Assembly: GCA_964529175.1 (NCBI GenBank)
Contig: CAZGVO010000002.1
Location: 268,665 to 332,664, forward strand
From: an uncultured Bifidobacterium sp.
GTDB lineage: Bacteria > Bacteroidota > Bacteroidia > UKL13-3
DNA: 64,000 nucleotides
Direction of reading: 5' to 3'
Positions 1-64,000 of the stretch are shown here, in pieces. The translations under genes and the position numbers were made by a program. How positions within the stretch are numbered: position 1 is the stretch's first letter; each line of letters starts with the position of its first letter. The notes beneath the pieces are model-generated. The model was not told the origin of the DNA. It saw only the letters and a list, made by a program, of their open reading frames with translations, and did not search any database.

Positions 1-173
1 CTAGGTTCAACTTGCAAGGTATTTAATTTGGCAGCAATCGATTTTTCAAAATTATCGGCCGGTAAATTTTGGGCAATATTGTCCCATAAGGCCTCATTTG
101 GTTTGGCCTCAAAACTGTCGAACTGCTCTTTTAGCTGTTTTTCAAATTTATCTTGGTTGTTCAAATGGTTCAT
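1..173 (-). CDS. Anti-sigma factor-like protein, N-terminal fragment (continues beyond window start)
   Basis: Minus-strand ATG at 173-171 overlaps the sigma gene stop. My translation gives MNHLNNQDKFEKQLKEQFDSFEAKPNEALWDNIAQNLPADNFEKSIAAKLNTLQVEP and stays open to position 1. This is the usual layout downstream of an ECF sigma gene in Bacteroidetes. Confidence 0.4.
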   Translation of the reverse strand, partial: MNHLNNQDKFEKQLKEQFDSFEAKPNEALWDNIAQNLPADNFEKSIAAKLNTLQVEP

Positions 174-711
174 TTAAAATATTGTAATGTTTGGTAAGTG
201 CTTTTTTCATCCAATCGCGGGCACGAGCATACTGCGATTTACTGGTTCCAATTGCAATTCCAAGCTGTTCGCCTATTTCTTTATGTGTAAATCCTTCAAT
301 GGCATATAAGTTAAAAATTAACCTATAGCCATCGGGCATTTGCTGCACAAAAGCTAAAATTTCCTTAACCGAAATTTTTGAAACTACATCGTCATCGTAT
401 TTGGCATCATAATCTTGCACATCTAAATCTTCTTTAAAATGACGAAGCCTATGTTTATACAAATTAATAGCGTTGAAAACCACCACGCGCCTAACCCAAC
501 CTTCAAAATTGCCTTCGCCTCGGTAAGTATGTATGCTTTGAAATAATTTAATAAAACTTTCTTGCAACATATCTTCGGCTTCGGCCCTGTCTTTGGCATA
601 GCGCATGCAAACTCCCAGCATTTTTGATGCAAAATGGTCGTAAAAAGCCTTTTGAGCTTTTCTGTCGCCTTCTTTGCAACCTATAATCATATCTTCAATA
701 GAAAGATTCAT
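148..711 (-). CDS. RNA polymerase ECF-type sigma-70 factor
   Basis: 187 aa. Sigma-70 region 2 and region 4 patterns are visible (FYDHF...AEDMLQESFIKLF..., helix-turn-helix EIGEQLGIAIGTSKSQ). Size is typical of an ECF sigma. Confidence 0.85.
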   Translation of the reverse strand: MNLSIEDMIIGCKEGDRKAQKAFYDHFASKMLGVCMRYAKDRAEAEDMLQESFIKLFQSIHTYRGEGNFEGWVRRVVVFNAINLYKHRLRHFKEDLDVQDYDAKYDDDVVSKISVKEILAFVQQMPDGYRLIFNLYAIEGFTHKEIGEQLGIAIGTSKSQYARARDWMKKALTKHYNILNEPFEQPR

Positions 712-801
712 GCTTTAGTTTGGTAATTTTTAAAAATAACTTTGGTTAAGTTACACATTAGTCAAATAAACCAATGGTAGCGGTTGCACAATACTATTAA
801 A

Positions 802-1509
802 TTATTTAATATTTTTTGCTAAAAGGTGTTTTATTACATGCAATAAAGTTTCTTTTACAGGGTAAGTATGTTTGGTCTCGGCTGCAAATGTGGCGGGATT
901 TGGAAGTTTGGTTCGGTGTTTTATTAAACTGATTTTTATATTTTCTAGTGTGTTTGAAATTCCATATTGAAAAGTTTCAACAAAGGTTGTATTAACAGCT
1001 TTGTAAGTGTCAAACTTGTTTTCAAAAAGCTTAACTGAGTATTCATACACATCTACTTGGGGTTTCATACCATCTTTTAAAAGCAAATATCCCTCTTGTT
1101 GATACAATGGTAAAATGCCAATTGGGTAAAATTCAATTTCGTGTTCTATAAATTCATAAATTTCTTTCCCCACATCCAATTGTTGTTTAATTTTAGGCAA
1201 GGCAAACCCAATAATTTCAGAAATAACCTCCATTACAGCATCATCGGTTACTACTTTTTTATACAATACTTTAAAATTGGCTAAATCTAGTGCATCTATG
1301 CGCTCAGGAAAATCGTGGTATAAGTTGTTTTTTTGATCCATAAAACGCTTTAACAACCGGTAATGATTAACCAATTCGTTTAATTGCGGATACAGTTTAA
1401 TTTGGGTAAAATGCTTATCTACATCTTGCAAATAAGCTAGCAATACGTATTTTTTGTACTCTAGGTCAAGTAAATCTTCAAAAAACCAGTTTGATGATAA
1501 AGTTTTCAT
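802..1509 (-). CDS. hypothetical protein
   Basis: 235 aa uninterrupted ORF. No signal peptide and no motif I recognise. Confidence 0.45.
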   Translation of the reverse strand: MKTLSSNWFFEDLLDLEYKKYVLLAYLQDVDKHFTQIKLYPQLNELVNHYRLLKRFMDQKNNLYHDFPERIDALDLANFKVLYKKVVTDDAVMEVISEIIGFALPKIKQQLDVGKEIYEFIEHEIEFYPIGILPLYQQEGYLLLKDGMKPQVDVYEYSVKLFENKFDTYKAVNTTFVETFQYGISNTLENIKISLIKHRTKLPNPATFAAETKHTYPVKETLLHVIKHLLAKNIK

Positions 1510-1797
1510 AGCAGTAATTGATTATATTTTACAATCGTAAAAATAAAAAAAATAGTTTTAAAAAAATAAATGCTCATGTAAGCAATTACGCTCTTTTGAC
1601 AATTTTTCAGCCTTTTGTCAAAAATTTTGTCAAACGTAATCTGCCAAAAATCAAGGGTATTAAAAATTGGGGCTGTGTAAGGTTGAAAATTTGTCATACA
1701 AAACCGCAATGGCACAATAAGTGCTAAACACCAATTGTAAACTTAATTATTTAGGTTTATGTATAATTATTCAAAAATTTAAAACAAAACAAATAAT

Positions 1798-2073
1798 ATG
1801 TCAGTATCATTAAAACCATTAGCCGACAGAGTGTTGGTGGAGCCAGCACCGGCAGAAGAAAAAACAATTGGTGGAATTATCATTCCAGACACAGCTAAAG
1901 AAAAACCGCAAAGAGGTATTGTTGTGGCAGCAGGAGCAGGAAAAAAAGATGAGCCTATGACTGTTAAGCCTGGCGATAGCGTATTGTACGGTAAATATGC
2001 TGGAACCGAAGTTACCGTTGATGGTAAAGAGTATTTAATTATGCGCGAAAGCGATATTTTTGCTATAGTATAG
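1798..2073 (+). CDS. groES: co-chaperonin GroES
   Basis: 91 aa ([14 protein letters not shown]...[16 protein letters not shown]...). Lies immediately upstream of groEL. Confidence 0.95.
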
Positions 2074-2121
2074 CAATTAATTGTTGTCCCGATAGCTATC
2101 GGGAGTCAGTTGATAGAGTAA

Positions 2122-3816
<1,695 letters not shown>

Positions 3817-3844
3817 TAAAGTGCGGAATGCGAGGTGCGAAGTA

Positions 3845-3912
3845 GAGACGTTGCACGCAACGTCTTTAAATTATAAAACCCGAATCATCATTTTGATGGT
3901 TCGGGTTTTTTA
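3845..3912. terminator. bidirectional rho-independent terminator between groEL and convergent gene
   Basis: Hairpin agacgttg-cacg-caacgtct, followed by a 12-bp stem cccgaatcatca/tgatggttcggg and a T-run 3906-3911. An A-run lies upstream on the opposite strand. Confidence 0.7.
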
Positions 3913-3952
3913 TTGGAAAGCGGTTCGATTTTTTTATAAATTACTTTTTCAA

Positions 3953-4807
3953 TTATTTAGCTGAAGCAATCAATTTTTCAGCTTGTTTAATATAACTATC
4001 ATCTTTGTCTTCAGTAGCCATTTTAATTACTAAATTGGCAGTTTCAATAGCACCTTTTTTATCGTTAAGTTTTAACTGAATTTTTGCTTTTAATAAAACT
4101 ATCCAATATGCTTTAGGGTACGAAGCCATTGCTTTTTCTGTCCACTCAAGAGCAGTTTTTAAATCGCGGTTGGTTTCGTAGTAATAGCTTGCAGCCTGAA
4201 AGTAAGGACGGTTGTCTTTAACCACACTGCTTTCAATGTTTTTCATTATTTTACTGTCAATTTCGGTCATTACTGCAAACATTACTTTGGTGTTTTCCCA
4301 CATCAATTCAATATTGGCCGAAGTAGCTGTAACATCAGCCACACCCATGGTAAAAGTTTCTACTTTGTTGCTCATAGCCATGGTTTTAACTTTAAAGCGT
4401 AACACTTCGTTTTCCATTTTATAATCAGCTACATTGCCACCTAAAGTTAGGTCTTTATAAAGCATTATTTCCCAGCTTTCTTTGTTTGGAATAGAGTAAA
4501 TGGCATAAGTGCCCGCTTTTACTTCGGTTCCTTCTACTTTTACATCATCGCCAAAAGTAATTTTTGTGGCGCTATTTGCTCCAGTACGCCATACTTTTCC
4601 AAAAGGAACTACATCGCCAAAAACCACACGATTTTTTGCACCAGGGCGTGAGTAATCAATTGTAATTTCTGATAAGCCAAACGCTTGTTTAATGGTTTGT
4701 GAAGGACTAGCTGCTGGCACTTTTAATTGCTGTGCAATAACATTGGTTGATAAAGCTGCTGTTAGCATAAAAGCTGCAGCTATCGATTTCATTTTGTTTA
4801 GTAACAT
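3953..4807 (-). CDS. secreted DUF2911-like protein with C-terminal TPR-like region
   Basis: 284 aa with a signal peptide (MKSIAAAFMLTAALSTNVIA). Resemblance to the DUF2911 family of Bacteroidetes comes from memory only. Confidence 0.45.
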   Translation of the reverse strand: MLLNKMKSIAAAFMLTAALSTNVIAQQLKVPAASPSQTIKQAFGLSEITIDYSRPGAKNRVVFGDVVPFGKVWRTGANSATKITFGDDVKVEGTEVKAGTYAIYSIPNKESWEIMLYKDLTLGGNVADYKMENEVLRFKVKTMAMSNKVETFTMGVADVTATSANIELMWENTKVMFAVMTEIDSKIMKNIESSVVKDNRPYFQAASYYYETNRDLKTALEWTEKAMASYPKAYWIVLLKAKIQLKLNDKKGAIETANLVIKMATEDKDDSYIKQAEKLIASAK

Positions 4808-4943
4808 GTTTTGTTTGTTTTTAAATTTGGGTCAATATTAATAGTTCAAAGTTAATATACTGAGTCAAACTTTTAAATTAACATATTGTTTCATTAAAAA
4901 CATTCCTAATTATAGTTATTTTGCAGCCCATATTTATTTACCA

Positions 4944-5963
4944 ATGATTAATTCTAAAATCTTTAAAGTACAGCAAGCACTAATTTTTGTTGGAATTATT
5001 TTAACATTTATTGCCTGTGGCAATGATAATAATAACAATAAAACCACTACCAGTTCAGCACCCAATACCGAACCAATAACAGAAGCGGCTAAACAAATTA
5101 GCCCTAATTTTAATGCTGATTCAGCATATTATTTTATGCAAAAACAAGTTGATTTTGGTCCAAGAATTACGGCAAGTTCAGCTAGTTTAAAATGTGCTGA
5201 TTATATAGCTGCGCAATTTGAAAAATTTGGAGCAACAGTAGTAAAACAAAAAGGAACTGTTACTAATTGGGATAAACGTAAATTAAATATTGTAAATATC
5301 ATTGCTCAAACCAATCCAAAGGCGAGTAAACGTATTTTAATTACAGCACATTGGGATAGCCGCCCTTATGCCGATAACGACCCAGTGGAAGCTAATAAAA
5401 CCAAACCTGTTTTAGCTGCCGATGATGGTGCAAGTGGAATAGGAGTGATGCTTGAAATGGCAAGAATTATACAAGCCAATAAATTAGATATTGGCGTTGA
5501 TTTTATGTGTTTTGATGCTGAGGATTTAGGTAAACCTGAGTTTGAAGACTCCTATTGTTTAGGAACTCAATATTGGGGAAAAAACCAAGTGCCATTAAAT
5601 TACAAAGCGCAGTATGCCATTAACTTAGATATGGTTGGAGGTAAAGGAGCTAAATTTGTTTGGGAAAATAACAGTGTAACTCAAGGCGAAAGTATTTTAC
5701 GTTTGGTTTGGGGGAAAGCGGCTTTGCTAGGTAATTCAAACACTTTTCAGTTTTTACAAAGTGGCGCAATTATCGATGATCATGTTTATGTAAATAAATA
5801 TACCCAAATTCCTGCTATAGATATTATTCATTATAACCAAGAAACTGGCTTTCCTGCTTGGTGGCATACCGTTAACGATAATATGAACAATATTGATCAA
5901 AATACCCTAAAAGCAGTTGGCCAAACATTGTTGGAAGTTATCTATACCGAAACTGCTAAATAG
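4944..5963 (+). CDS. M28 family peptidase (glutaminyl-cyclase-like) lipoprotein
   Basis: 339 aa with lipoprotein signal (FIACGNDNN). M28 zinc-ligand motifs are present: HWDSRPYAD, DDGASGIGVMLEMAR, FDAEDLG. Confidence 0.7.
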   Translation: MINSKIFKVQQALIFVGIILTFIACGNDNNNNKTTTSSAPNTEPITEAAKQISPNFNADSAYYFMQKQVDFGPRITASSASLKCADYIAAQFEKFGATVVKQKGTVTNWDKRKLNIVNIIAQTNPKASKRILITAHWDSRPYADNDPVEANKTKPVLAADDGASGIGVMLEMARIIQANKLDIGVDFMCFDAEDLGKPEFEDSYCLGTQYWGKNQVPLNYKAQYAINLDMVGGKGAKFVWENNSVTQGESILRLVWGKAALLGNSNTFQFLQSGAIIDDHVYVNKYTQIPAIDIIHYNQETGFPAWWHTVNDNMNNIDQNTLKAVGQTLLEVIYTETAK

Positions 5964-6036
5964 TTGATAGCAAGTTTTTTGTGTATTATTTTAGTTTTAT
6001 GTGAATTAGGTATTTGGGCAGTTATCGTGCATTATT

Positions 6037-6696
6037 ATGACAAACGAAAAAATATTTAAACAAGTACTAAATAAGATAGACGAGTTGGTCGAAATTGCCA
6101 AACGTAAAAAATGGAAAATTACACTTAAGCCGTTTATTGATAAACCAGCGACAATTAAAGAGATAAATGCGGTTGAAAGTCAAATTGGACTGACAATACC
6201 AAATGACTTAAAAGAATTGTTTCTATTATCGAGACATGTAGAATTTAGATATCAATTTCGCGAAACATTATCAGAGGAGTTTAGTCAAAATTTTTCAGGT
6301 GACATTTATTGGAACTTAAACTCGTTGGCAGAGCAAAGTGCAAATTTTGGAGAATGGATTAAAGCATCGTTAGACCCCAAATATAATGACCAAGAAATAA
6401 TTGACGTAACTAAAAAAATCTGGAGAGACAAACTGCCGCTTATACATGTTCCAAATGGCGACATCATTGCGGTTGGTAATAATCCATCAGAGGTAATTTA
6501 TTTTTCCCATGAGGGTGACAATATGCATGGTAAAATTCTTAGTAATTCATTGTGGGCTTTTCTCGATTTTTATTCTCGAATTGGATTCGCTGGTAGTGAA
6601 GACTGGCAACTTGAACCATTTTATGACTTTGAAAAAAATATAATGGTGACACATGGAGATAAGGTTGATAGATACATTCAGTTACTAGAAGAATAA
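6037..6696 (+). CDS. SMI1/KNR4 (SUKH-1) family protein
   Basis: 219 aa. The N-terminal region (KPATIKEINAVESQIGLTIPNDLKELFLLS) matches the SUKH-1 signature PPATEEEI..LE..LGI.LP.DYKEFL. Confidence 0.5.
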   Translation: MTNEKIFKQVLNKIDELVEIAKRKKWKITLKPFIDKPATIKEINAVESQIGLTIPNDLKELFLLSRHVEFRYQFRETLSEEFSQNFSGDIYWNLNSLAEQSANFGEWIKASLDPKYNDQEIIDVTKKIWRDKLPLIHVPNGDIIAVGNNPSEVIYFSHEGDNMHGKILSNSLWAFLDFYSRIGFAGSEDWQLEPFYDFEKNIMVTHGDKVDRYIQLLEE

Positions 6697-6812
6697 CGAC
6701 TACCATAAAAGGGTTGTTAGACCATATTTATTGGATTACTACAAATATCATTTCGGTATAAATATGTAATTTAAAAACTTGTTCAATAGCTAAAATTGTA
6801 ATTAATTGCAGC

Positions 6813-8363
6813 ATGAATAAGCGCGTTATACTTTTAATTTTAGATGGCTGGGGACAAGGAACCAAATACCCAGGCAATGCTATAGAATTAGCCAATACTC
6901 CAAACTTTGATAACTTAATAAAAAACAACCCGCATTGTTTATTAAAAACCAGTGGCGAATCGGTTGGATTGCCCGATGGGCAAATGGGAAACAGCGAAGT
7001 AGGTCACATGAATATTGGCGCGGGCAGAGTGGTTTACCAACAATTGGTATTGATTGATAAAATGTTTCGCGAAAATAAAGTGGCAGAAATTGCTGTGTTA
7101 AAAAATGCCATTGAATATGCCATAACCAATAACAAAAAAATCCATTTAATGGGTTTGTTAAGCGATGGTGGCGTGCATAGTAGCTTAAATCATTTAAAAG
7201 GGTTATGCACTATTTTTAAAGAAGCTAATTTTAGTAATTTTTACTTACATGCTTTTACTGATGGCCGCGATACTGACCCTAACAATGGTATCAATTATTT
7301 AAAAGATACTTTACAGCATTTAGAAAAAACCAATGGAAAATTGGCGAGTGTTATTGGTCGTTATTACGCTATGGACCGCGATAAACGTTGGGAAAGAGTA
7401 AAGTTGGCTTACGATTTAATGGTGAATGGAACTGGTGAAAAAACCAACGATATTTTAGCAACTATTCAGCAAAAATACGATGAAGGCGAAACTGATGAGT
7501 TTTTAAAACCATTGGTTTGTGTAGATAAAAATTACAATGCGCTAGCTACTATTAGTCCTGATGATGTAGTAATTTGTTTTAACTTCAGAACCGATAGAGG
7601 CCGCGAGATTACGCAAGCTTTAACGCAAGAAGATTTTGCTGAGCAGCAAATGAAAAAACTGCCTTTAAAATACATTACATTAACAGCTTACGATAAAAAC
7701 TTTAAAAACGTAGAGGTAATGTTTGCCGATATTGAGTTAAATAATACTTTAGGCGAAGTGTTAGAAACCAACAATAAAAAGCAAGTACGCATAGCCGAAA
7801 CCGAAAAATATCCGCATGTAACTTTCTTTTTTAGTGGCGGACAAGAAAAGGAATTTACTGGTGAAACACGCCACATGGCACCATCGCCAAAGGATGTTCC
7901 AACCTACGATTTTAAACCCGAAATGAATGCTGAAGGTGTTTGTCAATTTACTTTAGATGAAATAGCTAAAAATGAAGCTGATTTTATGGTAGTAAATTTT
8001 GCAAATCCAGATATGGTGGGACATACAGGCGTAATCAGTGCTGAAATAAAAGCAGTTGAAAAAGTAGATGAATGTTTAGGACGCATAGTTCCTGAAGGTT
8101 TAAAAAATGGCTACTCGTTTTTAATTACTGCCGACCATGGAAATGGTGAATTTATGCTAAACGATGATGGCTCTGCCAATACTGCGCATACCACCAACGA
8201 AGTGCCTTGTCTTCTAGTAGAAACAGAACACACACATCATTTGAATAATGGAAAATTAGCCGATTTAGCTCCAACCGTATTGGCATTAATGGGCATAAAC
8301 CAACCAATAGAAATGGATGGAAAATGCTTGATTAATAAAAACAAAGAAGCAGTGGCTTTGTAG
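6813..8363 (+). CDS. gpmI: 2,3-bisphosphoglycerate-independent phosphoglycerate mutase
   Basis: 516 aa. MNKRVILLILDGWGQG N-terminus plus metal-binding and phosphoserine regions typical of iPGM. Confidence 0.95.
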   Translation: MNKRVILLILDGWGQGTKYPGNAIELANTPNFDNLIKNNPHCLLKTSGESVGLPDGQMGNSEVGHMNIGAGRVVYQQLVLIDKMFRENKVAEIAVLKNAIEYAITNNKKIHLMGLLSDGGVHSSLNHLKGLCTIFKEANFSNFYLHAFTDGRDTDPNNGINYLKDTLQHLEKTNGKLASVIGRYYAMDRDKRWERVKLAYDLMVNGTGEKTNDILATIQQKYDEGETDEFLKPLVCVDKNYNALATISPDDVVICFNFRTDRGREITQALTQEDFAEQQMKKLPLKYITLTAYDKNFKNVEVMFADIELNNTLGEVLETNNKKQVRIAETEKYPHVTFFFSGGQEKEFTGETRHMAPSPKDVPTYDFKPEMNAEGVCQFTLDEIAKNEADFMVVNFANPDMVGHTGVISAEIKAVEKVDECLGRIVPEGLKNGYSFLITADHGNGEFMLNDDGSANTAHTTNEVPCLLVETEHTHHLNNGKLADLAPTVLALMGINQPIEMDGKCLINKNKEAVAL

Positions 8364-8638
8364 TGGATATACTCAATCGTCATTCTGTAAGAATCTCCTT
8401 TCCTTATAATCATCTTTGAATATTAGAGTTGGTTGCCAAACCAAGGAGATGCGCTGCATGACGATTGTTTTTGTTTTAAGTAAAATCCAAACGGACGCTT
8501 AAACAAGCATTGCCTATTGCCAATTGCTTATTGCCAATTATTCTTTTACCAAAAATCATTCAAAAATTTACGTTTATAAACTTATTATTGCGGGAATTTA
8601 CAGTTGGTATCAATTGTTAAAATTCAAACATTTACCCA

Positions 8639-9643
8639 ATGAAAATAGACGTTCACGCACATATTTTACCCGAATTTATGCCTAACCTTAAAGAAAAATA
8701 CGGTTATGGCGATGAGTTTATTTATTTAGATCATTTTCAGCCTGGTAGAGCTAATATGATGAAAGCCGATGGTACTTTTTTTAGAACCATTGACGATTTG
8801 TGCTGGGATCCAAAACGTATTATTGCCCATATGGACGAACATGGTGTTGATATCATGGCGCTTTCGCCTATTCCTGTTTTATTTTATTACTGGGCCAAAC
8901 CCGAACATACCCACGATTGGGCTAAATATTACAATAATTATTTGGCTAAAATTCAAGATGAAAATCCAAAACGTTTATTAGGATTAGCTACTTTGCCAAT
9001 GCAAAATGTAGATTTGGCTATTGAGGAAATGTTGCGTTGCAAATATGAGTTAGGTTTAGCTGGGGTTGAAATTGGAACGCATATAGAACATAGAAATTTG
9101 GATGACGAATATTACCATCCGTTTTTTGCAGCAGCAGAAAAAGCCGATATGCCTATTTTTGTGCATCCGTGGGATATGATGGGGCAAGATAGAATGCCTA
9201 AATATTTTTTACCATGGTTAATTGGTATGCCAGCCGAAACAAGTTTGGCTATTTGTAGCTTAATTTTTGGAGGCATTTTCGATAAATTTCCAAAAGTGCG
9301 TATTTTATTTGCTCATGGTGGAGGTTGTTTTCCGCAAACCATTGGCCGCATAAGTCATGCTTACCATGCTCGCCCCGATTTGTGTAATGTAAACAAAGTG
9401 GCCGACCCTCGCAACTATATTGATAAGTTTTACATTGACAGCTTGGTGCACGATGATGAAACATTTAAATTTTTGATAAATATGTTTGGCGCTAATAAAA
9501 TAGCCTTAGGAAGCGATTTTCCTTTTCCGCTTGGCGATTTAGAACATGGAAAATTTATTGAAAACATGAAAGAACTAACCCAAGAACAAAAAGAGCAGGT
9601 TTTATACAAAACAGCTAAAGAATGGTTAGGCTTAAAAGACTAA
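8639..9643 (+). CDS. amidohydrolase family protein (ACMSD-like decarboxylase fold)
   Basis: 334 aa. MKIDVHAHILPE start, with the HxH...H...D metal ligands spaced as in Amidohydro_2 / ACMSD. Confidence 0.75.
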   Translation: MKIDVHAHILPEFMPNLKEKYGYGDEFIYLDHFQPGRANMMKADGTFFRTIDDLCWDPKRIIAHMDEHGVDIMALSPIPVLFYYWAKPEHTHDWAKYYNNYLAKIQDENPKRLLGLATLPMQNVDLAIEEMLRCKYELGLAGVEIGTHIEHRNLDDEYYHPFFAAAEKADMPIFVHPWDMMGQDRMPKYFLPWLIGMPAETSLAICSLIFGGIFDKFPKVRILFAHGGGCFPQTIGRISHAYHARPDLCNVNKVADPRNYIDKFYIDSLVHDDETFKFLINMFGANKIALGSDFPFPLGDLEHGKFIENMKELTQEQKEQVLYKTAKEWLGLKD

Positions 9644-9694
9644 CAGATACAACTCATTGTTAAATTTTGGTTACTTATTACTAAAAACAAACAT

Positions 9695-11386
9695 TTGGAA
9701 AAGGTAATGGCACATAATTTGACTAAAAACTATTTAATTTACAAACAAAAAGAATATATGAAACGACTGGTTTTATTGGCAAACATTTTAATTGGAGGTT
9801 TTGCTTTAAATGCACAAACTTTAAACGATGGTTTAAAGGCACTTGATTTTGAGAAATTTGAACAAGCTAGAAATATTTTTAAATCAATTACTCAAAAAGA
9901 ACCTACAAATGGTGAGGCTTATTACTACTTAGGCCAAGCTTATAATAGTTTATTTAAACCTGATTCTGCTTTAATTTCGTACAATGCAGGTATTGCTGCT
10001 GCACCTAAAACTCCGCAACTGTACGCTGGTTTAGGCGAATTATTGTTAGAAGATAACAAAACTGCTGAAGCGCAAGTTCAGTTTGATAAAGCCATAGCTT
10101 TATGTAAAGATAAAAAAGATGAATTTGTAAACGCTAAAGGTTTGGTAGCTATTGGTAGCGGTATGTTAGCTGGTGAAACCAAATTATTAGCTCAAGCTTC
10201 TGCTTTAATGGAAGAGGCCTATAAAATTTCGAAAGAGGATTACGATGTATTAACTACTACTGGTGATGTATATTTAGAAATGGCCGATGGAAGCAAAGCG
10301 GCTACTTTTTATAACCGTGCTACTGTGTTAGACCCAAACAGACCAAAAGCATTTGCTAAAATTGCTTTGATTTGGATTAGGGTGAAAAATTTACAAGTAG
10401 CCAAAGAAGCTTTAGATACTGCTTTTGCTAAAGATCCAAATTATGCTACTGCATTTAAAAACCAAGCTGAGTTTTACTCTGTTCAACGTAAGTTTGCTTT
10501 GGCCAAAGAATCGTACAAAAATTACTTAAAAAACTCTGAGGTAAGTTCGGCTAATCAATTGCGTTTTGCTTTAATTTTATTCAAAGCTAAAGAATATGCT
10601 GAGGCATTAACCAATGTAGAAGAAGCTAGAGCTAATGATAAAACTAATAATATCTATATCAATCGTTTGTATGCTTACTCTTGCTACGAAGCAGGTAATT
10701 TAAAAAACGATGTGCCTACTTTTCAAAAAGGTTTAACAGCTATGGAAACTTTAATGGGCAAGGTGGCAACTGAAAAATTAACTTCAAGCGATTTTGAATA
10801 TTTAGGTAAATTACAAGCTAAAACAGGTAAAGATAGTTTGGCGTTGATTAACTTAAACAAAGCTTTAAGCATAGATGCTAATAAAACTGATGTTAAAGTT
10901 GAAATTGCTAAAATTTACAACAAACAAAAAAAATATACCGAAGCTGCTTTAATTTACGAAGAATACTTAAGCACAGCTAAAAAGGTTACTTTGATTGATA
11001 ATTTTAATATTGGTAAGTATTACAATAACGCTAAAATGTATGGTAAAGCTGATTCGGCATTTGCTAAAATAAATGTGGCTAAACCTGATTTTGCTGATGC
11101 TTGGTACCAAAGAGCTAATGTAAATGCTTCAATGGATTCGTTAATTAAAACTACTGTAGCTAAAGAATTATTTGAAAAATACATTGAAGTAGTTACAGCC
11201 GATACAGCTGCATTTAATAAACAAAAAGCAACTCTATCAAAAAATGTGGCCTCATCGTACGATTACTTAGGTTATTATTTCTTGCAAAAAGACATGAAAA
11301 ACGAATGCAAAGCCATGTACAGAAAAGCTTTAGAGTACGATCCAAGTAACAAAAATGCAATTGAAGTATTAAAGAACTTAAAGTAA
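9695..11386 (+). CDS. tetratricopeptide repeat protein, secreted
   Basis: 563 aa with many TPR-like A/Y/L repeats. The true start is probably the Met at 9758 (MKRLVLLANILIGGFALNAQ signal peptide). Confidence 0.7.
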   Translation: MEKVMAHNLTKNYLIYKQKEYMKRLVLLANILIGGFALNAQTLNDGLKALDFEKFEQARNIFKSITQKEPTNGEAYYYLGQAYNSLFKPDSALISYNAGIAAAPKTPQLYAGLGELLLEDNKTAEAQVQFDKAIALCKDKKDEFVNAKGLVAIGSGMLAGETKLLAQASALMEEAYKISKEDYDVLTTTGDVYLEMADGSKAATFYNRATVLDPNRPKAFAKIALIWIRVKNLQVAKEALDTAFAKDPNYATAFKNQAEFYSVQRKFALAKESYKNYLKNSEVSSANQLRFALILFKAKEYAEALTNVEEARANDKTNNIYINRLYAYSCYEAGNLKNDVPTFQKGLTAMETLMGKVATEKLTSSDFEYLGKLQAKTGKDSLALINLNKALSIDANKTDVKVEIAKIYNKQKKYTEAALIYEEYLSTAKKVTLIDNFNIGKYYNNAKMYGKADSAFAKINVAKPDFADAWYQRANVNASMDSLIKTTVAKELFEKYIEVVTADTAAFNKQKATLSKNVASSYDYLGYYFLQKDMKNECKAMYRKALEYDPSNKNAIEVLKNLK

Positions 11387-11407
11387 TTTAAGCCAATTTA
11401 TAAATTG

Positions 11408-11440
11408 AAAAGCTGCCCTTAAAAGGCAGCTTTTTTTATG
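11408..11440 (+). terminator. rho-independent terminator
   Basis: Stem aaagctgcc / ggcagcttt with a 7-nt loop, followed by TTTTTTT. Confidence 0.6.
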
Positions 11441-11506
11441 CACTAAAATTTTTAATAAACAATATGAAATCCAACTTGTTTAGCAAGGTATAAACACCTT
11501 ACTATT

Positions 11507-11920
11507 ATGAATATTATAAAGAAACTTATTACACTTAGCTTTTTATTATTTAGTTTAAAAAGTATTGCACAAACTGATTCTACCAAAATAAATATTAAAT
11601 ACAATTTTTTTACAGTTTATAATATTAAACAAGGTAACGAACCCATTAGTATAGAGGATTTTACTAGAATTGCTGGTAATAATGTACAAGCAGTTAAACT
11701 TATAAAAAAAGCAAAAAAACAAGCCGATTTTAGTTATTATGCAGGTATCTTAGCTGGCGTGGCAATAGGATTTTCTATTCCTTTTATTGAAAAATGGGAA
11801 CAAATACTTTTAACATCTAGCTTAGTTCCAATAGGAGTAGAAAGTTATTTGGAATATAAAAGTGTACAAAACCTTAAAAAGGCTGCCGAATTAGTAAATC
11901 AAAACAATGGTTTAAAATAG
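11507..11920 (+). CDS. hypothetical secreted/membrane protein
   Basis: 137 aa. Signal peptide (LSFLLFSLKSIAQ) and one internal hydrophobic helix. Confidence 0.4.
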   Translation: MNIIKKLITLSFLLFSLKSIAQTDSTKINIKYNFFTVYNIKQGNEPISIEDFTRIAGNNVQAVKLIKKAKKQADFSYYAGILAGVAIGFSIPFIEKWEQILLTSSLVPIGVESYLEYKSVQNLKKAAELVNQNNGLK

Positions 11921-12031
11921 CAGTGTGTTAAACATTGGTCAATATGTATGAATAAGGCAAAATTGACTATAAACTTGCATTTAAATGTTCAATTAAATGT
12001 TATAAATTGCCACTAAATCCTCAGTAAAGTT

Positions 12032-14242
12032 ATGTCGAGTCCGGTAATTAATCAAGAGCAAGAAAACGAGCAAATTGTAAAAGCATATAGACATTTATTA
12101 CGTTCGTGTAAAGTAGCTTTAAGTAAGCAAGATAGAGCTAATATACGCGAAGCCTTTAATATTAGCTTAGAAGCACATAAAAATATGAGGCGCAAAAGTG
12201 GCGAACCTTATATTTTGCATCCTATTGCGGTAGCTCAAATTTGTGCTGAAGAAATTGGACTTGGAACTACTTCTATCATCTGTGCTTTATTGCACGATAC
12301 AGTAGAAGATACTGATATTACATTGGAACTTTTGGATATGAAATTTGGCCCAAAAGTATCTCGCATTATTGATGGATTGACAAAAATATCGGGCGTTTTC
12401 GATCAGCAAGACAAATCGATGCAGGCTGAAAATTTTAAAAAAATGCTCCTTACTTTAAGTGAAGATGTAAGGGTAATTTTAATAAAACTAGCCGATAGAA
12501 TGCACAACATGCGCACTTTAGAAAGCATGAGTGCCAAAAGCCAATTGAAAATAGCTAGCGAAACTGCTTATGTTTATGCGCCTCTGGCTCACAGGTTAGG
12601 GCTTTATGCCATGAAAACTGAGTTGGAAGATTTAGCTACAAAGTTCTTAGATCCAGATAGTTATAATTATGTAAAAAATCGCTTACAAGAAACTAAAGCT
12701 GAGCGCAATAGGTATATCAAAAAGTTTATTGAACCACTACAAAAAGCTTTAGATGAAACCGGTTTAAATTATGAAATAAAGGGACGCCCTAAAAGCATAC
12801 ACAGCATTTTGAATAAAATGAAAAAGCAAGGTGTATCGTTTGATGAAGTGTTTGATTTATTTGCCATTAGAATAATTATTGACGATGAATACGAAAACGA
12901 AAAAAGCGATTGCTGGAAAGTGTATTCAACTGTTACCGATTTTTATACTCCAAATCCTGATAGATTGCGCGATTGGGTAAGTATTCCAAAAGCAAATGGT
13001 TACGAAAGTTTGCATACCACTGTTATGGGGCCAAAAGGCCGTTGGGTGGAGGTGCAAATACGCAGTAAACGTATGGACGAAATAGCCGAAAAAGGTTATG
13101 CTGCCCATTGGAAATACAAAGATGGGACGCAAGTAAACGACAATGGTTTAGAACAATGGCTTGCCAAAGTGCGCGAAATGCTCGAAAATACTGATGGTTC
13201 AGCAGTTGAGTTTTTAGATGATTTTAAACTAAACTTATTTGCTGAAGAAATTTTTGTGTTTACACCCAAAGGCGATTTACGTAAGTTACCAGCTCAATCA
13301 ACTGTGTTGGATTTTGCTTTCGATATTCACTCAGGTTTGGGTGCCAAATGTATTGGTGCTAAAGTAAATAATAAATTGGTGCCTATTACTTATAAATTAG
13401 GCAATGGCGATCAAGTTGAAATTTTATCATCAACCAAACAAAAACCTACTGAAGAGTGGTTAACTTGGGTGGTTACTGCTAAAGCCAAATCGAAAATTAG
13501 AGATTACTTTAAGCAGGAACGAAACCAAAGCGTAACCATGGGTAAAGAAATTTTGGAACGTAAGTTTAAAAATGCCAAAATTCCTTTTAGTAGCGAAGCA
13601 CTTAACAGTATTATTAAGTTTTATAAATTACCAAGTGTTACCGAACTTTATTATCAATTAGTTACCGAAAAAATTGATAGAACTAAAATTGATTTAGCCG
13701 CAATTTTAGAAGCCGAAACCAAAAAACAAGTATTAACTGAGGAGCAAAAACTAGCCAAAAAGCCTGTTAAACCTTTAACCAAAGATGCAGTAATAATTGG
13801 CGATGGCGACCCTGTTGATTATGCATTTGCCAAATGTTGTAGCCCAATTCCAGGAGATGATATTTTTGGATTTGTAACAGTAGGAGAGGGTGTAAAAATT
13901 CATAGAACCAATTGTACCAATGGTATCAGTTTAATGAGTAATTATGGTTACCGCATTATTAAAGCGCGTTGGGCAGATGGTAGCTTAAATAGCAGCAAAT
14001 CTTTCTTAACATCTATAAAAGTACAAGGTATTGATAGTGTGGGTATTGTGAGTGCTATTACCAATATTATTTCTACCCAATTACAAATAAATATGAAGTC
14101 GATAAACGTTACTGCAAACGAAGGTATGTTTGAAGGAAATATAACCTTACAAGTAAGCGATACCAAACATTTAGAAGAACTGATGAACAAAATTAAACAA
14201 GCCAGTCAGTTAATTTCTGTTACGAGGGTTGATATTGGTTAG
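12032..14242 (+). CDS. relA: bifunctional (p)ppGpp synthetase/hydrolase (RelA/SpoT family)
   Basis: 736 aa. HD hydrolase motif (LLHDTVEDT), synthetase domain, and TGS and ACT C-terminal domains. Confidence 0.95.
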   Translation: MSSPVINQEQENEQIVKAYRHLLRSCKVALSKQDRANIREAFNISLEAHKNMRRKSGEPYILHPIAVAQICAEEIGLGTTSIICALLHDTVEDTDITLELLDMKFGPKVSRIIDGLTKISGVFDQQDKSMQAENFKKMLLTLSEDVRVILIKLADRMHNMRTLESMSAKSQLKIASETAYVYAPLAHRLGLYAMKTELEDLATKFLDPDSYNYVKNRLQETKAERNRYIKKFIEPLQKALDETGLNYEIKGRPKSIHSILNKMKKQGVSFDEVFDLFAIRIIIDDEYENEKSDCWKVYSTVTDFYTPNPDRLRDWVSIPKANGYESLHTTVMGPKGRWVEVQIRSKRMDEIAEKGYAAHWKYKDGTQVNDNGLEQWLAKVREMLENTDGSAVEFLDDFKLNLFAEEIFVFTPKGDLRKLPAQSTVLDFAFDIHSGLGAKCIGAKVNNKLVPITYKLGNGDQVEILSSTKQKPTEEWLTWVVTAKAKSKIRDYFKQERNQSVTMGKEILERKFKNAKIPFSSEALNSIIKFYKLPSVTELYYQLVTEKIDRTKIDLAAILEAETKKQVLTEEQKLAKKPVKPLTKDAVIIGDGDPVDYAFAKCCSPIPGDDIFGFVTVGEGVKIHRTNCTNGISLMSNYGYRIIKARWADGSLNSSKSFLTSIKVQGIDSVGIVSAITNIISTQLQINMKSINVTANEGMFEGNITLQVSDTKHLEELMNKIKQASQLISVTRVDIG

Positions 14243-14406
14243 AGTTGGTTTCTAGCTGCTAGCCGCTGGCAACTGGCTTCTAGCTTCTATTGTTTGTTTA
14301 ATTCAAAACTCAACATTCAGCATTCAAAATTGCACTGCATTAACCTATCAACTGTCAACTAAAAACTATCAACTAAAATAGTTACTTTTGCGCTCGTTTA
14401 AAAAAT

Positions 14407-15240
14407 ATGTCTTTAGATCAATTGCCAGATGACCACTTTTCCGATACCAAGGAAATGACTTTTTTTGACCATATAGATGAGTTACGAAGCCACTTAGTTC
14501 GTTCTGTAATTGCCATATTAATTGGAGCTGTAACAGCTTTTTTTAATAAATATATCTTGTTCGATATCATTATTTTTGGTCCAATGCGTACTGATTTTTT
14601 CAGTTACCGAATGTTATGTAAATTATCGTATTGGGCTAAAGGAACTGACGAGTACTGTGTAAAAAGCATTGACTTTGCCCTCAAAAATATTGACATGACA
14701 GGGCAATTTACCCAACATTTGTGGATTGCTTTTATAGCCGGAATCATCATAGCTTTTCCTTATATTTTATGGCAATTATGGCGTTTTATAAAACCTGCCT
14801 TAAGCAAAAAAGAAATTAGCTATGCACGCGGATTGGTGTTTTTTAGCTCTGGTTTATTTTTTATTGGAATAGCTTTTGGATATTATTTTTTAACACCTGT
14901 TTCGGTTTCGTTTATGGGTTCTTACCAAGTTAGTACTTTAGTAAGCAATGAAATTAACTTAGAGTCGTACATATCGTTTGTATCAACCATTACTTTTGCT
15001 TGCGGATTGATGTTTGAAATGCCAATTTTGGTTTATTTTTTAGTAAAAATTGGTATTTTAAGTGCACGTATTATGGGCAAATACCGTAAACATGCTGTGT
15101 TAGTTATATTGGTATTAGCAGGTATTTTAACTCCTTCGCCCGATATGGCTAGCCAAATATTAATGGCTTTACCGCTATACTTATTATACGAATTGAGTAT
15201 TTTTATAGCACGTGGAGTTGAAAAGAATAAAATTAGATAA
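14407..15240 (+). CDS. tatC: twin-arginine translocase subunit TatC
   Basis: 277 aa. MTFFDHIDELRSHLVRS N-terminal signature and six transmembrane segments. Confidence 0.9.
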   Translation: MSLDQLPDDHFSDTKEMTFFDHIDELRSHLVRSVIAILIGAVTAFFNKYILFDIIIFGPMRTDFFSYRMLCKLSYWAKGTDEYCVKSIDFALKNIDMTGQFTQHLWIAFIAGIIIAFPYILWQLWRFIKPALSKKEISYARGLVFFSSGLFFIGIAFGYYFLTPVSVSFMGSYQVSTLVSNEINLESYISFVSTITFACGLMFEMPILVYFLVKIGILSARIMGKYRKHAVLVILVLAGILTPSPDMASQILMALPLYLLYELSIFIARGVEKNKIR

Positions 15241-15261
15241 TAAATTAATAATCAGTATATT

Positions 15262-15690
15262 ATGAAAATAGCCATTGCAGCCGACCATGCAGGTTTTGAG
15301 TACAAAGAAATCATCAAAGCTATGCTTACCGATTTAAATTACACCGTTACCGATTTTGGTACACACTCTACTGCATCAATGGATTATCCTGATGTTTCGC
15401 ATCCGTTAGCTACCAGCATTGAAAACAAAGAAAACGAATTAGGAATTATTATTTGTGGCAGTGGCAATGGCGTAAATATGAGTGTAAACAAACACCAAGG
15501 CATTAGAGGCGCATTATGCTGGACTGATGAAATCAGCAGCCTAGCACGCACGCATAACGATGCAAATGTATTGGCATTGCCTGCTCGCTTTATTGATATT
15601 GAATTGGCAAAACGCATTACCATGACATTTTTAACTACTCATTTTGAAGGTGGCCGCCACCAAAATAGAGTTGATAAGATTAGTTGCTAA
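15262..15690 (+). CDS. rpiB: ribose 5-phosphate isomerase B
   Basis: 142 aa. MKIAIAADHAGFEYKE...ICGSGNGVNMSVNKHQGIRGAL is the RpiB/LacAB family signature. Confidence 0.9.
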   Translation: MKIAIAADHAGFEYKEIIKAMLTDLNYTVTDFGTHSTASMDYPDVSHPLATSIENKENELGIIICGSGNGVNMSVNKHQGIRGALCWTDEISSLARTHNDANVLALPARFIDIELAKRITMTFLTTHFEGGRHQNRVDKISC

Positions 15691-15938
15691 CGGTCGCTGA
15701 GCCTGTCGAAGCGAAGTTCACAGTTTTAAAGTTCATAGTTCGAAGTACTTAGTTTTAAGTTCAAAGAAATACGAAATTCGACAATCGAAAAACGATTAAC
15801 GAACACCGTTAAACGAATAACAAATAACGAATTAAAAACAACTGTTATTTTGGTTTTCTGTTTTTTCCTGATTTGGTTAACAACAATATTTCTGTTGTTG
15901 ATTTATAGTTAAATAATATATTTGAAAAAACGCTTTTT

Positions 15939-15983
15939 ATGAGACCTATCTGAAAAAAAAAAGGAGATAGGTCTCATTTTTTG
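15939..15983. terminator. strong rho-independent terminator (bidirectional)
   Basis: 12-bp perfect stem atgagacctatc / gataggtctcat with an A-rich loop, followed by TTTTTT. Confidence 0.75.
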
Positions 15984-16045
15984 GGATATATTATACAAGT
16001 TATGTGTAACCTTATAACGACAGTGCAGACACCAAATAATTAACA

Positions 16046-16588
16046 ATGAGCGACCATAGTATTACAATTGTTCCAAGACAATCAAGTTATCCCGACAACA
16101 AAGTCAAAGCAAAAGAAATTTTGGACTGGTTGACTTCGCAGGACATAGTTAAGTCGACACTTTCCGACTGTGTTTTAGGTTCTGACAATGGCTATGCAAT
16201 CTCTGACGGTGCAAGACGCGTGACAAGTCTGCCAAACAAATTACCATTTAACCTTATCACAAACGGGCTTGACATTATCACTAAACGACAAGTTTTTCAT
16301 ACTGGCGGCAACGGAATGGACGAGTGTATTTGCCCTAATTGCAAAGAGAACATAGCATCAGAGGACTGGAGTTTCTTTAATGACTGGGACGAACAAAAAA
16401 GCGATAACCTGACTTGCCCTTTATGCAATGTTGCGACAGACATTCACCAATTCACATTTTCGCCTGACTGGGGGTTTAGCGACTTAGGATTTACATTTTG
16501 GAATTGGTCGGACTTGACGGACGAGTTTATTTCAGAGTTCAGACAAAAATTAGCTTGCGATATTTCAATAGTATATACTCACATTTGA
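16046..16588 (+). CDS. hypothetical protein with two CxxC motifs (zinc-ribbon-like), compositionally atypical
   Basis: 180 aa with CPNC and CPLC motifs 23 residues apart. Local GC is visibly higher than the surrounding DNA. Confidence 0.5.
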   Translation: MSDHSITIVPRQSSYPDNKVKAKEILDWLTSQDIVKSTLSDCVLGSDNGYAISDGARRVTSLPNKLPFNLITNGLDIITKRQVFHTGGNGMDECICPNCKENIASEDWSFFNDWDEQKSDNLTCPLCNVATDIHQFTFSPDWGFSDLGFTFWNWSDLTDEFISEFRQKLACDISIVYTHI

Positions 16589-16774
16589 CATGACTGAAAA
16601 CAAGGCTACAAATAACAGCAGATTTGCGATAGGCGGGCTTTCGTGCTCCGCTAACAGTTTCGTGGTAGCCGAAAATTTTGTGCTCCGAATAAAGTTCAGT
16701 GGTAAAAATCCCGCCCATCGCAAAGCCCGAAACCGTAATAACGAATAAATAACAACCTTCTTCAAGCACCAACA

Positions 16775-16812
16775 GCAAAAAAGGCCGCTAAACGAATTCA
16801 GCGACCTTATTT
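16775..16812 (-). terminator. rho-independent terminator downstream of katG
   Basis: Minus strand reads aaggtcgct-gaattcgttt-agcggcctt followed by TTTTTT. Confidence 0.6.
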
Positions 16813-16836
16813 TGTAACTTATAAAACTCTAAAAAT

Positions 16837-19128
<2,292 letters not shown>

Positions 19129-19205
19129 TTATTTTATAATGCAACAATAACTATTACTTTTGTTTGATAAAAACGATATTTTCAATAACAATATTCATAG
19201 TATAG

Positions 19206-20144
19206 ATGAACATACAGCAATTTCAGTACATTTTAGCAGTAGCCGAATACAAGCATTTTGAAATAGCAGCAGAAAAATGCTGTATTACCCAATCAACGCT
19301 TAGCACCATGATTTCGAAATTTGAAGATGAAATAGGTTTTAAAATTTTTGATAGGAAAAAAAAGCCTGTTCAACTTACCAACGAAGGCAAAATTATTGTG
19401 GAACAATTAACCATTATAGTTAATAATATTGACCAACTAAAAGAATTAACCAACGAAGTAAAAGGTGAAATAACGGGCAGTTTAACACTTTCGGTTATTC
19501 CTACCATAGCCCCATTTTTATTGCCATTATTTTTACAAGAATTTGCCACCAAATTCCCCAATTTAAATATTAAAGTAAGAGAGGAAACTACCTCCGAAAT
19601 AGTGAGAAAACTAAAAAGTAGGGAGTTGGATATTGGCATACTTTCGGTTCCATTAAACGATAAAGAAATTGATGAAATAAAGCTTTACGATGAACCATTT
19701 TTATTTTTTGATGCTGAAAATACCATGAATGAGCATATTACTGTTAAGAATATAAAAATGAAGAATATTTGCTTAATGGAAGAAGGCCATTGCATGCGCA
19801 CACAAGTGTTGCAGCTATGCGATTACGATGATAACCAATTAGGGTCTAAATTAAATTTTGAATACAAAGCAGGTTCTATTGATAGTTTGCTGCGTTTTGT
19901 AAAAGCCAATAAAGCCACTACTTTACTTCCTCATTTGGCTACTATTGATTTTTCGGTAAATGAAAAAAGGCATTTAGGTAATTTTATTTCACCTGTTCCT
20001 TACAGAACCGTTGGTTTGGTGGTGCATAGGCATTTTGTAAAGAAAAAATTATTAGCAGTTTTAAAGCAAGATATTATTGAAAAAATTACCCCAATACTCC
20101 ATAAAATGAATTTAGAAGGCGAGCAATTATTCCCAATAAGCTAA
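19206..20144 (+). CDS. oxyR: LysR-family H2O2-responsive regulator OxyR
   Basis: 312 aa with an N-terminal LysR helix-turn-helix. EEGHCMRTQVLQLC places two Cys 9 residues apart, as in E. coli OxyR C199/C208 (EDGHCLRDQAMGFC). Divergent from katG. Confidence 0.85.
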   Translation: MNIQQFQYILAVAEYKHFEIAAEKCCITQSTLSTMISKFEDEIGFKIFDRKKKPVQLTNEGKIIVEQLTIIVNNIDQLKELTNEVKGEITGSLTLSVIPTIAPFLLPLFLQEFATKFPNLNIKVREETTSEIVRKLKSRELDIGILSVPLNDKEIDEIKLYDEPFLFFDAENTMNEHITVKNIKMKNICLMEEGHCMRTQVLQLCDYDDNQLGSKLNFEYKAGSIDSLLRFVKANKATTLLPHLATIDFSVNEKRHLGNFISPVPYRTVGLVVHRHFVKKKLLAVLKQDIIEKITPILHKMNLEGEQLFPIS

Positions 20145-20157
20145 ATTTATAAATAGA

Positions 20158-20208
20158 AAAAGTCTAACTAAAGCACGTTAATAGGCCGTTTAGTTGGACT
20201 TTTTTTAT
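20158..20208. terminator. bidirectional terminator between oxyR and convergent OMP gene
   Basis: Stem agtctaactaaa / gtttagttggact (1 mismatch) with TTTTTTT downstream, and a T-run on the opposite strand too. Confidence 0.6.
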
Positions 20209-20216
20209 AAAATTAC

Positions 20217-20915
20217 TTAAAATCGGTAGCCTAAATTTAAGCCAAAGCCAGTGTTTTTATTTACTAAAGAACTGCTTGTTTTGGAGTTAACATTTATCAA
20301 TCCCAATTGAGAGCTAAGTGTTAAATTTAAACCATTTGCTAGCTGATAACCAACCATAAAATTGGCTCCCATATCTAAAGTTTTGAAATAAATTAAATTA
20401 TTGGTTTCGTTACTTGGTGCTTCTTCTTGAATTTTCAAATCGGTATCGTCAGGAGCTGAATTGCCGCTAAAAACAGCTGTTCCACCAATACAATATCCAA
20501 CATAAGGTCCAAAACCCAATATTAATTTACCCGAACCAAGCATTGGTTTATACAGAAAATTAAGTGGCATTTCAATATATTTTAAATTCAACTCACGGGT
20601 TACACTTCGGGTTATAAAAAATTCGGTATAATCAATATTTCCGGTAGTTCCTTTGGTTATGTATTGTAATCCTATTTGCAAATAAAACTCTGGTACTATA
20701 TAAATTTCTTCATTTATTCCCAAAGTAAATCTTGGTACCAAACTGTTGGTTAAGGCTGCACCACTTTCGTTGGTGCCGTTTATGTTTTGAAAATTAAGGC
20801 CACCATATACTCCAAATGAAAAGCGTTTTTCGTTTGATTGGTTACTTTCGTCTTGTGCAAATACATTGATTGTTAAAGTGCTTAAAATCAATAGTATGTA
20901 TATTCTATTTTTCAT
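20217..20915 (-). CDS. outer membrane beta-barrel (porin-family) protein
   Basis: 232 aa with a signal peptide. Alternating amphipathic strands, and a C-terminal LGYRF aromatic terminus typical of OM beta-barrels. Confidence 0.65.
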   Translation of the reverse strand: MKNRIYILLILSTLTINVFAQDESNQSNEKRFSFGVYGGLNFQNINGTNESGAALTNSLVPRFTLGINEEIYIVPEFYLQIGLQYITKGTTGNIDYTEFFITRSVTRELNLKYIEMPLNFLYKPMLGSGKLILGFGPYVGYCIGGTAVFSGNSAPDDTDLKIQEEAPSNETNNLIYFKTLDMGANFMVGYQLANGLNLTLSSQLGLINVNSKTSSSLVNKNTGFGLNLGYRF

Positions 20916-20926
20916 AGCTGTTTTTA

Positions 20927-21604
20927 TTAATTATTTGATTCTTTAGCTGCATCTTTACGCATTTGTTCATTGGCAGTAATTAAAAACTCAACTCTTCTGT
21001 TTTGTGCACGTGTATCTTCATCATCGTTGCTATAATTAGGAGCTGTTTCGCCATAACCTTTGGTACTTATCCGGTAACTGCTAATACCATTTGTTTGTAA
21101 AAAATTAGCTACCGAAGCTGCACGTTTTTTTGATAATTTCATGTTGTAAGCATCTGAACCCGAATTGTCGGTATGTCCTTGAATTTCAATATTGGTTTCG
21201 GGGTATTTGGCTAAAATACTGATAAGTTTATTTAGGTTTTGAGCAGAACCATTGTTTAGGTTAGCTTGGTTTATGTCAAATAAAATTTTGTCGGTAAATT
21301 CTACCACAATGCCTTCGCCTACTCGGTAAACTTTAGCTCCAGGAACTGTTTTCTTAATATCTTCGGCTTGTTTATCCATTTTATTGCCAATTATTGCACC
21401 AGTAGCTCCTCCAACTGTAGCACCAATTAAAGCGCCCAAAGCTGTATTGCCCGATGCTCTTCCAATTACAGCACCAATAACGGCTCCTCCACCTGTGCCA
21501 ATTAATGCACCTTTTTTTGTTTTATTCAATGCACAGCTCGAAATCAATATGCTTAAAGCCATTAGTGTTATAAAACAGCCCGTTATTATGTTACTTTTTT
21601 TCAT
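20927..21604 (-). CDS. OmpA family lipoprotein (glycine-zipper N-domain + OmpA_C peptidoglycan-binding domain)
   Basis: 225 aa. Lipobox LISSCA, a Gly-zipper (GALIGTGGGAVIGAVIG) and an OmpA_C motif (TDNSGSDAYNMKLSKKRAASVANFL). Confidence 0.85.
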   Translation of the reverse strand: MKKSNIITGCFITLMALSILISSCALNKTKKGALIGTGGGAVIGAVIGRASGNTALGALIGATVGGATGAIIGNKMDKQAEDIKKTVPGAKVYRVGEGIVVEFTDKILFDINQANLNNGSAQNLNKLISILAKYPETNIEIQGHTDNSGSDAYNMKLSKKRAASVANFLQTNGISSYRISTKGYGETAPNYSNDDEDTRAQNRRVEFLITANEQMRKDAAKESNN

Positions 21605-21785
21605 GTAGTTGGTTGGTATTAATTAAGCTGCAAACCTATTTAGCCAAAACTTAAAAAAATTACACTTGAAACTTTAAATGTTACATAATTACTTGCTCTT
21701 GCCATTCGAAATTTGCTTTTAAATTGATGCGGGTCATAAATAAAAAGGGTGCTTAATTGAAACTTGCAAACTTTATTTATAAATA

Positions 21786-23552
21786 ATGAGTACCAAAAAT
21801 TTCAACGCACATAGTTTTCATATTCCGGTTATGGGTATTGGGTTTACCATCGATTCGCCTATAAAAGTGGCAGCTTATGGCATTTCATCCACACTTTCAT
21901 TGGTTGATGATGTTTTGATGGAAAAATTGCGCGCATTTTATTCTGAAAAATTGAATTTGCCTTTTGAGGCCATTACCAATAAAGTAGAAGACTCAAGGGC
22001 TAAACGCATTACGGCTTATTTAAATATGGTTGATCAAATTGTGAAACAAAAGTTTGAACAATTGAAACAATCGGTAGCCGAAAAAGGTGGCGAGTTTGAA
22101 AAATACATCAATATGTTGCCCGATTATACCGAAATAAAAAAGCAATTCAACAGTTTTATTGATAATAATAAAACCATTGACGACCTTAAAAATTGGGCCA
22201 ATACACATTTACAAATGGGCAGCATTGATGTAAATATTATGACCAAATTAGACAAGGAAAATAAGTTTAACAACGAAAAACTTCCTGTAATTTATAACGA
22301 TGCCCATGCAGCTTTGCGTGGTTTTGCTAACAGTAATTTACATTCTTCTATTGTGCTTTCGGCAGGTATGAACCCTAGACTTTATGCCTATTTTGAGCAA
22401 TTAGACAACTTTTTCCCTGACCAAAATGGCAATTTAGAAAAAAAGGTAATTTTAAAAATTAGTGATTACCGTTCTGCCCTAATTCAAGGAAAATTTTTAG
22501 CTAAAAAAGGCATTTGGATTTCGGAGTATAGGGTTGAATCGGGTTTAAATTGTGGTGGACATGCTTTTGGAAGTGATGCTTCGTTAATGGGGCCTATTTT
22601 AGAAGAGTTTAAACAAAATAAACAAGAGTTAATTAATGTTATTCACCAAGTGTATATAGCTGCTTTGGCCGAAAAAAATAGGTTTATACCTGCTGAACCT
22701 TTGCCTGTTAAATTTACTGCTCAAGGTGGAGTTGGCACAGCAGAAGAACATCAGTTTTTATTAGAAAAATACGAGTTAGATTCAATTGGCTGGGGAACGC
22801 CATTTTTATTGGTTCCAGAAGCCACCACTGTAGATAACGAAACACTAGATTTGCTTTGCAAGGCCAAAGAAACTGATTTGTATTTAAGCAGTATTTCGCC
22901 ATTAGGAGTTCCATTTAACTCGTTAAAAGGCAATACCAAAGATGCTGAAAGATTAGAATGGATAGCTAAAGGAAGGCCGGGAAGCAGTTGCCCGCGCGAG
23001 TTTGCTAAACTTAATAACGATTTTACCGAAGAAGTAATTTGTACTGCATCGCGCCAATATCAAAACTTAAAGTTACAAGCATTACAAGCGCAAAATTTAC
23101 CAACAAAAGAATTAGAAGCGGCCAACGATTTAGCCATGCAAAAAACTTGTTTATGCGTGGGTTTAGGCACTTCGGCTTTATTGGTAAATGGTTTGAGTAC
23201 TCGCTCCGAAGGCCCTGGAGTAGCAGTTTGCCCAGGTCCAAATATGGCTTATTATTCTAAAGTTGTTTCGCTACAAACCATGTGTAACCACATTTATGGT
23301 AAAGAAAATTTGGTAGATAATCCTAACAGACCTCATGTGTTTTTAAAAGAATTGGAACTAAATTTAGATTATTACCACAACCAACTTAAAAGCTATTTGG
23401 CCAAACCTACCGATGCCATAAAAAAACAGCTCAATAACATGGCAAAAAACTTAGAAAGCGGTATTCATTATTACATGGAATTATTCCATAATCAGCCTAA
23501 TGTTATCAATCAATTAGCTACTTATAAAATAACAACTTTAACAAATGGATAA
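21786..23552 (+). CDS. hypothetical protein, possible FMN-dependent TIM-barrel enzyme
   Basis: 588 aa. QGGVGTAEEHQFLLEKYELDSIGWGTPFLLVPEA resembles the phosphate-binding end of NPD/IMPDH-type FMN barrels. Otherwise unrecognised. Confidence 0.45.
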   Translation: MSTKNFNAHSFHIPVMGIGFTIDSPIKVAAYGISSTLSLVDDVLMEKLRAFYSEKLNLPFEAITNKVEDSRAKRITAYLNMVDQIVKQKFEQLKQSVAEKGGEFEKYINMLPDYTEIKKQFNSFIDNNKTIDDLKNWANTHLQMGSIDVNIMTKLDKENKFNNEKLPVIYNDAHAALRGFANSNLHSSIVLSAGMNPRLYAYFEQLDNFFPDQNGNLEKKVILKISDYRSALIQGKFLAKKGIWISEYRVESGLNCGGHAFGSDASLMGPILEEFKQNKQELINVIHQVYIAALAEKNRFIPAEPLPVKFTAQGGVGTAEEHQFLLEKYELDSIGWGTPFLLVPEATTVDNETLDLLCKAKETDLYLSSISPLGVPFNSLKGNTKDAERLEWIAKGRPGSSCPREFAKLNNDFTEEVICTASRQYQNLKLQALQAQNLPTKELEAANDLAMQKTCLCVGLGTSALLVNGLSTRSEGPGVAVCPGPNMAYYSKVVSLQTMCNHIYGKENLVDNPNRPHVFLKELELNLDYYHNQLKSYLAKPTDAIKKQLNNMAKNLESGIHYYMELFHNQPNVINQLATYKITTLTNG

Positions 23553-23636
23553 GATAATTTTTGGAATTGTATTACTGCATTTGGTAGCAGGTTTTGGTTG
23601 GGTTATTTATAAAATGGAGTTTAAAAACAAAAAATA

Positions 23637-24092
23637 ATGCAAACACATACCGAAACACTTTTAGCGCTATGGATAGAGGCTAGAACAAGATTTACCAATC
23701 AATTAACCAATTTAACTGAAGCCGATTTGCATAAAAGATTACCGCCTTCGCCAAATTCAGTTGGGTTTTTAATAAGGCATATTGGTGATGTAGAATTGCT
23801 TTTTGCTAAAAATGTATTTGGCGATAGCAGCATAAAGGTGTCGGCTAAAACAGTAATTGCGCAAAAGGATACTGGCGAATGGACTCATTTAGAAGAGCTA
23901 TTAAGTTATGTAGCACATTCATTTTCGGCATTAGAAACCATTGTTAAAACCCAAACTGATGCTGATTGGAATAGCATAATTACCACTAAAGAGTTTGGGA
24001 CCAAAACTAAAGCCGAAGCCTTTGGTAGAATTGTATCGCATACTGCTTACCACGCAGGTCAAACGGCTATTTTGGTTAAGTATGGAACATAA
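23637..24092 (+). CDS. DinB/YfiT-family protein
   Basis: 151 aa. His triad pattern including the C-terminal HTAYHAGQ, typical of the DinB_2 superfamily. Confidence 0.7.
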   Translation: MQTHTETLLALWIEARTRFTNQLTNLTEADLHKRLPPSPNSVGFLIRHIGDVELLFAKNVFGDSSIKVSAKTVIAQKDTGEWTHLEELLSYVAHSFSALETIVKTQTDADWNSIITTKEFGTKTKAEAFGRIVSHTAYHAGQTAILVKYGT

Positions 24093-24184
24093 TTTCTAAT
24101 TGCTTTTTATGGTTTTTATATTTGTTAGTTTTTGCAAAATAATAAACCCTATAAATAGAGTAACGTAGTTTAAAAACAAAATAA

Positions 24185-24211
24185 AAAAAGCCTCGTTGGA
24201 GGCTTTTTTTA
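24185..24211 (+). terminator. rho-independent terminator
   Basis: aaagcctc-gttg-gaggcttt followed by TTTTTTT. Confidence 0.65.
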
Positions 24212-24329
24212 TAAAATACTACAAATTGATGCAAACCAATACAATAGGTGTAAAACATTTGTGCAAAGCCCTTGAAATAATCGCTAAATTTAGTAGTATT
24301 GTTTTTTAATAATTGCAACAAATAGCCTA

Positions 24330-25958
24330 ATGATAAAAAAGATTTCGTTTGTATTGGCCATTTGCGTTTGGTTAGTAAACGCTCATGCGCAAGTATTGCC
24401 TTTAATTCCTCAGCCCAATAAAGTGGAGCTTCAAAAAGGTAGTTTTACCATCAATAAAAACACCATTATTTTTGCCGAAAAAAAATCGAATGAAGCGGCT
24501 TATTTACAGCAATATATTTTTGAAAATTATGGTTTGAAACTTAAGGTTACCCATAAAATTAAGTACGAAACAAATTTAATTACACTTTGGCGTTCATTAG
24601 CAGTTACTCAAGCCGATTCTAATTTAGAAGCTTATAAGTTAAATATTTCTAACAAAAATATAGTTATTAATTCAACAGGTAATGCAGGCTTTTTTTATGC
24701 CATTCAAACATTAATTCAGTTATTACCAATTGATAGGAATGCTGCTTTAACTGTTCCATCTTTAATTATCAACGATGTTCCTCGTTACCAATGGCGTGGC
24801 ATGCATTTAGATTGTAGCCGACATTTTTTTACCAAACAAGAAGTTAAAAAGTACATTGATTATTTAGCCATGTATAAGCTAAATGTATTTCATTGGCATT
24901 TGGTTGATGACCAAGGTTGGCGCATAGAAATAAAAAAGTATCCATTATTAACCCAAATTGGCAGTAAACGCAGTGCTACTTTAATTGGTAAACCCACTTT
25001 TGATGTCAATGGCAATCCATCGCCTAACGATAAGTATGATAGTACTTTATACCAAGGTTTTTATACCCAAAATGATGTAAAAGAAATTGTGGCTTATGCA
25101 AAAAAACGCCATATTACCGTAGTGCCCGAAATAGAAATGCCAGGCCATTCATTGGCTGCTTTGGCTGCTTATCCTCAATTTGCTTGTAATCCTGGTCCAT
25201 TTCAAACTTTTAGCCGTTGGGGCGTTTCCGATGATGTTTATTGCGCTGGAAACGATGAAACATTTACTTTTTTAGAAAATATTTTAACTGAAGTAATGCA
25301 GTTATTTCCTAGTAAATACATTCATATTGGTGGCGATGAATGTGTAAAAACCAAATGGAAAGCTTGCCCTAAATGCCAAAAACGCAAAGCCGATGAACAT
25401 TTGGAAGATGAAGAAGCATTGCAAAGCTATTTTATTACTAGAATTGAGAAAATGGTGAATGCAAATGGACGCCAAATTATTGGTTGGGACGAAATTTTAG
25501 AAGGAGGACTTGCGCCAAATGCTGCTGTTATGAGTTGGCGTGGAATTAATGGAGGCATTGCCGCTGCTAAACAAAAACATTTTGTGGTAATGAGTCCCGG
25601 TCGTCCTTGTTATTTCGACCATTACCAAAGTCGTGCTAAAGATAAAGAACCTGTAGCTATTGGTGGTTTTAATCCGCTAGATTCAGTTTATAATTACAAC
25701 CCAACACCCGATTCGTTAAATGCTGATGAGCAAAAATACATTATGGGTGCTCAAGCCAATGTTTGGACAGAATATATTACCACATTTTCACACGTTGAAT
25801 ACATGTCGTTACCACGAATGAGTGCGCTTTCGGAGGTTTTGTGGACCAATACCGAAAATAAAAATTACCAAAGTTTTATGGATAGATTAAAGCTTCATTC
25901 AGCCATTTTAGATAGAATGAAAGCCAATTATGCCAAACACTTTAACACTACCAATTAA
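24330..25958 (+). CDS. GH20 beta-N-acetylhexosaminidase, secreted
   Basis: 542 aa with a signal peptide. GH20 catalytic region (HWHLVDDQGWRIEIKKYP, EIEMPGHS, HIGGDE). Confidence 0.9.
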   Translation: MIKKISFVLAICVWLVNAHAQVLPLIPQPNKVELQKGSFTINKNTIIFAEKKSNEAAYLQQYIFENYGLKLKVTHKIKYETNLITLWRSLAVTQADSNLEAYKLNISNKNIVINSTGNAGFFYAIQTLIQLLPIDRNAALTVPSLIINDVPRYQWRGMHLDCSRHFFTKQEVKKYIDYLAMYKLNVFHWHLVDDQGWRIEIKKYPLLTQIGSKRSATLIGKPTFDVNGNPSPNDKYDSTLYQGFYTQNDVKEIVAYAKKRHITVVPEIEMPGHSLAALAAYPQFACNPGPFQTFSRWGVSDDVYCAGNDETFTFLENILTEVMQLFPSKYIHIGGDECVKTKWKACPKCQKRKADEHLEDEEALQSYFITRIEKMVNANGRQIIGWDEILEGGLAPNAAVMSWRGINGGIAAAKQKHFVVMSPGRPCYFDHYQSRAKDKEPVAIGGFNPLDSVYNYNPTPDSLNADEQKYIMGAQANVWTEYITTFSHVEYMSLPRMSALSEVLWTNTENKNYQSFMDRLKLHSAILDRMKANYAKHFNTTN

Positions 25959-26944
25959 TGACAGATAGAAGAAAATTTTTAAAAACATCGGCTTTAGCTT
26001 CAGCTGCATTATTGGTTAATGCTTGTAGCACTGATAAACCCAAGGCCAATACCAAAGTAAACAAACCCATCGTACTTTCTACTTGGCGTTTTGGAATTGA
26101 AGCTAACCAAGCTGCTTGGGCTATTTTAAGTAAAAATGGAAAAGCTTTAGATGCAGTAGAAGCAGGTGTTATGGTTCCCGAAGGCGATCCAAAAGAACGT
26201 AGTGTTGGTTATGGTGGCAGACCTGATAGAGATGGTCGTATTACTTTAGATGCTTGCATCATGGATGAACTTTCAAATATTGGTTCGGTAGCAGGTTTGG
26301 AGTTTATAAAACATCCAATTTCGGTAGCTAGGGCTGTTATGGAAAAAACACCTCATGTAATGTTAGTGGGCGATGGTGCACTTCAATTTGCACTTTCACA
26401 AGGTTTTAAAAAAGAAAACCTGATGGTGGAAGAATCAGAAAAAGAATGGAAAGAGTGGCTTAAAAAATCTGAATATAAACCCATTGCAAATATTGAAAAC
26501 CACGATACCATTGGCATGATTGCTTTAGATAGTCATGGAAATCTTTCAGGTGCTTGTACCACAAGTGGCATGGCTTTTAAAATGCATGGCCGTGTGGGCG
26601 ATTCGCCAATAATTGGTGCAGGTTTATATGTAGATAATGAAGTTGGTGCTGCCACAGCCACAGGTCATGGCGAGGAAGTAATCAGAATTGCTGGTTGCCA
26701 TTTGGTGGTAGAATTAATGCGCCAAGGAAAAACACCTCAACAAGCTTGCGAAGAAGCTGTGGCTAGGGTTGTTAAATTAATGGATTTACGTAAAAAGAAT
26801 TTAAAAGATATTCAAGTAGGTTTTATAGCACTGAATAAAAATGGCGAAACTGGCTCGTATTGCGTGCAAAGTGGATTTAACTATGCCGTTTACGATGCCT
26901 CTGGAAACCGATTGATTGATGCAGGTTATCATATAAAAGTTTAA
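25958..26944 (+). CDS. N4-(beta-N-acetylglucosaminyl)-L-asparaginase (glycosylasparaginase, Ntn hydrolase)
   Basis: 328 aa with a Tat-like signal (RRKFLKTSALASAALL). Autoproteolysis/nucleophile region HDTIGMIALD...GRVGDSPIIGAGLYVD matches Flavobacterium-type glycosylasparaginase. Start overlaps the upstream stop by 1 nt. Confidence 0.9.
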   Translation: MTDRRKFLKTSALASAALLVNACSTDKPKANTKVNKPIVLSTWRFGIEANQAAWAILSKNGKALDAVEAGVMVPEGDPKERSVGYGGRPDRDGRITLDACIMDELSNIGSVAGLEFIKHPISVARAVMEKTPHVMLVGDGALQFALSQGFKKENLMVEESEKEWKEWLKKSEYKPIANIENHDTIGMIALDSHGNLSGACTTSGMAFKMHGRVGDSPIIGAGLYVDNEVGAATATGHGEEVIRIAGCHLVVELMRQGKTPQQACEEAVARVVKLMDLRKKNLKDIQVGFIALNKNGETGSYCVQSGFNYAVYDASGNRLIDAGYHIKV

Positions 26945-26954
26945 AAATTATAAT

Positions 26955-27623
26955 ATGGACAGAAAACTGGAAATAGCTTGTTTTAACGCTGAGTCGGCTT
27001 TGGTGGCCCAGCAAGCAGGCGCTGATAGAATTGAGTTTTGTGCCAATATGGAAGTAGGTGGCATTACTCCTTCGTTGAGCGATTTTTTGACTATTAAATC
27101 AAAAACAAATATTCCAGTTTATGTAATGATAAGGCCTCGTGGGGGTGATTTTATTTACTCTAATGCACATTTTGAGCAAATGCGCAACAGCATTATTCAG
27201 TTTAAAAATGCAGGTGCAAATGGTTTTGTATTTGGAATTTTAACTGCAAATGGCGAGGTTGACATTAATAGGAACAAACAATTAATTCAGTTAGCCGATG
27301 CAGTTCCTTGCACGTTTCATAAAGCTTTTGATGCTGTTTTAAATCCTATTGATGCTTTGCAACAATTAATAACAATTGGTTTTAAAAATGTGCTTACATC
27401 GGGTCAGCAACCCACTGCCATGCAAGGTGTTGATTTATTAAAACAACTAGCCAATAATGCTAATAATCAAATAAATATAATGATAGGAGGCAGTGTTCGT
27501 TCCAATAATATTGCAGAACTAAAGCAAGAAATTCCTTCTAAATGGTTTCATTCATCAGCTATTTTGCAAGGAAGTGCTGCCGATTTTGATGAAGTAAAAA
27601 ATTTAAAAGCAAAACTAGTTTGA
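26955..27623 (+). CDS. cutC: CutC family protein
   Basis: 222 aa. LEIACFNAESALVAQQAGADRIEFCA...IRPRGGDFIYS is collinear with E. coli CutC. Confidence 0.9.
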   Translation: MDRKLEIACFNAESALVAQQAGADRIEFCANMEVGGITPSLSDFLTIKSKTNIPVYVMIRPRGGDFIYSNAHFEQMRNSIIQFKNAGANGFVFGILTANGEVDINRNKQLIQLADAVPCTFHKAFDAVLNPIDALQQLITIGFKNVLTSGQQPTAMQGVDLLKQLANNANNQINIMIGGSVRSNNIAELKQEIPSKWFHSSAILQGSAADFDEVKNLKAKLV

Positions 27624-30139
27624 AAAAAAATTTACTACTACTTTTTACTTATATCTTATTGCCTTTACTAGCCTTTAATCAATCATTTGAAAAGAATTTA
27701 AGTAAAGAAAAATGGCAATTTAAAAATGTCAAAGAAACGGAGTGGTTAAAAGCCAAAGTTCCTGGAACTGTTCATACCGATTTACTCCAATTAAAGAAAA
27801 TTCCTGATCCATATTTAGCCAATAACGAAAGCCTTTTACAATATTTAGAAAACGAAAATTGGGATTATAAAACTAATTTTATAATTACTAAGGCAGAACT
27901 AGATAACGAACACATTGATTTACAGTTTGATGGACTTGATACTTATGCCAAGGTTTTTGTAAACGATTCGCTGGTTTTGGAAGCAAATAACATGTTTAGA
28001 ACTTGGATTATTGATATAAAAAAAGGATTACATGTAGGCAAAAATACCATTTATATTCAGTTTGAATCTGCTGTAAATAAGGCAAAATTGGAGGTTGCTA
28101 AATTACCTTACACCTTACCTGGCGATGAAAAAGTTTTTGTTCGTAAAGCCCAATATCAGTTTGGTTGGGATTGGGGGCCACGCTTTGTTACTTGCGGTAT
28201 TTGGAAAGATGTAAAGTTAAAATTTTGGAACCAAGCTAAAATCAATCATGTGCAGTTTATTCAAAAAAGTTTAACCAATACCAAAGCGCTTGTGGAGTTT
28301 AAATTGCAAATTAACAGCTCGTTAGATGATATGTTTCAAATAAAAGTTCTGGATAACAATGCTGTTAAAGTTTTTGATATGAATGTTAATTTACAAAGTG
28401 GTTCAAATTCCATAAAATTAGCAATTGAAATAAAAGACCCCAAACTTTGGTGGACACATAATTTAGGAGAACAAAATTTATATAATTATGCTTTTAGATT
28501 AACAAATTCAAAGCGATTTGTGGATTCAACTAGTGTTACTTTTGGCTTACGAACCATTGAGTTAATGCAAGAAAAAGACAGTGTTGGCAAGTCGTTTTAT
28601 TTTAAACTAAATGGTGTGCCAATTTTTACCAAAGGTGCTAATTATATTCCTGAAGACAATTTTTTACCTCGTGTAAATTTAGCCAAAACCAAAGAGTTAA
28701 TTAAAAATGCCAAAGCAGCTAATATCAATATGTTGCGAGTGTGGGGTGGAGGAACTTATGCTAGCAACGATTTTTATAAATTATGTAATCAAAATGGAAT
28801 TTTGGTTTGGCAAGATTTTATGTTTGCTTGTGCCATGTATCCTGCTAATAATGAGTTTTTATCAAATGTAAGTGCCGAAATAAATGATCAAATTGTAAGA
28901 TTACGAAATAACCCAAGTTTGGCCATTTGGTGTGGCAATAACGAAATAGATGAAGGTTGGAAAAACTGGGGTTGGCAAAAGCAATTTAATTATTCTACTG
29001 CCGATTCAACTAAAATTGCGCAGCAGTATAAAACCTTATTCGAAATTGTAATTAAAAATGCGGTGTATCACTTAGATAATTCGCGTTCTTATTGGCCTAG
29101 TTCCCCAAGTATTGGCTGGGGGCGAAAAGAAAGTTTAACCCAAGGCGATGCTCATTATTGGGGTGTTTGGTGGGGAATGGAACCGTTTAAAATGTACCAA
29201 AATAAAGTTGGGAGATTTATGAGCGAGTATGGTTTTCAAGGCATGCCATCAGTTCAAACTTTTAAAAATATGGGTGCGTTGCAATTAAAAGAGGGGAAAA
29301 ATGTGTTGGATTCAGCTATTTTAAAAACGCATCAAAAGCACCCAACTGGCTATAAAACCATTCAAACTTACATGGAGCGCGATTATTTGGTTCCAAAAAC
29401 TTTCGAAAACTATGTGTACGTGTCTCAATTATTGCAAGCCGAAGGTATGAAAACAGCCATTGAAGCACATAGAAGAGCTATGCCATACTGTATGGGCAGT
29501 TTATATTGGCAGTTAAACGATTGTTGGCCTGTTACCTCTTGGAGTTCTGTTGATTATAATGGAGATTGGAAAGCTTTACATTATCAAGTAAAGCAATCAT
29601 TTAGCGATGTGTTGATTTCATTCCAAGATAAAGGCGATTCTGTTTTGGTTTATATTGTATCTGATAAACTTATGCCTATAAAAGGTACTTTGCAAGTAAA
29701 ACTAATTGATTTTCAGGGTAAAGTGCATTTTATTGAAAACGAGGAGATTGTAATAAAACCTAACACCAGCGCTATTTATTATTATTTTAGTAAAGCCAAT
29801 TTAAAAACCAATATTAATTTAAAAAATGTGGTGCTTCAAGCTTCTTTTACCAATAAAAACAACAATTTTAGTGCCTTACATTACTTTAATAGTCCAAAGA
29901 ATTTAAATATTCAAAATCCTAATATCCGCATAAAATATATTGGCAATAATCAAATTGAAATTACTACCGATGTATTGGCTAAAAATGTGTTTTTAAGTTT
30001 CAAAAATGAGCAAATTAAACTTGATAATAACTACTTTGATTTATTACCTAACGAAAAGAAAATCATTCAAATATCGAACAATTTTAAAACACCTGATTTA
30101 TTAGATATCAGCGTAAAAACTTTATTTGATGCCAAATAA
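27620..30139 (+). CDS. GH2 beta-mannosidase
   Basis: 839 aa. VPGTVHTDLL, QFGWDWGPRF and the GH2 catalytic region are present. 4-nt overlap with cutC. Confidence 0.9.
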   Translation: MKKNLLLLFTYILLPLLAFNQSFEKNLSKEKWQFKNVKETEWLKAKVPGTVHTDLLQLKKIPDPYLANNESLLQYLENENWDYKTNFIITKAELDNEHIDLQFDGLDTYAKVFVNDSLVLEANNMFRTWIIDIKKGLHVGKNTIYIQFESAVNKAKLEVAKLPYTLPGDEKVFVRKAQYQFGWDWGPRFVTCGIWKDVKLKFWNQAKINHVQFIQKSLTNTKALVEFKLQINSSLDDMFQIKVLDNNAVKVFDMNVNLQSGSNSIKLAIEIKDPKLWWTHNLGEQNLYNYAFRLTNSKRFVDSTSVTFGLRTIELMQEKDSVGKSFYFKLNGVPIFTKGANYIPEDNFLPRVNLAKTKELIKNAKAANINMLRVWGGGTYASNDFYKLCNQNGILVWQDFMFACAMYPANNEFLSNVSAEINDQIVRLRNNPSLAIWCGNNEIDEGWKNWGWQKQFNYSTADSTKIAQQYKTLFEIVIKNAVYHLDNSRSYWPSSPSIGWGRKESLTQGDAHYWGVWWGMEPFKMYQNKVGRFMSEYGFQGMPSVQTFKNMGALQLKEGKNVLDSAILKTHQKHPTGYKTIQTYMERDYLVPKTFENYVYVSQLLQAEGMKTAIEAHRRAMPYCMGSLYWQLNDCWPVTSWSSVDYNGDWKALHYQVKQSFSDVLISFQDKGDSVLVYIVSDKLMPIKGTLQVKLIDFQGKVHFIENEEIVIKPNTSAIYYYFSKANLKTNINLKNVVLQASFTNKNNNFSALHYFNSPKNLNIQNPNIRIKYIGNNQIEITTDVLAKNVFLSFKNEQIKLDNNYFDLLPNEKKIIQISNNFKTPDLLDISVKTLFDAK

Positions 30140-30140
30140 A

Positions 30141-30174
30141 TAAGTTAATATGACTATCGGAATATAGGAAAGTA
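30141..30174. repeat. left terminal inverted repeat
   Basis: taagttaatatgactatcggaatataggaaagta. The last 24 nt match the reverse complement of 34652-34675 perfectly. Confidence 0.85.
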
Positions 30175-30392
30175 TAAATAAAATTCAAATCTATCAATTT
30201 ATTAAGTCAAAATAATAATATATATGTTATATGAAACGAATAATGTATAAAATAATTGATTGTATTGATTATTTAAAAAGCGGTAGAAATGTTTTAACAA
30301 ATAAAGAAATATCTAACAAACTAGAACTTTTAGAAAAAAGAATAGAAGCTATAGAAGCTGAATTTACAGTTAGTGAAGGATTTCTTGACGAA

Positions 30393-30653
30393 CTATTTAT
30401 TATTTGAGAATTTTTTGAGTAATAAGGTTGAGCTAGGCGCAATTTTAAACAAAGTTGCGGTTATATCTTCAGCAATTTCATCACTAAAAATATCATCAAG
30501 TTCTTTTTTTTGAGGGGGTGTTAATTTTATATGTCTATTTATAAAATTATTCAACCCATCTAATCTAAATGCATTTATTGCAACAAGTCTATATAAATTG
30601 AGTATTTCATCATCTTTTGAAACAGCTACTGTTTTCTTTTTTGGACTTGGCAT
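30393..30653 (-). CDS. hypothetical protein (inside mobile element)
   Basis: 86 aa ORF immediately downstream of the transposase on the same strand. No recognisable motif. Confidence 0.35.
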   Translation of the reverse strand: MPSPKKKTVAVSKDDEILNLYRLVAINAFRLDGLNNFINRHIKLTPPQKKELDDIFSDEIAEDITATLFKIAPSSTLLLKKFSNNK

Positions 30654-30702
30654 AGTTGATAATTTTTGTCAAATAAATGTATTATTTTGATAAAAACCAA
30701 AT

Positions 30703-31632
30703 TTACAAAGCAGCAATAAGGATTCTATCAAAGAGGTCAGTTGTGAAATTTCTGCGATTAAGTTTGTAGCAGAACTCATTTAAATGGTTTTGTAAATTGT
30801 CAGTACCCACAGAATGATGTACACCTAATAATTGTCTTTTAGCATTTGCAATCATTGTATGTACCCAAGGTAATAATTGACCTGCTTTTTTACTAGGTAC
30901 TTCCATAGGTTTATGAGTTTTTACAACATCACTTAACTTTGAATATCCACGCCATTTGTCACTAATAATAGTTGCATTACTATCAACATGCTTTTTTACT
31001 TCATAGTTTATCCCTGTGCTAGTTAAATCATCCATTACAATCATTTTAACAAATCCCATAACACGTTTTTTCTTGTGTAGTGAAACTTGATTGTTATTTG
31101 GTTCACTTTCTACCATTACCAACACTTTTCTTTTGTCAGAACCACGACCTTGTTTAACCAATGGTTTATCTTCAATCACATTACCAAGTCTATCTTTTTT
31201 AGCAAGGTTTACCACTTCAAAAAAACCTTCATCCATTTCAATAGTGCCTTTTAATTTATAAAGGTTTTCTCTTTCACCCATTGCACGTCTTATTTTATTT
31301 ACCATATCTAAAACAGGTTCATAAAATTTATGACCTAGTTGTCTTTGCATTTCCAAAGCACTGAAAGGCTTTTTAACTGTTGACATTAGATGAATTGCAA
31401 GAAACCAACTATACATAGGCATTTTTGATTTATGCATCATTGTACTAGCTTTTAAATTCGTTCTTGAATTGCATTTTGAACATTGCCATTTTTCAACACC
31501 TTTTAACCAATAATGCTTTGTTACGATTAAACAGTTTTTGCATGTAATACCTTCTTTTTCTCTACACTCTTTTAAATATGTTTTACAAGATTGTTCGTCT
31601 TTAAATTTTTTTGTGAATTCTAGTATATTCAT
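30703..31632 (-). CDS. IS1595 family transposase
   Basis: 309 aa. N-terminal IS1595 zinc-ribbon (CKNC...W...QCSKC...KASTMMHKSKMPMYSWFLAIHLM...SALEMQRQLG...KIRRAMG), then a DDE region (IEMDEGFF...). Confidence 0.85.
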   Translation of the reverse strand: MNILEFTKKFKDEQSCKTYLKECREKEGITCKNCLIVTKHYWLKGVEKWQCSKCNSRTNLKASTMMHKSKMPMYSWFLAIHLMSTVKKPFSALEMQRQLGHKFYEPVLDMVNKIRRAMGERENLYKLKGTIEMDEGFFEVVNLAKKDRLGNVIEDKPLVKQGRGSDKRKVLVMVESEPNNNQVSLHKKKRVMGFVKMIVMDDLTSTGINYEVKKHVDSNATIISDKWRGYSKLSDVVKTHKPMEVPSKKAGQLLPWVHTMIANAKRQLLGVHHSVGTDNLQNHLNEFCYKLNRRNFTTDLFDRILIAAL

Positions 31633-32017
31633 TTTCTGTTTTTATCTTTTTTGACCCTACAAAGATATAAATGCCTGGTTATCTTTAGGTTACAAATTTA
31701 CTAAAGTTATCCACATAACTTTCTCATTATGAGAAACTTACATTCATTTTGGGATAAATATAGCTATATAATTATTATAGAGATTTAAGATAAAAAAGTT
31801 TTACTTGAACATAAAAAAAGCCACTTTTTACAAAGCAGCTTTTTTTTATATATAAGGGTATGAAAATAAATCGATTTAAAATACTGCTTACTGAAATGAA
31901 AAGAGAGAATTATAAAGTTTTCAACTTTTTTCAGAAACTGAGTCATATTTATTATATCCTTTTTCCGATTCATTATGAAAATGGATATAAAAAACGTGTA
32001 AAAAAATACCGTAAGAA

Positions 32018-32254
32018 TTAGCTAGATATTGCTATTGATGGTGTATAATCACTACCATTTGGCATTATATTGATAATTTCAATATCTTTATTTAAAAGGT
32101 TATTTATTATAGCCATATTGTGTGTGTCATCAAGCTCATGATGGAAAGAGGTAATATAATTACCTGAATAACTTTTTGGCATTATTCTTACTTTGTATGT
32201 TGGGTACTTGGCAAATATTAAATTAATCATATCTGCGATTTCTTGGTTGTTCAT
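32018..32254 (-). CDS. hypothetical small protein (cargo)
   Basis: 78 aa ORF immediately downstream of the DUF2158-like ORF, same strand. Confidence 0.3.
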   Translation of the reverse strand: MNNQEIADMINLIFAKYPTYKVRIMPKSYSGNYITSFHHELDDTHNMAIINNLLNKDIEIINIMPNGSDYTPSIAISS

Positions 32255-32282
32255 ATTTTTAGTGGTTAATAATGTGTTTAAT

Positions 32283-32459
32283 TATCAAAATCAGAAGGTA
32301 CAACTTCAAGCATTTTTATGTCAAAAACTTCCCTGTGCAATATACTATTTATATCATGCCAAACACAAATTGCATTGTCGTCATAAGTTCCTTCGATTAC
32401 CATAATCGTTTCATTGCCTTTCAATTTTACTGTATTACCTATTTCTAATTTGTCCATTT
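32283..32459 (-). CDS. DUF2158 (YodC-like) small protein, not in supplied ORF track
   Basis: My translation gives 58 aa: MDKLEIGNTVKLKGNETIMVIEGTYDDNAICVWHDINSILHREVFDIKMLEVVPSDFDN. It fits the DUF2158 pattern (GD.V.LKSGGP.MTV...C.WF). Confidence 0.5.
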
Positions 32460-32466
32460 GTTATAT

Positions 32467-33216
32467 TTAGTTTGTTGTGAAAATTTTCTTTGAATACCAT
32501 CTCCGATGGTCTCGCCCAAGCGAGTATTTATTATCAAAAAGAGCAAAATACAATGTATTTTTTTCTAGTTGATAGATGTCATTGATAGTACCTTCTTGAA
32601 TCAATTTACCTGAATAATCATATACTTTTATATTATCAATTTTAGATGTTGATTCAAACTTGTTATTTACAAACTTCACATCATTCACTAGTGATAATTC
32701 ATTAATAGAAGTATTACTTTTAGTATAATGATAAAATATTGTAGGATTTAATAGATATAATCTAGTAGAAATTTCATTTGCAGCTAAATATGATAATTTT
32801 AAAGAATCAGTTCTAAATTCAGTAAATGAATAGGATTGTTGTAAATTATATATATTAGAGGGTAATCATGCTCCATCGTTTATATTAAATACCCTAAAAT
32901 TAAAAGATATATTGTTAGTATATTGTATAAAATACATACTTATGCTATCTATTGTAACTTCTCTATTGAATTTTTTCACTAAATTTAGTATATGACCTTC
33001 TTGTAAAGTATCTTTTTTATTATTTGGATCAAATGCACTATATGATGCAATTGCCCAATATGTATTTGTTCTGCCATAATCAAATAGTAATACACTATCT
33101 TTATGGAAAGTATAACTTTCATAAACGGTGGTTGAATCTGCAGATTGTGCTTTCACATTATAGGTAAAGCCAACTAACGTTAGTGCTAGTATTAAACATT
33201 TGGTTAAATTTTCCAT
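32467..33216 (-). pseudogene. secreted protein gene interrupted by a single in-frame TGA (at 32866-32868)
   Basis: ORFs 32866-33216 and 32467-32688 are in the same frame (528 nt apart). I translated the 59 codons between them and found no other stop. The N-terminus has a signal peptide. The C-terminus (KVYDYSGKLIQEG...LYFALF) weakly resembles a T9SS sorting domain. Confidence 0.5.
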
Positions 33217-33221
33217 AGTCT

Positions 33222-33506
33222 TTATAAGTAAGATTTAAATTCTTCTACCTCACTTGAATGCATCCAAAAAGCAACTTCTTTACCGTTATATTTTTTAATG
33301 GTGACAAGCTTGTTACCTTGTAACATTTTAACCCCTTTGAAAATACCAATAATGAATATGATGTTTATAATAGCAATGAAAACATTACCCATTGAATGCA
33401 CTGTTTCAATATCTTCTCTTTGCACGACTTCGCTCATTCCAAGCAATCCATTAATTTTAACTGAACGATCGTTTACAGTTATTTTTCCGTTTTTAAATGA
33501 CTTCAT
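33222..33506 (-). CDS. hypothetical membrane protein (bacterial PH-domain-like)
   Basis: 94 aa with one transmembrane helix (VFIAIINIIFIIGIF) flanked by beta-rich segments. Confidence 0.35.
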   Translation of the reverse strand: MKSFKNGKITVNDRSVKINGLLGMSEVVQREDIETVHSMGNVFIAIINIIFIIGIFKGVKMLQGNKLVTIKKYNGKEVAFWMHSSEVEEFKSYL

Positions 33507-33541
33507 ATTTTTTATAATTTAGAGCAATTATAAAACATTTT

Positions 33542-33838
33542 TTGAAATTTAAACGAATCCGTTTAAATACTTTCTTTGTTCTTACTCTACTATTGGTTTT
33601 ACAAATGCCAATAAGTAAATTACAAAAAAGTCAGTTGAAAGCTTTGGGTTTAAAAGTGAAAACCATCAGAAAGGAAAAGAATTTAACCTTACAAGAATTG
33701 GCATATTCTATTGGTAAAGACCATCAATCTATATATAGACTTGAATCAGGTGGTGTAAACCCATCGTATCTATACTTACTTGATATATGCAAAGGTTTAG
33801 ATATTCATATTGATACTTTGTTGAAAGATATTGTCTAA
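33542..33838 (+). CDS. XRE-family helix-turn-helix transcriptional regulator
   Basis: Helix-turn-helix KEKNLTLQELAYSIGKDHQSIYRLESG. The likely true start is the Met at about 33608 (MPISKLQKSQLKALG). Confidence 0.7.
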   Translation: MKFKRIRLNTFFVLTLLLVLQMPISKLQKSQLKALGLKVKTIRKEKNLTLQELAYSIGKDHQSIYRLESGGVNPSYLYLLDICKGLDIHIDTLLKDIV

Positions 33839-33882
33839 TTACTTTTCAATTTTCATACCTTTGATTTCTAATTTGATAAGTT

Positions 33883-34197
33883 ATGGAAATTATAAAAACA
33901 TTTGGTGATTGGATTATTGATGAAGGTGGAATAACTTGGACAACACATGGTGATTATTTCATTGAAAAAAGTAGACTATGGGAAACAATAGATGGTAATA
34001 ATGGTGTTTTATTATTTGATTGGTTGATTCATATGGCAGAGAAAAAACAACTAACTTCAGAAAATGTACACGAGTTGAATAATGCTTTCATATATGCACT
34101 AGATTATTTTAAAGAGTTAAAACCTCAAAATATAAATCCTTCACTTGAAGATACATTATTACTTCAAAAGCAGATGTTAAATAATAGGAAAAAATAA
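33883..34197 (+). CDS. hypothetical protein (cargo, downstream of XRE regulator)
   Basis: 104 aa. No recognised motif. Co-directional with the XRE gene. Confidence 0.4.
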   Translation: MEIIKTFGDWIIDEGGITWTTHGDYFIEKSRLWETIDGNNGVLLFDWLIHMAEKKQLTSENVHELNNAFIYALDYFKELKPQNINPSLEDTLLLQKQMLNNRKK

Positions 34198-34208
34198 TAC
34201 GTTTTAAT

Positions 34209-34631
34209 ATGGAAACTATAGTATATCCAATACATTTAGAACAAATACGAAAGATTAAGAAAGGTAGTACTTTATTTAAGGCTTCAGAATTAGAAAATGT
34301 TTCAACATTGATAGATGGGGAGTGGCAAGAAAGCGGTATGTTCTTAATACAAGGTATAGTTCCTGATGAAAACCATTATTTGATTATAGACAGACCTAGT
34401 ACTAACATGTTAAATAATGAAACTTTTTTTGTTGTTTATATGATAACACACAGTCCTCAATATAACAACATTTTGATTCAAAAAGAGTGGGTACAAAATT
34501 TTGACTTACATGTAAATAGTCATGTTACTACAAATACTTTCCTAATCAGAGAACAGGATATTATTATGGATAAACAATATGGTGCTTTTGATTTAGAAAC
34601 ATTTAAAAAACATATCGAAGTAACATATTGA
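34209..34631 (+). CDS. hypothetical protein (cargo)
   Basis: 140 aa. 11-nt gap from the preceding ORF. Ends 20 nt before the right TIR. Confidence 0.4.
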   Translation: METIVYPIHLEQIRKIKKGSTLFKASELENVSTLIDGEWQESGMFLIQGIVPDENHYLIIDRPSTNMLNNETFFVVYMITHSPQYNNILIQKEWVQNFDLHVNSHVTTNTFLIREQDIIMDKQYGAFDLETFKKHIEVTY

Positions 34632-34651
34632 TAATTAACATGTTATAAATC

Positions 34652-34685
34652 TACTTTCCTATATTCCGATAGTCAGTTAAGTTAA
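34652..34685. repeat. right terminal inverted repeat
   Basis: tactttcctatattccgatagtcagttaagttaa, the reverse complement of the left TIR (24/24, then 8/10 with one indel). Confidence 0.85.
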
Positions 34686-34774
34686 TTAATAAACATGGCC
34701 TAATGTTTGAAATAACTTGCTTCGGTGCATGTATTTTAAACATTCACTTGAATTAAGCACCTAAATAGCTACTT

Positions 34775-35350
34775 TTGCCCAACTTTAAAAACAAGCAATA
34801 TTGCTTTATGTTAAAAAAAATACTTTTTATTCTTTGTGTATTGGCTTTTGCTAACATAGCTCAAGCTCAAAGAAATAACGATAAACCTTATGTGGCCGAT
34901 ACCACCCATTGGAGTAAGCCTAAAAAAGCAACTTATTTGGCTTTGGTGCCTGGCCTTGGTCAAATTTATAATAAAAAATATTGGAAACTTCCTATTGTTT
35001 ATGGTGGTTTTGCGGCTTTAATTTACTCTGTTTCGTTTTACCAAAACGAGTATGATATTGTTCGCCAAGCAGTATTGGATAAAAAGGCAGGAAGACCAAT
35101 TTCTGACCCAACTTTACAACCTTTGGATGATGCAAATTTGGTTTCGCTTCGCGATTTTTACAGAGAAAATCGCGATTTGTCGTGGATTGGAATAGGCGGT
35201 TTATATGCTTTGCAAATTATAGATGCAGCAGTAGATGCGCATTTGCAAGAGTTTGATGTAAGCGAAAACCTAACTTTAAAATGGCATCCTGATTACAGGG
35301 TACAAGCTGGAAGAGCCTTTGTTGGCGCCACTTTAAAGTTAGAATTTTAA
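34775..35350 (+). CDS. DUF5683-like membrane protein
   Basis: 191 aa. PGLGQIYNKKYWK motif and signal peptide. Probable start is the Met at 34811. Confidence 0.5.
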   Translation: MPNFKNKQYCFMLKKILFILCVLAFANIAQAQRNNDKPYVADTTHWSKPKKATYLALVPGLGQIYNKKYWKLPIVYGGFAALIYSVSFYQNEYDIVRQAVLDKKAGRPISDPTLQPLDDANLVSLRDFYRENRDLSWIGIGGLYALQIIDAAVDAHLQEFDVSENLTLKWHPDYRVQAGRAFVGATLKLEF

Positions 35351-35360
35351 AATATAATTA

Positions 35361-37226
35361 TTAGTTTTTTATAAACTTGATAGTATTTCCGCTATCTGTT
35401 TTAATAAAATAAACGCCTGCATTTAGTTCTTCAACGTTTAATACATTGTTTTGATGTGCTTTAACCGTTTCTTCCATTTTGAACTTGCCTAACAAATTAT
35501 AAATTTTTACTTGGTAAGTTTTATTTAAATTAATGCCTTGTATATCAATATTTAGTAGGTTTTGAGCAGGATTTGGATAAACATCAATGTTTTGTATTGC
35601 AGCTAATTCCGTAACCGAAGTACTTCTATCTAACTGAATAATTTTAGTTTCTAACGATGCTAAGTTGATGCCACTTCCTACATTATCATTTATATTTAAA
35701 TATTCAGTTTTGTTATTTAAAATATCTTTCGATTTAAAACTACCATTAGCCCAACTTAAAGTATTTAAACTAGTTATCAAATTATTGGTACTTCTTGTAG
35801 CAGTATTTATCAATACCAAATAACTTTGGTTGTTGTAAGTTCTTATAAATGAAAGAACTGCTGTGTCGGAACATAAAACATTTTGGTATGTTCCAACTGA
35901 TAAAGCTGCTGTAGCATTTCTAGTTTGAATTAGCTTTTTGTAATAACTTAATAATGAATTTGTGTCGGCATTCATAAGTTGTACATTATAGCTTGGGTAG
36001 TTTGAGTTTACCGCATACCAAGGGTTTACAGTGCTAAATCCTGCGGCACTTGAGCTGCTCCACTGCATAGGAGTTCTAATTCTTTCATCTGGTTTGCTGC
36101 CTTTCATCCCAACTTCTTCACCGTAATATACATAAGGCGTTCCTGGTAAAGTTAAATAAATTGAAGCAGCAGTTTTTAGTTTATAAATATCGCCACTCAT
36201 TTCGTCAAACACCCGATTTTGGTCGTGGTTGGTTAAAAAAGTACTGAATTTATTGAATTGTAAATTGGCTGTGGCATAATTAATTTCCGTTCTCAAAGCT
36301 TGCGTATTATTGGTTTTCATTACACTTAAAATATTGCTGGCCAAATCAAATTCAAAGCAATTGTCTAATTTGTTATTGTAATTTTTAACGGTACTTGTGG
36401 CTGTCCAAACTTCGCCAACGGTCATAAAATTAGGATTCAACGATTTGCAGTAAGTGTTAAAATCGGCCCAAAACTGATACGTTTCAGGTTGGTTCATTAA
36501 GTTTCCACCATTTTCAAATAAATACATGGCAGCATCAAGCCTAAAACCATCTACTTTTATGCTGTCAATCCAAAATTTAGCAGCATCAAAAATACTATCT
36601 CTAACAGGTTGGTAATTATAGTTTAAATCGGGCATTTCACTCCAAAATAAAGCATAGTAATTACTGCCATTTTTAGTGTACCATACATCTTGTCCCCATG
36701 GCCCTTTGTAAGTTGGTTTGGTGCTATTCCATCTGTAAAAATCGCGGTAAAAAGGATCGTTAGCTGCCGATTTTACAAACCACGGATGTTGGCTTGATGA
36801 ATGATTAATTACAAAATCAATAATTACTTTAATACCTCTATTATGAGCTTCGGTTATTAAATTTTTAAAATCAGCTAACGAACCATATTGAGGGTTAACT
36901 GCCTTATAATTAGTTACATCGTATCCATGACTGCTTGGCGATGCATTAATAGGCATAAGCCAAATTCCTTTTATGCCTAAATCGGTTTTGGTGTTAGAAT
37001 CACCATCGTTCAAATAATTTAGTTTAGATGTAATACCATTAAAATCGCCAATGCCATCAGCATTGCTATCAAAATAACTGCGTACAAATATTTCGTAAAA
37101 AACAGATTGGTTCCACCAATTAGTAGCAGGTTGCGCCATTATTAAGTTTGGAGCTATTAAACATAAGGTAAATATAAATTTTTGTAAACTTTTTTTCATG
37201 TTACGATAGTAATAAATAAAACCCAA
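35361..37226 (-). CDS. GH13 alpha-amylase family protein with T9SS C-terminal sorting domain
   Basis: 621 aa. GH13 regions (VIIDFVINHSS, GFRLDAAMY). C-terminal about 80 aa (YPNPAQNLLNIDI...GVYFIKTDSGNTIKFIKN) is a type-A T9SS sorting domain. Confidence 0.9.
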   Translation of the reverse strand: MGFIYYYRNMKKSLQKFIFTLCLIAPNLIMAQPATNWWNQSVFYEIFVRSYFDSNADGIGDFNGITSKLNYLNDGDSNTKTDLGIKGIWLMPINASPSSHGYDVTNYKAVNPQYGSLADFKNLITEAHNRGIKVIIDFVINHSSSQHPWFVKSAANDPFYRDFYRWNSTKPTYKGPWGQDVWYTKNGSNYYALFWSEMPDLNYNYQPVRDSIFDAAKFWIDSIKVDGFRLDAAMYLFENGGNLMNQPETYQFWADFNTYCKSLNPNFMTVGEVWTATSTVKNYNNKLDNCFEFDLASNILSVMKTNNTQALRTEINYATANLQFNKFSTFLTNHDQNRVFDEMSGDIYKLKTAASIYLTLPGTPYVYYGEEVGMKGSKPDERIRTPMQWSSSSAAGFSTVNPWYAVNSNYPSYNVQLMNADTNSLLSYYKKLIQTRNATAALSVGTYQNVLCSDTAVLSFIRTYNNQSYLVLINTATRSTNNLITSLNTLSWANGSFKSKDILNNKTEYLNINDNVGSGINLASLETKIIQLDRSTSVTELAAIQNIDVYPNPAQNLLNIDIQGINLNKTYQVKIYNLLGKFKMEETVKAHQNNVLNVEELNAGVYFIKTDSGNTIKFIKN

Positions 37227-37374
37227 TTGACTTTAATTTAAATTATAACAATACGGTAAAATTGTAAATAACATAAAAGTGGTTTGATTTTTGAGTTCAA
37301 TACAAAAAGTAATTTTTCCATTTATATAATTTTACCAACTACATTAAATTCTTTTTTAGCATATTCGCATCCTT

Positions 37375-37734
37375 ATGGTTAGTGAAGAATTTGATGAGAT
37401 AACCAAGCTTAAATGGTATAAAATAGTATTTGGCTTAAAATCGCAATTTGGCAAAAAGCCCGATATGAACGGCATTTTATTTTTAATAGGAATAAGAGAA
37501 TTAGGACAAAATAGAGAGTTTACAAAGGATGAAAAAATGGATTTATTCCATATTGCAACGTGTAAATTACTCAGTTATGATGGCTATTTTAAATATGAAT
37601 ATACCGATGAAGAAGGCTGGCCTCATTACGATTTGATAACGCAACCTCAGTATAAAGATTTGTTATCGCAGGAGTATTATTTACGCAAACTTGTAGTAAG
37701 GTATTTTGAAGAAAACGATTTGATAAAAGATTAA
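37375..37734 (+). CDS. hypothetical protein
   Basis: 119 aa ORF. No recognisable motif. Confidence 0.35.
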   Translation: MVSEEFDEITKLKWYKIVFGLKSQFGKKPDMNGILFLIGIRELGQNREFTKDEKMDLFHIATCKLLSYDGYFKYEYTDEEGWPHYDLITQPQYKDLLSQEYYLRKLVVRYFEENDLIKD

Positions 37735-37741
37735 ATTAAAC

Positions 37742-38605
37742 ATGAAAAAGAGTATAATATTAAGTGTTTTATTGGTTTTTGCTTTGCAACTATTGGCTCA
37801 AAAACCTGCTAGCCCAAAAGCTAAAGTTAAGCCTAAGTCAGCTAAAAAATTGAAGGAATACGTAAAAATTAGCACCATTTATGGCGATATGATTTTTACA
37901 CTTTTTGACGAAACACCTAAACACCGCGATAATTTTAAAAAACTTATTAGAGAGCATTATTACGATGATTTATTGTTTCATCGTGTTATTCGCGATTTTA
38001 TGATTCAAGGTGGTGACCCAAACTCGCGCAATGCCGATTCAACTTCTATTTTAGGAAATGGAGGTCCAAGCTATACCATTCCTGCCGAAATTAATAAAAA
38101 GTATTACCATGTAAAAGGTGCTTTATGTGCTGCTAGAACTGGTGATGAGGTTAATCCAAATAAAGAATCAAGTGGTAGTCAGTTTTACATTGTTCAAGGA
38201 ACCAAAATGAAACGTAAAGATGTAGAAATGATGATGAACAATAGAAATTTTGAAAAGAAACAAAAGATTTTTAACGATTTTGTTTATGGTGATACTTCTA
38301 TTGTAAATAAATTGGCAGCCTTACAGCAATCAGGAGGAAGAGATGCTATTTTAAAATATTTATCTAAATTACAACCCACTATTGATAGTATATATGCACC
38401 TAAAGAATATTTGTACTCGTCAGATCAAATTCAAGATTATGATGAAATAGGAGGGGCGCCACATTTAGATGGAGATTATACCGTTTTTGGTATTTTGGTG
38501 CAAGGTTTTGATGTGTTAGATAAAATTGCAATTGTTTATACTAACCCACAAACCAATAGGCCTATTGTTGATATAAAAATGAAGGTAAGCATTATTAAGC
38601 GTTAA
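37742..38605 (+). CDS. peptidylprolyl isomerase, cyclophilin type, secreted
   Basis: 287 aa. FHRVIRDFMIQGGDP cyclophilin signature and a signal peptide. Confidence 0.9.
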   Translation: MKKSIILSVLLVFALQLLAQKPASPKAKVKPKSAKKLKEYVKISTIYGDMIFTLFDETPKHRDNFKKLIREHYYDDLLFHRVIRDFMIQGGDPNSRNADSTSILGNGGPSYTIPAEINKKYYHVKGALCAARTGDEVNPNKESSGSQFYIVQGTKMKRKDVEMMMNNRNFEKKQKIFNDFVYGDTSIVNKLAALQQSGGRDAILKYLSKLQPTIDSIYAPKEYLYSSDQIQDYDEIGGAPHLDGDYTVFGILVQGFDVLDKIAIVYTNPQTNRPIVDIKMKVSIIKR

Positions 38606-38631
38606 TTAGAGTTATATTTTAGATATTAGTT

Positions 38632-41166
38632 TTGAGAAATTTTTTAGCCGTTTTTATTCTTTTTGTTTTTGGTTATCAGTGTTTTGCGCAAACCGATGAT
38701 AATGTTACTATTGTACAAGGAAAAGTTATTGATAAAAGAAATAAAGAACCACTGCCTTTTGTTACCATTACATTTAAAGGAACCAAAATTGGTGTAAATA
38801 GCGATTTTGAAGGAAATTTTAAGTTAAAAACTACTTTGCCAGTCGATTCGTTAAAGGCAAGTTACGTTGGTTATAAAACTTATTATAAACGTGTGGCCGT
38901 TGGTCAAACTCAAAACTTAATTATTGAAATGGTAGAAGCTGGCAGTGAGTTGCGAGCTGTTACCGTTAGGGTAGGTATAAATCCTGCATTGCGTATTGTT
39001 AATAATGCTCGAAAAAATAAAGTTAAAAATAACCAAGAAAACCTAACTGCTTATCAATATGATAGTTATAATAAGGTAGATATTTCGCTAAATAATATAA
39101 GCGATGAAATGAAAAATCGTACAGTTTTTAAGCCAATTAAAGGTTTGTTCGATACTGCTTTTCAAATGAAAAACGAGGATGGAAAATACATTGTTCCATT
39201 GTTTATTAACGAATCGTTTAGTCAATTTTATTACAATAAAATTCCTTCAAAAAACAAAGAAGTAATGATAGCCAGCAATACCGCAGGAATAGGTGTTGGC
39301 GATAAAAGTTTTATTACCGATTTAATGGGAACAAGCCTTCAAAACTTTAATTTTTATGGAAACTTTGTTCGTATTTTGGCTAAAGATTTTATTTCGCCTT
39401 TAAGCAATGTTTGTCATACTTATTATGTTTATACTTTGCTCGATTCAACCATTGAAAATGGAAAGAAAAACTACAAACTTCAATTAAATTTAAAAGATGA
39501 ACAAGATCTTGGCTTTTTGGGCCATATGTGGATAGAGGAAGGAACCTGGGCTTTAACACGCATTGATGTAGAAATTTCGAAATATGCCAATATCAATTTT
39601 ATTGATAGGTTAAAACTTCAACAAGAATTAAAGCAAACTACTGCAGGGCCATTTATTCCATATAAAAATAGGATGATTATTGATGTGGCTGAAATGACCA
39701 AAAACACCAGTGGAATTATTGCCAAGTTTTATAATTCGGCTTCTAATATTGTAGTAAACGAACCCAAAGAACATTCGTTTTACGACAGAATTATTGAACG
39801 TGCCGAAGAAAATGAGTTAGAAAAAGATTCAAATTTTTGGAATAGCAAACGCCCAGAAGCATTTACACCTATTGAACGTAAAATGTACAATATGGTTGAT
39901 TCAATTAAAAACCTGCCTGCTGTTCAAACTTATATTGATGTGGTTAGAATTGTGGTGGAAGGTTATAAACGTATTGGTGGAATTGATTGGGGGCCATATG
40001 TGTTTTTATATGGATATAACAATGTAGAAGGAAGTAGAGTTCGCCTTGGTTTTAGAACCAATCATTTATTTAGCAGACGATGGATATTTAAATCGCATTT
40101 GGCTTATGGTTTTAAAGATGAACGATTTAAGTATGGCTTATCGGCCGATTATATAAGCAATAGACGCGATTGGACAGTTTGGAGCGCTAGCTACCGCGAT
40201 GATTATGATGTACTTGGAATAACCAACGATGCTGGTCCGGGAAATAATACTTCAAATATTTTTCAGGCCATTAGTATTTTTTCTGATAATATAAGATTGA
40301 ATAGAACCCACGAGTTGAAATTTGCTTTATTCAAACACTACAGCAGAGATTGGTCATACCGAATTTGCACGCAGTTTAACATGTTTGATCCTTTGGGTGA
40401 ATTTAGGTTTGCCTATAAAACCAGCGAAACCAATGGCGATAGTTTAAAAACATCATTTAATAATGCGCATGTAAGTGCTGAAATTAGATGGGCTTATAAA
40501 GAATTGCAAATAGTGCGTGGAAACGATAGGGTAAGAATGGCTCGTTCATTATTACCTGTTTTATCCCTTTCATACACACACGGTTTTAAAGGTGTTTTTG
40601 GAAGTAATTTTGAATACAATAAGTTACAATTTAATGTGCAACATCATGCCAATACCAGCATTTTTGGAACAGCAGATTATTGGTTAACAGTTGGTAAAAT
40701 TTGGGGAGTTTTGCCTTATCCTTTGTTAGATGTGGCGCGTGGTAATCAGGTATTTATTTACTCTGACTTTAACTACAGTTTGATGAATTTTTATGAATTT
40801 ATAAGCGATGAGTATGCTCATTTTACTTATGTTCAGCATTTTGAAGGGTTGTTTTTAAACAGCATTCCGGTGGTTAAAAATTGGAAATGGCGTAATTTTG
40901 CTTTTGTAAAAGCAGCTTATGGAAACTTAAATAGCAGCAATTATAATTTAACCAATGTGCCTTACACGCCTGATGGACAAATAACCAATAAAATAAATTC
41001 GTTTAAAAATAATATTCCATATGTAGAAGTTGGGTATGGATTTGAAAACATATTCCGTATTATCTCCATCAATATGGTGCATAGGTTAACTTACTTAGAC
41101 CAACAACCAAACCAAGAAAAACCAAGATCGTGGGGCATCAATCTTGGATTAAAATTCCAGTTTTAG
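38632..41166 (+). CDS. carboxypeptidase-regulatory-like domain / DUF5686-type outer membrane protein
   Basis: 844 aa with a signal peptide. The N-terminal CarbopepD_reg-like domain (GKVIDKRNKEPLPFVTITFKGTKIGVNSDFEGNF) is followed by a beta-rich domain and a C-terminal aromatic residue. Confidence 0.65.
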   Translation: MRNFLAVFILFVFGYQCFAQTDDNVTIVQGKVIDKRNKEPLPFVTITFKGTKIGVNSDFEGNFKLKTTLPVDSLKASYVGYKTYYKRVAVGQTQNLIIEMVEAGSELRAVTVRVGINPALRIVNNARKNKVKNNQENLTAYQYDSYNKVDISLNNISDEMKNRTVFKPIKGLFDTAFQMKNEDGKYIVPLFINESFSQFYYNKIPSKNKEVMIASNTAGIGVGDKSFITDLMGTSLQNFNFYGNFVRILAKDFISPLSNVCHTYYVYTLLDSTIENGKKNYKLQLNLKDEQDLGFLGHMWIEEGTWALTRIDVEISKYANINFIDRLKLQQELKQTTAGPFIPYKNRMIIDVAEMTKNTSGIIAKFYNSASNIVVNEPKEHSFYDRIIERAEENELEKDSNFWNSKRPEAFTPIERKMYNMVDSIKNLPAVQTYIDVVRIVVEGYKRIGGIDWGPYVFLYGYNNVEGSRVRLGFRTNHLFSRRWIFKSHLAYGFKDERFKYGLSADYISNRRDWTVWSASYRDDYDVLGITNDAGPGNNTSNIFQAISIFSDNIRLNRTHELKFALFKHYSRDWSYRICTQFNMFDPLGEFRFAYKTSETNGDSLKTSFNNAHVSAEIRWAYKELQIVRGNDRVRMARSLLPVLSLSYTHGFKGVFGSNFEYNKLQFNVQHHANTSIFGTADYWLTVGKIWGVLPYPLLDVARGNQVFIYSDFNYSLMNFYEFISDEYAHFTYVQHFEGLFLNSIPVVKNWKWRNFAFVKAAYGNLNSSNYNLTNVPYTPDGQITNKINSFKNNIPYVEVGYGFENIFRIISINMVHRLTYLDQQPNQEKPRSWGINLGLKFQF

Positions 41167-41217
41167 ATTAAATGTATTTAGTCAATAACTCCCAACTCTC
41201 ATCTCCCAATTCCCAAC

Positions 41218-42168
41218 TCATCCAATTTCAATATAAGTAGCACCTCCGCCAAATTTTAGCGAATCAGCATCTTCAAAGTGTTTGGCTAATCGCTTGTTTT
41301 TAGTTAAAAAGGTATGGATTTTGTTTTTCAAATATTGGTTGCCAATGCCGTGTACATAAACTATACTTTTCATTTGATGCACGTAAGCGGCCTCTAATGT
41401 TTTTATAAATACATCCATTTGTACACCAATAATATCGTTGGTTTGCGTGGTGTAGCCTCGTTCTAATAATTTATCAAAATGAAGGTCAATAATTGGTTCT
41501 GGCTTTTTTGTTAAATCAATTTTTTCAACAACTGTTTTTTCTGTAAAATCTTTTTGTTTCAAAGCATTTAAGTTTAATGAACTAAACTCTTCGTTTAACT
41601 TAAACATATAAGCTTGTTTTTGTAAAAAGAAACAAAACTTTAGCGATTGGTGAAACTCTTTTGGCTTTGATTTAAACTCTACACTTAAAGGTTTGGAAGG
41701 GTTAATATTGATATCATCAGCCATAATAAATTGGAACAACAATGGATTCCATTTTTCGTAGTTTTCTAAATTTAATTTTAAAAAACTCACTTCTTCTCCG
41801 CGGCTCAATTTGCCAGTTTTGTAAAGGTTATACACCTCTTTTTCTTTTTGATAAACCACATACATCAAAGTCTCGCAAGCATTGTTATGCAATACACCTT
41901 CAACCTCGTTTTCGCCTAATCTATTATAGGCCCAAAATACACCTAAAGGATTGGTACTTAACTTGGGTTTTAGTTTATCTTCAACTTCTTTTTTATCGTT
42001 ATTTGGCTTTACATCGTCAAAATCAATTTTAACCACCTCGCTAGCCATAACAGGTATTTCAAAATCATCTTCAATGGTTACACCTACCAAGTTTTTTTGC
42101 TTAAAACTGGTAACTATACCTTCCATATTTTCGTTTACAAACTTTACTCTATCGCCTAACTTCAACAT
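41218..42168 (-). CDS. Smr domain-containing protein (DUF2027-type N-terminus)
   Basis: 316 aa. C-terminal Smr motif IDLHFDKLL...VYVHGIGNQYLKNKIHTFL. Confidence 0.7.
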   Translation of the reverse strand: MLKLGDRVKFVNENMEGIVTSFKQKNLVGVTIEDDFEIPVMASEVVKIDFDDVKPNNDKKEVEDKLKPKLSTNPLGVFWAYNRLGENEVEGVLHNNACETLMYVVYQKEKEVYNLYKTGKLSRGEEVSFLKLNLENYEKWNPLLFQFIMADDININPSKPLSVEFKSKPKEFHQSLKFCFFLQKQAYMFKLNEEFSSLNLNALKQKDFTEKTVVEKIDLTKKPEPIIDLHFDKLLERGYTTQTNDIIGVQMDVFIKTLEAAYVHQMKSIVYVHGIGNQYLKNKIHTFLTKNKRLAKHFEDADSLKFGGGATYIEIG

Positions 42169-42204
42169 TGTTTTATCTTATTTATTTTGCTTTGCAATAT
42201 TAAA

Positions 42205-42243
42205 CCAAAAAGCCGAAGTACTTGCATACATTCGGCTTTTTGA
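42205..42243 (-). terminator. rho-independent terminator downstream of htrA
   Basis: aaaagccgaa / ttcggctttt stem with a 14-nt loop. T-run on the minus strand. Confidence 0.6.
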
Positions 42244-42273
42244 ATTGAACTAATTGATGTTTACTAACTATTA

Positions 42274-43734
42274 TTATTTGCCAATTTTTACAGCAAAATA
42301 ATCTTGCGTTCCATCAGCATTTACGCCCTCTACCAACACAGCGCCTTTTTTACCTTCAAAAGCTGCTTTTACATCGCTTACGGTAGAAACTGGTTTTTTA
42401 TCAATATTGGTAATTACAAATCCAGCAGGCACTCCGGCTGCTTTTAAAATACTTTTTGCACCAATATTTTTTACTTTTATACCATTGGCAATTTTTAGTT
42501 TTAATCGCTCATCGCGAGTAAGTGTTTCAAAATCGGTATCCAAAGCTTTGTTAACTTCTGTCTTTTCGGCAGTTTTTAAAGTAGTTTTGCCATCTAAACC
42601 TTTAAGTTTTACATCAAAAAGTTTTTCTTTTCCATCTCTAATTACTTTAATTTTAACCACATCACCCGGATTTTTCTTACCAATCATTTCTTGTAGTTCA
42701 GGAGTAGTTTTGGTTTCTGTTCCATCAGCAGAAATAATAACGTCATCGTTTTTTAAACCAGCATCTTCGGCAGCACTGTTTTCTTTTACATTTCTAACAT
42801 ATACTCCTTTTACTTCTTTTAAGCCTAATTTATCGGCCAAAGCGCCATCAATATCGGTAATTTCAACTCCTAAAACACCACGTTGAACAGTTCCATATTT
42901 TTGTAAATCGTTAATTACTTTGCTCATTAAATTACTAGGAATAGCAAAAGCATATCCTGCGTATTGTCCTGTTTCACTGGCAATTGCAGTGTTTATTCCA
43001 ATTAATTTACCTTCTTGGTTAATTAAAGCACCACCACTGTTTCCTGGATTTACAGCAGCATCGGTTTGAATAAACGATTCAATTGGATATTGTTGTCCGT
43101 TGCCTCTGTTAATGTTTAAGTTGCGGCCTTTAGCACTTACAATTCCCGCAGTTACTGTAGATGTAAGGTTAAATGGATTTCCAACGGCTAAAACCCATTG
43201 GCCTACTTTTACCTCATCGCTATTGCCAATTACCGCAAAAGGCAAATTGGTTTCTGATATGCGCAATAAAGCCAAGTCAGTATTATTATCTTTGCCTAAT
43301 AATTCAGCATCGTATTCGCGTTTATCGTTTAAAACCACTTTTATTTTGGTAGCACCGTCTATTACATGGTTATTGGTAACAATTAAACCATCTTGCGAAA
43401 TAATAACGCCACTGCCGCTCCCAGCTCTTGGTCCTGGTTGAGGAATATTAAATCCTCTGCCACCAAAAAAGTCAAAAGGGTTAATTTCTTGCATTTCATT
43501 TCTGCTTTGCGGAGCATCTACTACAGTTAAAATATGAACCACAGTAGGTGTAGCTAATTCAGCTATTGCCACAAAATCAGGTCGCTGTCCGCCATCTGAC
43601 AAACTTGCATACCTTGCTAGGTAATTTTGTGTAAATTCTGTTGCACTTTGTTTACCTCCAAATAATTTGTTTAAGCCAATTGCAGCCAAGCCTCCAAGGC
43701 ATGCTACTGCAAAAATAAGTGTGTACTTTTTCAT
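42274..43734 (-). CDS. htrA: Do/DegP/HtrA family periplasmic serine protease with two PDZ domains
   Basis: 486 aa. Trypsin-like catalytic triad (TNNHV, DLALL, GNSGGAL) and two PDZ segments. Confidence 0.92.
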   Translation of the reverse strand: MKKYTLIFAVACLGGLAAIGLNKLFGGKQSATEFTQNYLARYASLSDGGQRPDFVAIAELATPTVVHILTVVDAPQSRNEMQEINPFDFFGGRGFNIPQPGPRAGSGSGVIISQDGLIVTNNHVIDGATKIKVVLNDKREYDAELLGKDNNTDLALLRISETNLPFAVIGNSDEVKVGQWVLAVGNPFNLTSTVTAGIVSAKGRNLNINRGNGQQYPIESFIQTDAAVNPGNSGGALINQEGKLIGINTAIASETGQYAGYAFAIPSNLMSKVINDLQKYGTVQRGVLGVEITDIDGALADKLGLKEVKGVYVRNVKENSAAEDAGLKNDDVIISADGTETKTTPELQEMIGKKNPGDVVKIKVIRDGKEKLFDVKLKGLDGKTTLKTAEKTEVNKALDTDFETLTRDERLKLKIANGIKVKNIGAKSILKAAGVPAGFVITNIDKKPVSTVSDVKAAFEGKKGAVLVEGVNADGTQDYFAVKIGK

Positions 43735-44000
43735 TTTCTTTTCAATTTAATTGTAGTAAAATTATTTCCATTCAAAAGTTATACCAATTGCGATTATTGT
43801 ATCATTTAAACTTTTTCAAAAAAATGTTCTATAAAAAACAATATTTGCTTTTAAGTTTTAATGCTTTTATGAAGCAATTTGTTTTTTTATTTTAAAACAT
43901 GTTTACTTTTTGTTTTAAAATAACATTTTGGTTGATGAACGGTAAATAAAAAAACTTGCAGCTATCAAAACTTAGTTGAAATTTGCACTTTCAAAAATAA

Positions 44001-44912
44001 ATGCAACACGATAAACATACTTATTATTTCGAGAAGTATTTGCGCAAAGAAATGTCGCGCAATGAAAGGGATGCGTTTGAAAAAAAACTAAGTACCGATG
44101 AAGCCTTTAAGGCCGATTTTGATAAATATGCTTTAAACCACGATTCGATTTTAAAAGAAGAGTTGGAAGAGTATTATAATGAGGAAATTATACCCGACAA
44201 ACCAAAAAATTATTCGTGGTTTTTAGTTTTAATTTCGTTTTTGGGTTTGGTATTAATCATAGATTTTTATGCCAATCAAAAATATGCTGATGAACAAAAA
44301 CAAAATCAAACCTACAAAGAAGAAATTGTAACACGATTTAAAAATGCTTTTGTGGAGCCTTTTAAACAAATAAGTTTTAAGAAAAGCGCTAAACAGCTTG
44401 ATACCATTTACAAACAACTTACTTTTAGTTCGGAGGAAGAAGAAAACGATACTACCATTGTTCAAACTCCTATAGATTCAAGTTTAATTGAAGAAAAAAT
44501 TATTGACCAGTTTCAGCAATTAATGCGCGAAAAAAACTTGGAAAGCAATGTAAAAGATGTGTTTTTGGATGATAGTTTAATGACTGTAGTTGATTTAGAA
44601 AAATTTAAAGAGAAGTTTAAAATAATTACCAATTCAACTGATAGTGCTTTTTCTGACAGCCTTGTTACCAGACTTACCTTACAAGCTTTAATAAAACAAA
44701 ATAATAGCAATAAGCCTTTATTTGTAGAGTTTTGGCAATCGTTAGTTGGTTTTAACGGTTATCAATTTACTGGCAAAAAATTAGTGCTTTACGGCATTCG
44801 AAAACCGTTTGATATATTTATTTTAAAACAAAATAATTTGTTTGTGCTACATTCAAAATGGGGCGAAACTGCTTTACAAGCCGATAATCAATTACACAAA
44901 TTTGAAGACTAA
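44001..44912 (+). CDS. hypothetical single-pass membrane protein (anti-sigma-like N-terminus)
   Basis: 303 aa. One transmembrane helix (SWFLVLISFLGLVLII). Acidic, K-rich periplasmic part. Confidence 0.45.
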   Translation: MQHDKHTYYFEKYLRKEMSRNERDAFEKKLSTDEAFKADFDKYALNHDSILKEELEEYYNEEIIPDKPKNYSWFLVLISFLGLVLIIDFYANQKYADEQKQNQTYKEEIVTRFKNAFVEPFKQISFKKSAKQLDTIYKQLTFSSEEEENDTTIVQTPIDSSLIEEKIIDQFQQLMREKNLESNVKDVFLDDSLMTVVDLEKFKEKFKIITNSTDSAFSDSLVTRLTLQALIKQNNSNKPLFVEFWQSLVGFNGYQFTGKKLVLYGIRKPFDIFILKQNNLFVLHSKWGETALQADNQLHKFED

Positions 44913-45690
44913 ATTTTATAAATACCAAGGATCGGGAAACGATTTTATAATGATTGACGACCGAGCCAAAACCTTTGATGCCAATAATCAACAATTGATC
45001 GAAAACTTATGTGATAGAAGATTTGGAATTGGTGCTGATGGTTTAATTTTATTACAAAACCATGCTTCGGCCGATTTTTACATGCAATACTTTAATAGCG
45101 ATGGTCGCGAAAGTTCAATGTGTGGTAATGGCGGTAGGTGCATTGCTCAGTTTGCTAAAGATTTAGGCGTGGTAAATGATTATGCAACTTTTTATGCTAT
45201 TGATGGCATTCATAGTGCTTCTTACAAAAATAATTGGGTTAACCTTCAAATGAAAGATTTAACCCAAATGGAAGTGCGCGATAATCACATTTTTGTATTA
45301 AACACTGGTTCACCACATTATGTGCAATTTTTTGATTATGATGCAGATACCATTGATTTGTTTAATGAAGCAAAAAAAATAAGGTACAATAACGAGTTTG
45401 CCAAAGATGGAATCAATGTAAACTTTGTATCCATTCATAATAATGTATTAAAAGTTAGAACTTACGAAAGGGGAGTAGAAGACGAAACTTTTAGTTGTGG
45501 AACTGGTGTTACAGCTGCTGCAATTGCTTATTCAGTTTTTTCAAAAAATACCCAATCGGAAATGGAAGTTAATATTCAAACCAAAGGTGGAAACCTTTCG
45601 GTAAGTTATTTGTTCCAAAATAATGCATACCAACAAGTGTTTTTAAAAGGCCCAGCCACGTTTGTGTTTGAGGGAGAAATAGAAATTTAA
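44905..45690 (+). CDS. dapF: diaminopimelate epimerase
   Basis: A TTG start at 44905 gives MKTKFYKYQGSGNDFIMIDDR, the canonical DapF N-terminus. Active-site SMCGNGGRC and SCGTG are present. The ATG at 44842 would overlap the upstream gene by 70 nt. Confidence 0.85.
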   Translation, partial: KTKFYKYQGSGNDFIMIDDRAKTFDANNQQLIENLCDRRFGIGADGLILLQNHASADFYMQYFNSDGRESSMCGNGGRCIAQFAKDLGVVNDYATFYAIDGIHSASYKNNWVNLQMKDLTQMEVRDNHIFVLNTGSPHYVQFFDYDADTIDLFNEAKKIRYNNEFAKDGINVNFVSIHNNVLKVRTYERGVEDETFSCGTGVTAAAIAYSVFSKNTQSEMEVNIQTKGGNLSVSYLFQNNAYQQVFLKGPATFVFEGEIEI

Positions 45691-45695
45691 TAATA

Positions 45696-47615
45696 ATGAC
45701 ATACCAACGCAGAAAAACAAGCACCGTAAAAATTGGTGATTTATACATTGGAAGCGATTTTCCAATTATTCCTCAAAGTATGACCACTACCGATACCATG
45801 GATACTCAAAAATCGGTAGCGCAAATTATTAGGATGGTTGATGCTGGTTGTCAGTTGGTTAGATTAACTGCTCCAAGTTTAAAAGAAGCTCAAAATTTAG
45901 CTGAAATAAAAAAAGCACTGAATGTCAAAGGAGTTAAAGTTCCATTGGTAGCCGACATACATTTTACTCCAAATGCAGCTGAATTAGCTGCTCGAATAGT
46001 TGAAAAAGTGCGTGTTAATCCTGGTAATTATGCCGATAAAAAGAAATTTGATATCATTGATTATACCGATGCAGAATACCAAGAGGAAATAGACAGAATT
46101 AGGGAAAAGTTTGTTCCTTTAATTAAAATTTGTAAAGAGTACGGAACGGCATTGCGTATTGGCACCAATCATGGTTCGTTAAGCGATAGAATTATGAGCC
46201 GTTATGGCGATACTGCTCACGGAATGGTAGAAAGTGCAATGGAGTTTTTACGAATAGCCGAGGATGAAAATTTTCACAATATTGTGCTTTCCATGAAATC
46301 TAGTAACCCACAAGTAATGGTGCAAGCTTATAGGTTATTGGTAAAAACCATGGATAATAATAACATGCATTATCCATTGCATTTAGGTGTAACCGAGGCT
46401 GGTGATGGTGATGATGGAAGAATAAAATCGGCTTTAGGAATTGGTGCATTGTTGGAAGATGGTATAGGTGATACAATTCGTGTTTCGTTAACCGAAGACC
46501 CGGAATTTGAGGTGCCTGTGGCTAAAAAATTAATCGCACGTTACACACAAATTGAACAAACCAATTATCCGCAGTTAAATTTAAACACAGCTGAAAATAA
46601 TAACTGGAGTGCTTTTGATTATAAACGCAGAGAAACCAACGAGGTTTATAATTTAGGAGCCCATCAAGTGCCTCGAGTTATTGCTAATTTTAGCAATTAT
46701 GAAAATTTAGCAGCCGAAGATTTAAAACCAATCGGACATATTTACGATGCCCAACTTGATAAATGGCACATGAATGATATTGGCGCTGATTTTATTTATT
46801 TAGGAGATAATAAAGCCAACTTTATGCTGCCAATGGGTTTAAAAGCCATTTATAACGCTCAAACTTGGAATTTGGTAATTGATAAAACCAATGCATTTCC
46901 ATTATTTACCTCGGCTGATTTATTGCAAAGCAACCATTTAAAAGCAAATTCAAGCACGCTTAATTTTGTGCACTTGTTGGTAGATGAGTTAACTGAAGAA
47001 TTGCTCCAAACGGCTAACCAAATGAAAAATGTGGTTTTTATTTTGGAATCAAATTTAGCCAATCCAATGACCGATTTGCGTGCAACTTTCTTTAAATTAA
47101 ACAATTGGAATATTAAAAATCCAGTTTTAGTCGTCCATAATTACTCCAATGAAACCGATGAAGAGCAATTTATGCTGCATTGTTCAACTGATTTTGGTGC
47201 ATTGTTAATCGATGGTTTTGCGGATGGATTGATGTTTAAAGCCAATTCAATTAAAACAGAACGCATGAACCAAATAGCATTTGGTATTTTGCAAGCTGCT
47301 AGAACACGTATTTCTAAAACAGAGTATATCAGTTGCCCTAGCTGCGGTCGTACTTTGTTCGATTTGCAAGAAACTACTGCTATGATTAGGAATCGAACTG
47401 ACCATTTAAAAGGAGTAAAAATTGCTATTATGGGCTGTATTGTTAATGGTCCCGGAGAAATGGCCGATGCAGATTACGGTTATGTAGGTAGTGGAGTTGA
47501 TAAAATAACCTTATACAAAGGCAAAGAAGTTGTAAAACGCAATATTGCTAGCGATAATGCTGTTAATGAGTTGATTGAATTAATAAAAGAAAATGGAGAT
47601 TGGGTAGAGTTGTAA
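45696..47615 (+). CDS. ispG: 4-hydroxy-3-methylbut-2-enyl diphosphate synthase, long (insert-containing) form
   Basis: 639 aa. N-terminal TIM-barrel and C-terminal 4Fe-4S region (CPSCGRT...GCIVNGPGE), with a large insert domain as in Bacteroidetes and plant GcpE. Confidence 0.95.
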   Translation: MTYQRRKTSTVKIGDLYIGSDFPIIPQSMTTTDTMDTQKSVAQIIRMVDAGCQLVRLTAPSLKEAQNLAEIKKALNVKGVKVPLVADIHFTPNAAELAARIVEKVRVNPGNYADKKKFDIIDYTDAEYQEEIDRIREKFVPLIKICKEYGTALRIGTNHGSLSDRIMSRYGDTAHGMVESAMEFLRIAEDENFHNIVLSMKSSNPQVMVQAYRLLVKTMDNNNMHYPLHLGVTEAGDGDDGRIKSALGIGALLEDGIGDTIRVSLTEDPEFEVPVAKKLIARYTQIEQTNYPQLNLNTAENNNWSAFDYKRRETNEVYNLGAHQVPRVIANFSNYENLAAEDLKPIGHIYDAQLDKWHMNDIGADFIYLGDNKANFMLPMGLKAIYNAQTWNLVIDKTNAFPLFTSADLLQSNHLKANSSTLNFVHLLVDELTEELLQTANQMKNVVFILESNLANPMTDLRATFFKLNNWNIKNPVLVVHNYSNETDEEQFMLHCSTDFGALLIDGFADGLMFKANSIKTERMNQIAFGILQAARTRISKTEYISCPSCGRTLFDLQETTAMIRNRTDHLKGVKIAIMGCIVNGPGEMADADYGYVGSGVDKITLYKGKEVVKRNIASDNAVNELIELIKENGDWVEL

Positions 47616-47759
47616 TGTTATTTTTTGAAATGACATTTAAATGACAAAAATAATCCAACCCTCAGTGTATTTTTATTGTCAACTGTTTTGTATCTTACAA
47701 AATATACTTAATTTGCCACCCTTTAAAAATTACAAATAAATAAACAAAAATTATAAATT

Positions 47760-49055
47760 ATGAAAAAGTTAATACTTTCTACATTAAGCATTGGACTTGC
47801 GTTAAGTTCATTTGCACAACAAAACCTAGGCTTAAAAAACAATGGCCTAATCGACAACTCACCTCGTAAAGTAAGAAGCACTGCTACTTTAGGTAAAGCT
47901 GACAGATCAGAATGGTACAATCCATTAGATATTTTAGCTAACGGTAACTTCAAAACTTACGTTGGTTTTATGATGAACGATTCATTAGCTAAATTTATCG
48001 ATGATCAAGGTGTTGCTAGCCAAGGAAGAACTTTCCAAGCTATTGCACAAATTATCGATCCTAAAGATGATGCTATTGATTTAGGAGCTGATCCAACAAT
48101 TAAAATGAGTAAATTTACTAACTACACAGTAGATTCAATTGCTTTCAGATATTCTTATATCAGAAGAGTAGATAATACTGTTGATGGTTTAGGTAATCCT
48201 GTTCCAGTTGTTGATACTTTATTTGTTTACTACTTTACAGGTACTCAAATAGCTAGAAATCAAACAATTCAAGGTTTAACGTCTAAATTTGGATACGTAG
48301 GTTATGATTTTGCAACTAGACGCCCTAAAAACTACACTACTATCGATACTGTTCTGTTAACTGCTGATTATTCAACTGGAAAACCAAGTGCTACAGGTTG
48401 GTTATCAGCGGAAATTGGATTAGCTGCTCCTGCTGGATTATCAGTTAATGCAACTGGTGGAACTAATGCAAATAATTTAATTGCTTATGCTTTAGTATTC
48501 AAAAACGGTACTACTTACGATGATACTTATGTATTTGAAGACAGAAGAGATTCATCAGTTGTTCCTACTGATACTAAATGGGTAAATTACTTCTCGTACC
48601 GTTATGGTGCTAACGAAGGAACTGCTTTAACTAGCACATTCTTTAACAGTTCATTATTTGTTCCTCAACGTTTTTCTTACGCTGTAACTAACGGTTGGAC
48701 AGGTTGGTACCCTGGTCAAGGTTTTACTAACGACTTATATTTAGATGCAAGCGTTAAATTATCTTCAACTAATATCAGTGTTAAAGAAGTTCCTAATTCG
48801 TTTACTTTAGGAAATGCTTATCCTAACCCTGCTAGCAACGATGTTACTATTGCTTTTGATTTAAAATCAAGAAAAGATGTAAAAATTAGCTTGGTTAATT
48901 TATTAGGTCAAGAAGTTGTTAGCATTGCTAACGATAACTTCTCAGCAGGAAATAACGAAGTTAAATTTAATGTAAGTAATTTATCAGCCGGTGTATATTT
49001 CTACACAATGACAGTTGATGGTGTTAGCCAATCACAAAAAATTATGATTAAATAA
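47760..49055 (+). CDS. secreted protein with T9SS C-terminal sorting domain
   Basis: 431 aa with a signal peptide. C-terminus (YPNPASNDVTIAFDL...GVYFYTMTVDGVSQSQKIMIK) is a type-A T9SS sorting domain. Confidence 0.7.
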   Translation: MKKLILSTLSIGLALSSFAQQNLGLKNNGLIDNSPRKVRSTATLGKADRSEWYNPLDILANGNFKTYVGFMMNDSLAKFIDDQGVASQGRTFQAIAQIIDPKDDAIDLGADPTIKMSKFTNYTVDSIAFRYSYIRRVDNTVDGLGNPVPVVDTLFVYYFTGTQIARNQTIQGLTSKFGYVGYDFATRRPKNYTTIDTVLLTADYSTGKPSATGWLSAEIGLAAPAGLSVNATGGTNANNLIAYALVFKNGTTYDDTYVFEDRRDSSVVPTDTKWVNYFSYRYGANEGTALTSTFFNSSLFVPQRFSYAVTNGWTGWYPGQGFTNDLYLDASVKLSSTNISVKEVPNSFTLGNAYPNPASNDVTIAFDLKSRKDVKISLVNLLGQEVVSIANDNFSAGNNEVKFNVSNLSAGVYFYTMTVDGVSQSQKIMIK

Positions 49056-49080
49056 TTTATTTATTTAATTAAAACATAAT

Positions 49081-49117
49081 AAAAGCCTCATCAGTTTACT
49101 GTTGAGGCTTTTTTGTT
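49081..49117 (+). terminator. rho-independent terminator
   Basis: aaagcctca / tgaggcttt stem followed by TTTTT. Confidence 0.7.
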
Positions 49118-49216
49118 GCTGTAAGTTATTATTAATATATTCAAAAATCATGTTTATATATATTTTGATAATGATTTGGCAAGTATTATTTTGCAACCAG
49201 AAATAAAAATCGACAA

Positions 49217-49933
49217 ATGGGAAGAGTATTTGAAAAACGTAAACATAAAATGTTTGCTCGTTATGCCAAAATGAGTAGAACTTTTACCAAAATAGGTAAG
49301 GAAATAGCCATTGCAATTAAAGCTGGAAATGGAAATGGAGATCCTGATAGTAATTCTCGTTTAAGAGCAGTAGTTGCTAATGCAAAAGCTATTAATATGC
49401 CAAAAGCAAATATTGACGCAGCTATATCGCGCGCTACCAGCAAACAAGATAAAGATTTTGAAGAGGTAGTATATGAAGGAAAAGGCCCTCATAATATTCC
49501 TATGATTATAGAAACAGCAACTGATAATCCAACAAGAACAGTCGCTAATCTGAGAAGCTATTTTAATAAAAAAGGTGGGCAATTAATGGTTAGTGGTTCT
49601 TTAGATTTTCTTTTTGAACGAAAAGGAATTTTTAGAATAAAAAACGAAGGAATAAATTTAGAAGATTTTGAACTTGAAATGATTGATGCGGGTTTAGAAG
49701 AAATTGAAGATGATGGAGAAGGCCATTTAATACTTTCAGTTGGTTTTACTGATTTTGGTAAAATGCAACATGAATTGGAAGAACGCAAAATTGAAATAGT
49801 AAATGCTGAATTACAGCGTATTCCAACACAACCAATGGAGTTAACTGAAGAGCAAGAAGCAGAGTTCAATGTTTTGCTCGATATAATTGAAGAAGATGAT
49901 GATGTGGTAAAAGTGTATACCACGTTAATGTAG
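49217..49933 (+). CDS. yebC: YebC/PmpR family DNA-binding transcriptional regulator
   Basis: 238 aa. Conserved YebC N-terminus (GRVFEKRKHKMFARYAKMSRTFTKIGKEIAIA). Confidence 0.9.
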   Translation: MGRVFEKRKHKMFARYAKMSRTFTKIGKEIAIAIKAGNGNGDPDSNSRLRAVVANAKAINMPKANIDAAISRATSKQDKDFEEVVYEGKGPHNIPMIIETATDNPTRTVANLRSYFNKKGGQLMVSGSLDFLFERKGIFRIKNEGINLEDFELEMIDAGLEEIEDDGEGHLILSVGFTDFGKMQHELEERKIEIVNAELQRIPTQPMELTEEQEAEFNVLLDIIEEDDDVVKVYTTLM

Positions 49934-49954
49934 AAAAAATTACTTAATTGCTTA

Positions 49955-49990
49955 AAAGCCACCAACTAATACTTGGTGGCTTTTTTGTTT
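49955..49990 (+). terminator. rho-independent terminator
   Basis: aaaagccaccaa / ttggtggctttt stem followed by a T-run. Confidence 0.7.
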
Positions 49991-50069
49991 TATCATTAAA
50001 TTAATTTTTATTTTTAAATAAGTTTAAATTTTAAATCATTATTTATTTTATTCGTAAAAATATTAAATA

Positions 50070-52208
50070 ATGAAAAATAACTTTTTTTCGCTGGTTTTAC
50101 TACTAGTAATCTCTTGTACTCCTGCTTACTTTCCAGAACATGGCAGAAAATTCACTTCTTACAATAATCCATATGGTAGTGTGAGCGAAGCTGATGTGGC
50201 CGAGGCGTTAAAATTGAAAAAAAAATACCCTGAAAATACAGAATATATAGCCGATTATATAGTGAATTCTTATACGTTTGATTATTATGCTGATAATTTA
50301 AAAAAAGGTAATCCAATTGGAGTTAAAGAAGAAACCTTTGAGAAGTATACATCCATTGCCGATTTTGTTAAGCTTTCAAAACTTGAATATTTTAATGATC
50401 AAATAAATTTCGATGGTTTTTTTGTAAAGTATGGATCAAGAAAAGATGAAAATTTTATAAAACGAGATTATGTAATAAGTAATTTTCAAAGTCGTGGTAT
50501 ATTTTTTTCGGATGCACGTCAGGCTCAAATTGCCTCAGAATTAAGCGTAGCTGGTACCAATTTGCGTTTAAATTTTTCACGTTATTATAAAGATGCTAAA
50601 TATTTAACTAGTGCTTATTTCTTAGAAGGTTTTCCTCAAAAAGAAAAGGTTATAACATTTGCAATTCCTAATTATTTAAAAGTTGAAATTATTGAAAAGA
50701 ATTTTGAGGGATTTAATATTGAAAAATCAGATAAAAAATATGTGATCAAGGATGATCAAATGAAAAGCAGAATTACAGAATCTAAAAGTAAAGAAAAGCT
50801 TACTTACGTTACCTATATTCTTAAGGATGCTAAAGGTATTAAAACAGAAAAACTGATGCCTGGTTATTCTCATAATTTACCACATATTGTAATTTTGGTA
50901 AAATCAATAGATTTAGATATGGCAAAGGCGTACAGTAAACCTATTCCAAAAGAGCTTAAAGAAGCTGCGGCTGAAGCAGATAAAGGTAAATCAAAAGTAA
51001 AAGCTAAAACTGTTGTAAAAAAGGCGGAGTTAAAGCCAGTTCCACTAATTGCAAATACAAATGATTTATATGCTCATTATTCTCAAATAGTAAGTAAACT
51101 TGAAAATGATTCAACTGTATTAATTGAAAAGGTAAAAAGCATTATTAAAGATAAAACAACTGATTTAGATAAAATTGAAGCAATTTTTTATTGGGTGCAA
51201 GATAATATTAGATATGTAGCCTATGAGGACGGAATAGCGGCTTTTAAACCTGATGCTTGTCAAAATGTTTTTAACAATCGTTATGGCGATTGTAAAGGAA
51301 TGGCTAACCTATTAAAGTCAATGATAGGTACTTTAGGTTACGATGCGAGATTAACATGGGTGGGTACAAAACACTTGAATTATGATTATAATGTTCCTAG
51401 CATTGTAGTTGATAATCACATGATTTGTACTGTAATTTTAAATGGTAAAAAATACTACTTAGATGGAACAGAAAGTTTTATTGGGATTGATGATTATGCT
51501 GATAGAATTCAAGGCAGACCAGTAATGGTTCAAAATGGTTTAGATTATACCATTGATACTATACCTGATTTGTCTTCGGATAGAAATTTAAGATTAAGAA
51601 AAGCTAACTTTACTTTAGCCAATAATACTTTTGAAGGCAAAATGTATGAAACCATAAAAGGTGAAAATAAAACAGATATTTTAAGAAGTTTTCATAACTC
51701 ACCATTAGATAAAAAAGATAAAGTATTGTTAGATGTGATTGATCCAAACGATATTGATATTGATGTAAAAAATGTTGTAGCTTCTGATTTAAATAATAGA
51801 AGAATTGACATTGACATGAACTATGATTTAAAAGTAAGTAATCATATGGTTACAAATGGAAATACTATTATGTTTAAGCCTGATTATAATAGAGAGTTTT
51901 CAGCTAGTAAAGCCGATAGTGCTCGTTTCTTCGACATTCAGTTTGATCACAAATTAAATTATGCTTACGATTTGAGTTTTGCTATTCCTACTGGTTATAA
52001 ACTGGTATCAACTCCTCAAAATTTGACTATTGATAATCCTGAATTTAGTTTAGTAATGAAATACGAAAACTTAGGAAATACCATCCGTTACACCAAATCA
52101 ATTATTTTGAAGAAAGGTAAAATTAGTAAAAATAATTTTAAAGAATGGAATCAAATGATTGATAAAATGAGAGATAATTACAATCAATACATAGTATTAA
52201 GCAAATAA
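50070..52208 (+). CDS. lipoprotein with transglutaminase-like cysteine-protease core (DUF3857/Transglut_core/DUF3858-type architecture), module copy 1 gene A
   Basis: 712 aa with lipobox LVISCT. Canonical TGase Cys motif RYGDCKGMANLL at about 51276-51306, with downstream His/Asp candidates. K/A/E-rich low-complexity linker. Paralog of 55196-57478. Confidence 0.75.
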   Translation: MKNNFFSLVLLLVISCTPAYFPEHGRKFTSYNNPYGSVSEADVAEALKLKKKYPENTEYIADYIVNSYTFDYYADNLKKGNPIGVKEETFEKYTSIADFVKLSKLEYFNDQINFDGFFVKYGSRKDENFIKRDYVISNFQSRGIFFSDARQAQIASELSVAGTNLRLNFSRYYKDAKYLTSAYFLEGFPQKEKVITFAIPNYLKVEIIEKNFEGFNIEKSDKKYVIKDDQMKSRITESKSKEKLTYVTYILKDAKGIKTEKLMPGYSHNLPHIVILVKSIDLDMAKAYSKPIPKELKEAAAEADKGKSKVKAKTVVKKAELKPVPLIANTNDLYAHYSQIVSKLENDSTVLIEKVKSIIKDKTTDLDKIEAIFYWVQDNIRYVAYEDGIAAFKPDACQNVFNNRYGDCKGMANLLKSMIGTLGYDARLTWVGTKHLNYDYNVPSIVVDNHMICTVILNGKKYYLDGTESFIGIDDYADRIQGRPVMVQNGLDYTIDTIPDLSSDRNLRLRKANFTLANNTFEGKMYETIKGENKTDILRSFHNSPLDKKDKVLLDVIDPNDIDIDVKNVVASDLNNRRIDIDMNYDLKVSNHMVTNGNTIMFKPDYNREFSASKADSARFFDIQFDHKLNYAYDLSFAIPTGYKLVSTPQNLTIDNPEFSLVMKYENLGNTIRYTKSIILKKGKISKNNFKEWNQMIDKMRDNYNQYIVLSK

Positions 52209-52219
52209 ATTTTTGAGAA

Positions 52220-54394
52220 ATGAAAAGAAGAATTTTATATAAAATAAATGTTATAATAGCATTGTTATTTCTTTTAAATAATAATGTTTGGAGCCAAAAA
52301 GAAAAAGATTTAAAAAAATTGCATGAGCTTCAAAAAGAAGATACAGAACCTGCTTTTAGCGCTTTATCAGAGCCAGAAAAGTATAAAAAAGAATCGATGG
52401 TAATGCTGGCCGAAAAACTAAAAGTGGTGCAGGCTAAAATAAAAACGATTAATAATGGATATGCTTATTTTGATCAATACTTTGTTTACTCAAGAACAAG
52501 AATAAAACTGAATGATTTAAATGCGATTGAAGCATACAGCGATTTTGAGTTTGAAGATGGTAATGAGTTTGAAGTGAAAATTGTAAAGCCTGACGGCAAA
52601 AAAATTGATGTTGATTTAAAAGATGCAGTAGATGCTGACAACCTGAAAACGAGCAATAAATTTTTCAATAAGTTTTTAGTTAATAAGAGAAAGAAAATTG
52701 CCATTAAAAACTTAGAAATTGGGGATATTATCGATTACAGTTCACTTTATCGCTCAAGTAGCTATTTGTACCGCAGTATATATTTTACCAATATTACAGG
52801 AATGCCCATTGTTTACTTAAAAAATGAATTTAAGGTAAATAAAAATAATACAGTAGTTGCCTTCAAAAATTTTAACGGAGCCAAAACCCTTATCCAAAAA
52901 GCAGATGGTAAATTAGTTAATTATTCTTTTGAATCTAATTTAATTGATAAAAGAAAAGAAGAGATTATGAGTGATGATTATCAAAGCGATCCTTATTATA
53001 AATTAGATATTTATTTTGATGTACTAAGGTATTATCCATTAAAAGAAAAACCTGCAAAAAATGCTATTAAAAGCTCTCTTACCGAAGAAGAAATAAAAAA
53101 ACACGTGTACAATGTATTTCGTTACAGTAAGTTGAATAGCAATAATTATTTGGAGTTTATTAAATCAGAAAATGTTTATGGTCTTTCTGATGAGGATTAC
53201 ATAAAAAAGTACTATTACTTTTGTCGTGAAAATTTATATCGATGCAGTATAGCATTTAACTTTGAGCAGAAAAAATACGGTGTTGAAATGTTAAATCAAT
53301 TCATTTCACATTTAGAAAAGCGAGATATTAAATATGAGTTATTGGCAATGGTTTCTAAAGAAGATGGAACGATTAAGGATTTAATTAATACAGAAGATTT
53401 TTCTTATGGAATAAGGTTTACAACTGATGGTAATGAGCATTTTCTTACTATGTTTAATGCAAATAGTCAACTTGATGATATAAGCGAAGAATTTGATAAT
53501 ACAGAGGCTTATGCATTCTCAAATTATAGAGATGGTGTTTCTAAGATGGAAATGAATGTAATCAATATGCCTAAAGCAAATCATAAGGATAATATCTATA
53601 CCATTAATATTGATGGCAATTTTAACACTAATGACAGTTTGGTATTAAATGTGTTAACCGAAGCGACTGGTTTTCAGCGTAGCGATTCAAGATTCAATTT
53701 AATTAATGCCAGAGAATACTTGAAACTTTACAATAAAGAGCTTGAAAGAAAGAAAGCAATTACGAAAAACAAAAAGCTTTATTATTTCACTAATTTGAAT
53801 TATTACGGTGCTAATCAAGCTTTACTTGATAAAGAAGAAGAAAGAATACTAAAAGATCATTATGATAAACTTGAAAAGTACAAAAGAGAAAACCTTGAGA
53901 ATGATGCACGCAATGAATATTATGTTCTTAGATATGAAAAATTTGAACCAATAAACGATGGAAGAAGTATTAAAAATACCACCACTAGCTGGAAAGAGAA
54001 ATTTATAATTGGAAATACTTTGATACCTGCTGGTAAATCGTTTGTTTTTGAGATAGGTAAAGTATTGGGTAGATTATCAATGATTTATGATAATGATGAT
54101 AGGGTAGAAAGAACAAAACCTTTTTTTATAGATTACAATAAAACTTTCACCATGAACGTAAAAATTAAAATACCTGATGGAAAAACTGTTAGTGGATTAG
54201 AAAGCTTAATTGTAAATGAAACTAACAAAGTTGGGTCAATTATTTCTACTGCAAAAATTGAAAATGGTTATATTGTTTGGAGTTTTACCAAAAAATTAAA
54301 TAGCTACAAATTTGAAGCAGTTGACTGGAGCAATTATATAAAAATTACCGACTTAGGTATGAATTTGAACACATCTAAAATCATTATTAATTAA
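52220..54394 (+). CDS. DUF3857-like secreted protein with degenerate transglutaminase-like core, module copy 1 gene B
   Basis: 724 aa with a signal peptide. YYYFCRENLYRC...FISHLEKRDIKYELLAMV loosely fits a TGase-core Cys region. Paralog of 57482-59647. Confidence 0.6.
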   Translation: MKRRILYKINVIIALLFLLNNNVWSQKEKDLKKLHELQKEDTEPAFSALSEPEKYKKESMVMLAEKLKVVQAKIKTINNGYAYFDQYFVYSRTRIKLNDLNAIEAYSDFEFEDGNEFEVKIVKPDGKKIDVDLKDAVDADNLKTSNKFFNKFLVNKRKKIAIKNLEIGDIIDYSSLYRSSSYLYRSIYFTNITGMPIVYLKNEFKVNKNNTVVAFKNFNGAKTLIQKADGKLVNYSFESNLIDKRKEEIMSDDYQSDPYYKLDIYFDVLRYYPLKEKPAKNAIKSSLTEEEIKKHVYNVFRYSKLNSNNYLEFIKSENVYGLSDEDYIKKYYYFCRENLYRCSIAFNFEQKKYGVEMLNQFISHLEKRDIKYELLAMVSKEDGTIKDLINTEDFSYGIRFTTDGNEHFLTMFNANSQLDDISEEFDNTEAYAFSNYRDGVSKMEMNVINMPKANHKDNIYTINIDGNFNTNDSLVLNVLTEATGFQRSDSRFNLINAREYLKLYNKELERKKAITKNKKLYYFTNLNYYGANQALLDKEEERILKDHYDKLEKYKRENLENDARNEYYVLRYEKFEPINDGRSIKNTTTSWKEKFIIGNTLIPAGKSFVFEIGKVLGRLSMIYDNDDRVERTKPFFIDYNKTFTMNVKIKIPDGKTVSGLESLIVNETNKVGSIISTAKIENGYIVWSFTKKLNSYKFEAVDWSNYIKITDLGMNLNTSKIIIN

Positions 54395-54400
54395 AGACCA

Positions 54401-55042
54401 ATGAAGAAAATACATATATTTATTTTTGCATTTATTGCAATTTTTACTCAAAAAGGTTTTAGTCAAAGTGGAATTGATTTTTCATTAGTTCCAGTAGATT
54501 ATGTACAAAGAGTTGATTTAGGTGGTGACAATAGAGCTCAACTATACTCTGGTGCGCATTATGGAATCAAACTTGGTTATTTTAAGTGGGAAACCCCATC
54601 TATTATGACTTTTATTTCATTACAATTAACTAATTTTAGTAAAGATTTTTATACCCAAAACTATGATGATGGCAAGTTTAATAATTTTACACAAAGTGCA
54701 ACATCTTATTTAATTAAGATAGGTACTATGAATGTTTTTAATGAAATTGATTATAAGTCTCATATTTATTTAAAACAAGCTTTTCTTATTGCAATGAGAA
54801 GTGACAAGGTTAATCAAACAAATACTAACGCATTAACTAACAATGCAGGTGTTAGTTTGAGGTATGATGATAACAAAGAAGATCCAGTGGGTTTTAGTTT
54901 AGGTTATGAAGCAGGAATGGGTTACCAATATAATGTAAATAAGAAATTAGGAGTTTATGCTGATGCAACCTTAGGTGTTCGCAGTTTTGAAGTAATGTTT
55001 TTTTTAAATACTAATTTAGGTGTTAGGTACCGATTAAGATAA
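54401..55042 (+). CDS. small outer-membrane beta-barrel-like protein, module copy 1 gene C
   Basis: 213 aa with a signal peptide. Alternating hydrophobic beta-strand pattern and C-terminal GVRYRLR. Paralog of 59654-60241. Confidence 0.55.
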   Translation: MKKIHIFIFAFIAIFTQKGFSQSGIDFSLVPVDYVQRVDLGGDNRAQLYSGAHYGIKLGYFKWETPSIMTFISLQLTNFSKDFYTQNYDDGKFNNFTQSATSYLIKIGTMNVFNEIDYKSHIYLKQAFLIAMRSDKVNQTNTNALTNNAGVSLRYDDNKEDPVGFSLGYEAGMGYQYNVNKKLGVYADATLGVRSFEVMFFLNTNLGVRYRLR

Positions 55043-55058
55043 AATATAGTAAAATAAG

Positions 55059-55098
55059 AAAAAACAGTTTGGTTAAGCATTACCAAACTGTTTTTTTA
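55059..55098 (+). terminator. rho-independent terminator separating the two module copies
   Basis: aaacagtttggt / accaaactgttt stem followed by TTTTTT. Confidence 0.7.
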
Positions 55099-55195
55099 TG
55101 CTTTTTACTTTTATGATATTCAAAAGTTCTTCCTATTATTTAATTAAAAGTAAAAATAGGAGACTAAATTTTAGTTAATTCGTACAAAAAATCAA

Positions 55196-57478
55196 TTGAT
55201 GAAAAAAAATTATTTTCTATCCATTTTGTTTTTATTTTTTATAACCAGTTGTGTTAGAAGAAGTTATACTCTAGTGCCTCATGGTCAGTTAATTAATAAA
55301 TACAGTAGCTCTATTGGTATTGTGAGCCCAAATGATGTAGAAGAGGGTATTAAACTTAAAAGCATTTACCCAGAAAATACTGATTATGTAGCCGATTTTA
55401 ATGTTAGTGTTTTTAAATTTGGCTATTTTGCTGATAATGCAAAAAATGGTAACCCTATTTATGTAAATGAAGATTGTTTTGAAAAGTACATAGCAACTGA
55501 TGATTTTGTTAAGTTTAGGAAACTAGAGTTTTTTAATGATCAAGTTGGTTTAAATGCATTTAACGTAAAGCTTGGAACTAATGAAAATGTAAAAATGAAA
55601 AAATCAGACTACTTCGTTACAAATTTTCAAAGTGGGGGCATTTTTTATTCTGATGTAAAACAAGCCTATTATCTGACTGATTTGGGCGTGGTTGGAACAA
55701 ATTTACGAATTAATTATACCAAGATTTATAAAGACGCTAAGTATTTAACCAGTGTTTATTTTTTAGATGAGTTTCCTCAAAAAGAAAGAGTAATCTCGTT
55801 TGAGGTTCCTTCGTATTTAAATATTGAAATTATTGAAAAAAACTTTGAAGGATATTCAATTGAAAAAAATAATCAAAAATATATTGTGGAAGATGAACAA
55901 TTTAAGCAATATGTAAGTAAAGAAAAAGCAGCTGATAAAACCAGATTTATTACCTATACTATCAGGAATACAAAAGCTTTAAAGCCCGAAGATAATCAGC
56001 CAGGTTACTCTTACAATGTACCTAATTTGGTAATTTTGGTAAAATCATTTGATGAAAATATCGCAAAAAATTACAACAAGACTCCTCCAAAAGAAGATAA
56101 AATTATATTGGATGAAAGAGCTAAAGCCGAAAAAGCAGCCAAAACTTTGCGAGACGCAAAAAATGCAAAGCTAGCACAAGAAGTTAGTGACCAAAAAGCA
56201 AAAGCGGCCAAAGAAAAAAAGGCTACTCCTACTAAAAATCAACCAATAAAAAGTAACAAATTAGCGGATAAAAAAGATTCAAAAAAGCCTGAAGTAAAAC
56301 ATCCAGTTGCTTTAATCGGAAACTTAAACGATTTGTATGCGCATTATTCTCAAATAGTAAGTAAAGTTGATAATGACAGTACTGTATTTTTAGAAAAACT
56401 AAAAAGTATTGTAGCAACTAAAAAAACGGATATTGATATTATTGAAGCAGTATTTTATTGGGTTCAAGATAATATTCGTTATGTAGCTTTTGAAGATGGA
56501 ATTGCTGCCTTTAAACCCGAAAATTGCCAGAATGTATATACTCAAAGATATGGCGATTGTAAGGGTATGGCTAATTTGCTCAAATGCATGCTTACTAGCT
56601 TGGGTTACGATGCAAGGTTAACCTGGATTGGAACCAAACATTTAAATTATAATTACGCTATACCAAGTATAATGGTAGATAATCATATGATTTGTACTGT
56701 ATTGTTAAACGGTAAAAAATATTATTTAGATGCTACAGAAAGTTTTATAGGGATTGACGATTATGCCGATAGAATACAAGGCAGACAAGCCATGGTGCAA
56801 GACGGGGCTAAATATTTTATTGATACCATACCAAATTTTTCGGCCGATAGAAATTTGTATTTGCGCAAAGGTGTTTTTTCGTTGAACGATAATATTTTTG
56901 ATGGCTCCGTAAATGAAGTTATTAAGGGCGAGAACAAAACCAATATTTTGCGAGCTTACGCCAATACACGTTTAGATAAAAGAAATACTGTTGTTCAAGA
57001 TTTTTTAGATCCTGATGATGTAGATATTGATGTGAGCAATATTTCAACATCCGATTTATCGGTAAGAAAAGGAAATGTACTGTTGTCGTACGATTTAGTA
57101 GTTAACAACCATTTGATTACTGTAGATGATATGATGATGTTGAAACCTGACTATAAGCGCGAGTTTTATAATGCAAAAGCCGATAGTGGCCGCTATTTTG
57201 ACTTACAGTTTGACCATAAACTCAATTATGTAAACGAGTATAAATTTGAAGTTCCCGAAGGATACAATGTAATGTATTTTCCCGAAAATTTGATTATTAA
57301 TAATAAGGAGTTTTTAATAGAACTAACTTACGAATTGAGAGGGAATTATATAGTTTATAAAAAGAGTATTTTGTTGAAAAATGGCCGTATTACTAAAGCT
57401 AATTTTAAGCAATGGAATAATGCCATTGATAAGCTAAGAAATAACTACAATCAATACATTAAATTAAAAAGAAAATAA
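55196..57478 (+). CDS. lipoprotein with transglutaminase-like core, module copy 2 gene A
   Basis: 760 aa with lipobox FFITSCV. RYGDCKGMANLLKCM TGase motif. Longer K/A/E linker. Collinear with 50070-52208. Confidence 0.75.
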   Translation: MMKKNYFLSILFLFFITSCVRRSYTLVPHGQLINKYSSSIGIVSPNDVEEGIKLKSIYPENTDYVADFNVSVFKFGYFADNAKNGNPIYVNEDCFEKYIATDDFVKFRKLEFFNDQVGLNAFNVKLGTNENVKMKKSDYFVTNFQSGGIFYSDVKQAYYLTDLGVVGTNLRINYTKIYKDAKYLTSVYFLDEFPQKERVISFEVPSYLNIEIIEKNFEGYSIEKNNQKYIVEDEQFKQYVSKEKAADKTRFITYTIRNTKALKPEDNQPGYSYNVPNLVILVKSFDENIAKNYNKTPPKEDKIILDERAKAEKAAKTLRDAKNAKLAQEVSDQKAKAAKEKKATPTKNQPIKSNKLADKKDSKKPEVKHPVALIGNLNDLYAHYSQIVSKVDNDSTVFLEKLKSIVATKKTDIDIIEAVFYWVQDNIRYVAFEDGIAAFKPENCQNVYTQRYGDCKGMANLLKCMLTSLGYDARLTWIGTKHLNYNYAIPSIMVDNHMICTVLLNGKKYYLDATESFIGIDDYADRIQGRQAMVQDGAKYFIDTIPNFSADRNLYLRKGVFSLNDNIFDGSVNEVIKGENKTNILRAYANTRLDKRNTVVQDFLDPDDVDIDVSNISTSDLSVRKGNVLLSYDLVVNNHLITVDDMMMLKPDYKREFYNAKADSGRYFDLQFDHKLNYVNEYKFEVPEGYNVMYFPENLIINNKEFLIELTYELRGNYIVYKKSILLKNGRITKANFKQWNNAIDKLRNNYNQYIKLKRK

Positions 57479-57481
57479 GGC

Positions 57482-59647
57482 ATGAAAAATCGATATAATC
57501 AATTATTAAAACGTGGTTTTCTTTTATTTTTTGTGCTATTGCATGGTTTATTTGTGTTTTCACAAAGTGCTAAAAATAAGAATAAACTTAAGAAAAGTGA
57601 GTTTGATAAATTACATAAACTTCAAAAAGAAGATACCGAATCAGAGTTTAGTAACAATAAAATTCCTGAGCAATATAAGTTCGAGTCAATGGTAGTTTTG
57701 GCTGAAAAAACTAAAATTTTTGAAGATAAATTTACCTTTTACAATTATCATAGAATTAGAATAAAACTGAACGATTTAAGCGCTTTAGAAAATTACAGTG
57801 AGTATAAATTTTACGAAAATGATATTCTTGAAATAAAAATTATAAAGCAAAATAAAACTACCATTACGCTTGATTTAGCTGAAGCTGTAGATGCTGAAAA
57901 TGTTAAAACAAGTAATATTAAGTTTAATAAACTAATTGATTATGAGTCAAAACTGAAAAAAATAGCTATCGGTGGCTTAGAAATTGGTGATATAATTGAT
58001 ATTTCAAGCAGGAGTGTATTGGGTAATTTCTCGTATAGAAATAATTATTTTGTTCAACTTGCTGGTATGCCAATAGTATATTTAAAAAATGAATTTATAG
58101 TAGGCAATTATTTTCAAGTAACCTATAAATCGTTTAATGGTGCTAAGGAAATTACAAAAGAGAATAATGGAAATAAAATAGAGTTAACCTATGAACAAAA
58201 GATGATTGATAAGCGTTTGAACGAATTATTAGATCAAAGTTTATTAACCGACCCTTACTATTTTATTGAAATAAGAAAACTTTCAAAAAGACAATACAAA
58301 AAATTCAAAATCAGTAAAGAGGAAATAGCCAATAAAATAACGCCAGAAGAAATTAAGAGAAGAATGGTGGAGTTGTTTAAGCCTTATGAACCAACAGATT
58401 ATTATTACGAATTTTATAAATCGGAAGATATTTATAAATTAAGTGATGAAGACTTTGTAAAACACTATTTTTATTTTTGTAGAGATATATACTTTTTGCC
58501 AGAATTAGCCTTTAATGTTAATGTTCAATCATTTGATTATCAGGTTATAAAAAAGTTTATCACACACTTAAAGAAGAGAAATATTCCGTTCGAGGTTTTA
58601 TTGTTAAGCTCCAAGTATGATAAAAAAGATATAAATGAAGTTGTAAATTTTGATGATTTTAAATTTGGACTTAGGTATAAAATTAACAATCAATATCATT
58701 ACATCACAACATTTTATGTTAATAGCGAAATTGATGAAATAGGGGAGCACTTTGAAGGAACTGTGGCTTTTGTATTTAATAAAGTTAGAAAAAAGCGTAA
58801 AATTAATTATTACTTAGACTCTATTCCAACATTAGATGCTAGTAAAAATATTTATGCTATTGAAATTGAAGCAAAATTCAACAAAAATTTAGATTCTTTA
58901 AATGTATTGATGAATTCAACAGTAACGGGTATCGAAAAAAATAAATTCAACTATAATTTGATTAATAGCGAAGCTTACTTTAATAAATTTATTGAATCGT
59001 GGACTAACAATAAGTTTTATAAATATACTTACTTTTTGGCCAATAATATTTATTTAGATGCTAATAAAGAATTTTTCAACTCTGAAGAAGAGAGACTTAA
59101 AAAAAATGTATTTACCAAATTAGAAAAGCAAAAATTAGAAAACATAAAAAATAATACTAACTCAGAGTACGATGTACTAAAATACCATTATTTTAAATCA
59201 ATAAATGATGGGCGAAATTTGGATACTTCCCAACTATTATGGCAGGAGTATTTTACAGTTGGTAATACCTTGCAAAAAGCTGGAGCAGCAAGTTATATTT
59301 TTGAAATAGGTAGCTTATTAGGCAAGTTATCGGTGGTAAGTAATAATGAAAATAGAAATGTTAAAACCAAGCCTTTTTTTATTAACTATAGCCGAAACTT
59401 AAGTATGAAAATAGTTGTAAAAATTCCTAATGGTAAAAAAGTACAAGGTTTAGAAAATCTAAATGTTAATTTTAAAAATAAAATTGGCGCTATTACCTCA
59501 AAAGCTAATATTGAAAATGGAAATTTAGTTTGGACATTTACCAAAACTCAAAATGCTTTCAAATACAATAAAACCGATTGGAATGAGTATTTAATACTAA
59601 CCGATTTGGCTTCACAATTAAATAACGCTAAACTTATTTTCAACTAA
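57482..59647 (+). CDS. DUF3857-like protein with degenerate TGase-like core, module copy 2 gene B
   Basis: 721 aa. Collinear with 52220-54394 (LHKLQKEDTE..., IKLNDL..., GMPIVYLKNEF..., YFYFCRDIYF...). Confidence 0.6.
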   Translation: MKNRYNQLLKRGFLLFFVLLHGLFVFSQSAKNKNKLKKSEFDKLHKLQKEDTESEFSNNKIPEQYKFESMVVLAEKTKIFEDKFTFYNYHRIRIKLNDLSALENYSEYKFYENDILEIKIIKQNKTTITLDLAEAVDAENVKTSNIKFNKLIDYESKLKKIAIGGLEIGDIIDISSRSVLGNFSYRNNYFVQLAGMPIVYLKNEFIVGNYFQVTYKSFNGAKEITKENNGNKIELTYEQKMIDKRLNELLDQSLLTDPYYFIEIRKLSKRQYKKFKISKEEIANKITPEEIKRRMVELFKPYEPTDYYYEFYKSEDIYKLSDEDFVKHYFYFCRDIYFLPELAFNVNVQSFDYQVIKKFITHLKKRNIPFEVLLLSSKYDKKDINEVVNFDDFKFGLRYKINNQYHYITTFYVNSEIDEIGEHFEGTVAFVFNKVRKKRKINYYLDSIPTLDASKNIYAIEIEAKFNKNLDSLNVLMNSTVTGIEKNKFNYNLINSEAYFNKFIESWTNNKFYKYTYFLANNIYLDANKEFFNSEEERLKKNVFTKLEKQKLENIKNNTNSEYDVLKYHYFKSINDGRNLDTSQLLWQEYFTVGNTLQKAGAASYIFEIGSLLGKLSVVSNNENRNVKTKPFFINYSRNLSMKIVVKIPNGKKVQGLENLNVNFKNKIGAITSKANIENGNLVWTFTKTQNAFKYNKTDWNEYLILTDLASQLNNAKLIFN

Positions 59648-59653
59648 TTCAAC

Positions 59654-60241
59654 ATGAAAAAACTTTTTTCTCTAATTTTTATATTTTTCTGTACCATGGC
59701 TATTAAAGCTCAGTCAGGTATTGATATTGCAGTTATCCCGGTGCATTTTTCACCTCAAATTATAGATAATTCTAACAACATAAATATGTACGGTTTAAAA
59801 ATTGGCTATTTTAAATGGATAAATGATGACCAAATTAGAAGTGTTTATTTACAAGCACATGGCAATAGTAAATCATTTTCCGATCAAGTTTATAATAGTA
59901 ACTTTGATCAATCTTCTTATAAATTTTGTGTAAATTATGATTTTACATGGATTCTCGGAGAGATGGATTTAAAATCGAATTTTTATTATAGAGAAAGAAT
60001 ATTTTTAGGGTATGTAGTTAATAATAAAAAATATACTGATACCCAATTATCTTCTTTAAATAAGAACACGAATTATTTTATGGGTGGATATGGTTATGGC
60101 TTTGGTTATGAATATAAAGTAAAGCCTTTTGTAGTAATTTATGTTGATTTGGGTGCCAACGGAGAGTTTAATTTTACTGATTTTTGGAAATTTAGTGATT
60201 TTGCTACAGCACAAGTTGGTTCCAGAATTAGGTTTAATTAA
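59654..60241 (+). CDS. small outer-membrane beta-barrel-like protein, module copy 2 gene C
   Basis: 195 aa with a signal peptide. Shares QSGIDxxxxPV and GxKxGYFKW motifs with 54401-55042. C-terminal RIRFN. Confidence 0.55.
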   Translation: MKKLFSLIFIFFCTMAIKAQSGIDIAVIPVHFSPQIIDNSNNINMYGLKIGYFKWINDDQIRSVYLQAHGNSKSFSDQVYNSNFDQSSYKFCVNYDFTWILGEMDLKSNFYYRERIFLGYVVNNKKYTDTQLSSLNKNTNYFMGGYGYGFGYEYKVKPFVVIYVDLGANGEFNFTDFWKFSDFATAQVGSRIRFN

Positions 60242-60911
60242 CCCCATTTTTCGCCTTTAAAAATGCTTCACCTACTAGTAAATCTTCGGGTGTAGTTATT
60301 TTTATGTTTTTATAATCTCCTGGTATTAAGTTTATTGTATATCCGTTTGATTCTAAAACACTTGCATCATCCGTAAAGTTAATATGGTCTTGCGCAGCAT
60401 AAGCCTCTTTAATTAATTGGGCTTTAAAAGTTTGTGGTGTTTGAATAAGGTAATAATTATCTCTGTTTACGTTTTTATTGCTCAGTAATTCTACTTTTCT
60501 TATCGAATCTTTTAAGCGAACAGCTGCTACTGCATTGCCTTTTTGTGCGGCAGTTTCAAAACTATTTAAAATAATTTCTTTATTAATAAATGGTCTTACT
60601 CCATCGTGTATGGCTACTAAATCATTTTCGTTGCAGTGCAGTAGACCATTTTGAACAGATTCGAAACGAGATGCTCCACCGGCTACTATTTGGTGCTGAA
60701 TGGTGAATTGATGTGTTTGGCATAATTGGTTCCAAAATTCTATTTGGCTTTGAGGTAAAACTAAAATAATATGGTTAACTCCACTATTATAAAATGCTTC
60801 AATGGTATGCATTAAAATAGGCTTTCCAGCTAACAATAAAAATTGTTTAGGTAAATTACTTTCCATACGCGTTCCGTTTCCACCTGCTACTATTAAAGCT
60901 GTTTTGTTCAT
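60234..60911 (-). CDS. ispD: 2-C-methyl-D-erythritol 4-phosphate cytidylyltransferase
   Basis: 225 aa. MNKTALIVAGGNGTRM N-terminus is typical of IspD. 8-nt convergent overlap with the upstream gene end. Confidence 0.9.
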   Translation of the reverse strand: MNKTALIVAGGNGTRMESNLPKQFLLLAGKPILMHTIEAFYNSGVNHIILVLPQSQIEFWNQLCQTHQFTIQHQIVAGGASRFESVQNGLLHCNENDLVAIHDGVRPFINKEIILNSFETAAQKGNAVAAVRLKDSIRKVELLSNKNVNRDNYYLIQTPQTFKAQLIKEAYAAQDHINFTDDASVLESNGYTINLIPGDYKNIKITTPEDLLVGEAFLKAKNGVN

Positions 60912-60960
60912 GTTTTTTGTGTTTTATTTTAGATATAAAAAGTCAAAATTTGGTTTATAA

Positions 60961-60998
60961 AAAAGACCAACAACTAATTGAATAGTGTTGGTCTTTTT
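60961..60998 (-). terminator. rho-independent terminator downstream of sucC
   Basis: aagaccaac / gttggtctt stem flanked by A-runs and T-runs. Confidence 0.65.
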
Positions 60999-61038
60999 AT
61001 GTTTTTTACAAGCATTGCTGCTAGTAGTTTATTAATTA

Positions 61039-62259
61039 TTAAATAGTTCCGCTTACCGCTTTTTGAACTAAATCAGCAGCTTCTTTTAATACAATTGCTG
61101 AGTAAACTTTCAATCCACTTTCGTCAATTAATTTTTTAGCTGCTTCAGCATTTGTTCCTTGTAAACGAACAATAATTGGAACAGGAATATTACCAATTGA
61201 TTTGTAAGCATCCACAACACCTTGTGCTACTCTATCGCAACGAACTATACCACCAAAAATATTAATTAAGATAGCTTTTACATTTGGATCTTTCAAAATA
61301 ATACGGAAACCAGCTTCTACTGTAGTAGCATTGGCACTTCCTCCTACGTCTAAGAAATTAGCAGGATCTCCACCCGATAATTTAATAATATCCATAGTAG
61401 CCATAGCTAAACCAGCACCGTTAACCATACAACCTACATTTCCATCTAATTTAACATAGTTTAAGTTAAATTCTTTAGCTTCTACTTCAGTTGGATCTTC
61501 TTCTGCAGTATCGCGCATTGCTGCGTAATCGGCATGACGGTATAATGCATTATCATCTATATCTACCTTGCCATCAACTGCTATAATTTTATCATCGCTA
61601 GTTTTTAAAACTGGATTGATTTCAAACATAGCTGCATCTGAATTAGTGTATGCTTTGTATAAAGCAGTAACAAATTTTACCATTTGTTTAAAAGCTTCAC
61701 CTTCGCAACCTAAATTAAAAGCAATTTTACGTGCTTGGAAACCTTGTAAACCTACTTTAGGGTCAATTGTTTCTTTATGAATTAAGTGTGGCGTGTGTTC
61801 AGCTACATGCTCAATATCCATACCACCTTCGGTACTGTAAACTATAATGTTTTTGCTTTGACCTCTGTCTAACATTACACTCATGTAATATTCTTTAGGT
61901 TCGCTTGAGCCAGGATAATATACATCTTGTGCTACTAATACTTTGCTTACTAATTTACCTTTTGGTCCGGTTTGAATAGTAACTAAAGTACCACCTAATA
62001 AGTTGCCTGCTATTTCTTTAGCTTTATCAGCATTTTTAGCTACAGCAACACCGCGTTGTTCTTTTCCAATAATACTACCTTTTCCACGTCCGCCAGCATG
62101 AATTTGTGCTTTCACTACCACAAAATCGCTTCCGTATTGTTCTTTTAACTTTAATGCAGCTGTGTGTGCTTCATCTGCTGTTTCAGCAACTATGCCTTCT
62201 TGCACAGCAACTCCAAACGATTTTAAAATTTGTTTGGCTTGGTATTCGTGTATATTCAT
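61039..62259 (-). CDS. sucC: ADP-forming succinate--CoA ligase beta subunit
   Basis: 406 aa. MNIHEYQAKQILKSFGV start, ATP-grasp and CoA-ligase regions. Confidence 0.95.
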   Translation of the reverse strand: MNIHEYQAKQILKSFGVAVQEGIVAETADEAHTAALKLKEQYGSDFVVVKAQIHAGGRGKGSIIGKEQRGVAVAKNADKAKEIAGNLLGGTLVTIQTGPKGKLVSKVLVAQDVYYPGSSEPKEYYMSVMLDRGQSKNIIVYSTEGGMDIEHVAEHTPHLIHKETIDPKVGLQGFQARKIAFNLGCEGEAFKQMVKFVTALYKAYTNSDAAMFEINPVLKTSDDKIIAVDGKVDIDDNALYRHADYAAMRDTAEEDPTEVEAKEFNLNYVKLDGNVGCMVNGAGLAMATMDIIKLSGGDPANFLDVGGSANATTVEAGFRIILKDPNVKAILINIFGGIVRCDRVAQGVVDAYKSIGNIPVPIIVRLQGTNAEAAKKLIDESGLKVYSAIVLKEAADLVQKAVSGTI

Positions 62260-62428
62260 TTTGTTTTAAATGATGATTATTTTTATGGGTACGAAAATAG
62301 TAGATATACTCAATTACACAACCAAAATATTTAGCATATTAGGTGTTAAATATTAGTTTTTTTAGTGGGGCAATAAAAAAAGCCATCCGAGATTTCGAAT
62401 GGCTTTTTAGTATAATTAATTATTATAT

Positions 62429-64000
62429 TTAGCGTATAGCACCTTGGAATAATGGATTGCTGAATAATTTAGCAAATTCCATATCGCTTTTAGCTAAGTT
62501 ACGTACTTCGCTGTTAGCGCCAATTGCTTTAATTAAGTTTGCAGCTACATCATCAGCATTACCTGAGCGAGCAGCAGCTACAGCTCTTAAGTAGTAGTGG
62601 TTCCATTTTAACTCATCAGGGTTTAAGCCATCAATAATTGCTTTACAACCAGCAGCATTTCCGTTTAATAATTGAGCTAATGCAGTGTTAAAATCTTTGA
62701 TTCCACTTTTGTTAAATGATGATACAGCTTCGCTATAGTTACCGTTTTTAACAGCTAATAAACCTAAATTGTAGCTTACATCAGCCCCTTTAGTTCCAGC
62801 CATATTGTAATATTTAATAGCTTCTTGGTAGTTGCCTATTAATTTGTAAACTACACCATAATTAGCTAGTACAGTTGCGTTTTCTGGGCTTAAAGCTAAA
62901 GCTTTATCTAAATTTTGTTTTGCTGCATCAAAGTTTTTATCTTTAATGTTTGCAATTGCTAAGTCATTAAAACTTCTCCAATCGTTAGCAAATTTAGTAT
63001 TGTATGCATTTAAAACTTCTTGTTTTTTAGCATTGTCAGTAGTAATAACTGCTAAGTGGAATAATTCTTTAGCTGTTAAAGTATCGTATTTACCGTAGTA
63101 AGTTAATAACTCAGCATCAGTTTTCATTGGGTTAGCACCTTTTATTACTAATTCAGCTCTACGTAATGTAGGTAAAATATTAGCTTTAGCATTTTCCCAA
63201 ACTTTAGGGTAGCTGCGTTTAATTAATCCCTCTCTCTCCTCATCGCTAATGCTTTTGTTTCTAATAATTTCTAAAACAGCATTTTTATCTTTTAATTCGC
63301 TAGCAACTACAGCTTTTTCAAAACCCATCCAGTCTTCAGCGCTGCTGTAACCACGTGTAAAATTTTCATCGTTAACTTCAGAAAAGCCTAATTTTTTCAA
63401 TTCTTTTTTGAAGAAAGTAAAAGTTGATTCTTCTCTACCTTTTGATAAATTAGTATTTCTATCTAATTCTCCATCAGGCGAAGCATAAGCGTTAATTGCA
63501 ATACCACGAGCTACAAAGTTTTTGTCAGCTTTTAATAATTTGCGTAATTCAGCTATTTGGTTTTTGTTACTTAAATTTTTTCCAGCTTTAAAGTTAGGGT
63601 TAAATTTATCAACATCTAAAGGGAAATAAATATTAACCGATTTGTTAACCAATTCTACTTTATAATCATCGCTTGAGAAGATAGTTTGATCAGAATTGTT
63701 TAATAATAAAGGAGTTACAATAGTACCTTCAGCTAAAGCACCAATTCCAACAGGAACTTCAATATTTAATGCTGTATATTTAGGCATTAACGAAGCACGT
63801 TTCATACTTGGAACGTATGCTATTTTATCAGTATATGAAACTTTACCACCAATTTTAGTATCTACTGTTTCGTCAGCAGCACCTTTGGCTTTAGTTCCTT
63901 TAATGGTTTTGCTTTTTAAGTTTATAATTGTTCCATCTTCACATTTTAAATAAGGTGAAAAAGTAACTACAGCTTTAGGATTGATTGATTTTGCAGGAAC
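62429..64000 (-). CDS. TPR-repeat protein, partial (N-terminus beyond window end)
   Basis: The ORF track starts at the Met at 63805. The reading frame stays open upstream through 64000 in my translation, so the gene extends beyond the window. The C-terminal half has TPR-like repeats. Confidence 0.5.
   Translation of the reverse strand, partial: VPAKSINPKAVVTFSPYLKCEDGTIINLKSKTIKGTKAKGAADETVDTKIGGKVSYTDKIAYVPSMKRASLMPKYTALNIEVPVGIGALAEGTIVTPLLLNNSDQTIFSSDDYKVELVNKSVNIYFPLDVDKFNPNFKAGKNLSNKNQIAELRKLLKADKNFVARGIAINAYASPDGELDRNTNLSKGREESTFTFFKKELKKLGFSEVNDENFTRGYSSAEDWMGFEKAVVASELKDKNAVLEIIRNKSISDEEREGLIKRSYPKVWENAKANILPTLRRAELVIKGANPMKTDAELLTYYGKYDTLTAKELFHLAVITTDNAKKQEVLNAYNTKFANDWRSFNDLAIANIKDKNFDAAKQNLDKALALSPENATVLANYGVVYKLIGNYQEAIKYYNMAGTKGADVSYNLGLLAVKNGNYSEAVSSFNKSGIKDFNTALAQLLNGNAAGCKAIIDGLNPDELKWNHYYLRAVAAARSGNADDVAANLIKAIGANSEVRNLAKSDMEFAKLFSNPLFQGAIR

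Follow-up and report, generated by a model that had tools for sequence, protein, structure and literature searches.

A 4529-bp element carrying an IS1595-family transposase and passenger genes, with exact ends and empty sites, in an uncultured Bacteroidia bacterium

Introduction

Insertion sequences (ISs) of the IS1595 family do not always travel alone. Transporter ISs (tISs), in which genes with no link to transposition lie between the terminal inverted repeats, are a recognised class in the family (bioRxiv 10.1101/2021.05.26.445724; PMC11891212), and insertion typically makes 8-bp duplications (PMC8101967). Examples are ISNha5 and passenger-carrying derivatives of ISNwi1 and ISPna2 (work of Siguier, Gagnevin and Chandler, 2009, cited through PMC11891212; TnCentral preprint 10.1101/2021.05.26.445724).

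The locus described here raises the question of whether an AT-rich block is one such unit or an assembly of unrelated parts. Our window, the whole stretch of 64 kb that was analysed, comes from an uncultured Bacteroidia bacterium (Bacteroidota) and contains, downstream of a beta-mannosidase gene, this block of about 4.5 kb with one transposase gene and about eight other ORFs, among them an HTH_3 regulator. A first-pass annotation had proposed that the block is a passenger-carrying IS1595 derivative. We conclude, with a probability of roughly 0.9, that positions 30149-34677 are a single 4529-bp tIS of the IS1595 family.

Results

The block is bounded by inverted repeats and a short target duplication

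The boundaries of the block are defined by four features:

30149-30174, + strand: terminal inverted repeat on the downstream side of the transposase gene, TATGACTATCGGAATATAGGAAAGTA, 26 nt, inner 24 nt perfect
34652-34677, - strand: terminal inverted repeat on the upstream side of the transposase gene, which reads ACTGACTATCGGAATATAGGAAAGTA inward from the outer edge, 26 nt, with a 24-nt perfect match to the other end
30141-30148, no strand: left copy of the target-site duplication, TAAGTTAA, repeated directly at 34678-34685
34678-34685, no strand: right copy of the target-site duplication, TAAGTTAA, present as a single copy in empty sites

The 24-bp perfect inverted repeats noticed at first pass are borne out: the window holds exactly two occurrences of the 24-mer TGACTATCGGAATATAGGAAAGTA, one on the + strand at 30151-30174 and one on the - strand at 34652-34675, and no match turned up in 100 shuffles, even with three mismatches allowed. 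The same annotation had carried the repeat outward to 34 bp across a 1-nt indel, and here only the inner 24 of 24 positions stand. The outer 8-10 nt are a direct repeat, on which ground the 34-nt version was rejected, and the true inverted repeats are 26 nt long, agree at 24 of 26 positions without an indel and differ in their two outermost bases (TA versus AC). The register of the left end, two nucleotides before TGAC, was fixed by relatives whose duplications abut the end.

The element is flanked on both sides by the perfect 8-bp duplication TAAGTTAA. This lies within a 9-nt direct repeat, TAAGTTAAT, at 30141-30149 and 34678-34686; we chose the 8-bp register by analogy with the relatives, in which the duplications abut the element end, and since the direct repeat is 9 nt long a 9-bp duplication is conceivable, though less likely. 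Because the outer 8-10 nt are direct repeat, the element begins 10 nt past the beta-mannosidase stop codon (30137-30139), and not 1 nt past it as previously placed. The insertion point falls in the spacer between that stop codon and a DUF5683 gene, both neighbours being housekeeping genes, and no gene is disrupted. The description of the block as AT-rich agrees with its GC content, which is 24-30%, compared with 30-39% in the flanks. Rfam, tandem-repeat and sigma-70 promoter scans of the block returned nothing above chance.

Related genomes carry the empty site

A search of related genomes recovered three empty sites with one target copy each. These genomes, about 98, 95-98 and 90% identical to ours, keep the same neighbourhood without the block, joining the beta-mannosidase stop straight to the flank that begins at 34686. 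What they lack is exactly 4529 bp plus one copy of the duplication, and their spacers measure 130-131 nt with a single target sequence. L011 is colinear with the window over 918 nt at 98.0% identity after in-silico removal of the element and one duplication copy, and its target is a single TGAGTTAA, one mismatch from TAAGTTAA. L067, a syntenic contig of 32 kb, is 95.5% identical to the left of the site and 98.4% to the right. Its BLAST alignments to the window stop at 30149 and resume at 34678 with a 9-nt overlap, and its junction consists of one exact TAAGTTAAT. In L068 (NCBI assembly GCA_027484685.1), at about 90% identity, the gene order is conserved and the spacer measures 130 nt.

These sites also settle which sequence was duplicated. 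The flanks caAATAAA and ttAATAAA had been put forward, with stated uncertainty, as an imperfect duplication; since the empty sites hold one TAAGTTAA(T), the duplicated sequence is TAAGTTAA, and the AATAAA candidate was rejected on the evidence of L011 and L067.

Presence and absence by themselves give no direction, and DDE elements are able to excise, which leaves room for the view that the block was already present in an ancestor and that the relatives lost it, whether by deletion or by precise excision. We regard this as improbable, as relatives at all three levels of identity are without the block and keep a normal spacer with a single target sequence, and the block has a markedly lower GC content than its flanks. 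The perfect duplication, together with the perfect inner 24 nt of the repeats, points instead to a recent event.

As a separate observation, the unit would still be a mobile tIS even if the block were ancestral at this locus.

The transposase and the ends of the block belong to one lineage

The block contains a single transposase gene, with no second transposase among its ORFs:

30703-31632, - strand: IS1595-family DDE transposase, 309 aa, intact

The family assignment, including the N-terminal zinc ribbon on which the initial identification was based, is upheld by matches to PF12762 DDE_Tnp_IS1595 (2e-19, 70.5 bits, cut-off 27), PF12760 Zn_ribbon_IS1595 (5e-6, 26.7 bits, cut-off 25.4) and NCBIfam NF033547 (183.8 bits, cut-off 75). 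The zinc-ribbon domain, here of the form CxxC...CxxC, occurs in all IS1595 groups except IS1016. An alignment with 13 relatives covers the whole protein, and C31, C34, C51, C54, D134, D225, H258, K265, E286, K290 and R293 are invariant in the 14 sequences; H258 occupies the third catalytic position and K265 lies seven residues further on. Histidine at this position and the ends NNTGACTATC may place the element in the ISSod11 group, which we take to be defined in the ISfinder group table by a DDH-K signature followed by the motif E..(K/R)4..R7, together with ends nnnGcnTATC. H258/K265, E286/K290/R293 and the ends TATGACTATC / ACTGACTATC are consistent with that definition as we understand it. 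The group is not known to have passenger-carrying members listed.

The stop codon of the transposase gene is 554 nt from the left end, while 3045 nt separate the gene from the other end on its upstream side, with about 3 kb of other ORFs on that side; the earlier estimates were about 0.5 kb to the left end and about 3 kb of unrelated genes. Such distances set the element apart from plain Bacteroidota IS1595 elements (the relatives of about 1.0 kb among L016-L050), which have no passengers and whose ORF is about 45-115 nt (mostly 45-65) from the end on its upstream side and about 44-57 nt from the end on its downstream side, whereas here there are about eight extra ORFs. In other respects the two are alike, with homologous transposases (40-49% identity), AT-rich 8-bp duplications and the end consensus (A/T)(A/T)TGA(C/G)T(A/G)TC(C/G)G. 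At least 20 relatives in this identity range are plain elements of about 1.0 kb, many with visible 8-bp duplications, which agrees with the length of about 1 kb that the first-pass annotation had assumed for a plain IS1595.

Whether the ends belong to the clade of this transposase was assessed with a weight matrix made only from relatives' ends (n = 38 ends). The left end of the block scored 19.7 bits, the best in the window, and the right end 14.7 bits, the second; the third-best match anywhere in the 64 kb reached 10.4 bits. Inside the block the best score was 0.0, with no internal ends of the family type. The outer ends also bear the clade signature NNTGACTATCGG...TAGGAAAGTA, common to L012, L058, L060 and L027. 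As the ends fit the consensus of the transposase's relatives and internal ends are absent, the whole block is one transposable unit.

The closer relatives of the transposase are of the same kind. Nearly all those of at least 52% identity also carry passengers (2.2-5.1 kb), the relatives with placed long elements spanning 52-74% identity; for L014 (52%), the left end alone was placed, which gives no length. The elements of L012, L013, L015 and L063 measure 3934, 5141, 4443 and 3900 bp and all have perfect 8-bp duplications, and that of L060 measures 2224 bp, without a duplication. Those of L057, L027 and L058 are at least 2.2, 3.3 and 3.6 kb long, being cut by a contig end or an incomplete gene match. 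In a neighbour-joining tree calculated without L015 and L027 and without support values, the eight passenger-carrying elements included form one clade. Empty sites, matching ends and passenger-bearing close relatives thus all favour the original proposal of a passenger-carrying derivative.

These data bear on the idea that a plain IS, about 1.0 kb in this lineage, sits within or next to a 3.5-kb island that has nothing to do with it, the outer repeat belonging to another element or being a chance palindrome. Between the transposase gene and the upstream passengers there is indeed a spacer of 385 nt, which contains a terminator-like hairpin. We nonetheless hold this arrangement to be very unlikely: no internal end competes with the outer pair, the outer ends carry the signature of the transposase's own clade, and the empty sites are missing the block as a whole, with exactly one target copy left.

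Copies of the terminal repeat beyond this locus, which the first-pass annotation had suggested looking for, did not appear: the 24-mer was absent from the remainder of the window and from both public collections that were scanned, JGI metagenome contigs and IMG/VR. An exact look-up of the transposase likewise placed it on record at this locus only. With one known copy, nothing shows directly that the element has transposed repeatedly or does so at present.

The passengers include a regulator and a conserved gene pair

Besides the transposase gene, the following features lie between the ends:

30231-30407, + strand: 58-aa ORF of uncertain coding status (ORF list)
30393-30653, - strand: 86-aa ORF adjoining the transposase gene downstream, coding uncertain (ORF list; a called gene on Logan contigs)
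31809-31851, no strand: strong hairpin with an A-run on one side and a T-run on the other, in the gap that separates the transposase gene from the passenger operon (RNA fold)
32018-32254, - strand: 78-aa passenger ORF (ORF list)
32278-32457, - strand: 59-aa passenger ORF with a phage protein family match (phrog_3261, E = 6.6e-9)
32467-33216, - strand: 249-codon frame with an in-frame TGA at 32866-32868 (translation)
33222-33506, - strand: 94-aa passenger ORF with one hydrophobic segment, VFIAIINIIFIIGIF (ORF list, translation)
33542-33838, + strand: XRE/Cro-type helix-turn-helix regulator (PF01381 HTH_3, 4.6e-11)
33883-34197, + strand: 104-aa passenger, upstream gene of a conserved two-gene module (homologue adjacency)
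34209-34631, + strand: 140-aa passenger whose family is rare and whose predicted fold resembles MazF/Kid/CcdB

Several of the small ORFs resemble nothing in the family collections searched: the 58-aa ORF had no match at E < 0.001 in Pfam, PADLOC or PHROGs, the 86-aa ORF had no family matches in Pfam, PADLOC, PHROGs or NCBIfam, and the 78-aa ORF had none of significance in the same four. In its N-terminal part the 59-aa passenger weakly resembles a 62-aa passenger carried by the L012 element. The 249-codon frame is probably a disrupted secreted-protein gene, judging from its translation, which begins with a signal-peptide-like segment and ends with a weak T9SS sorting-domain signal (TIGR04183 Por_Secre_tail, E = 0.01, under the curated cut-off); the TGA is also present on an independent Logan contig, L001. 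The hairpin folds at -18.1 kcal/mol (z = -4.1), which none of 200 shuffles equalled, and it looks like a bidirectional terminator.

The HTH protein alone was recognised in a PADLOC scan of the block. It probably starts at the ATG at 33605, which would make it 77 aa long. L012 (42% identity) and L027 (57%) carry homologues of it as passengers, and L013 has an HTH_3 protein. Downstream of it lie the 104-aa and 140-aa genes. Among 5.8 billion clusters the 104-aa protein has a single homologue; in L065/L066 a 36%-identical homologue is encoded upstream of a homologue of the 140-aa protein. The structure model of the 104-aa protein (pLDDT 72) is too weak for a structure search, and the protein has no recognisable antitoxin DNA-binding domain. 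It is a candidate antitoxin-like partner. Its neighbour is a candidate toxin-like protein, as suggested by a modest MazF/Kid-like match of its predicted fold. At the sequence level it differs from MazEF and Kid-Kis in having no match to PemK/MazF models: none of the 14 family members matched Pfam (PemK/MazF and CcdB included), a profile search had no match among PDB sequences, and hhalign against E. coli MazF gave a probability of 0.1. Foldseek returned no significant hit.

The XRE repressor-like regulator and the phage-family match might suggest a small genomic island or prophage remnant brought in by a site-specific recombinase, with the IS1595 transposase a mere resident, a most improbable origin given that the block has no integrase or recombinase ORF and the window no tRNA, that the boundaries are terminal inverted repeats with an 8-bp duplication rather than att-type repeats, and that the 24-mer is without a match in IMG/VR.

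Discussion

A single IS1595-family tIS at this locus would be mobilised as follows. The transposase would bind both 26-bp terminal inverted repeats (NNTGACTATCGG...GGAAAGTA) and move all DNA between them as one unit, and a staggered cut of the AT-rich target would give rise to the 8-bp duplication TAAGTTAA. Whether the chemistry is cut-and-paste or copy-out, whether the element is active at present and what its passengers do are matters on which the sequence permits inference only. The passengers play no known part in transposition and include two operons. One, co-oriented with the transposase gene, encodes small proteins and includes the probable secreted-type gene broken by a stop codon; the other, divergent, encodes the XRE regulator and then the 104-aa/140-aa pair. 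The two genes of the pair may make up a module of toxin-antitoxin or defence type, which would help to retain the element.

In its single zinc-ribbon IS1595-type transposase, terminal inverted repeats, 8-bp duplication and passengers without a link to transposition, a transcription regulator among them, the element resembles the tISs already described in the family, of which it is a further example. It differs from ISNha5 and the ISNwi1 and ISPna2 derivatives in the histidine at the third catalytic position, in its ends NNTGACTATC, in its Bacteroidota host and in its passenger set. Unit transposons of the Tn3 family likewise combine terminal inverted repeats, a short duplication and passenger genes, but the present element has no resolvase or res site and no Tn3-type transposase and is much smaller.

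Its exact ends and duplication, its intact transposase and the three empty sites make the element a clean natural example of a tIS, which could be named in ISfinder and used to annotate a gene-poor 4.5 kb of this genome. It leaves the current picture of IS biology unchanged.

The relatives suggest that passenger carriage, with regulators and defence-like genes among the cargo, is habitual in one Bacteroidota branch of the IS1595 family, which bears on how the smallest transposons acquire and spread accessory genes. A more tentative reading, which we consider possible though somewhat short of an even chance, is that they make up a coherent, unnamed Bacteroidota lineage with a DDH-type transposase and ends NNTGACTATC...TAGGAAAGTA, in which passenger carriage is the rule and whose members would act as mini-transposons shuttling small defence or toxin-antitoxin cassettes. 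In all lineage elements with placed ends, additional DNA separates the transposase gene from the ends. Their cargo often includes an XRE regulator, and it can extend to modules of defence or addiction type, such as the EcoRI-like methyltransferase and GmrSD/HNH nuclease of L015 and the candidate two-gene module with a predicted MazF fold described here.

The 4.5-kb block is a single transposable unit

An exact-product look-up of the right-hand neighbour gene (DUF5683, 34808-35350) recovered L011, a 918-nt contig from another sequencing project (ERR15804838) in which the right flank directly follows the mannosidase stop codon. When 30149-34685 is removed from the window in silico, the two are 98.0% identical and colinear across the entire contig. 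A homology search for mannosidase orthologues led to two further loci, L067 and L068, both on long contigs with full synteny and both without the block. In L067, a 32-kb contig with 95.5% identity to the left of the site and 98.4% to the right, the sequence across the site reads GCCAAATAAATAAGTTAATTTATAAAC and holds a single exact TAAGTTAAT; its alignments with the window end at 30149 and resume at 34678, the overlap being the 9 nt of TAAGTTAAT. In L068 (NCBI assembly GCA_027484685.1, ~90% identical), the spacer at this point measures 130 nt. The empty junction sequence is GCCAAATAAATAAGTTAATTAATAAAC. The check for an empty site in related genomes, proposed in the first-pass annotation, thus found L011, L067 and L068.

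The inverted repeat said to bracket the block is real: the 24-mer TGACTATCGGAATATAGGAAAGTA lies on the plus strand at 30151-30174 and on the minus strand at 34652-34675, with no further copies in the window at up to 3 mismatches and 0 matches in 100 shuffles. TAAGTTAAT stands on both sides of the block, at 30141-30149 and 34678-34686. Boundaries were set by the register of relatives with unambiguous duplications, in which the element starts 2 bases ahead of TGAC and is abutted by an 8-bp duplication.

Features of the element in the window
30149-34677: element, 4529 bp, register of relatives applied
30141-30148 and 34678-34685: 8-bp target duplication TAAGTTAA, register of relatives applied
30703-31632, minus strand: transposase ORF, 309 aa, with Pfam and NCBIfam matches
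32467-33216, minus strand: 249-codon frame, signal-peptide-like start, secreted-type

The element ends, TATGACTATCGG... and ACTGACTATCGG..., match at 24 of 26 positions without an indel. The relatives' register and the presence of TAAGTTAAT on both sides therefore supersede two earlier details, an AATAAA duplication (the duplicated 8 bp are TAAGTTAA) and a 34-nt repeat with an indel, the outer part of which is the duplication, the true ends being 26 nt. The first-pass annotation was thus correct in its finding and interpretation, and was revised in its boundaries and duplication. GC content is 24-30% in the block versus 30-39% in the flanks. Two Logan contigs from independent short-read assemblies of the same organism, L004 and L007, end at window positions 30178 and 34681, inside or a few bases off the repeats and duplication; such breaks are expected from the inverted 24-mer, and could also mean that those samples mix filled with empty alleles.

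A transposase scan of GTDB representative genomes gave 45 loci, nearly all in Bacteroidota. At least 20 relatives at 40-49% identity are plain elements of ~1000-1070 bp, with ends ~45-115 nt (mostly 45-65) upstream of the start codon and ~44-57 nt past the stop, and an 8-bp AT-rich duplication is visible in many of them. We scored the whole 64 kb with a weight matrix built from 38 relatives' ends, the window excluded. The top two matches were the block ends, at 19.7 and 14.7 bits; the third (10.4 bits, 44579-44600, AATGACTGTAGTTGATTTAGAA) is partnerless and probably due to chance. Within the block no family-type end was found, the best internal score being 0.0. These scores show that no 1-kb IS is nested in the block and assign the outer repeats to the transposase; together with the empty sites, they establish that the 4.5-kb block is one transposable unit, as the earlier description of a passenger-carrying IS1595 derivative implied.

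An apparently intact IS1595 transposase between its own ends

The expected IS1595 transposase with a zinc ribbon was borne out by matches to PF12762 (DDE_Tnp_IS1595, 2e-19), PF12760 (IS1595 zinc ribbon, 5e-6) and NCBIfam NF033547 'IS1595 family transposase' (183.8 bits, cut-off 75). An alignment with 13 relatives spans the whole protein, and in it the zinc-ribbon cysteines C31, C34, C51 and C54 are invariant, as are D134, D225, H258, K265 and the motif E286-K290-R293. Given the family matches, the full-length alignment and the presence of the invariant residues, the gene looks intact.

A DDE-type IS1595 transposase gene is enclosed by the terminal repeats that belong to it, the target, AT-rich and intergenic, is duplicated over 8 bp on either side of the element, and three relatives lack all of the 4.5 kb. 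By family precedent, the repeats would be bound by the zinc-ribbon domain together with the core, and the segment from repeat to repeat would be moved, by cut-and-paste or copy-out, via staggered target cleavage. No relic inner end that could record how the passengers were acquired is left in the block. The duplication and the inner 24 nt of the repeats are perfect, which suggests that the insertion is recent. Exact look-up of the transposase and 24-mer scans of JGI metagenome contigs and IMG/VR revealed this one copy only, a result that gives no direct sign of current transposition.

Transporter IS (tIS) are defined as elements that resemble IS and carry passenger genes, and their described range is confined to the IS1595 and IS66 families (10.1101/2021.05.26.445724). 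Passengers of IS1595-family tIS, such as ISNha5, include regulators, according to a statement in PMC11891212 citing Siguier et al. 2009, and the IS1595 family usually produces 8-bp duplications and combines a zinc finger with a DDE domain (PMC8101967). Every feature of the family that could be tested here was found in the window element, of which a single copy is known. The element is accordingly of a known kind, a tIS, and is itself a new member. Its DDH-K signature and ...TATC ends may point to the ISSod11 group. The host, as yet uncultured, belongs to the Bacteroidia: genes around the site encode T9SS sorting domains, DUF5683 and DUF5686, and the nearest named mannosidases are from Flavobacterium (~55% identical), with MAG proteins labelled Bacteroidota reaching 64%.

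Passenger carriage across a Bacteroidota branch

The closest transposases lie nearly all in long elements.

Elements with the closest transposases (identity to window transposase; element length; target duplication)
L012, Paraflavitalea speifideaquila: 60%; 3934 bp; TAATGTAA
L013, Cytophaga MAG: 53%; 5141 bp; TTGGATTA
L015, Saprospiraceae MAG: 53%; 4443 bp; AAGTATAA
L063, Mucilaginibacter sp. dw_454: 59%; 3900 bp; TTATTTTT
L060, metagenome contig, 7521-9744: 60%; 2224 bp; no recognisable duplication
L057, metagenome contig: 74%; at least 2.2 kb (contig end); duplication not seen
L027, Chitinophagaceae MAG: 59% (incomplete gene match); at least 3.3 kb (one end found); duplication not seen
L058, metagenome contig, 7010-10658: 60%; at least 3.6 kb (contig end); duplication not seen

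For L014 (Edaphocola aurantiacus, 52%), the left end is clear and no right end could be placed, hence no length. The inner motif GGAAAGT is common to six of the ends, among them the window's, mostly as TAGGAAAGT; the ends of L014 and L015 carry the variant TAGGAAACAA, and those of L013 and L063 differ. In a neighbour-joining tree (no support values), from which L015 and L027 were left out, eight such elements group in a single clade that excludes the plain ones, L014 being included despite lacking a length. Passenger carriage thus appears to be a lineage-wide trait of this Bacteroidota branch, which is the most novel point of the analysis.

Passenger sets vary among the elements, and four of them, those of the window, L012, L013 and L027, include an HTH regulator of the XRE type. 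L012 also carries a PKD-domain protein. L015 (5571-7866) carries as passengers an EcoRI-like adenine methyltransferase (4.5e-130) together with a GmrSD_N/HNH nuclease, which look like a tIS-borne pair for restriction-modification or defence. In L014, two family-type ends stand back to back in opposite orientation at 7817-7862 with 2 nt between them, suggesting two related elements side by side or one inserted into the other's edge. L060 and L058 share identical 61-aa and 69-aa ORFs by one end and differ in length (2224 bp for L060, at least 3.6 kb for L058), a pattern that could stem from recombination between copies or from internal deletion.

Passengers of the window element

On the upstream side of the transposase gene, and transcribed in its direction, are genes for a 94-aa protein with a single hydrophobic segment, the 249-codon frame, a 59-aa protein matching phrog_3261 (6.6e-9) and a 78-aa ORF. 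The 249-codon frame shows a T9SS sorting-domain signal that is weak (E = 0.01) and falls below the cut-off. An in-frame TGA (32866-32868) cuts the frame into pieces of 116 and 73 aa; this stop also occurs on the independent Logan contig L001 and probably arose by nonsense mutation of a passenger gene. Between these passengers and the transposase gene lies a strong hairpin (31809-31851, z = -4.1) bordered by runs of A and T; it overlaps a weak, sub-threshold Rfam match to the Bacteroides sRNA BTnc231 (E = 0.23). Divergently transcribed are the XRE regulator (HTH_3, 4.6e-11), a 104-aa ORF and a 140-aa ORF.

The family of the 140-aa protein is rare, with 17 representatives in 1.84 billion, and its invariant residues include H56, T80, H81 and N87; the 104-aa protein has 1 homologue in 5.8 billion clusters. 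At L065 (4520-5601), and also at L066, both proteins have homologues, the one of the 104-aa protein (36% identical) immediately upstream of the one of the 140-aa protein (68% identical), with a 45-aa ORF between them; the pair adjoins a Cas9 gene called in fragments, on an unrelated contig, and does not lie inside an IS. This recurrence indicates that the two genes form a conserved module, and we hypothesize that the pair may be toxin-antitoxin-like. Structural evidence on the 140-aa protein is mixed: its structure is predicted with confidence (pLDDT 92.7, pTM 0.86), and no match came from Foldseek, from Pfam, from a profile search of the PDB or from hhalign against E. coli MazF. The sole close homologue of the 104-aa protein, at L062 (4480-8300), follows, on the downstream side, a methyltransferase-nuclease of type IIG (Eco57I/MmeI-like), in an island that also encodes DUF3987 and HTH_17 proteins and that, judged by this gene content, looks like a mobile defence island.

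Follow-up and report, generated by a model that had tools for sequence, protein, structure and literature searches.

The module at 50070-60241 of the 64,000-nt stretch of DNA that we analyzed (the window) carries two versions of a gene pair in which a protein with the features of a transglutaminase-like enzyme (protein A) is followed by a full-length paralogue that has lost the catalytic triad (protein B), and our neighborhood comparisons indicate that it is this A-B pair, not the A-B-C set seen in the window, that is the conserved unit across Bacteroidota. We consider it roughly an even bet (about 50%) that each A-B-C set forms a periplasmic, outer-membrane-tethered, heteromeric cysteine hydrolase complex built around A. 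The Transglut_core, DUF3857 and DUF3858 domains are already catalogued and one structure is available; the present analysis recasts such a locus of two similar DUF proteins as a fixed pairing of enzyme and pseudoenzyme.

As the initial annotation had described, the module consists of two collinear A-B-C sets placed head-to-tail, and the six ORFs of the ORF list are intact, lie on the + strand and are found where that annotation placed them, with intergenic gaps of 3-11 nt inside each set. The first set comprises A1 (50070-52208, 712 aa), B1 (52220-54394, 724 aa) and C1 (54401-55042, 213 aa), and the second comprises A2 (55199-57478, 759 aa), B2 (57482-59647, 721 aa) and C2 (59654-60241, 195 aa), the last of which overlaps the 3' end of the convergent ispD gene by 8 nt. 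For A2, the ATG at 55199 is a likelier start than the TTG at 55196 (760 aa), as proteins P0008 and P0009 are also 759 aa long. Upstream, operon 1 is bounded by a terminator-like hairpin closing yebC (49954-49984, + strand; 12-bp stem followed by a T-run), and the terminator previously noted between the copies was confirmed as an intrinsic-terminator-like hairpin with a 16-bp stem and a T-run (55058-55097, + strand). Each copy has a promoter region to itself, and copy 1 also has a separate terminator. The GC content of the module is 26-30%, compared to 32-34% in the flanks. Near the module lies a gene (47760-49055) whose homologue in the sister genome L002 bears a Por_Secre_tail domain. An Rfam scan of 49000-61000 gave one sub-threshold chance match and no riboswitch or leader, the NCBIfam search returned no named family for the proteins of the module, and PADLOC models did not match any of the six proteins at E <= 0.01, so that no known anti-phage defence system was recognized.

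Protein A had been called a transglutaminase-like lipoprotein with a canonical Cys motif, a description that our searches bear out. Both A1 (38.9 bits) and A2 (33.7 bits) exceeded the gathering score of 23 for Transglut_core (PF01841), both carry a lipobox (VISC in A1 and ITSC in A2), and a sequence check located the catalytic Cys motif RYGDCKGMANLL in both copies, at 51279-51314 (+ strand; Cys408) in A1 and at 56546-56581 (+ strand) in A2. Transglut_core was matched by all 40 A family members, and the C408/H450/D465 triad was invariant in 87 of 87 aligned A proteins. The domain order in A1 is DUF3857-like, transglutaminase core, DUF3858; for DUF3858, A1 scored above the cut-off of 27 (29.1 bits) and A2 below it (20.6 bits). 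The linker of A2 carries a Lys/Ala/Glu-rich insertion. Taken at the level of sequence, protein A is a member of the transglutaminase-like superfamily with an intact Cys-His-Asp triad and is probably a cell-envelope cysteine enzyme, with A1 and the type II protein A2 as the predicted catalytic subunits.

Protein B aligned with the A family from end to end (hhalign probability 98.7%, E 2e-16, 625 collinear columns), and none of 40 B proteins matched Transglut_core. At the triad positions the Cys is deleted, the equivalent of RYGDCKGMANLL reading KKYG--VEMLNQF, and the His and Asp sites are neither conserved nor Cys/His/Asp-like. This loss of the whole triad across the family argues that B is a pseudoenzyme which has kept the fold and the ancestry of A. 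B had earlier been regarded as a degenerate transglutaminase-like protein, which holds in that it is a paralogue of A lacking the triad; the YFCRE/YFCRD sequence is not the counterpart of the Cys motif, as it aligns with the FYWVQDN helix of A, and no more than 11 of 73 B proteins carry its Cys. The structure model of B1 has a three-domain fold whose best structural match was PDB 3KD4, over 427 residues, and B carries a long helix insertion at approximately residues 533-566. DUF3857 was matched by B1 (31.1 bits against a cut-off of 24.6) and by 27 of 40 B family members, B2 having no Pfam match. Complementary subfunctionalization, with A keeping DUF3858 and B keeping DUF3857, was rejected as a clean rule because DUF3857 was still matched in 15 of 40 A family members. 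With 852 cluster representatives at E <= 1e-30, almost all of them full length, B forms a large family, and B2, the predicted secreted type II partner protein in the window, scored 840 bits against the B profile. The signal peptides of both B and C are of the signal-peptidase-I type and end directly before Gln (VWS-Q in B1).

Protein C was modelled with an 8-strand transmembrane barrel fold (moderate pLDDT of 68, built from 4 sequences), and it is thus predicted to be a small 8-stranded outer-membrane barrel. The barrel in the model agrees with what had been proposed for C from its sequence, while the C-terminal aromatic residue does not, as C1 ends in RYRLR (Arg) and C2 in RIRFN (Asn) and the aromatic beta-signal is absent from both. 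Against C, Pfam OMP_b-brl gave E 0.67 and 10.5 bits with a cut-off of 28.7, and no Pfam outer-membrane-protein model was matched. Since a word-index homologue search with C returned only 2 near-identical proteins, its relatives were collected from neighboring loci; C2 scored 227 bits against the resulting C profile. C lies 4-19 nt downstream of B in all close relatives of the window, the only loci at which it was found with confidence, and similar small signal-peptide proteins encoded 4-7 nt after B at other lipobox-A loci (L016, L018 and L028) are possible distant counterparts. Where present, C accompanies only the lipidated "long A" subgroup.

The initial annotation had placed the module at the cell surface, and this label was not supported. 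Surface export of lipoproteins in Bacteroidota is signaled by K-(D/E)2 or Q-A-(D/E)2 directly following the lipid Cys (PMC5080379). In A1 (C-TPAYFP) and A2 (C-VRRSYT) this signal is absent, although the sorting rules are known from few Bacteroidota only, and the lipobox A proteins of relatives are likewise non-acidic after the Cys. Because the export signal is absent, A more likely faces the periplasm than the cell surface. A surface-exposed module, in which A and perhaps B are displayed with C as anchor or channel and serve in feeding or attachment as an extracellular protease or adhesin, therefore seems to us unlikely. It would suit the many Bacteroidota lipoproteins that are exported to the surface (PMC5080379), the fast evolution of B and C and the swap-like B2-C2 segment described below, a pattern common in exposed proteins, as well as the resemblance, by fold comparison, of the N-domain of B to the substrate-binding N-domain of M1 aminopeptidases. 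However, a Pfam search of the six proteins found no type IX secretion C-terminal domain (Por_Secre_tail), and the majority of A homologues are not lipoproteins but standard Sec/SPI proteins whose N-terminal residue is Gln. Moreover, 8-stranded barrels of the OmpA/OmpW type do not have a pore wide enough for a 700-aa protein. In favor of the outer-membrane-tethered complex, proteins named for DUF3857 and DUF3858 have been detected in outer-membrane vesicle proteomes of Tannerella (PMC10682907).

Among 87 A genes sampled from Flavobacteriales, Chitinophagales, Cytophagales and Saprospirales, 85 were followed by B on the same strand, and the remaining two lay at contig ends. The gap from A to B was <= 35 nt in 71 cases, and the A and B trees were congruent. 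The preserved three-gene order emphasized initially thus applies to the adjacency of A and B, while most A-B loci lack C. When the neighboring genes of approximately 84 loci were clustered in a search for a third conserved partner, no other gene was conserved in more than 16 loci; a MoxR/DUF58 operon that lies upstream of the pair in Mangrovimonas was considered as a partner and rejected, as it is not a general feature of these loci. It could be argued that A and B act independently, their adjacency being a relic of an ancient tandem duplication and B having taken on a separate task other than catalysis, for instance as a binding protein or as an inhibitor silencing A. The conserved columns of B, such as E166, G168, D169, R336 and W703, lie in its N- and C-terminal beta-domains and not in the core, as would suit a binding protein; the rate of evolution is much higher in B than in A (identity between distant members approximately 23% versus 35%), and B2 appears exchangeable without exchange of A2. 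Yet a linkage this close, kept across several orders, would be hard to maintain without functional coupling, and an inhibitor would itself be coupled to A, so we regard independence as improbable, to about the same degree as surface display.

Besides hydrolysis, which is the commonest outcome among bacterial members, proteins with the transglutaminase fold can catalyze cross-linking, deamidation and acyl transfer. A true transglutaminase, with A tethering or polymerizing envelope proteins (possibly C or other outer-membrane proteins) through isopeptide bonds, or linking them to peptidoglycan, while B presents the substrate, would be consistent with the intact triad of A in this fold, with a C barrel from the same operon that has no peptidoglycan-binding domain, and with the distant fold matches, which include the pseudo-transglutaminase band 4.2 as well as transglutaminases of eukaryotes. 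On the other hand, most characterized bacterial transglutaminase-like proteins (LapG, PeiW/PeiP and protein-glutaminase) are hydrolases, and such proteins are also among the fold matches; in addition, most A-B loci have no C and the neighboring genes include no conserved partner substrate. We therefore rate cross-linking as slightly less probable than either of the two preceding alternatives.

The two copies differ in divergence from gene to gene: A1 and A2 are 54% identical over their full length, B1 and B2 42%, and C1 and C2 28% over approximately 150 aa (E 6e-15). The earlier estimate that the copies are about half identical is accurate for A, too high for B and wrong for C. In the trees, A2 and B2 cluster with the genes of L008, another genome, which has one copy only; this argues that the copies are two old paralogous types (I and II). 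A recent in-place tandem duplication was rejected on the same trees; the copies are old, as had been claimed, but their history does not fit a simple tandem event at this site. Values of dN/dS were 0.04-0.17 for A1, B1, C1, A2 and B2, indicating that both copies are under purifying selection, and pseudogenization was rejected on these values. B2 is highly divergent from the allele of the sister genome L002 (dS 1.9, compared to 0.5-0.86 in neighboring genes) and C2 is missing from that genome; the B2 + C2 segment looks like an allele that has been replaced relative to L002. It is very improbable that copy 2 or the entire region is functionless duplicated DNA undergoing decay, since despite the low GC content of the module and the lack of C2 in L002 the six ORFs are intact, dN/dS is low in both copies and A2 retains its triad. 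The presence of two paralogous versions in the window implies two specificities.

In the hydrolase complex that we favor, A would be exported and lipidated at its N-terminal Cys, be tethered to the inner side of the outer membrane and hold the active Cys-His-Asp site. B would be exported as a soluble periplasmic protein that has kept the flanking beta-domains, and it would bind A as a non-catalytic partner, serving as a scaffold, a substrate-recognition subunit or a regulatory subunit, such that a onetime homodimer would have become the A-B heterodimer. The C barrel would most likely dock or organize the complex at the outer membrane. Since most A-B pairs have neither C nor a lipid anchor, the core mechanism cannot depend on C. 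The chemistry would be hydrolysis of peptide or amide bonds (by a protease, amidase or isopeptidase), acting on envelope proteins or on imported proteins or peptides. The gene anatomy, the homology, the folds, the triad loss, the conserved adjacency of A and B and the purifying selection are direct results of the analysis; from them we infer the physical association of A and B (and C), the periplasmic orientation, the preference for hydrolase over cross-linking chemistry and the substrate. A bolder proposal, to which we give only limited credence, though more than to any of the alternatives above, is that A-B is an obligate heterodimer throughout the phylum with an unrecognized envelope function in Bacteroidota, for example to process outer-membrane proteins, control their quality or tether them covalently, and that fast-evolving B, together with C where present, would be an exchangeable specificity cassette. 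Such a cassette would account for a swap of B2-C2 independent of A2.

A literature search on DUF3857, DUF3858, 3KD4 and transglutaminase-like proteins in Flavobacterium/Bacteroidetes yielded incidental mentions and no functional, biochemical or genetic study, in agreement with the initial statement that DUF3857/transglutaminase pairs are functionally uncharacterized. Hundreds of Bacteroidota genomes carry the A-B pair, many species of Flavobacterium among them, and some members of this genus are genetically tractable; in one lineage a lipid-anchored form of A appears to be coupled to a small predicted outer-membrane barrel. If the pair is a heterodimer with a role in the envelope, it would represent a new conserved component of the Bacteroidota envelope and a clean bacterial example of an enzyme with a pseudoenzyme partner; if it is merely another periplasmic peptidase, the finding would be an ordinary one.

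Comparison with known systems showed likeness at the level of fold. C differs from the small 8-stranded barrels OmpW, the N-domain of OmpA/OprF, NspA and PagL in that it matches none of their sequence families (including NCBIfam models), has neither a C-terminal aromatic residue nor a periplasmic OmpA-like domain, is confined to a narrow lineage and is fixed downstream of B. LapG, which acts on the LapA adhesin, and the pseudomurein endoisopeptidases PeiW and PeiP, which act on pseudomurein, resemble A in their periplasmic or envelope location and in carrying a Cys-His-Asp triad on a transglutaminase/papain-like core, but they are small single-domain proteins without DUF3857/DUF3858 flanks or a pseudoenzyme partner, and the likeness is limited to a distant core fold. 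The coexistence of an active enzyme and a dead paralogue has analogies, and analogies only, in eukaryotic transglutaminases with band 4.2 and in PNGase with Rad4/XPC (band 4.2, PNGase and Rad4/XPC are among the distant fold matches of B1); the band 4.2 and Rad4/XPC sets, however, are eukaryotic, cytosolic or nuclear, and show no operon and no dedicated heterodimer between paralogues. The closest likeness is to 3KD4 (BDI_1141, a 'putative protease' of Parabacteroides distasonis), the structural-genomics template of Pfam DUF3857 and DUF3858, which was found by fold comparison only, as searches of solved structures with A1, B1, both family profiles and the A1 core alone gave nothing significant. 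3KD4 shares with A and B an arrangement of three domains, namely an N-terminal beta-sandwich, a transglutaminase-like core and a C-terminal domain; it is a functionally uncharacterized single protein, whereas the window encodes active and inactive paralogues in fixed pairs that contain additional insertions.

The ORF list of the window recovered the six genes and the coordinates of the initial annotation, whose dividing terminator is also real. All on the plus strand, copy 1 of the operon comprises A1 (50070-52208, 712 aa), B1 (52220-54394, 724 aa) and C1 (54401-55042, 213 aa), and copy 2 comprises A2 (55196-57478, 760 aa if read from a TTG, or 759 aa, the length of database homologues, from the ATG at the next codon), B2 (57482-59647, 721 aa) and C2 (59654-60241, 195 aa), with spacings of 3-11 nt inside each set. 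A 16-bp hairpin followed by a T-run (55058-55097) divides the two sets, and another hairpin (49954-49984) closes yebC upstream of copy 1. Housekeeping genes flank the module. Upstream lie ispG, a gene for type IX secretion cargo and yebC; the downstream side has convergent ispD and sucC. C2 and ispD share 8 nt at their 3' ends (60234-60241), and no terminator-like hairpin was detected at this junction. A similar AT-rich element, TAAATTTTA...ATTCGTA(A/C)AAAAAT, lies 5' of both A genes (50010-50069 and 55160-55198), stops about 10 nt short of the start codon and may represent a promoter or 5'-UTR feature common to the two. The GC content of the module is 26-30% (50000-60000); the 30000-36000 region is also low (27-30%), and most of the remaining window is at about 31-38%.

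A1 and A2 are 54% identical over their full length (BLASTP), and both exceed the Pfam cut-off of 23 bits for Transglut_core (38.9 bits in A1, 33.7 in A2); DUF3858 is matched by A1 (29.1 bits, cut-off 27), with A2 below that cut-off (20.6 bits). Alignment of the window's A proteins with those of related loci (87 in all) showed C408, H450 and D465 to be invariant, together with about 100 further columns mostly in the core, and the Cys motif RYGDCKGMANLL is encoded at 51279-51314 (A1) and 56546-56581 (A2). By profile and triad, A is assigned to the transglutaminase-like superfamily. Both window copies carry a lipobox (VISC in A1, ITSC in A2), a feature found only in a "long A" subgroup (700-780 aa); the majority of A proteins are about 640 aa long, and their signal peptide is of the ordinary kind, with the ending ...AQ|K. 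A third N-terminal type among the long A proteins (L004, L014 and L015, loci from other genomes) has a hydrophobic signal-anchor-like segment with neither lipobox nor Gln cleavage site; thus, membrane anchoring of A may be reached by different routes. In A2, the N-domain and the catalytic core are also separated by a low-complexity insertion of about 45 residues rich in Lys, Ala and Glu (56080-56290, residues ~297-365), which is shorter in A1 and missing from the 640-aa proteins.

B1 and B2 are 42% identical by BLASTP, which found no similarity between B and A; in Pfam, B1 matched DUF3857 only and B2 matched nothing. Profile-profile comparison of A with B gave a probability of 95.6% (E 1.3e-8) from first, small alignments and 98.7% (E 2e-16) from 40-sequence profiles, over 625 collinear columns running from the signal peptide through the C-terminus, and shows B, on this alignment, to be a full-length paralogue of A despite the lack of BLASTP similarity. 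The motif RYGDCKGMANLL of A aligned with KKYG--VEMLNQF of B, in which the Cys is deleted, the positions of the triad His and Asp are likewise not conserved, and none of 40 B proteins matched Transglut_core. B is for these reasons a family-wide pseudoenzyme, bearing out the earlier proposal of a degenerate transglutaminase-like partner; with neither the profile match nor the triad, it has fold and ancestry alone in common with the superfamily. The YFCRE/YFCRD sequence, previously taken as the equivalent of the Cys motif, instead pairs with the FYWVQDN helix of A, about 35 residues upstream of that motif; its Cys is kept in 11 of 73 B proteins, while the next Arg is invariant. The conserved residues of B sit in the beta-domains either side of the core.

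A profile scan using one genome per species gave at least 596 A loci, and the 80 that were kept all belong to Bacteroidota (Flavobacterium, Aequorivita, Winogradskyella, Chitinophagaceae, Saprospiraceae, Cytophagales and Weeksellaceae). When every ORF of these loci was scored with the HMMs, a same-strand B came after 85 of 87 A genes; the two exceptions (L048 and L066) lie at contig ends, and the gap was 35 nt or less in 71 cases. The nearest B match was distant in two loci, lying 1.6 kb downstream in L065 and, in L030, consisting of only a 62-aa fragment 9.8 kb away on the downstream side, where the stretch ends. When every neighbouring ORF was clustered, no other gene was common to more than 16 loci. 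An exhaustive profile search found the B family to be large (2129 cluster representatives, 852 at E <= 1e-30), with nearly all of the best 150 matches listed at 700-760 aa. From these data, the conserved unit is judged to be the A-B pair and not the three-gene set originally proposed, since A-B is phylum-wide whereas, among ORFs in the loci, the C profile scored nowhere but in the window and in genomes close to it (L002, the sister genome GCA_027484685.1, and L006-L013). In L001 (Mangrovimonas sp. TPBH4, 43-8926), A-B lies 31 nt downstream of co-oriented SpoIIM, DUF4129, DUF4350, MoxR-type AAA and DUF58 genes, with a divergent RDD gene upstream of the run; this linkage is not general across the clustered neighbourhoods, and could hint at functional context in some Flavobacteriaceae.

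C1 and C2 are 28% identical over about 150 residues (BLASTP, E 6e-15), and C is modelled with the fold of 8-stranded outer-membrane barrels, yet it is in no sequence family. Among the more distant loci with a lipobox A, B is followed after 4-7 nt by a small signal-peptide protein with weak resemblance to the C profile: 205 aa with a terminal Phe in L018, 212 aa ending GVRYFLR (GVRYRLR in C1) in L028, and 126 aa, cut off by the contig end, in L016. These loci suggest a link between a lipidated A and a C-type barrel. Two tandem C genes follow a single A-B in L007 (14480-15906) and L011.

Neighbour-joining trees of A and B were congruent. In both, A1/B1 clustered with L002 copy 1 and with four single-copy loci (L006, L007, L010 and L012), and A2/B2 with L002 copy 2 and the single-copy L008. 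A2 shares 66% identity with L008 A and 59% with A1; for B2, the values are 53% with L008 B and 43% with B1. L006, the nearest genome with a single copy (86-87% protein identity for A, 92% for ispD), likewise has its lone A-B-C set between yebC and ispD. Given the trees and these single-copy genomes, the copies are two old paralogous types, arising either by old duplication and differential loss or by acquisition of the second type; a recent in-place duplication is ruled out by the trees and the L008 grouping. Compared with L002, DNA identity is roughly 80-95% over the flanks, copy 1 and most of A2, but at the A2/B2 junction it drops sharply to 57-71% (57480-60241 versus L002 11284-13428); by ispD it has recovered to 87-99%, and L002 lacks C2. 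Synonymous divergence is also 1.9 for B2 against 0.5-0.86 for neighbouring genes other than sucC (0.20), which points to recombination that exchanged the B2(-C2) segment in one lineage and not to faster evolution alone; B2-C2 looks like a cassette exchanged independently of A2. The duplication is thus old, as first described, and mosaic rather than a simple tandem copy. Tandem amplification recurs independently (A-B in L018, C in L007 and L011); the two A-B pairs of L018 (4941-14917) group with each other, with a C-like gene after the second only. The contig of L006/L009 (JBGSBN010000022.1), labelled 'Candidatus Methylacidiphilales' (Verrucomicrobiota), is syntenic with the window and has a Por_Secre_tail (type IX secretion) gene; its label or binning is probably wrong and the contig Bacteroidota.

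Overall, we propose that A and B form a heteromeric complex descended from an ancestral homomer, in which A would be the catalytic subunit and B would serve as a scaffold, in substrate recognition or in regulation, while C would dock the lipidated form at the outer membrane; the reaction is most likely a hydrolysis (by peptidase, amidase or isopeptidase activity). We give this picture a probability of about 0.5, and any particular substrate much less. One rival is surface display, as in the "cell-surface" module first annotated, a location that is not supported. The acidic lipoprotein export signal K-(D/E)2 or Q-A-(D/E)2 (PMC5080379) is absent from A1 (C-TPAYFP) and A2 (C-VRRSYT), and Pfam found no type IX secretion tail in the six proteins; by default, A is therefore placed as a probably periplasm-facing lipoprotein, B as a soluble periplasmic protein and C as an outer-membrane one. 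The signal peptides of ~640-aa A, B and C fit the Bacteroidetes Q-rule (PMC5837995), with Gln26 in 72 of 73 B proteins and Gln22 invariant in C. Tannerella outer-membrane vesicle proteomes contain proteins named for DUF3857 and DUF3858 (PMC10682907), which is compatible with an envelope location. True cross-linking by A would be the rival chemistry; most characterised bacterial members of the transglutaminase fold, such as LapG, PeiW and protein-glutaminase, are hydrolytic, which favors hydrolysis here, and these three are distant fold matches. Independent functions for A and B would sit poorly with what the gene arrangement has shown, an active-site-competent protein and its triad-less full-length paralogue as a fixed, tightly spaced pair across the phylum, with the small barrel added in one subgroup. 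Decay is opposed by dN/dS values of 0.04-0.17 for A1, B1, C1, A2 and B2, which are therefore maintained by selection.

The finding of the initial annotation is real and its description largely right, apart from the A-B-C unit, the surface location and the motif equivalence, and the function is now sharply testable. In full-text literature searches, these domains came up only in passing and no study of their function was found, and NCBIfam and PADLOC gave no applicable model. The domains are catalogued, and one structure exists (PDB 3KD4, BDI_1141 of Parabacteroides distasonis). Compared with 3KD4, the locus encodes the same type of putative cysteine hydrolase, here organised as an enzyme-pseudoenzyme operon; in this locus the pair is lipidated, is accompanied by a barrel gene and occurs as two old types.
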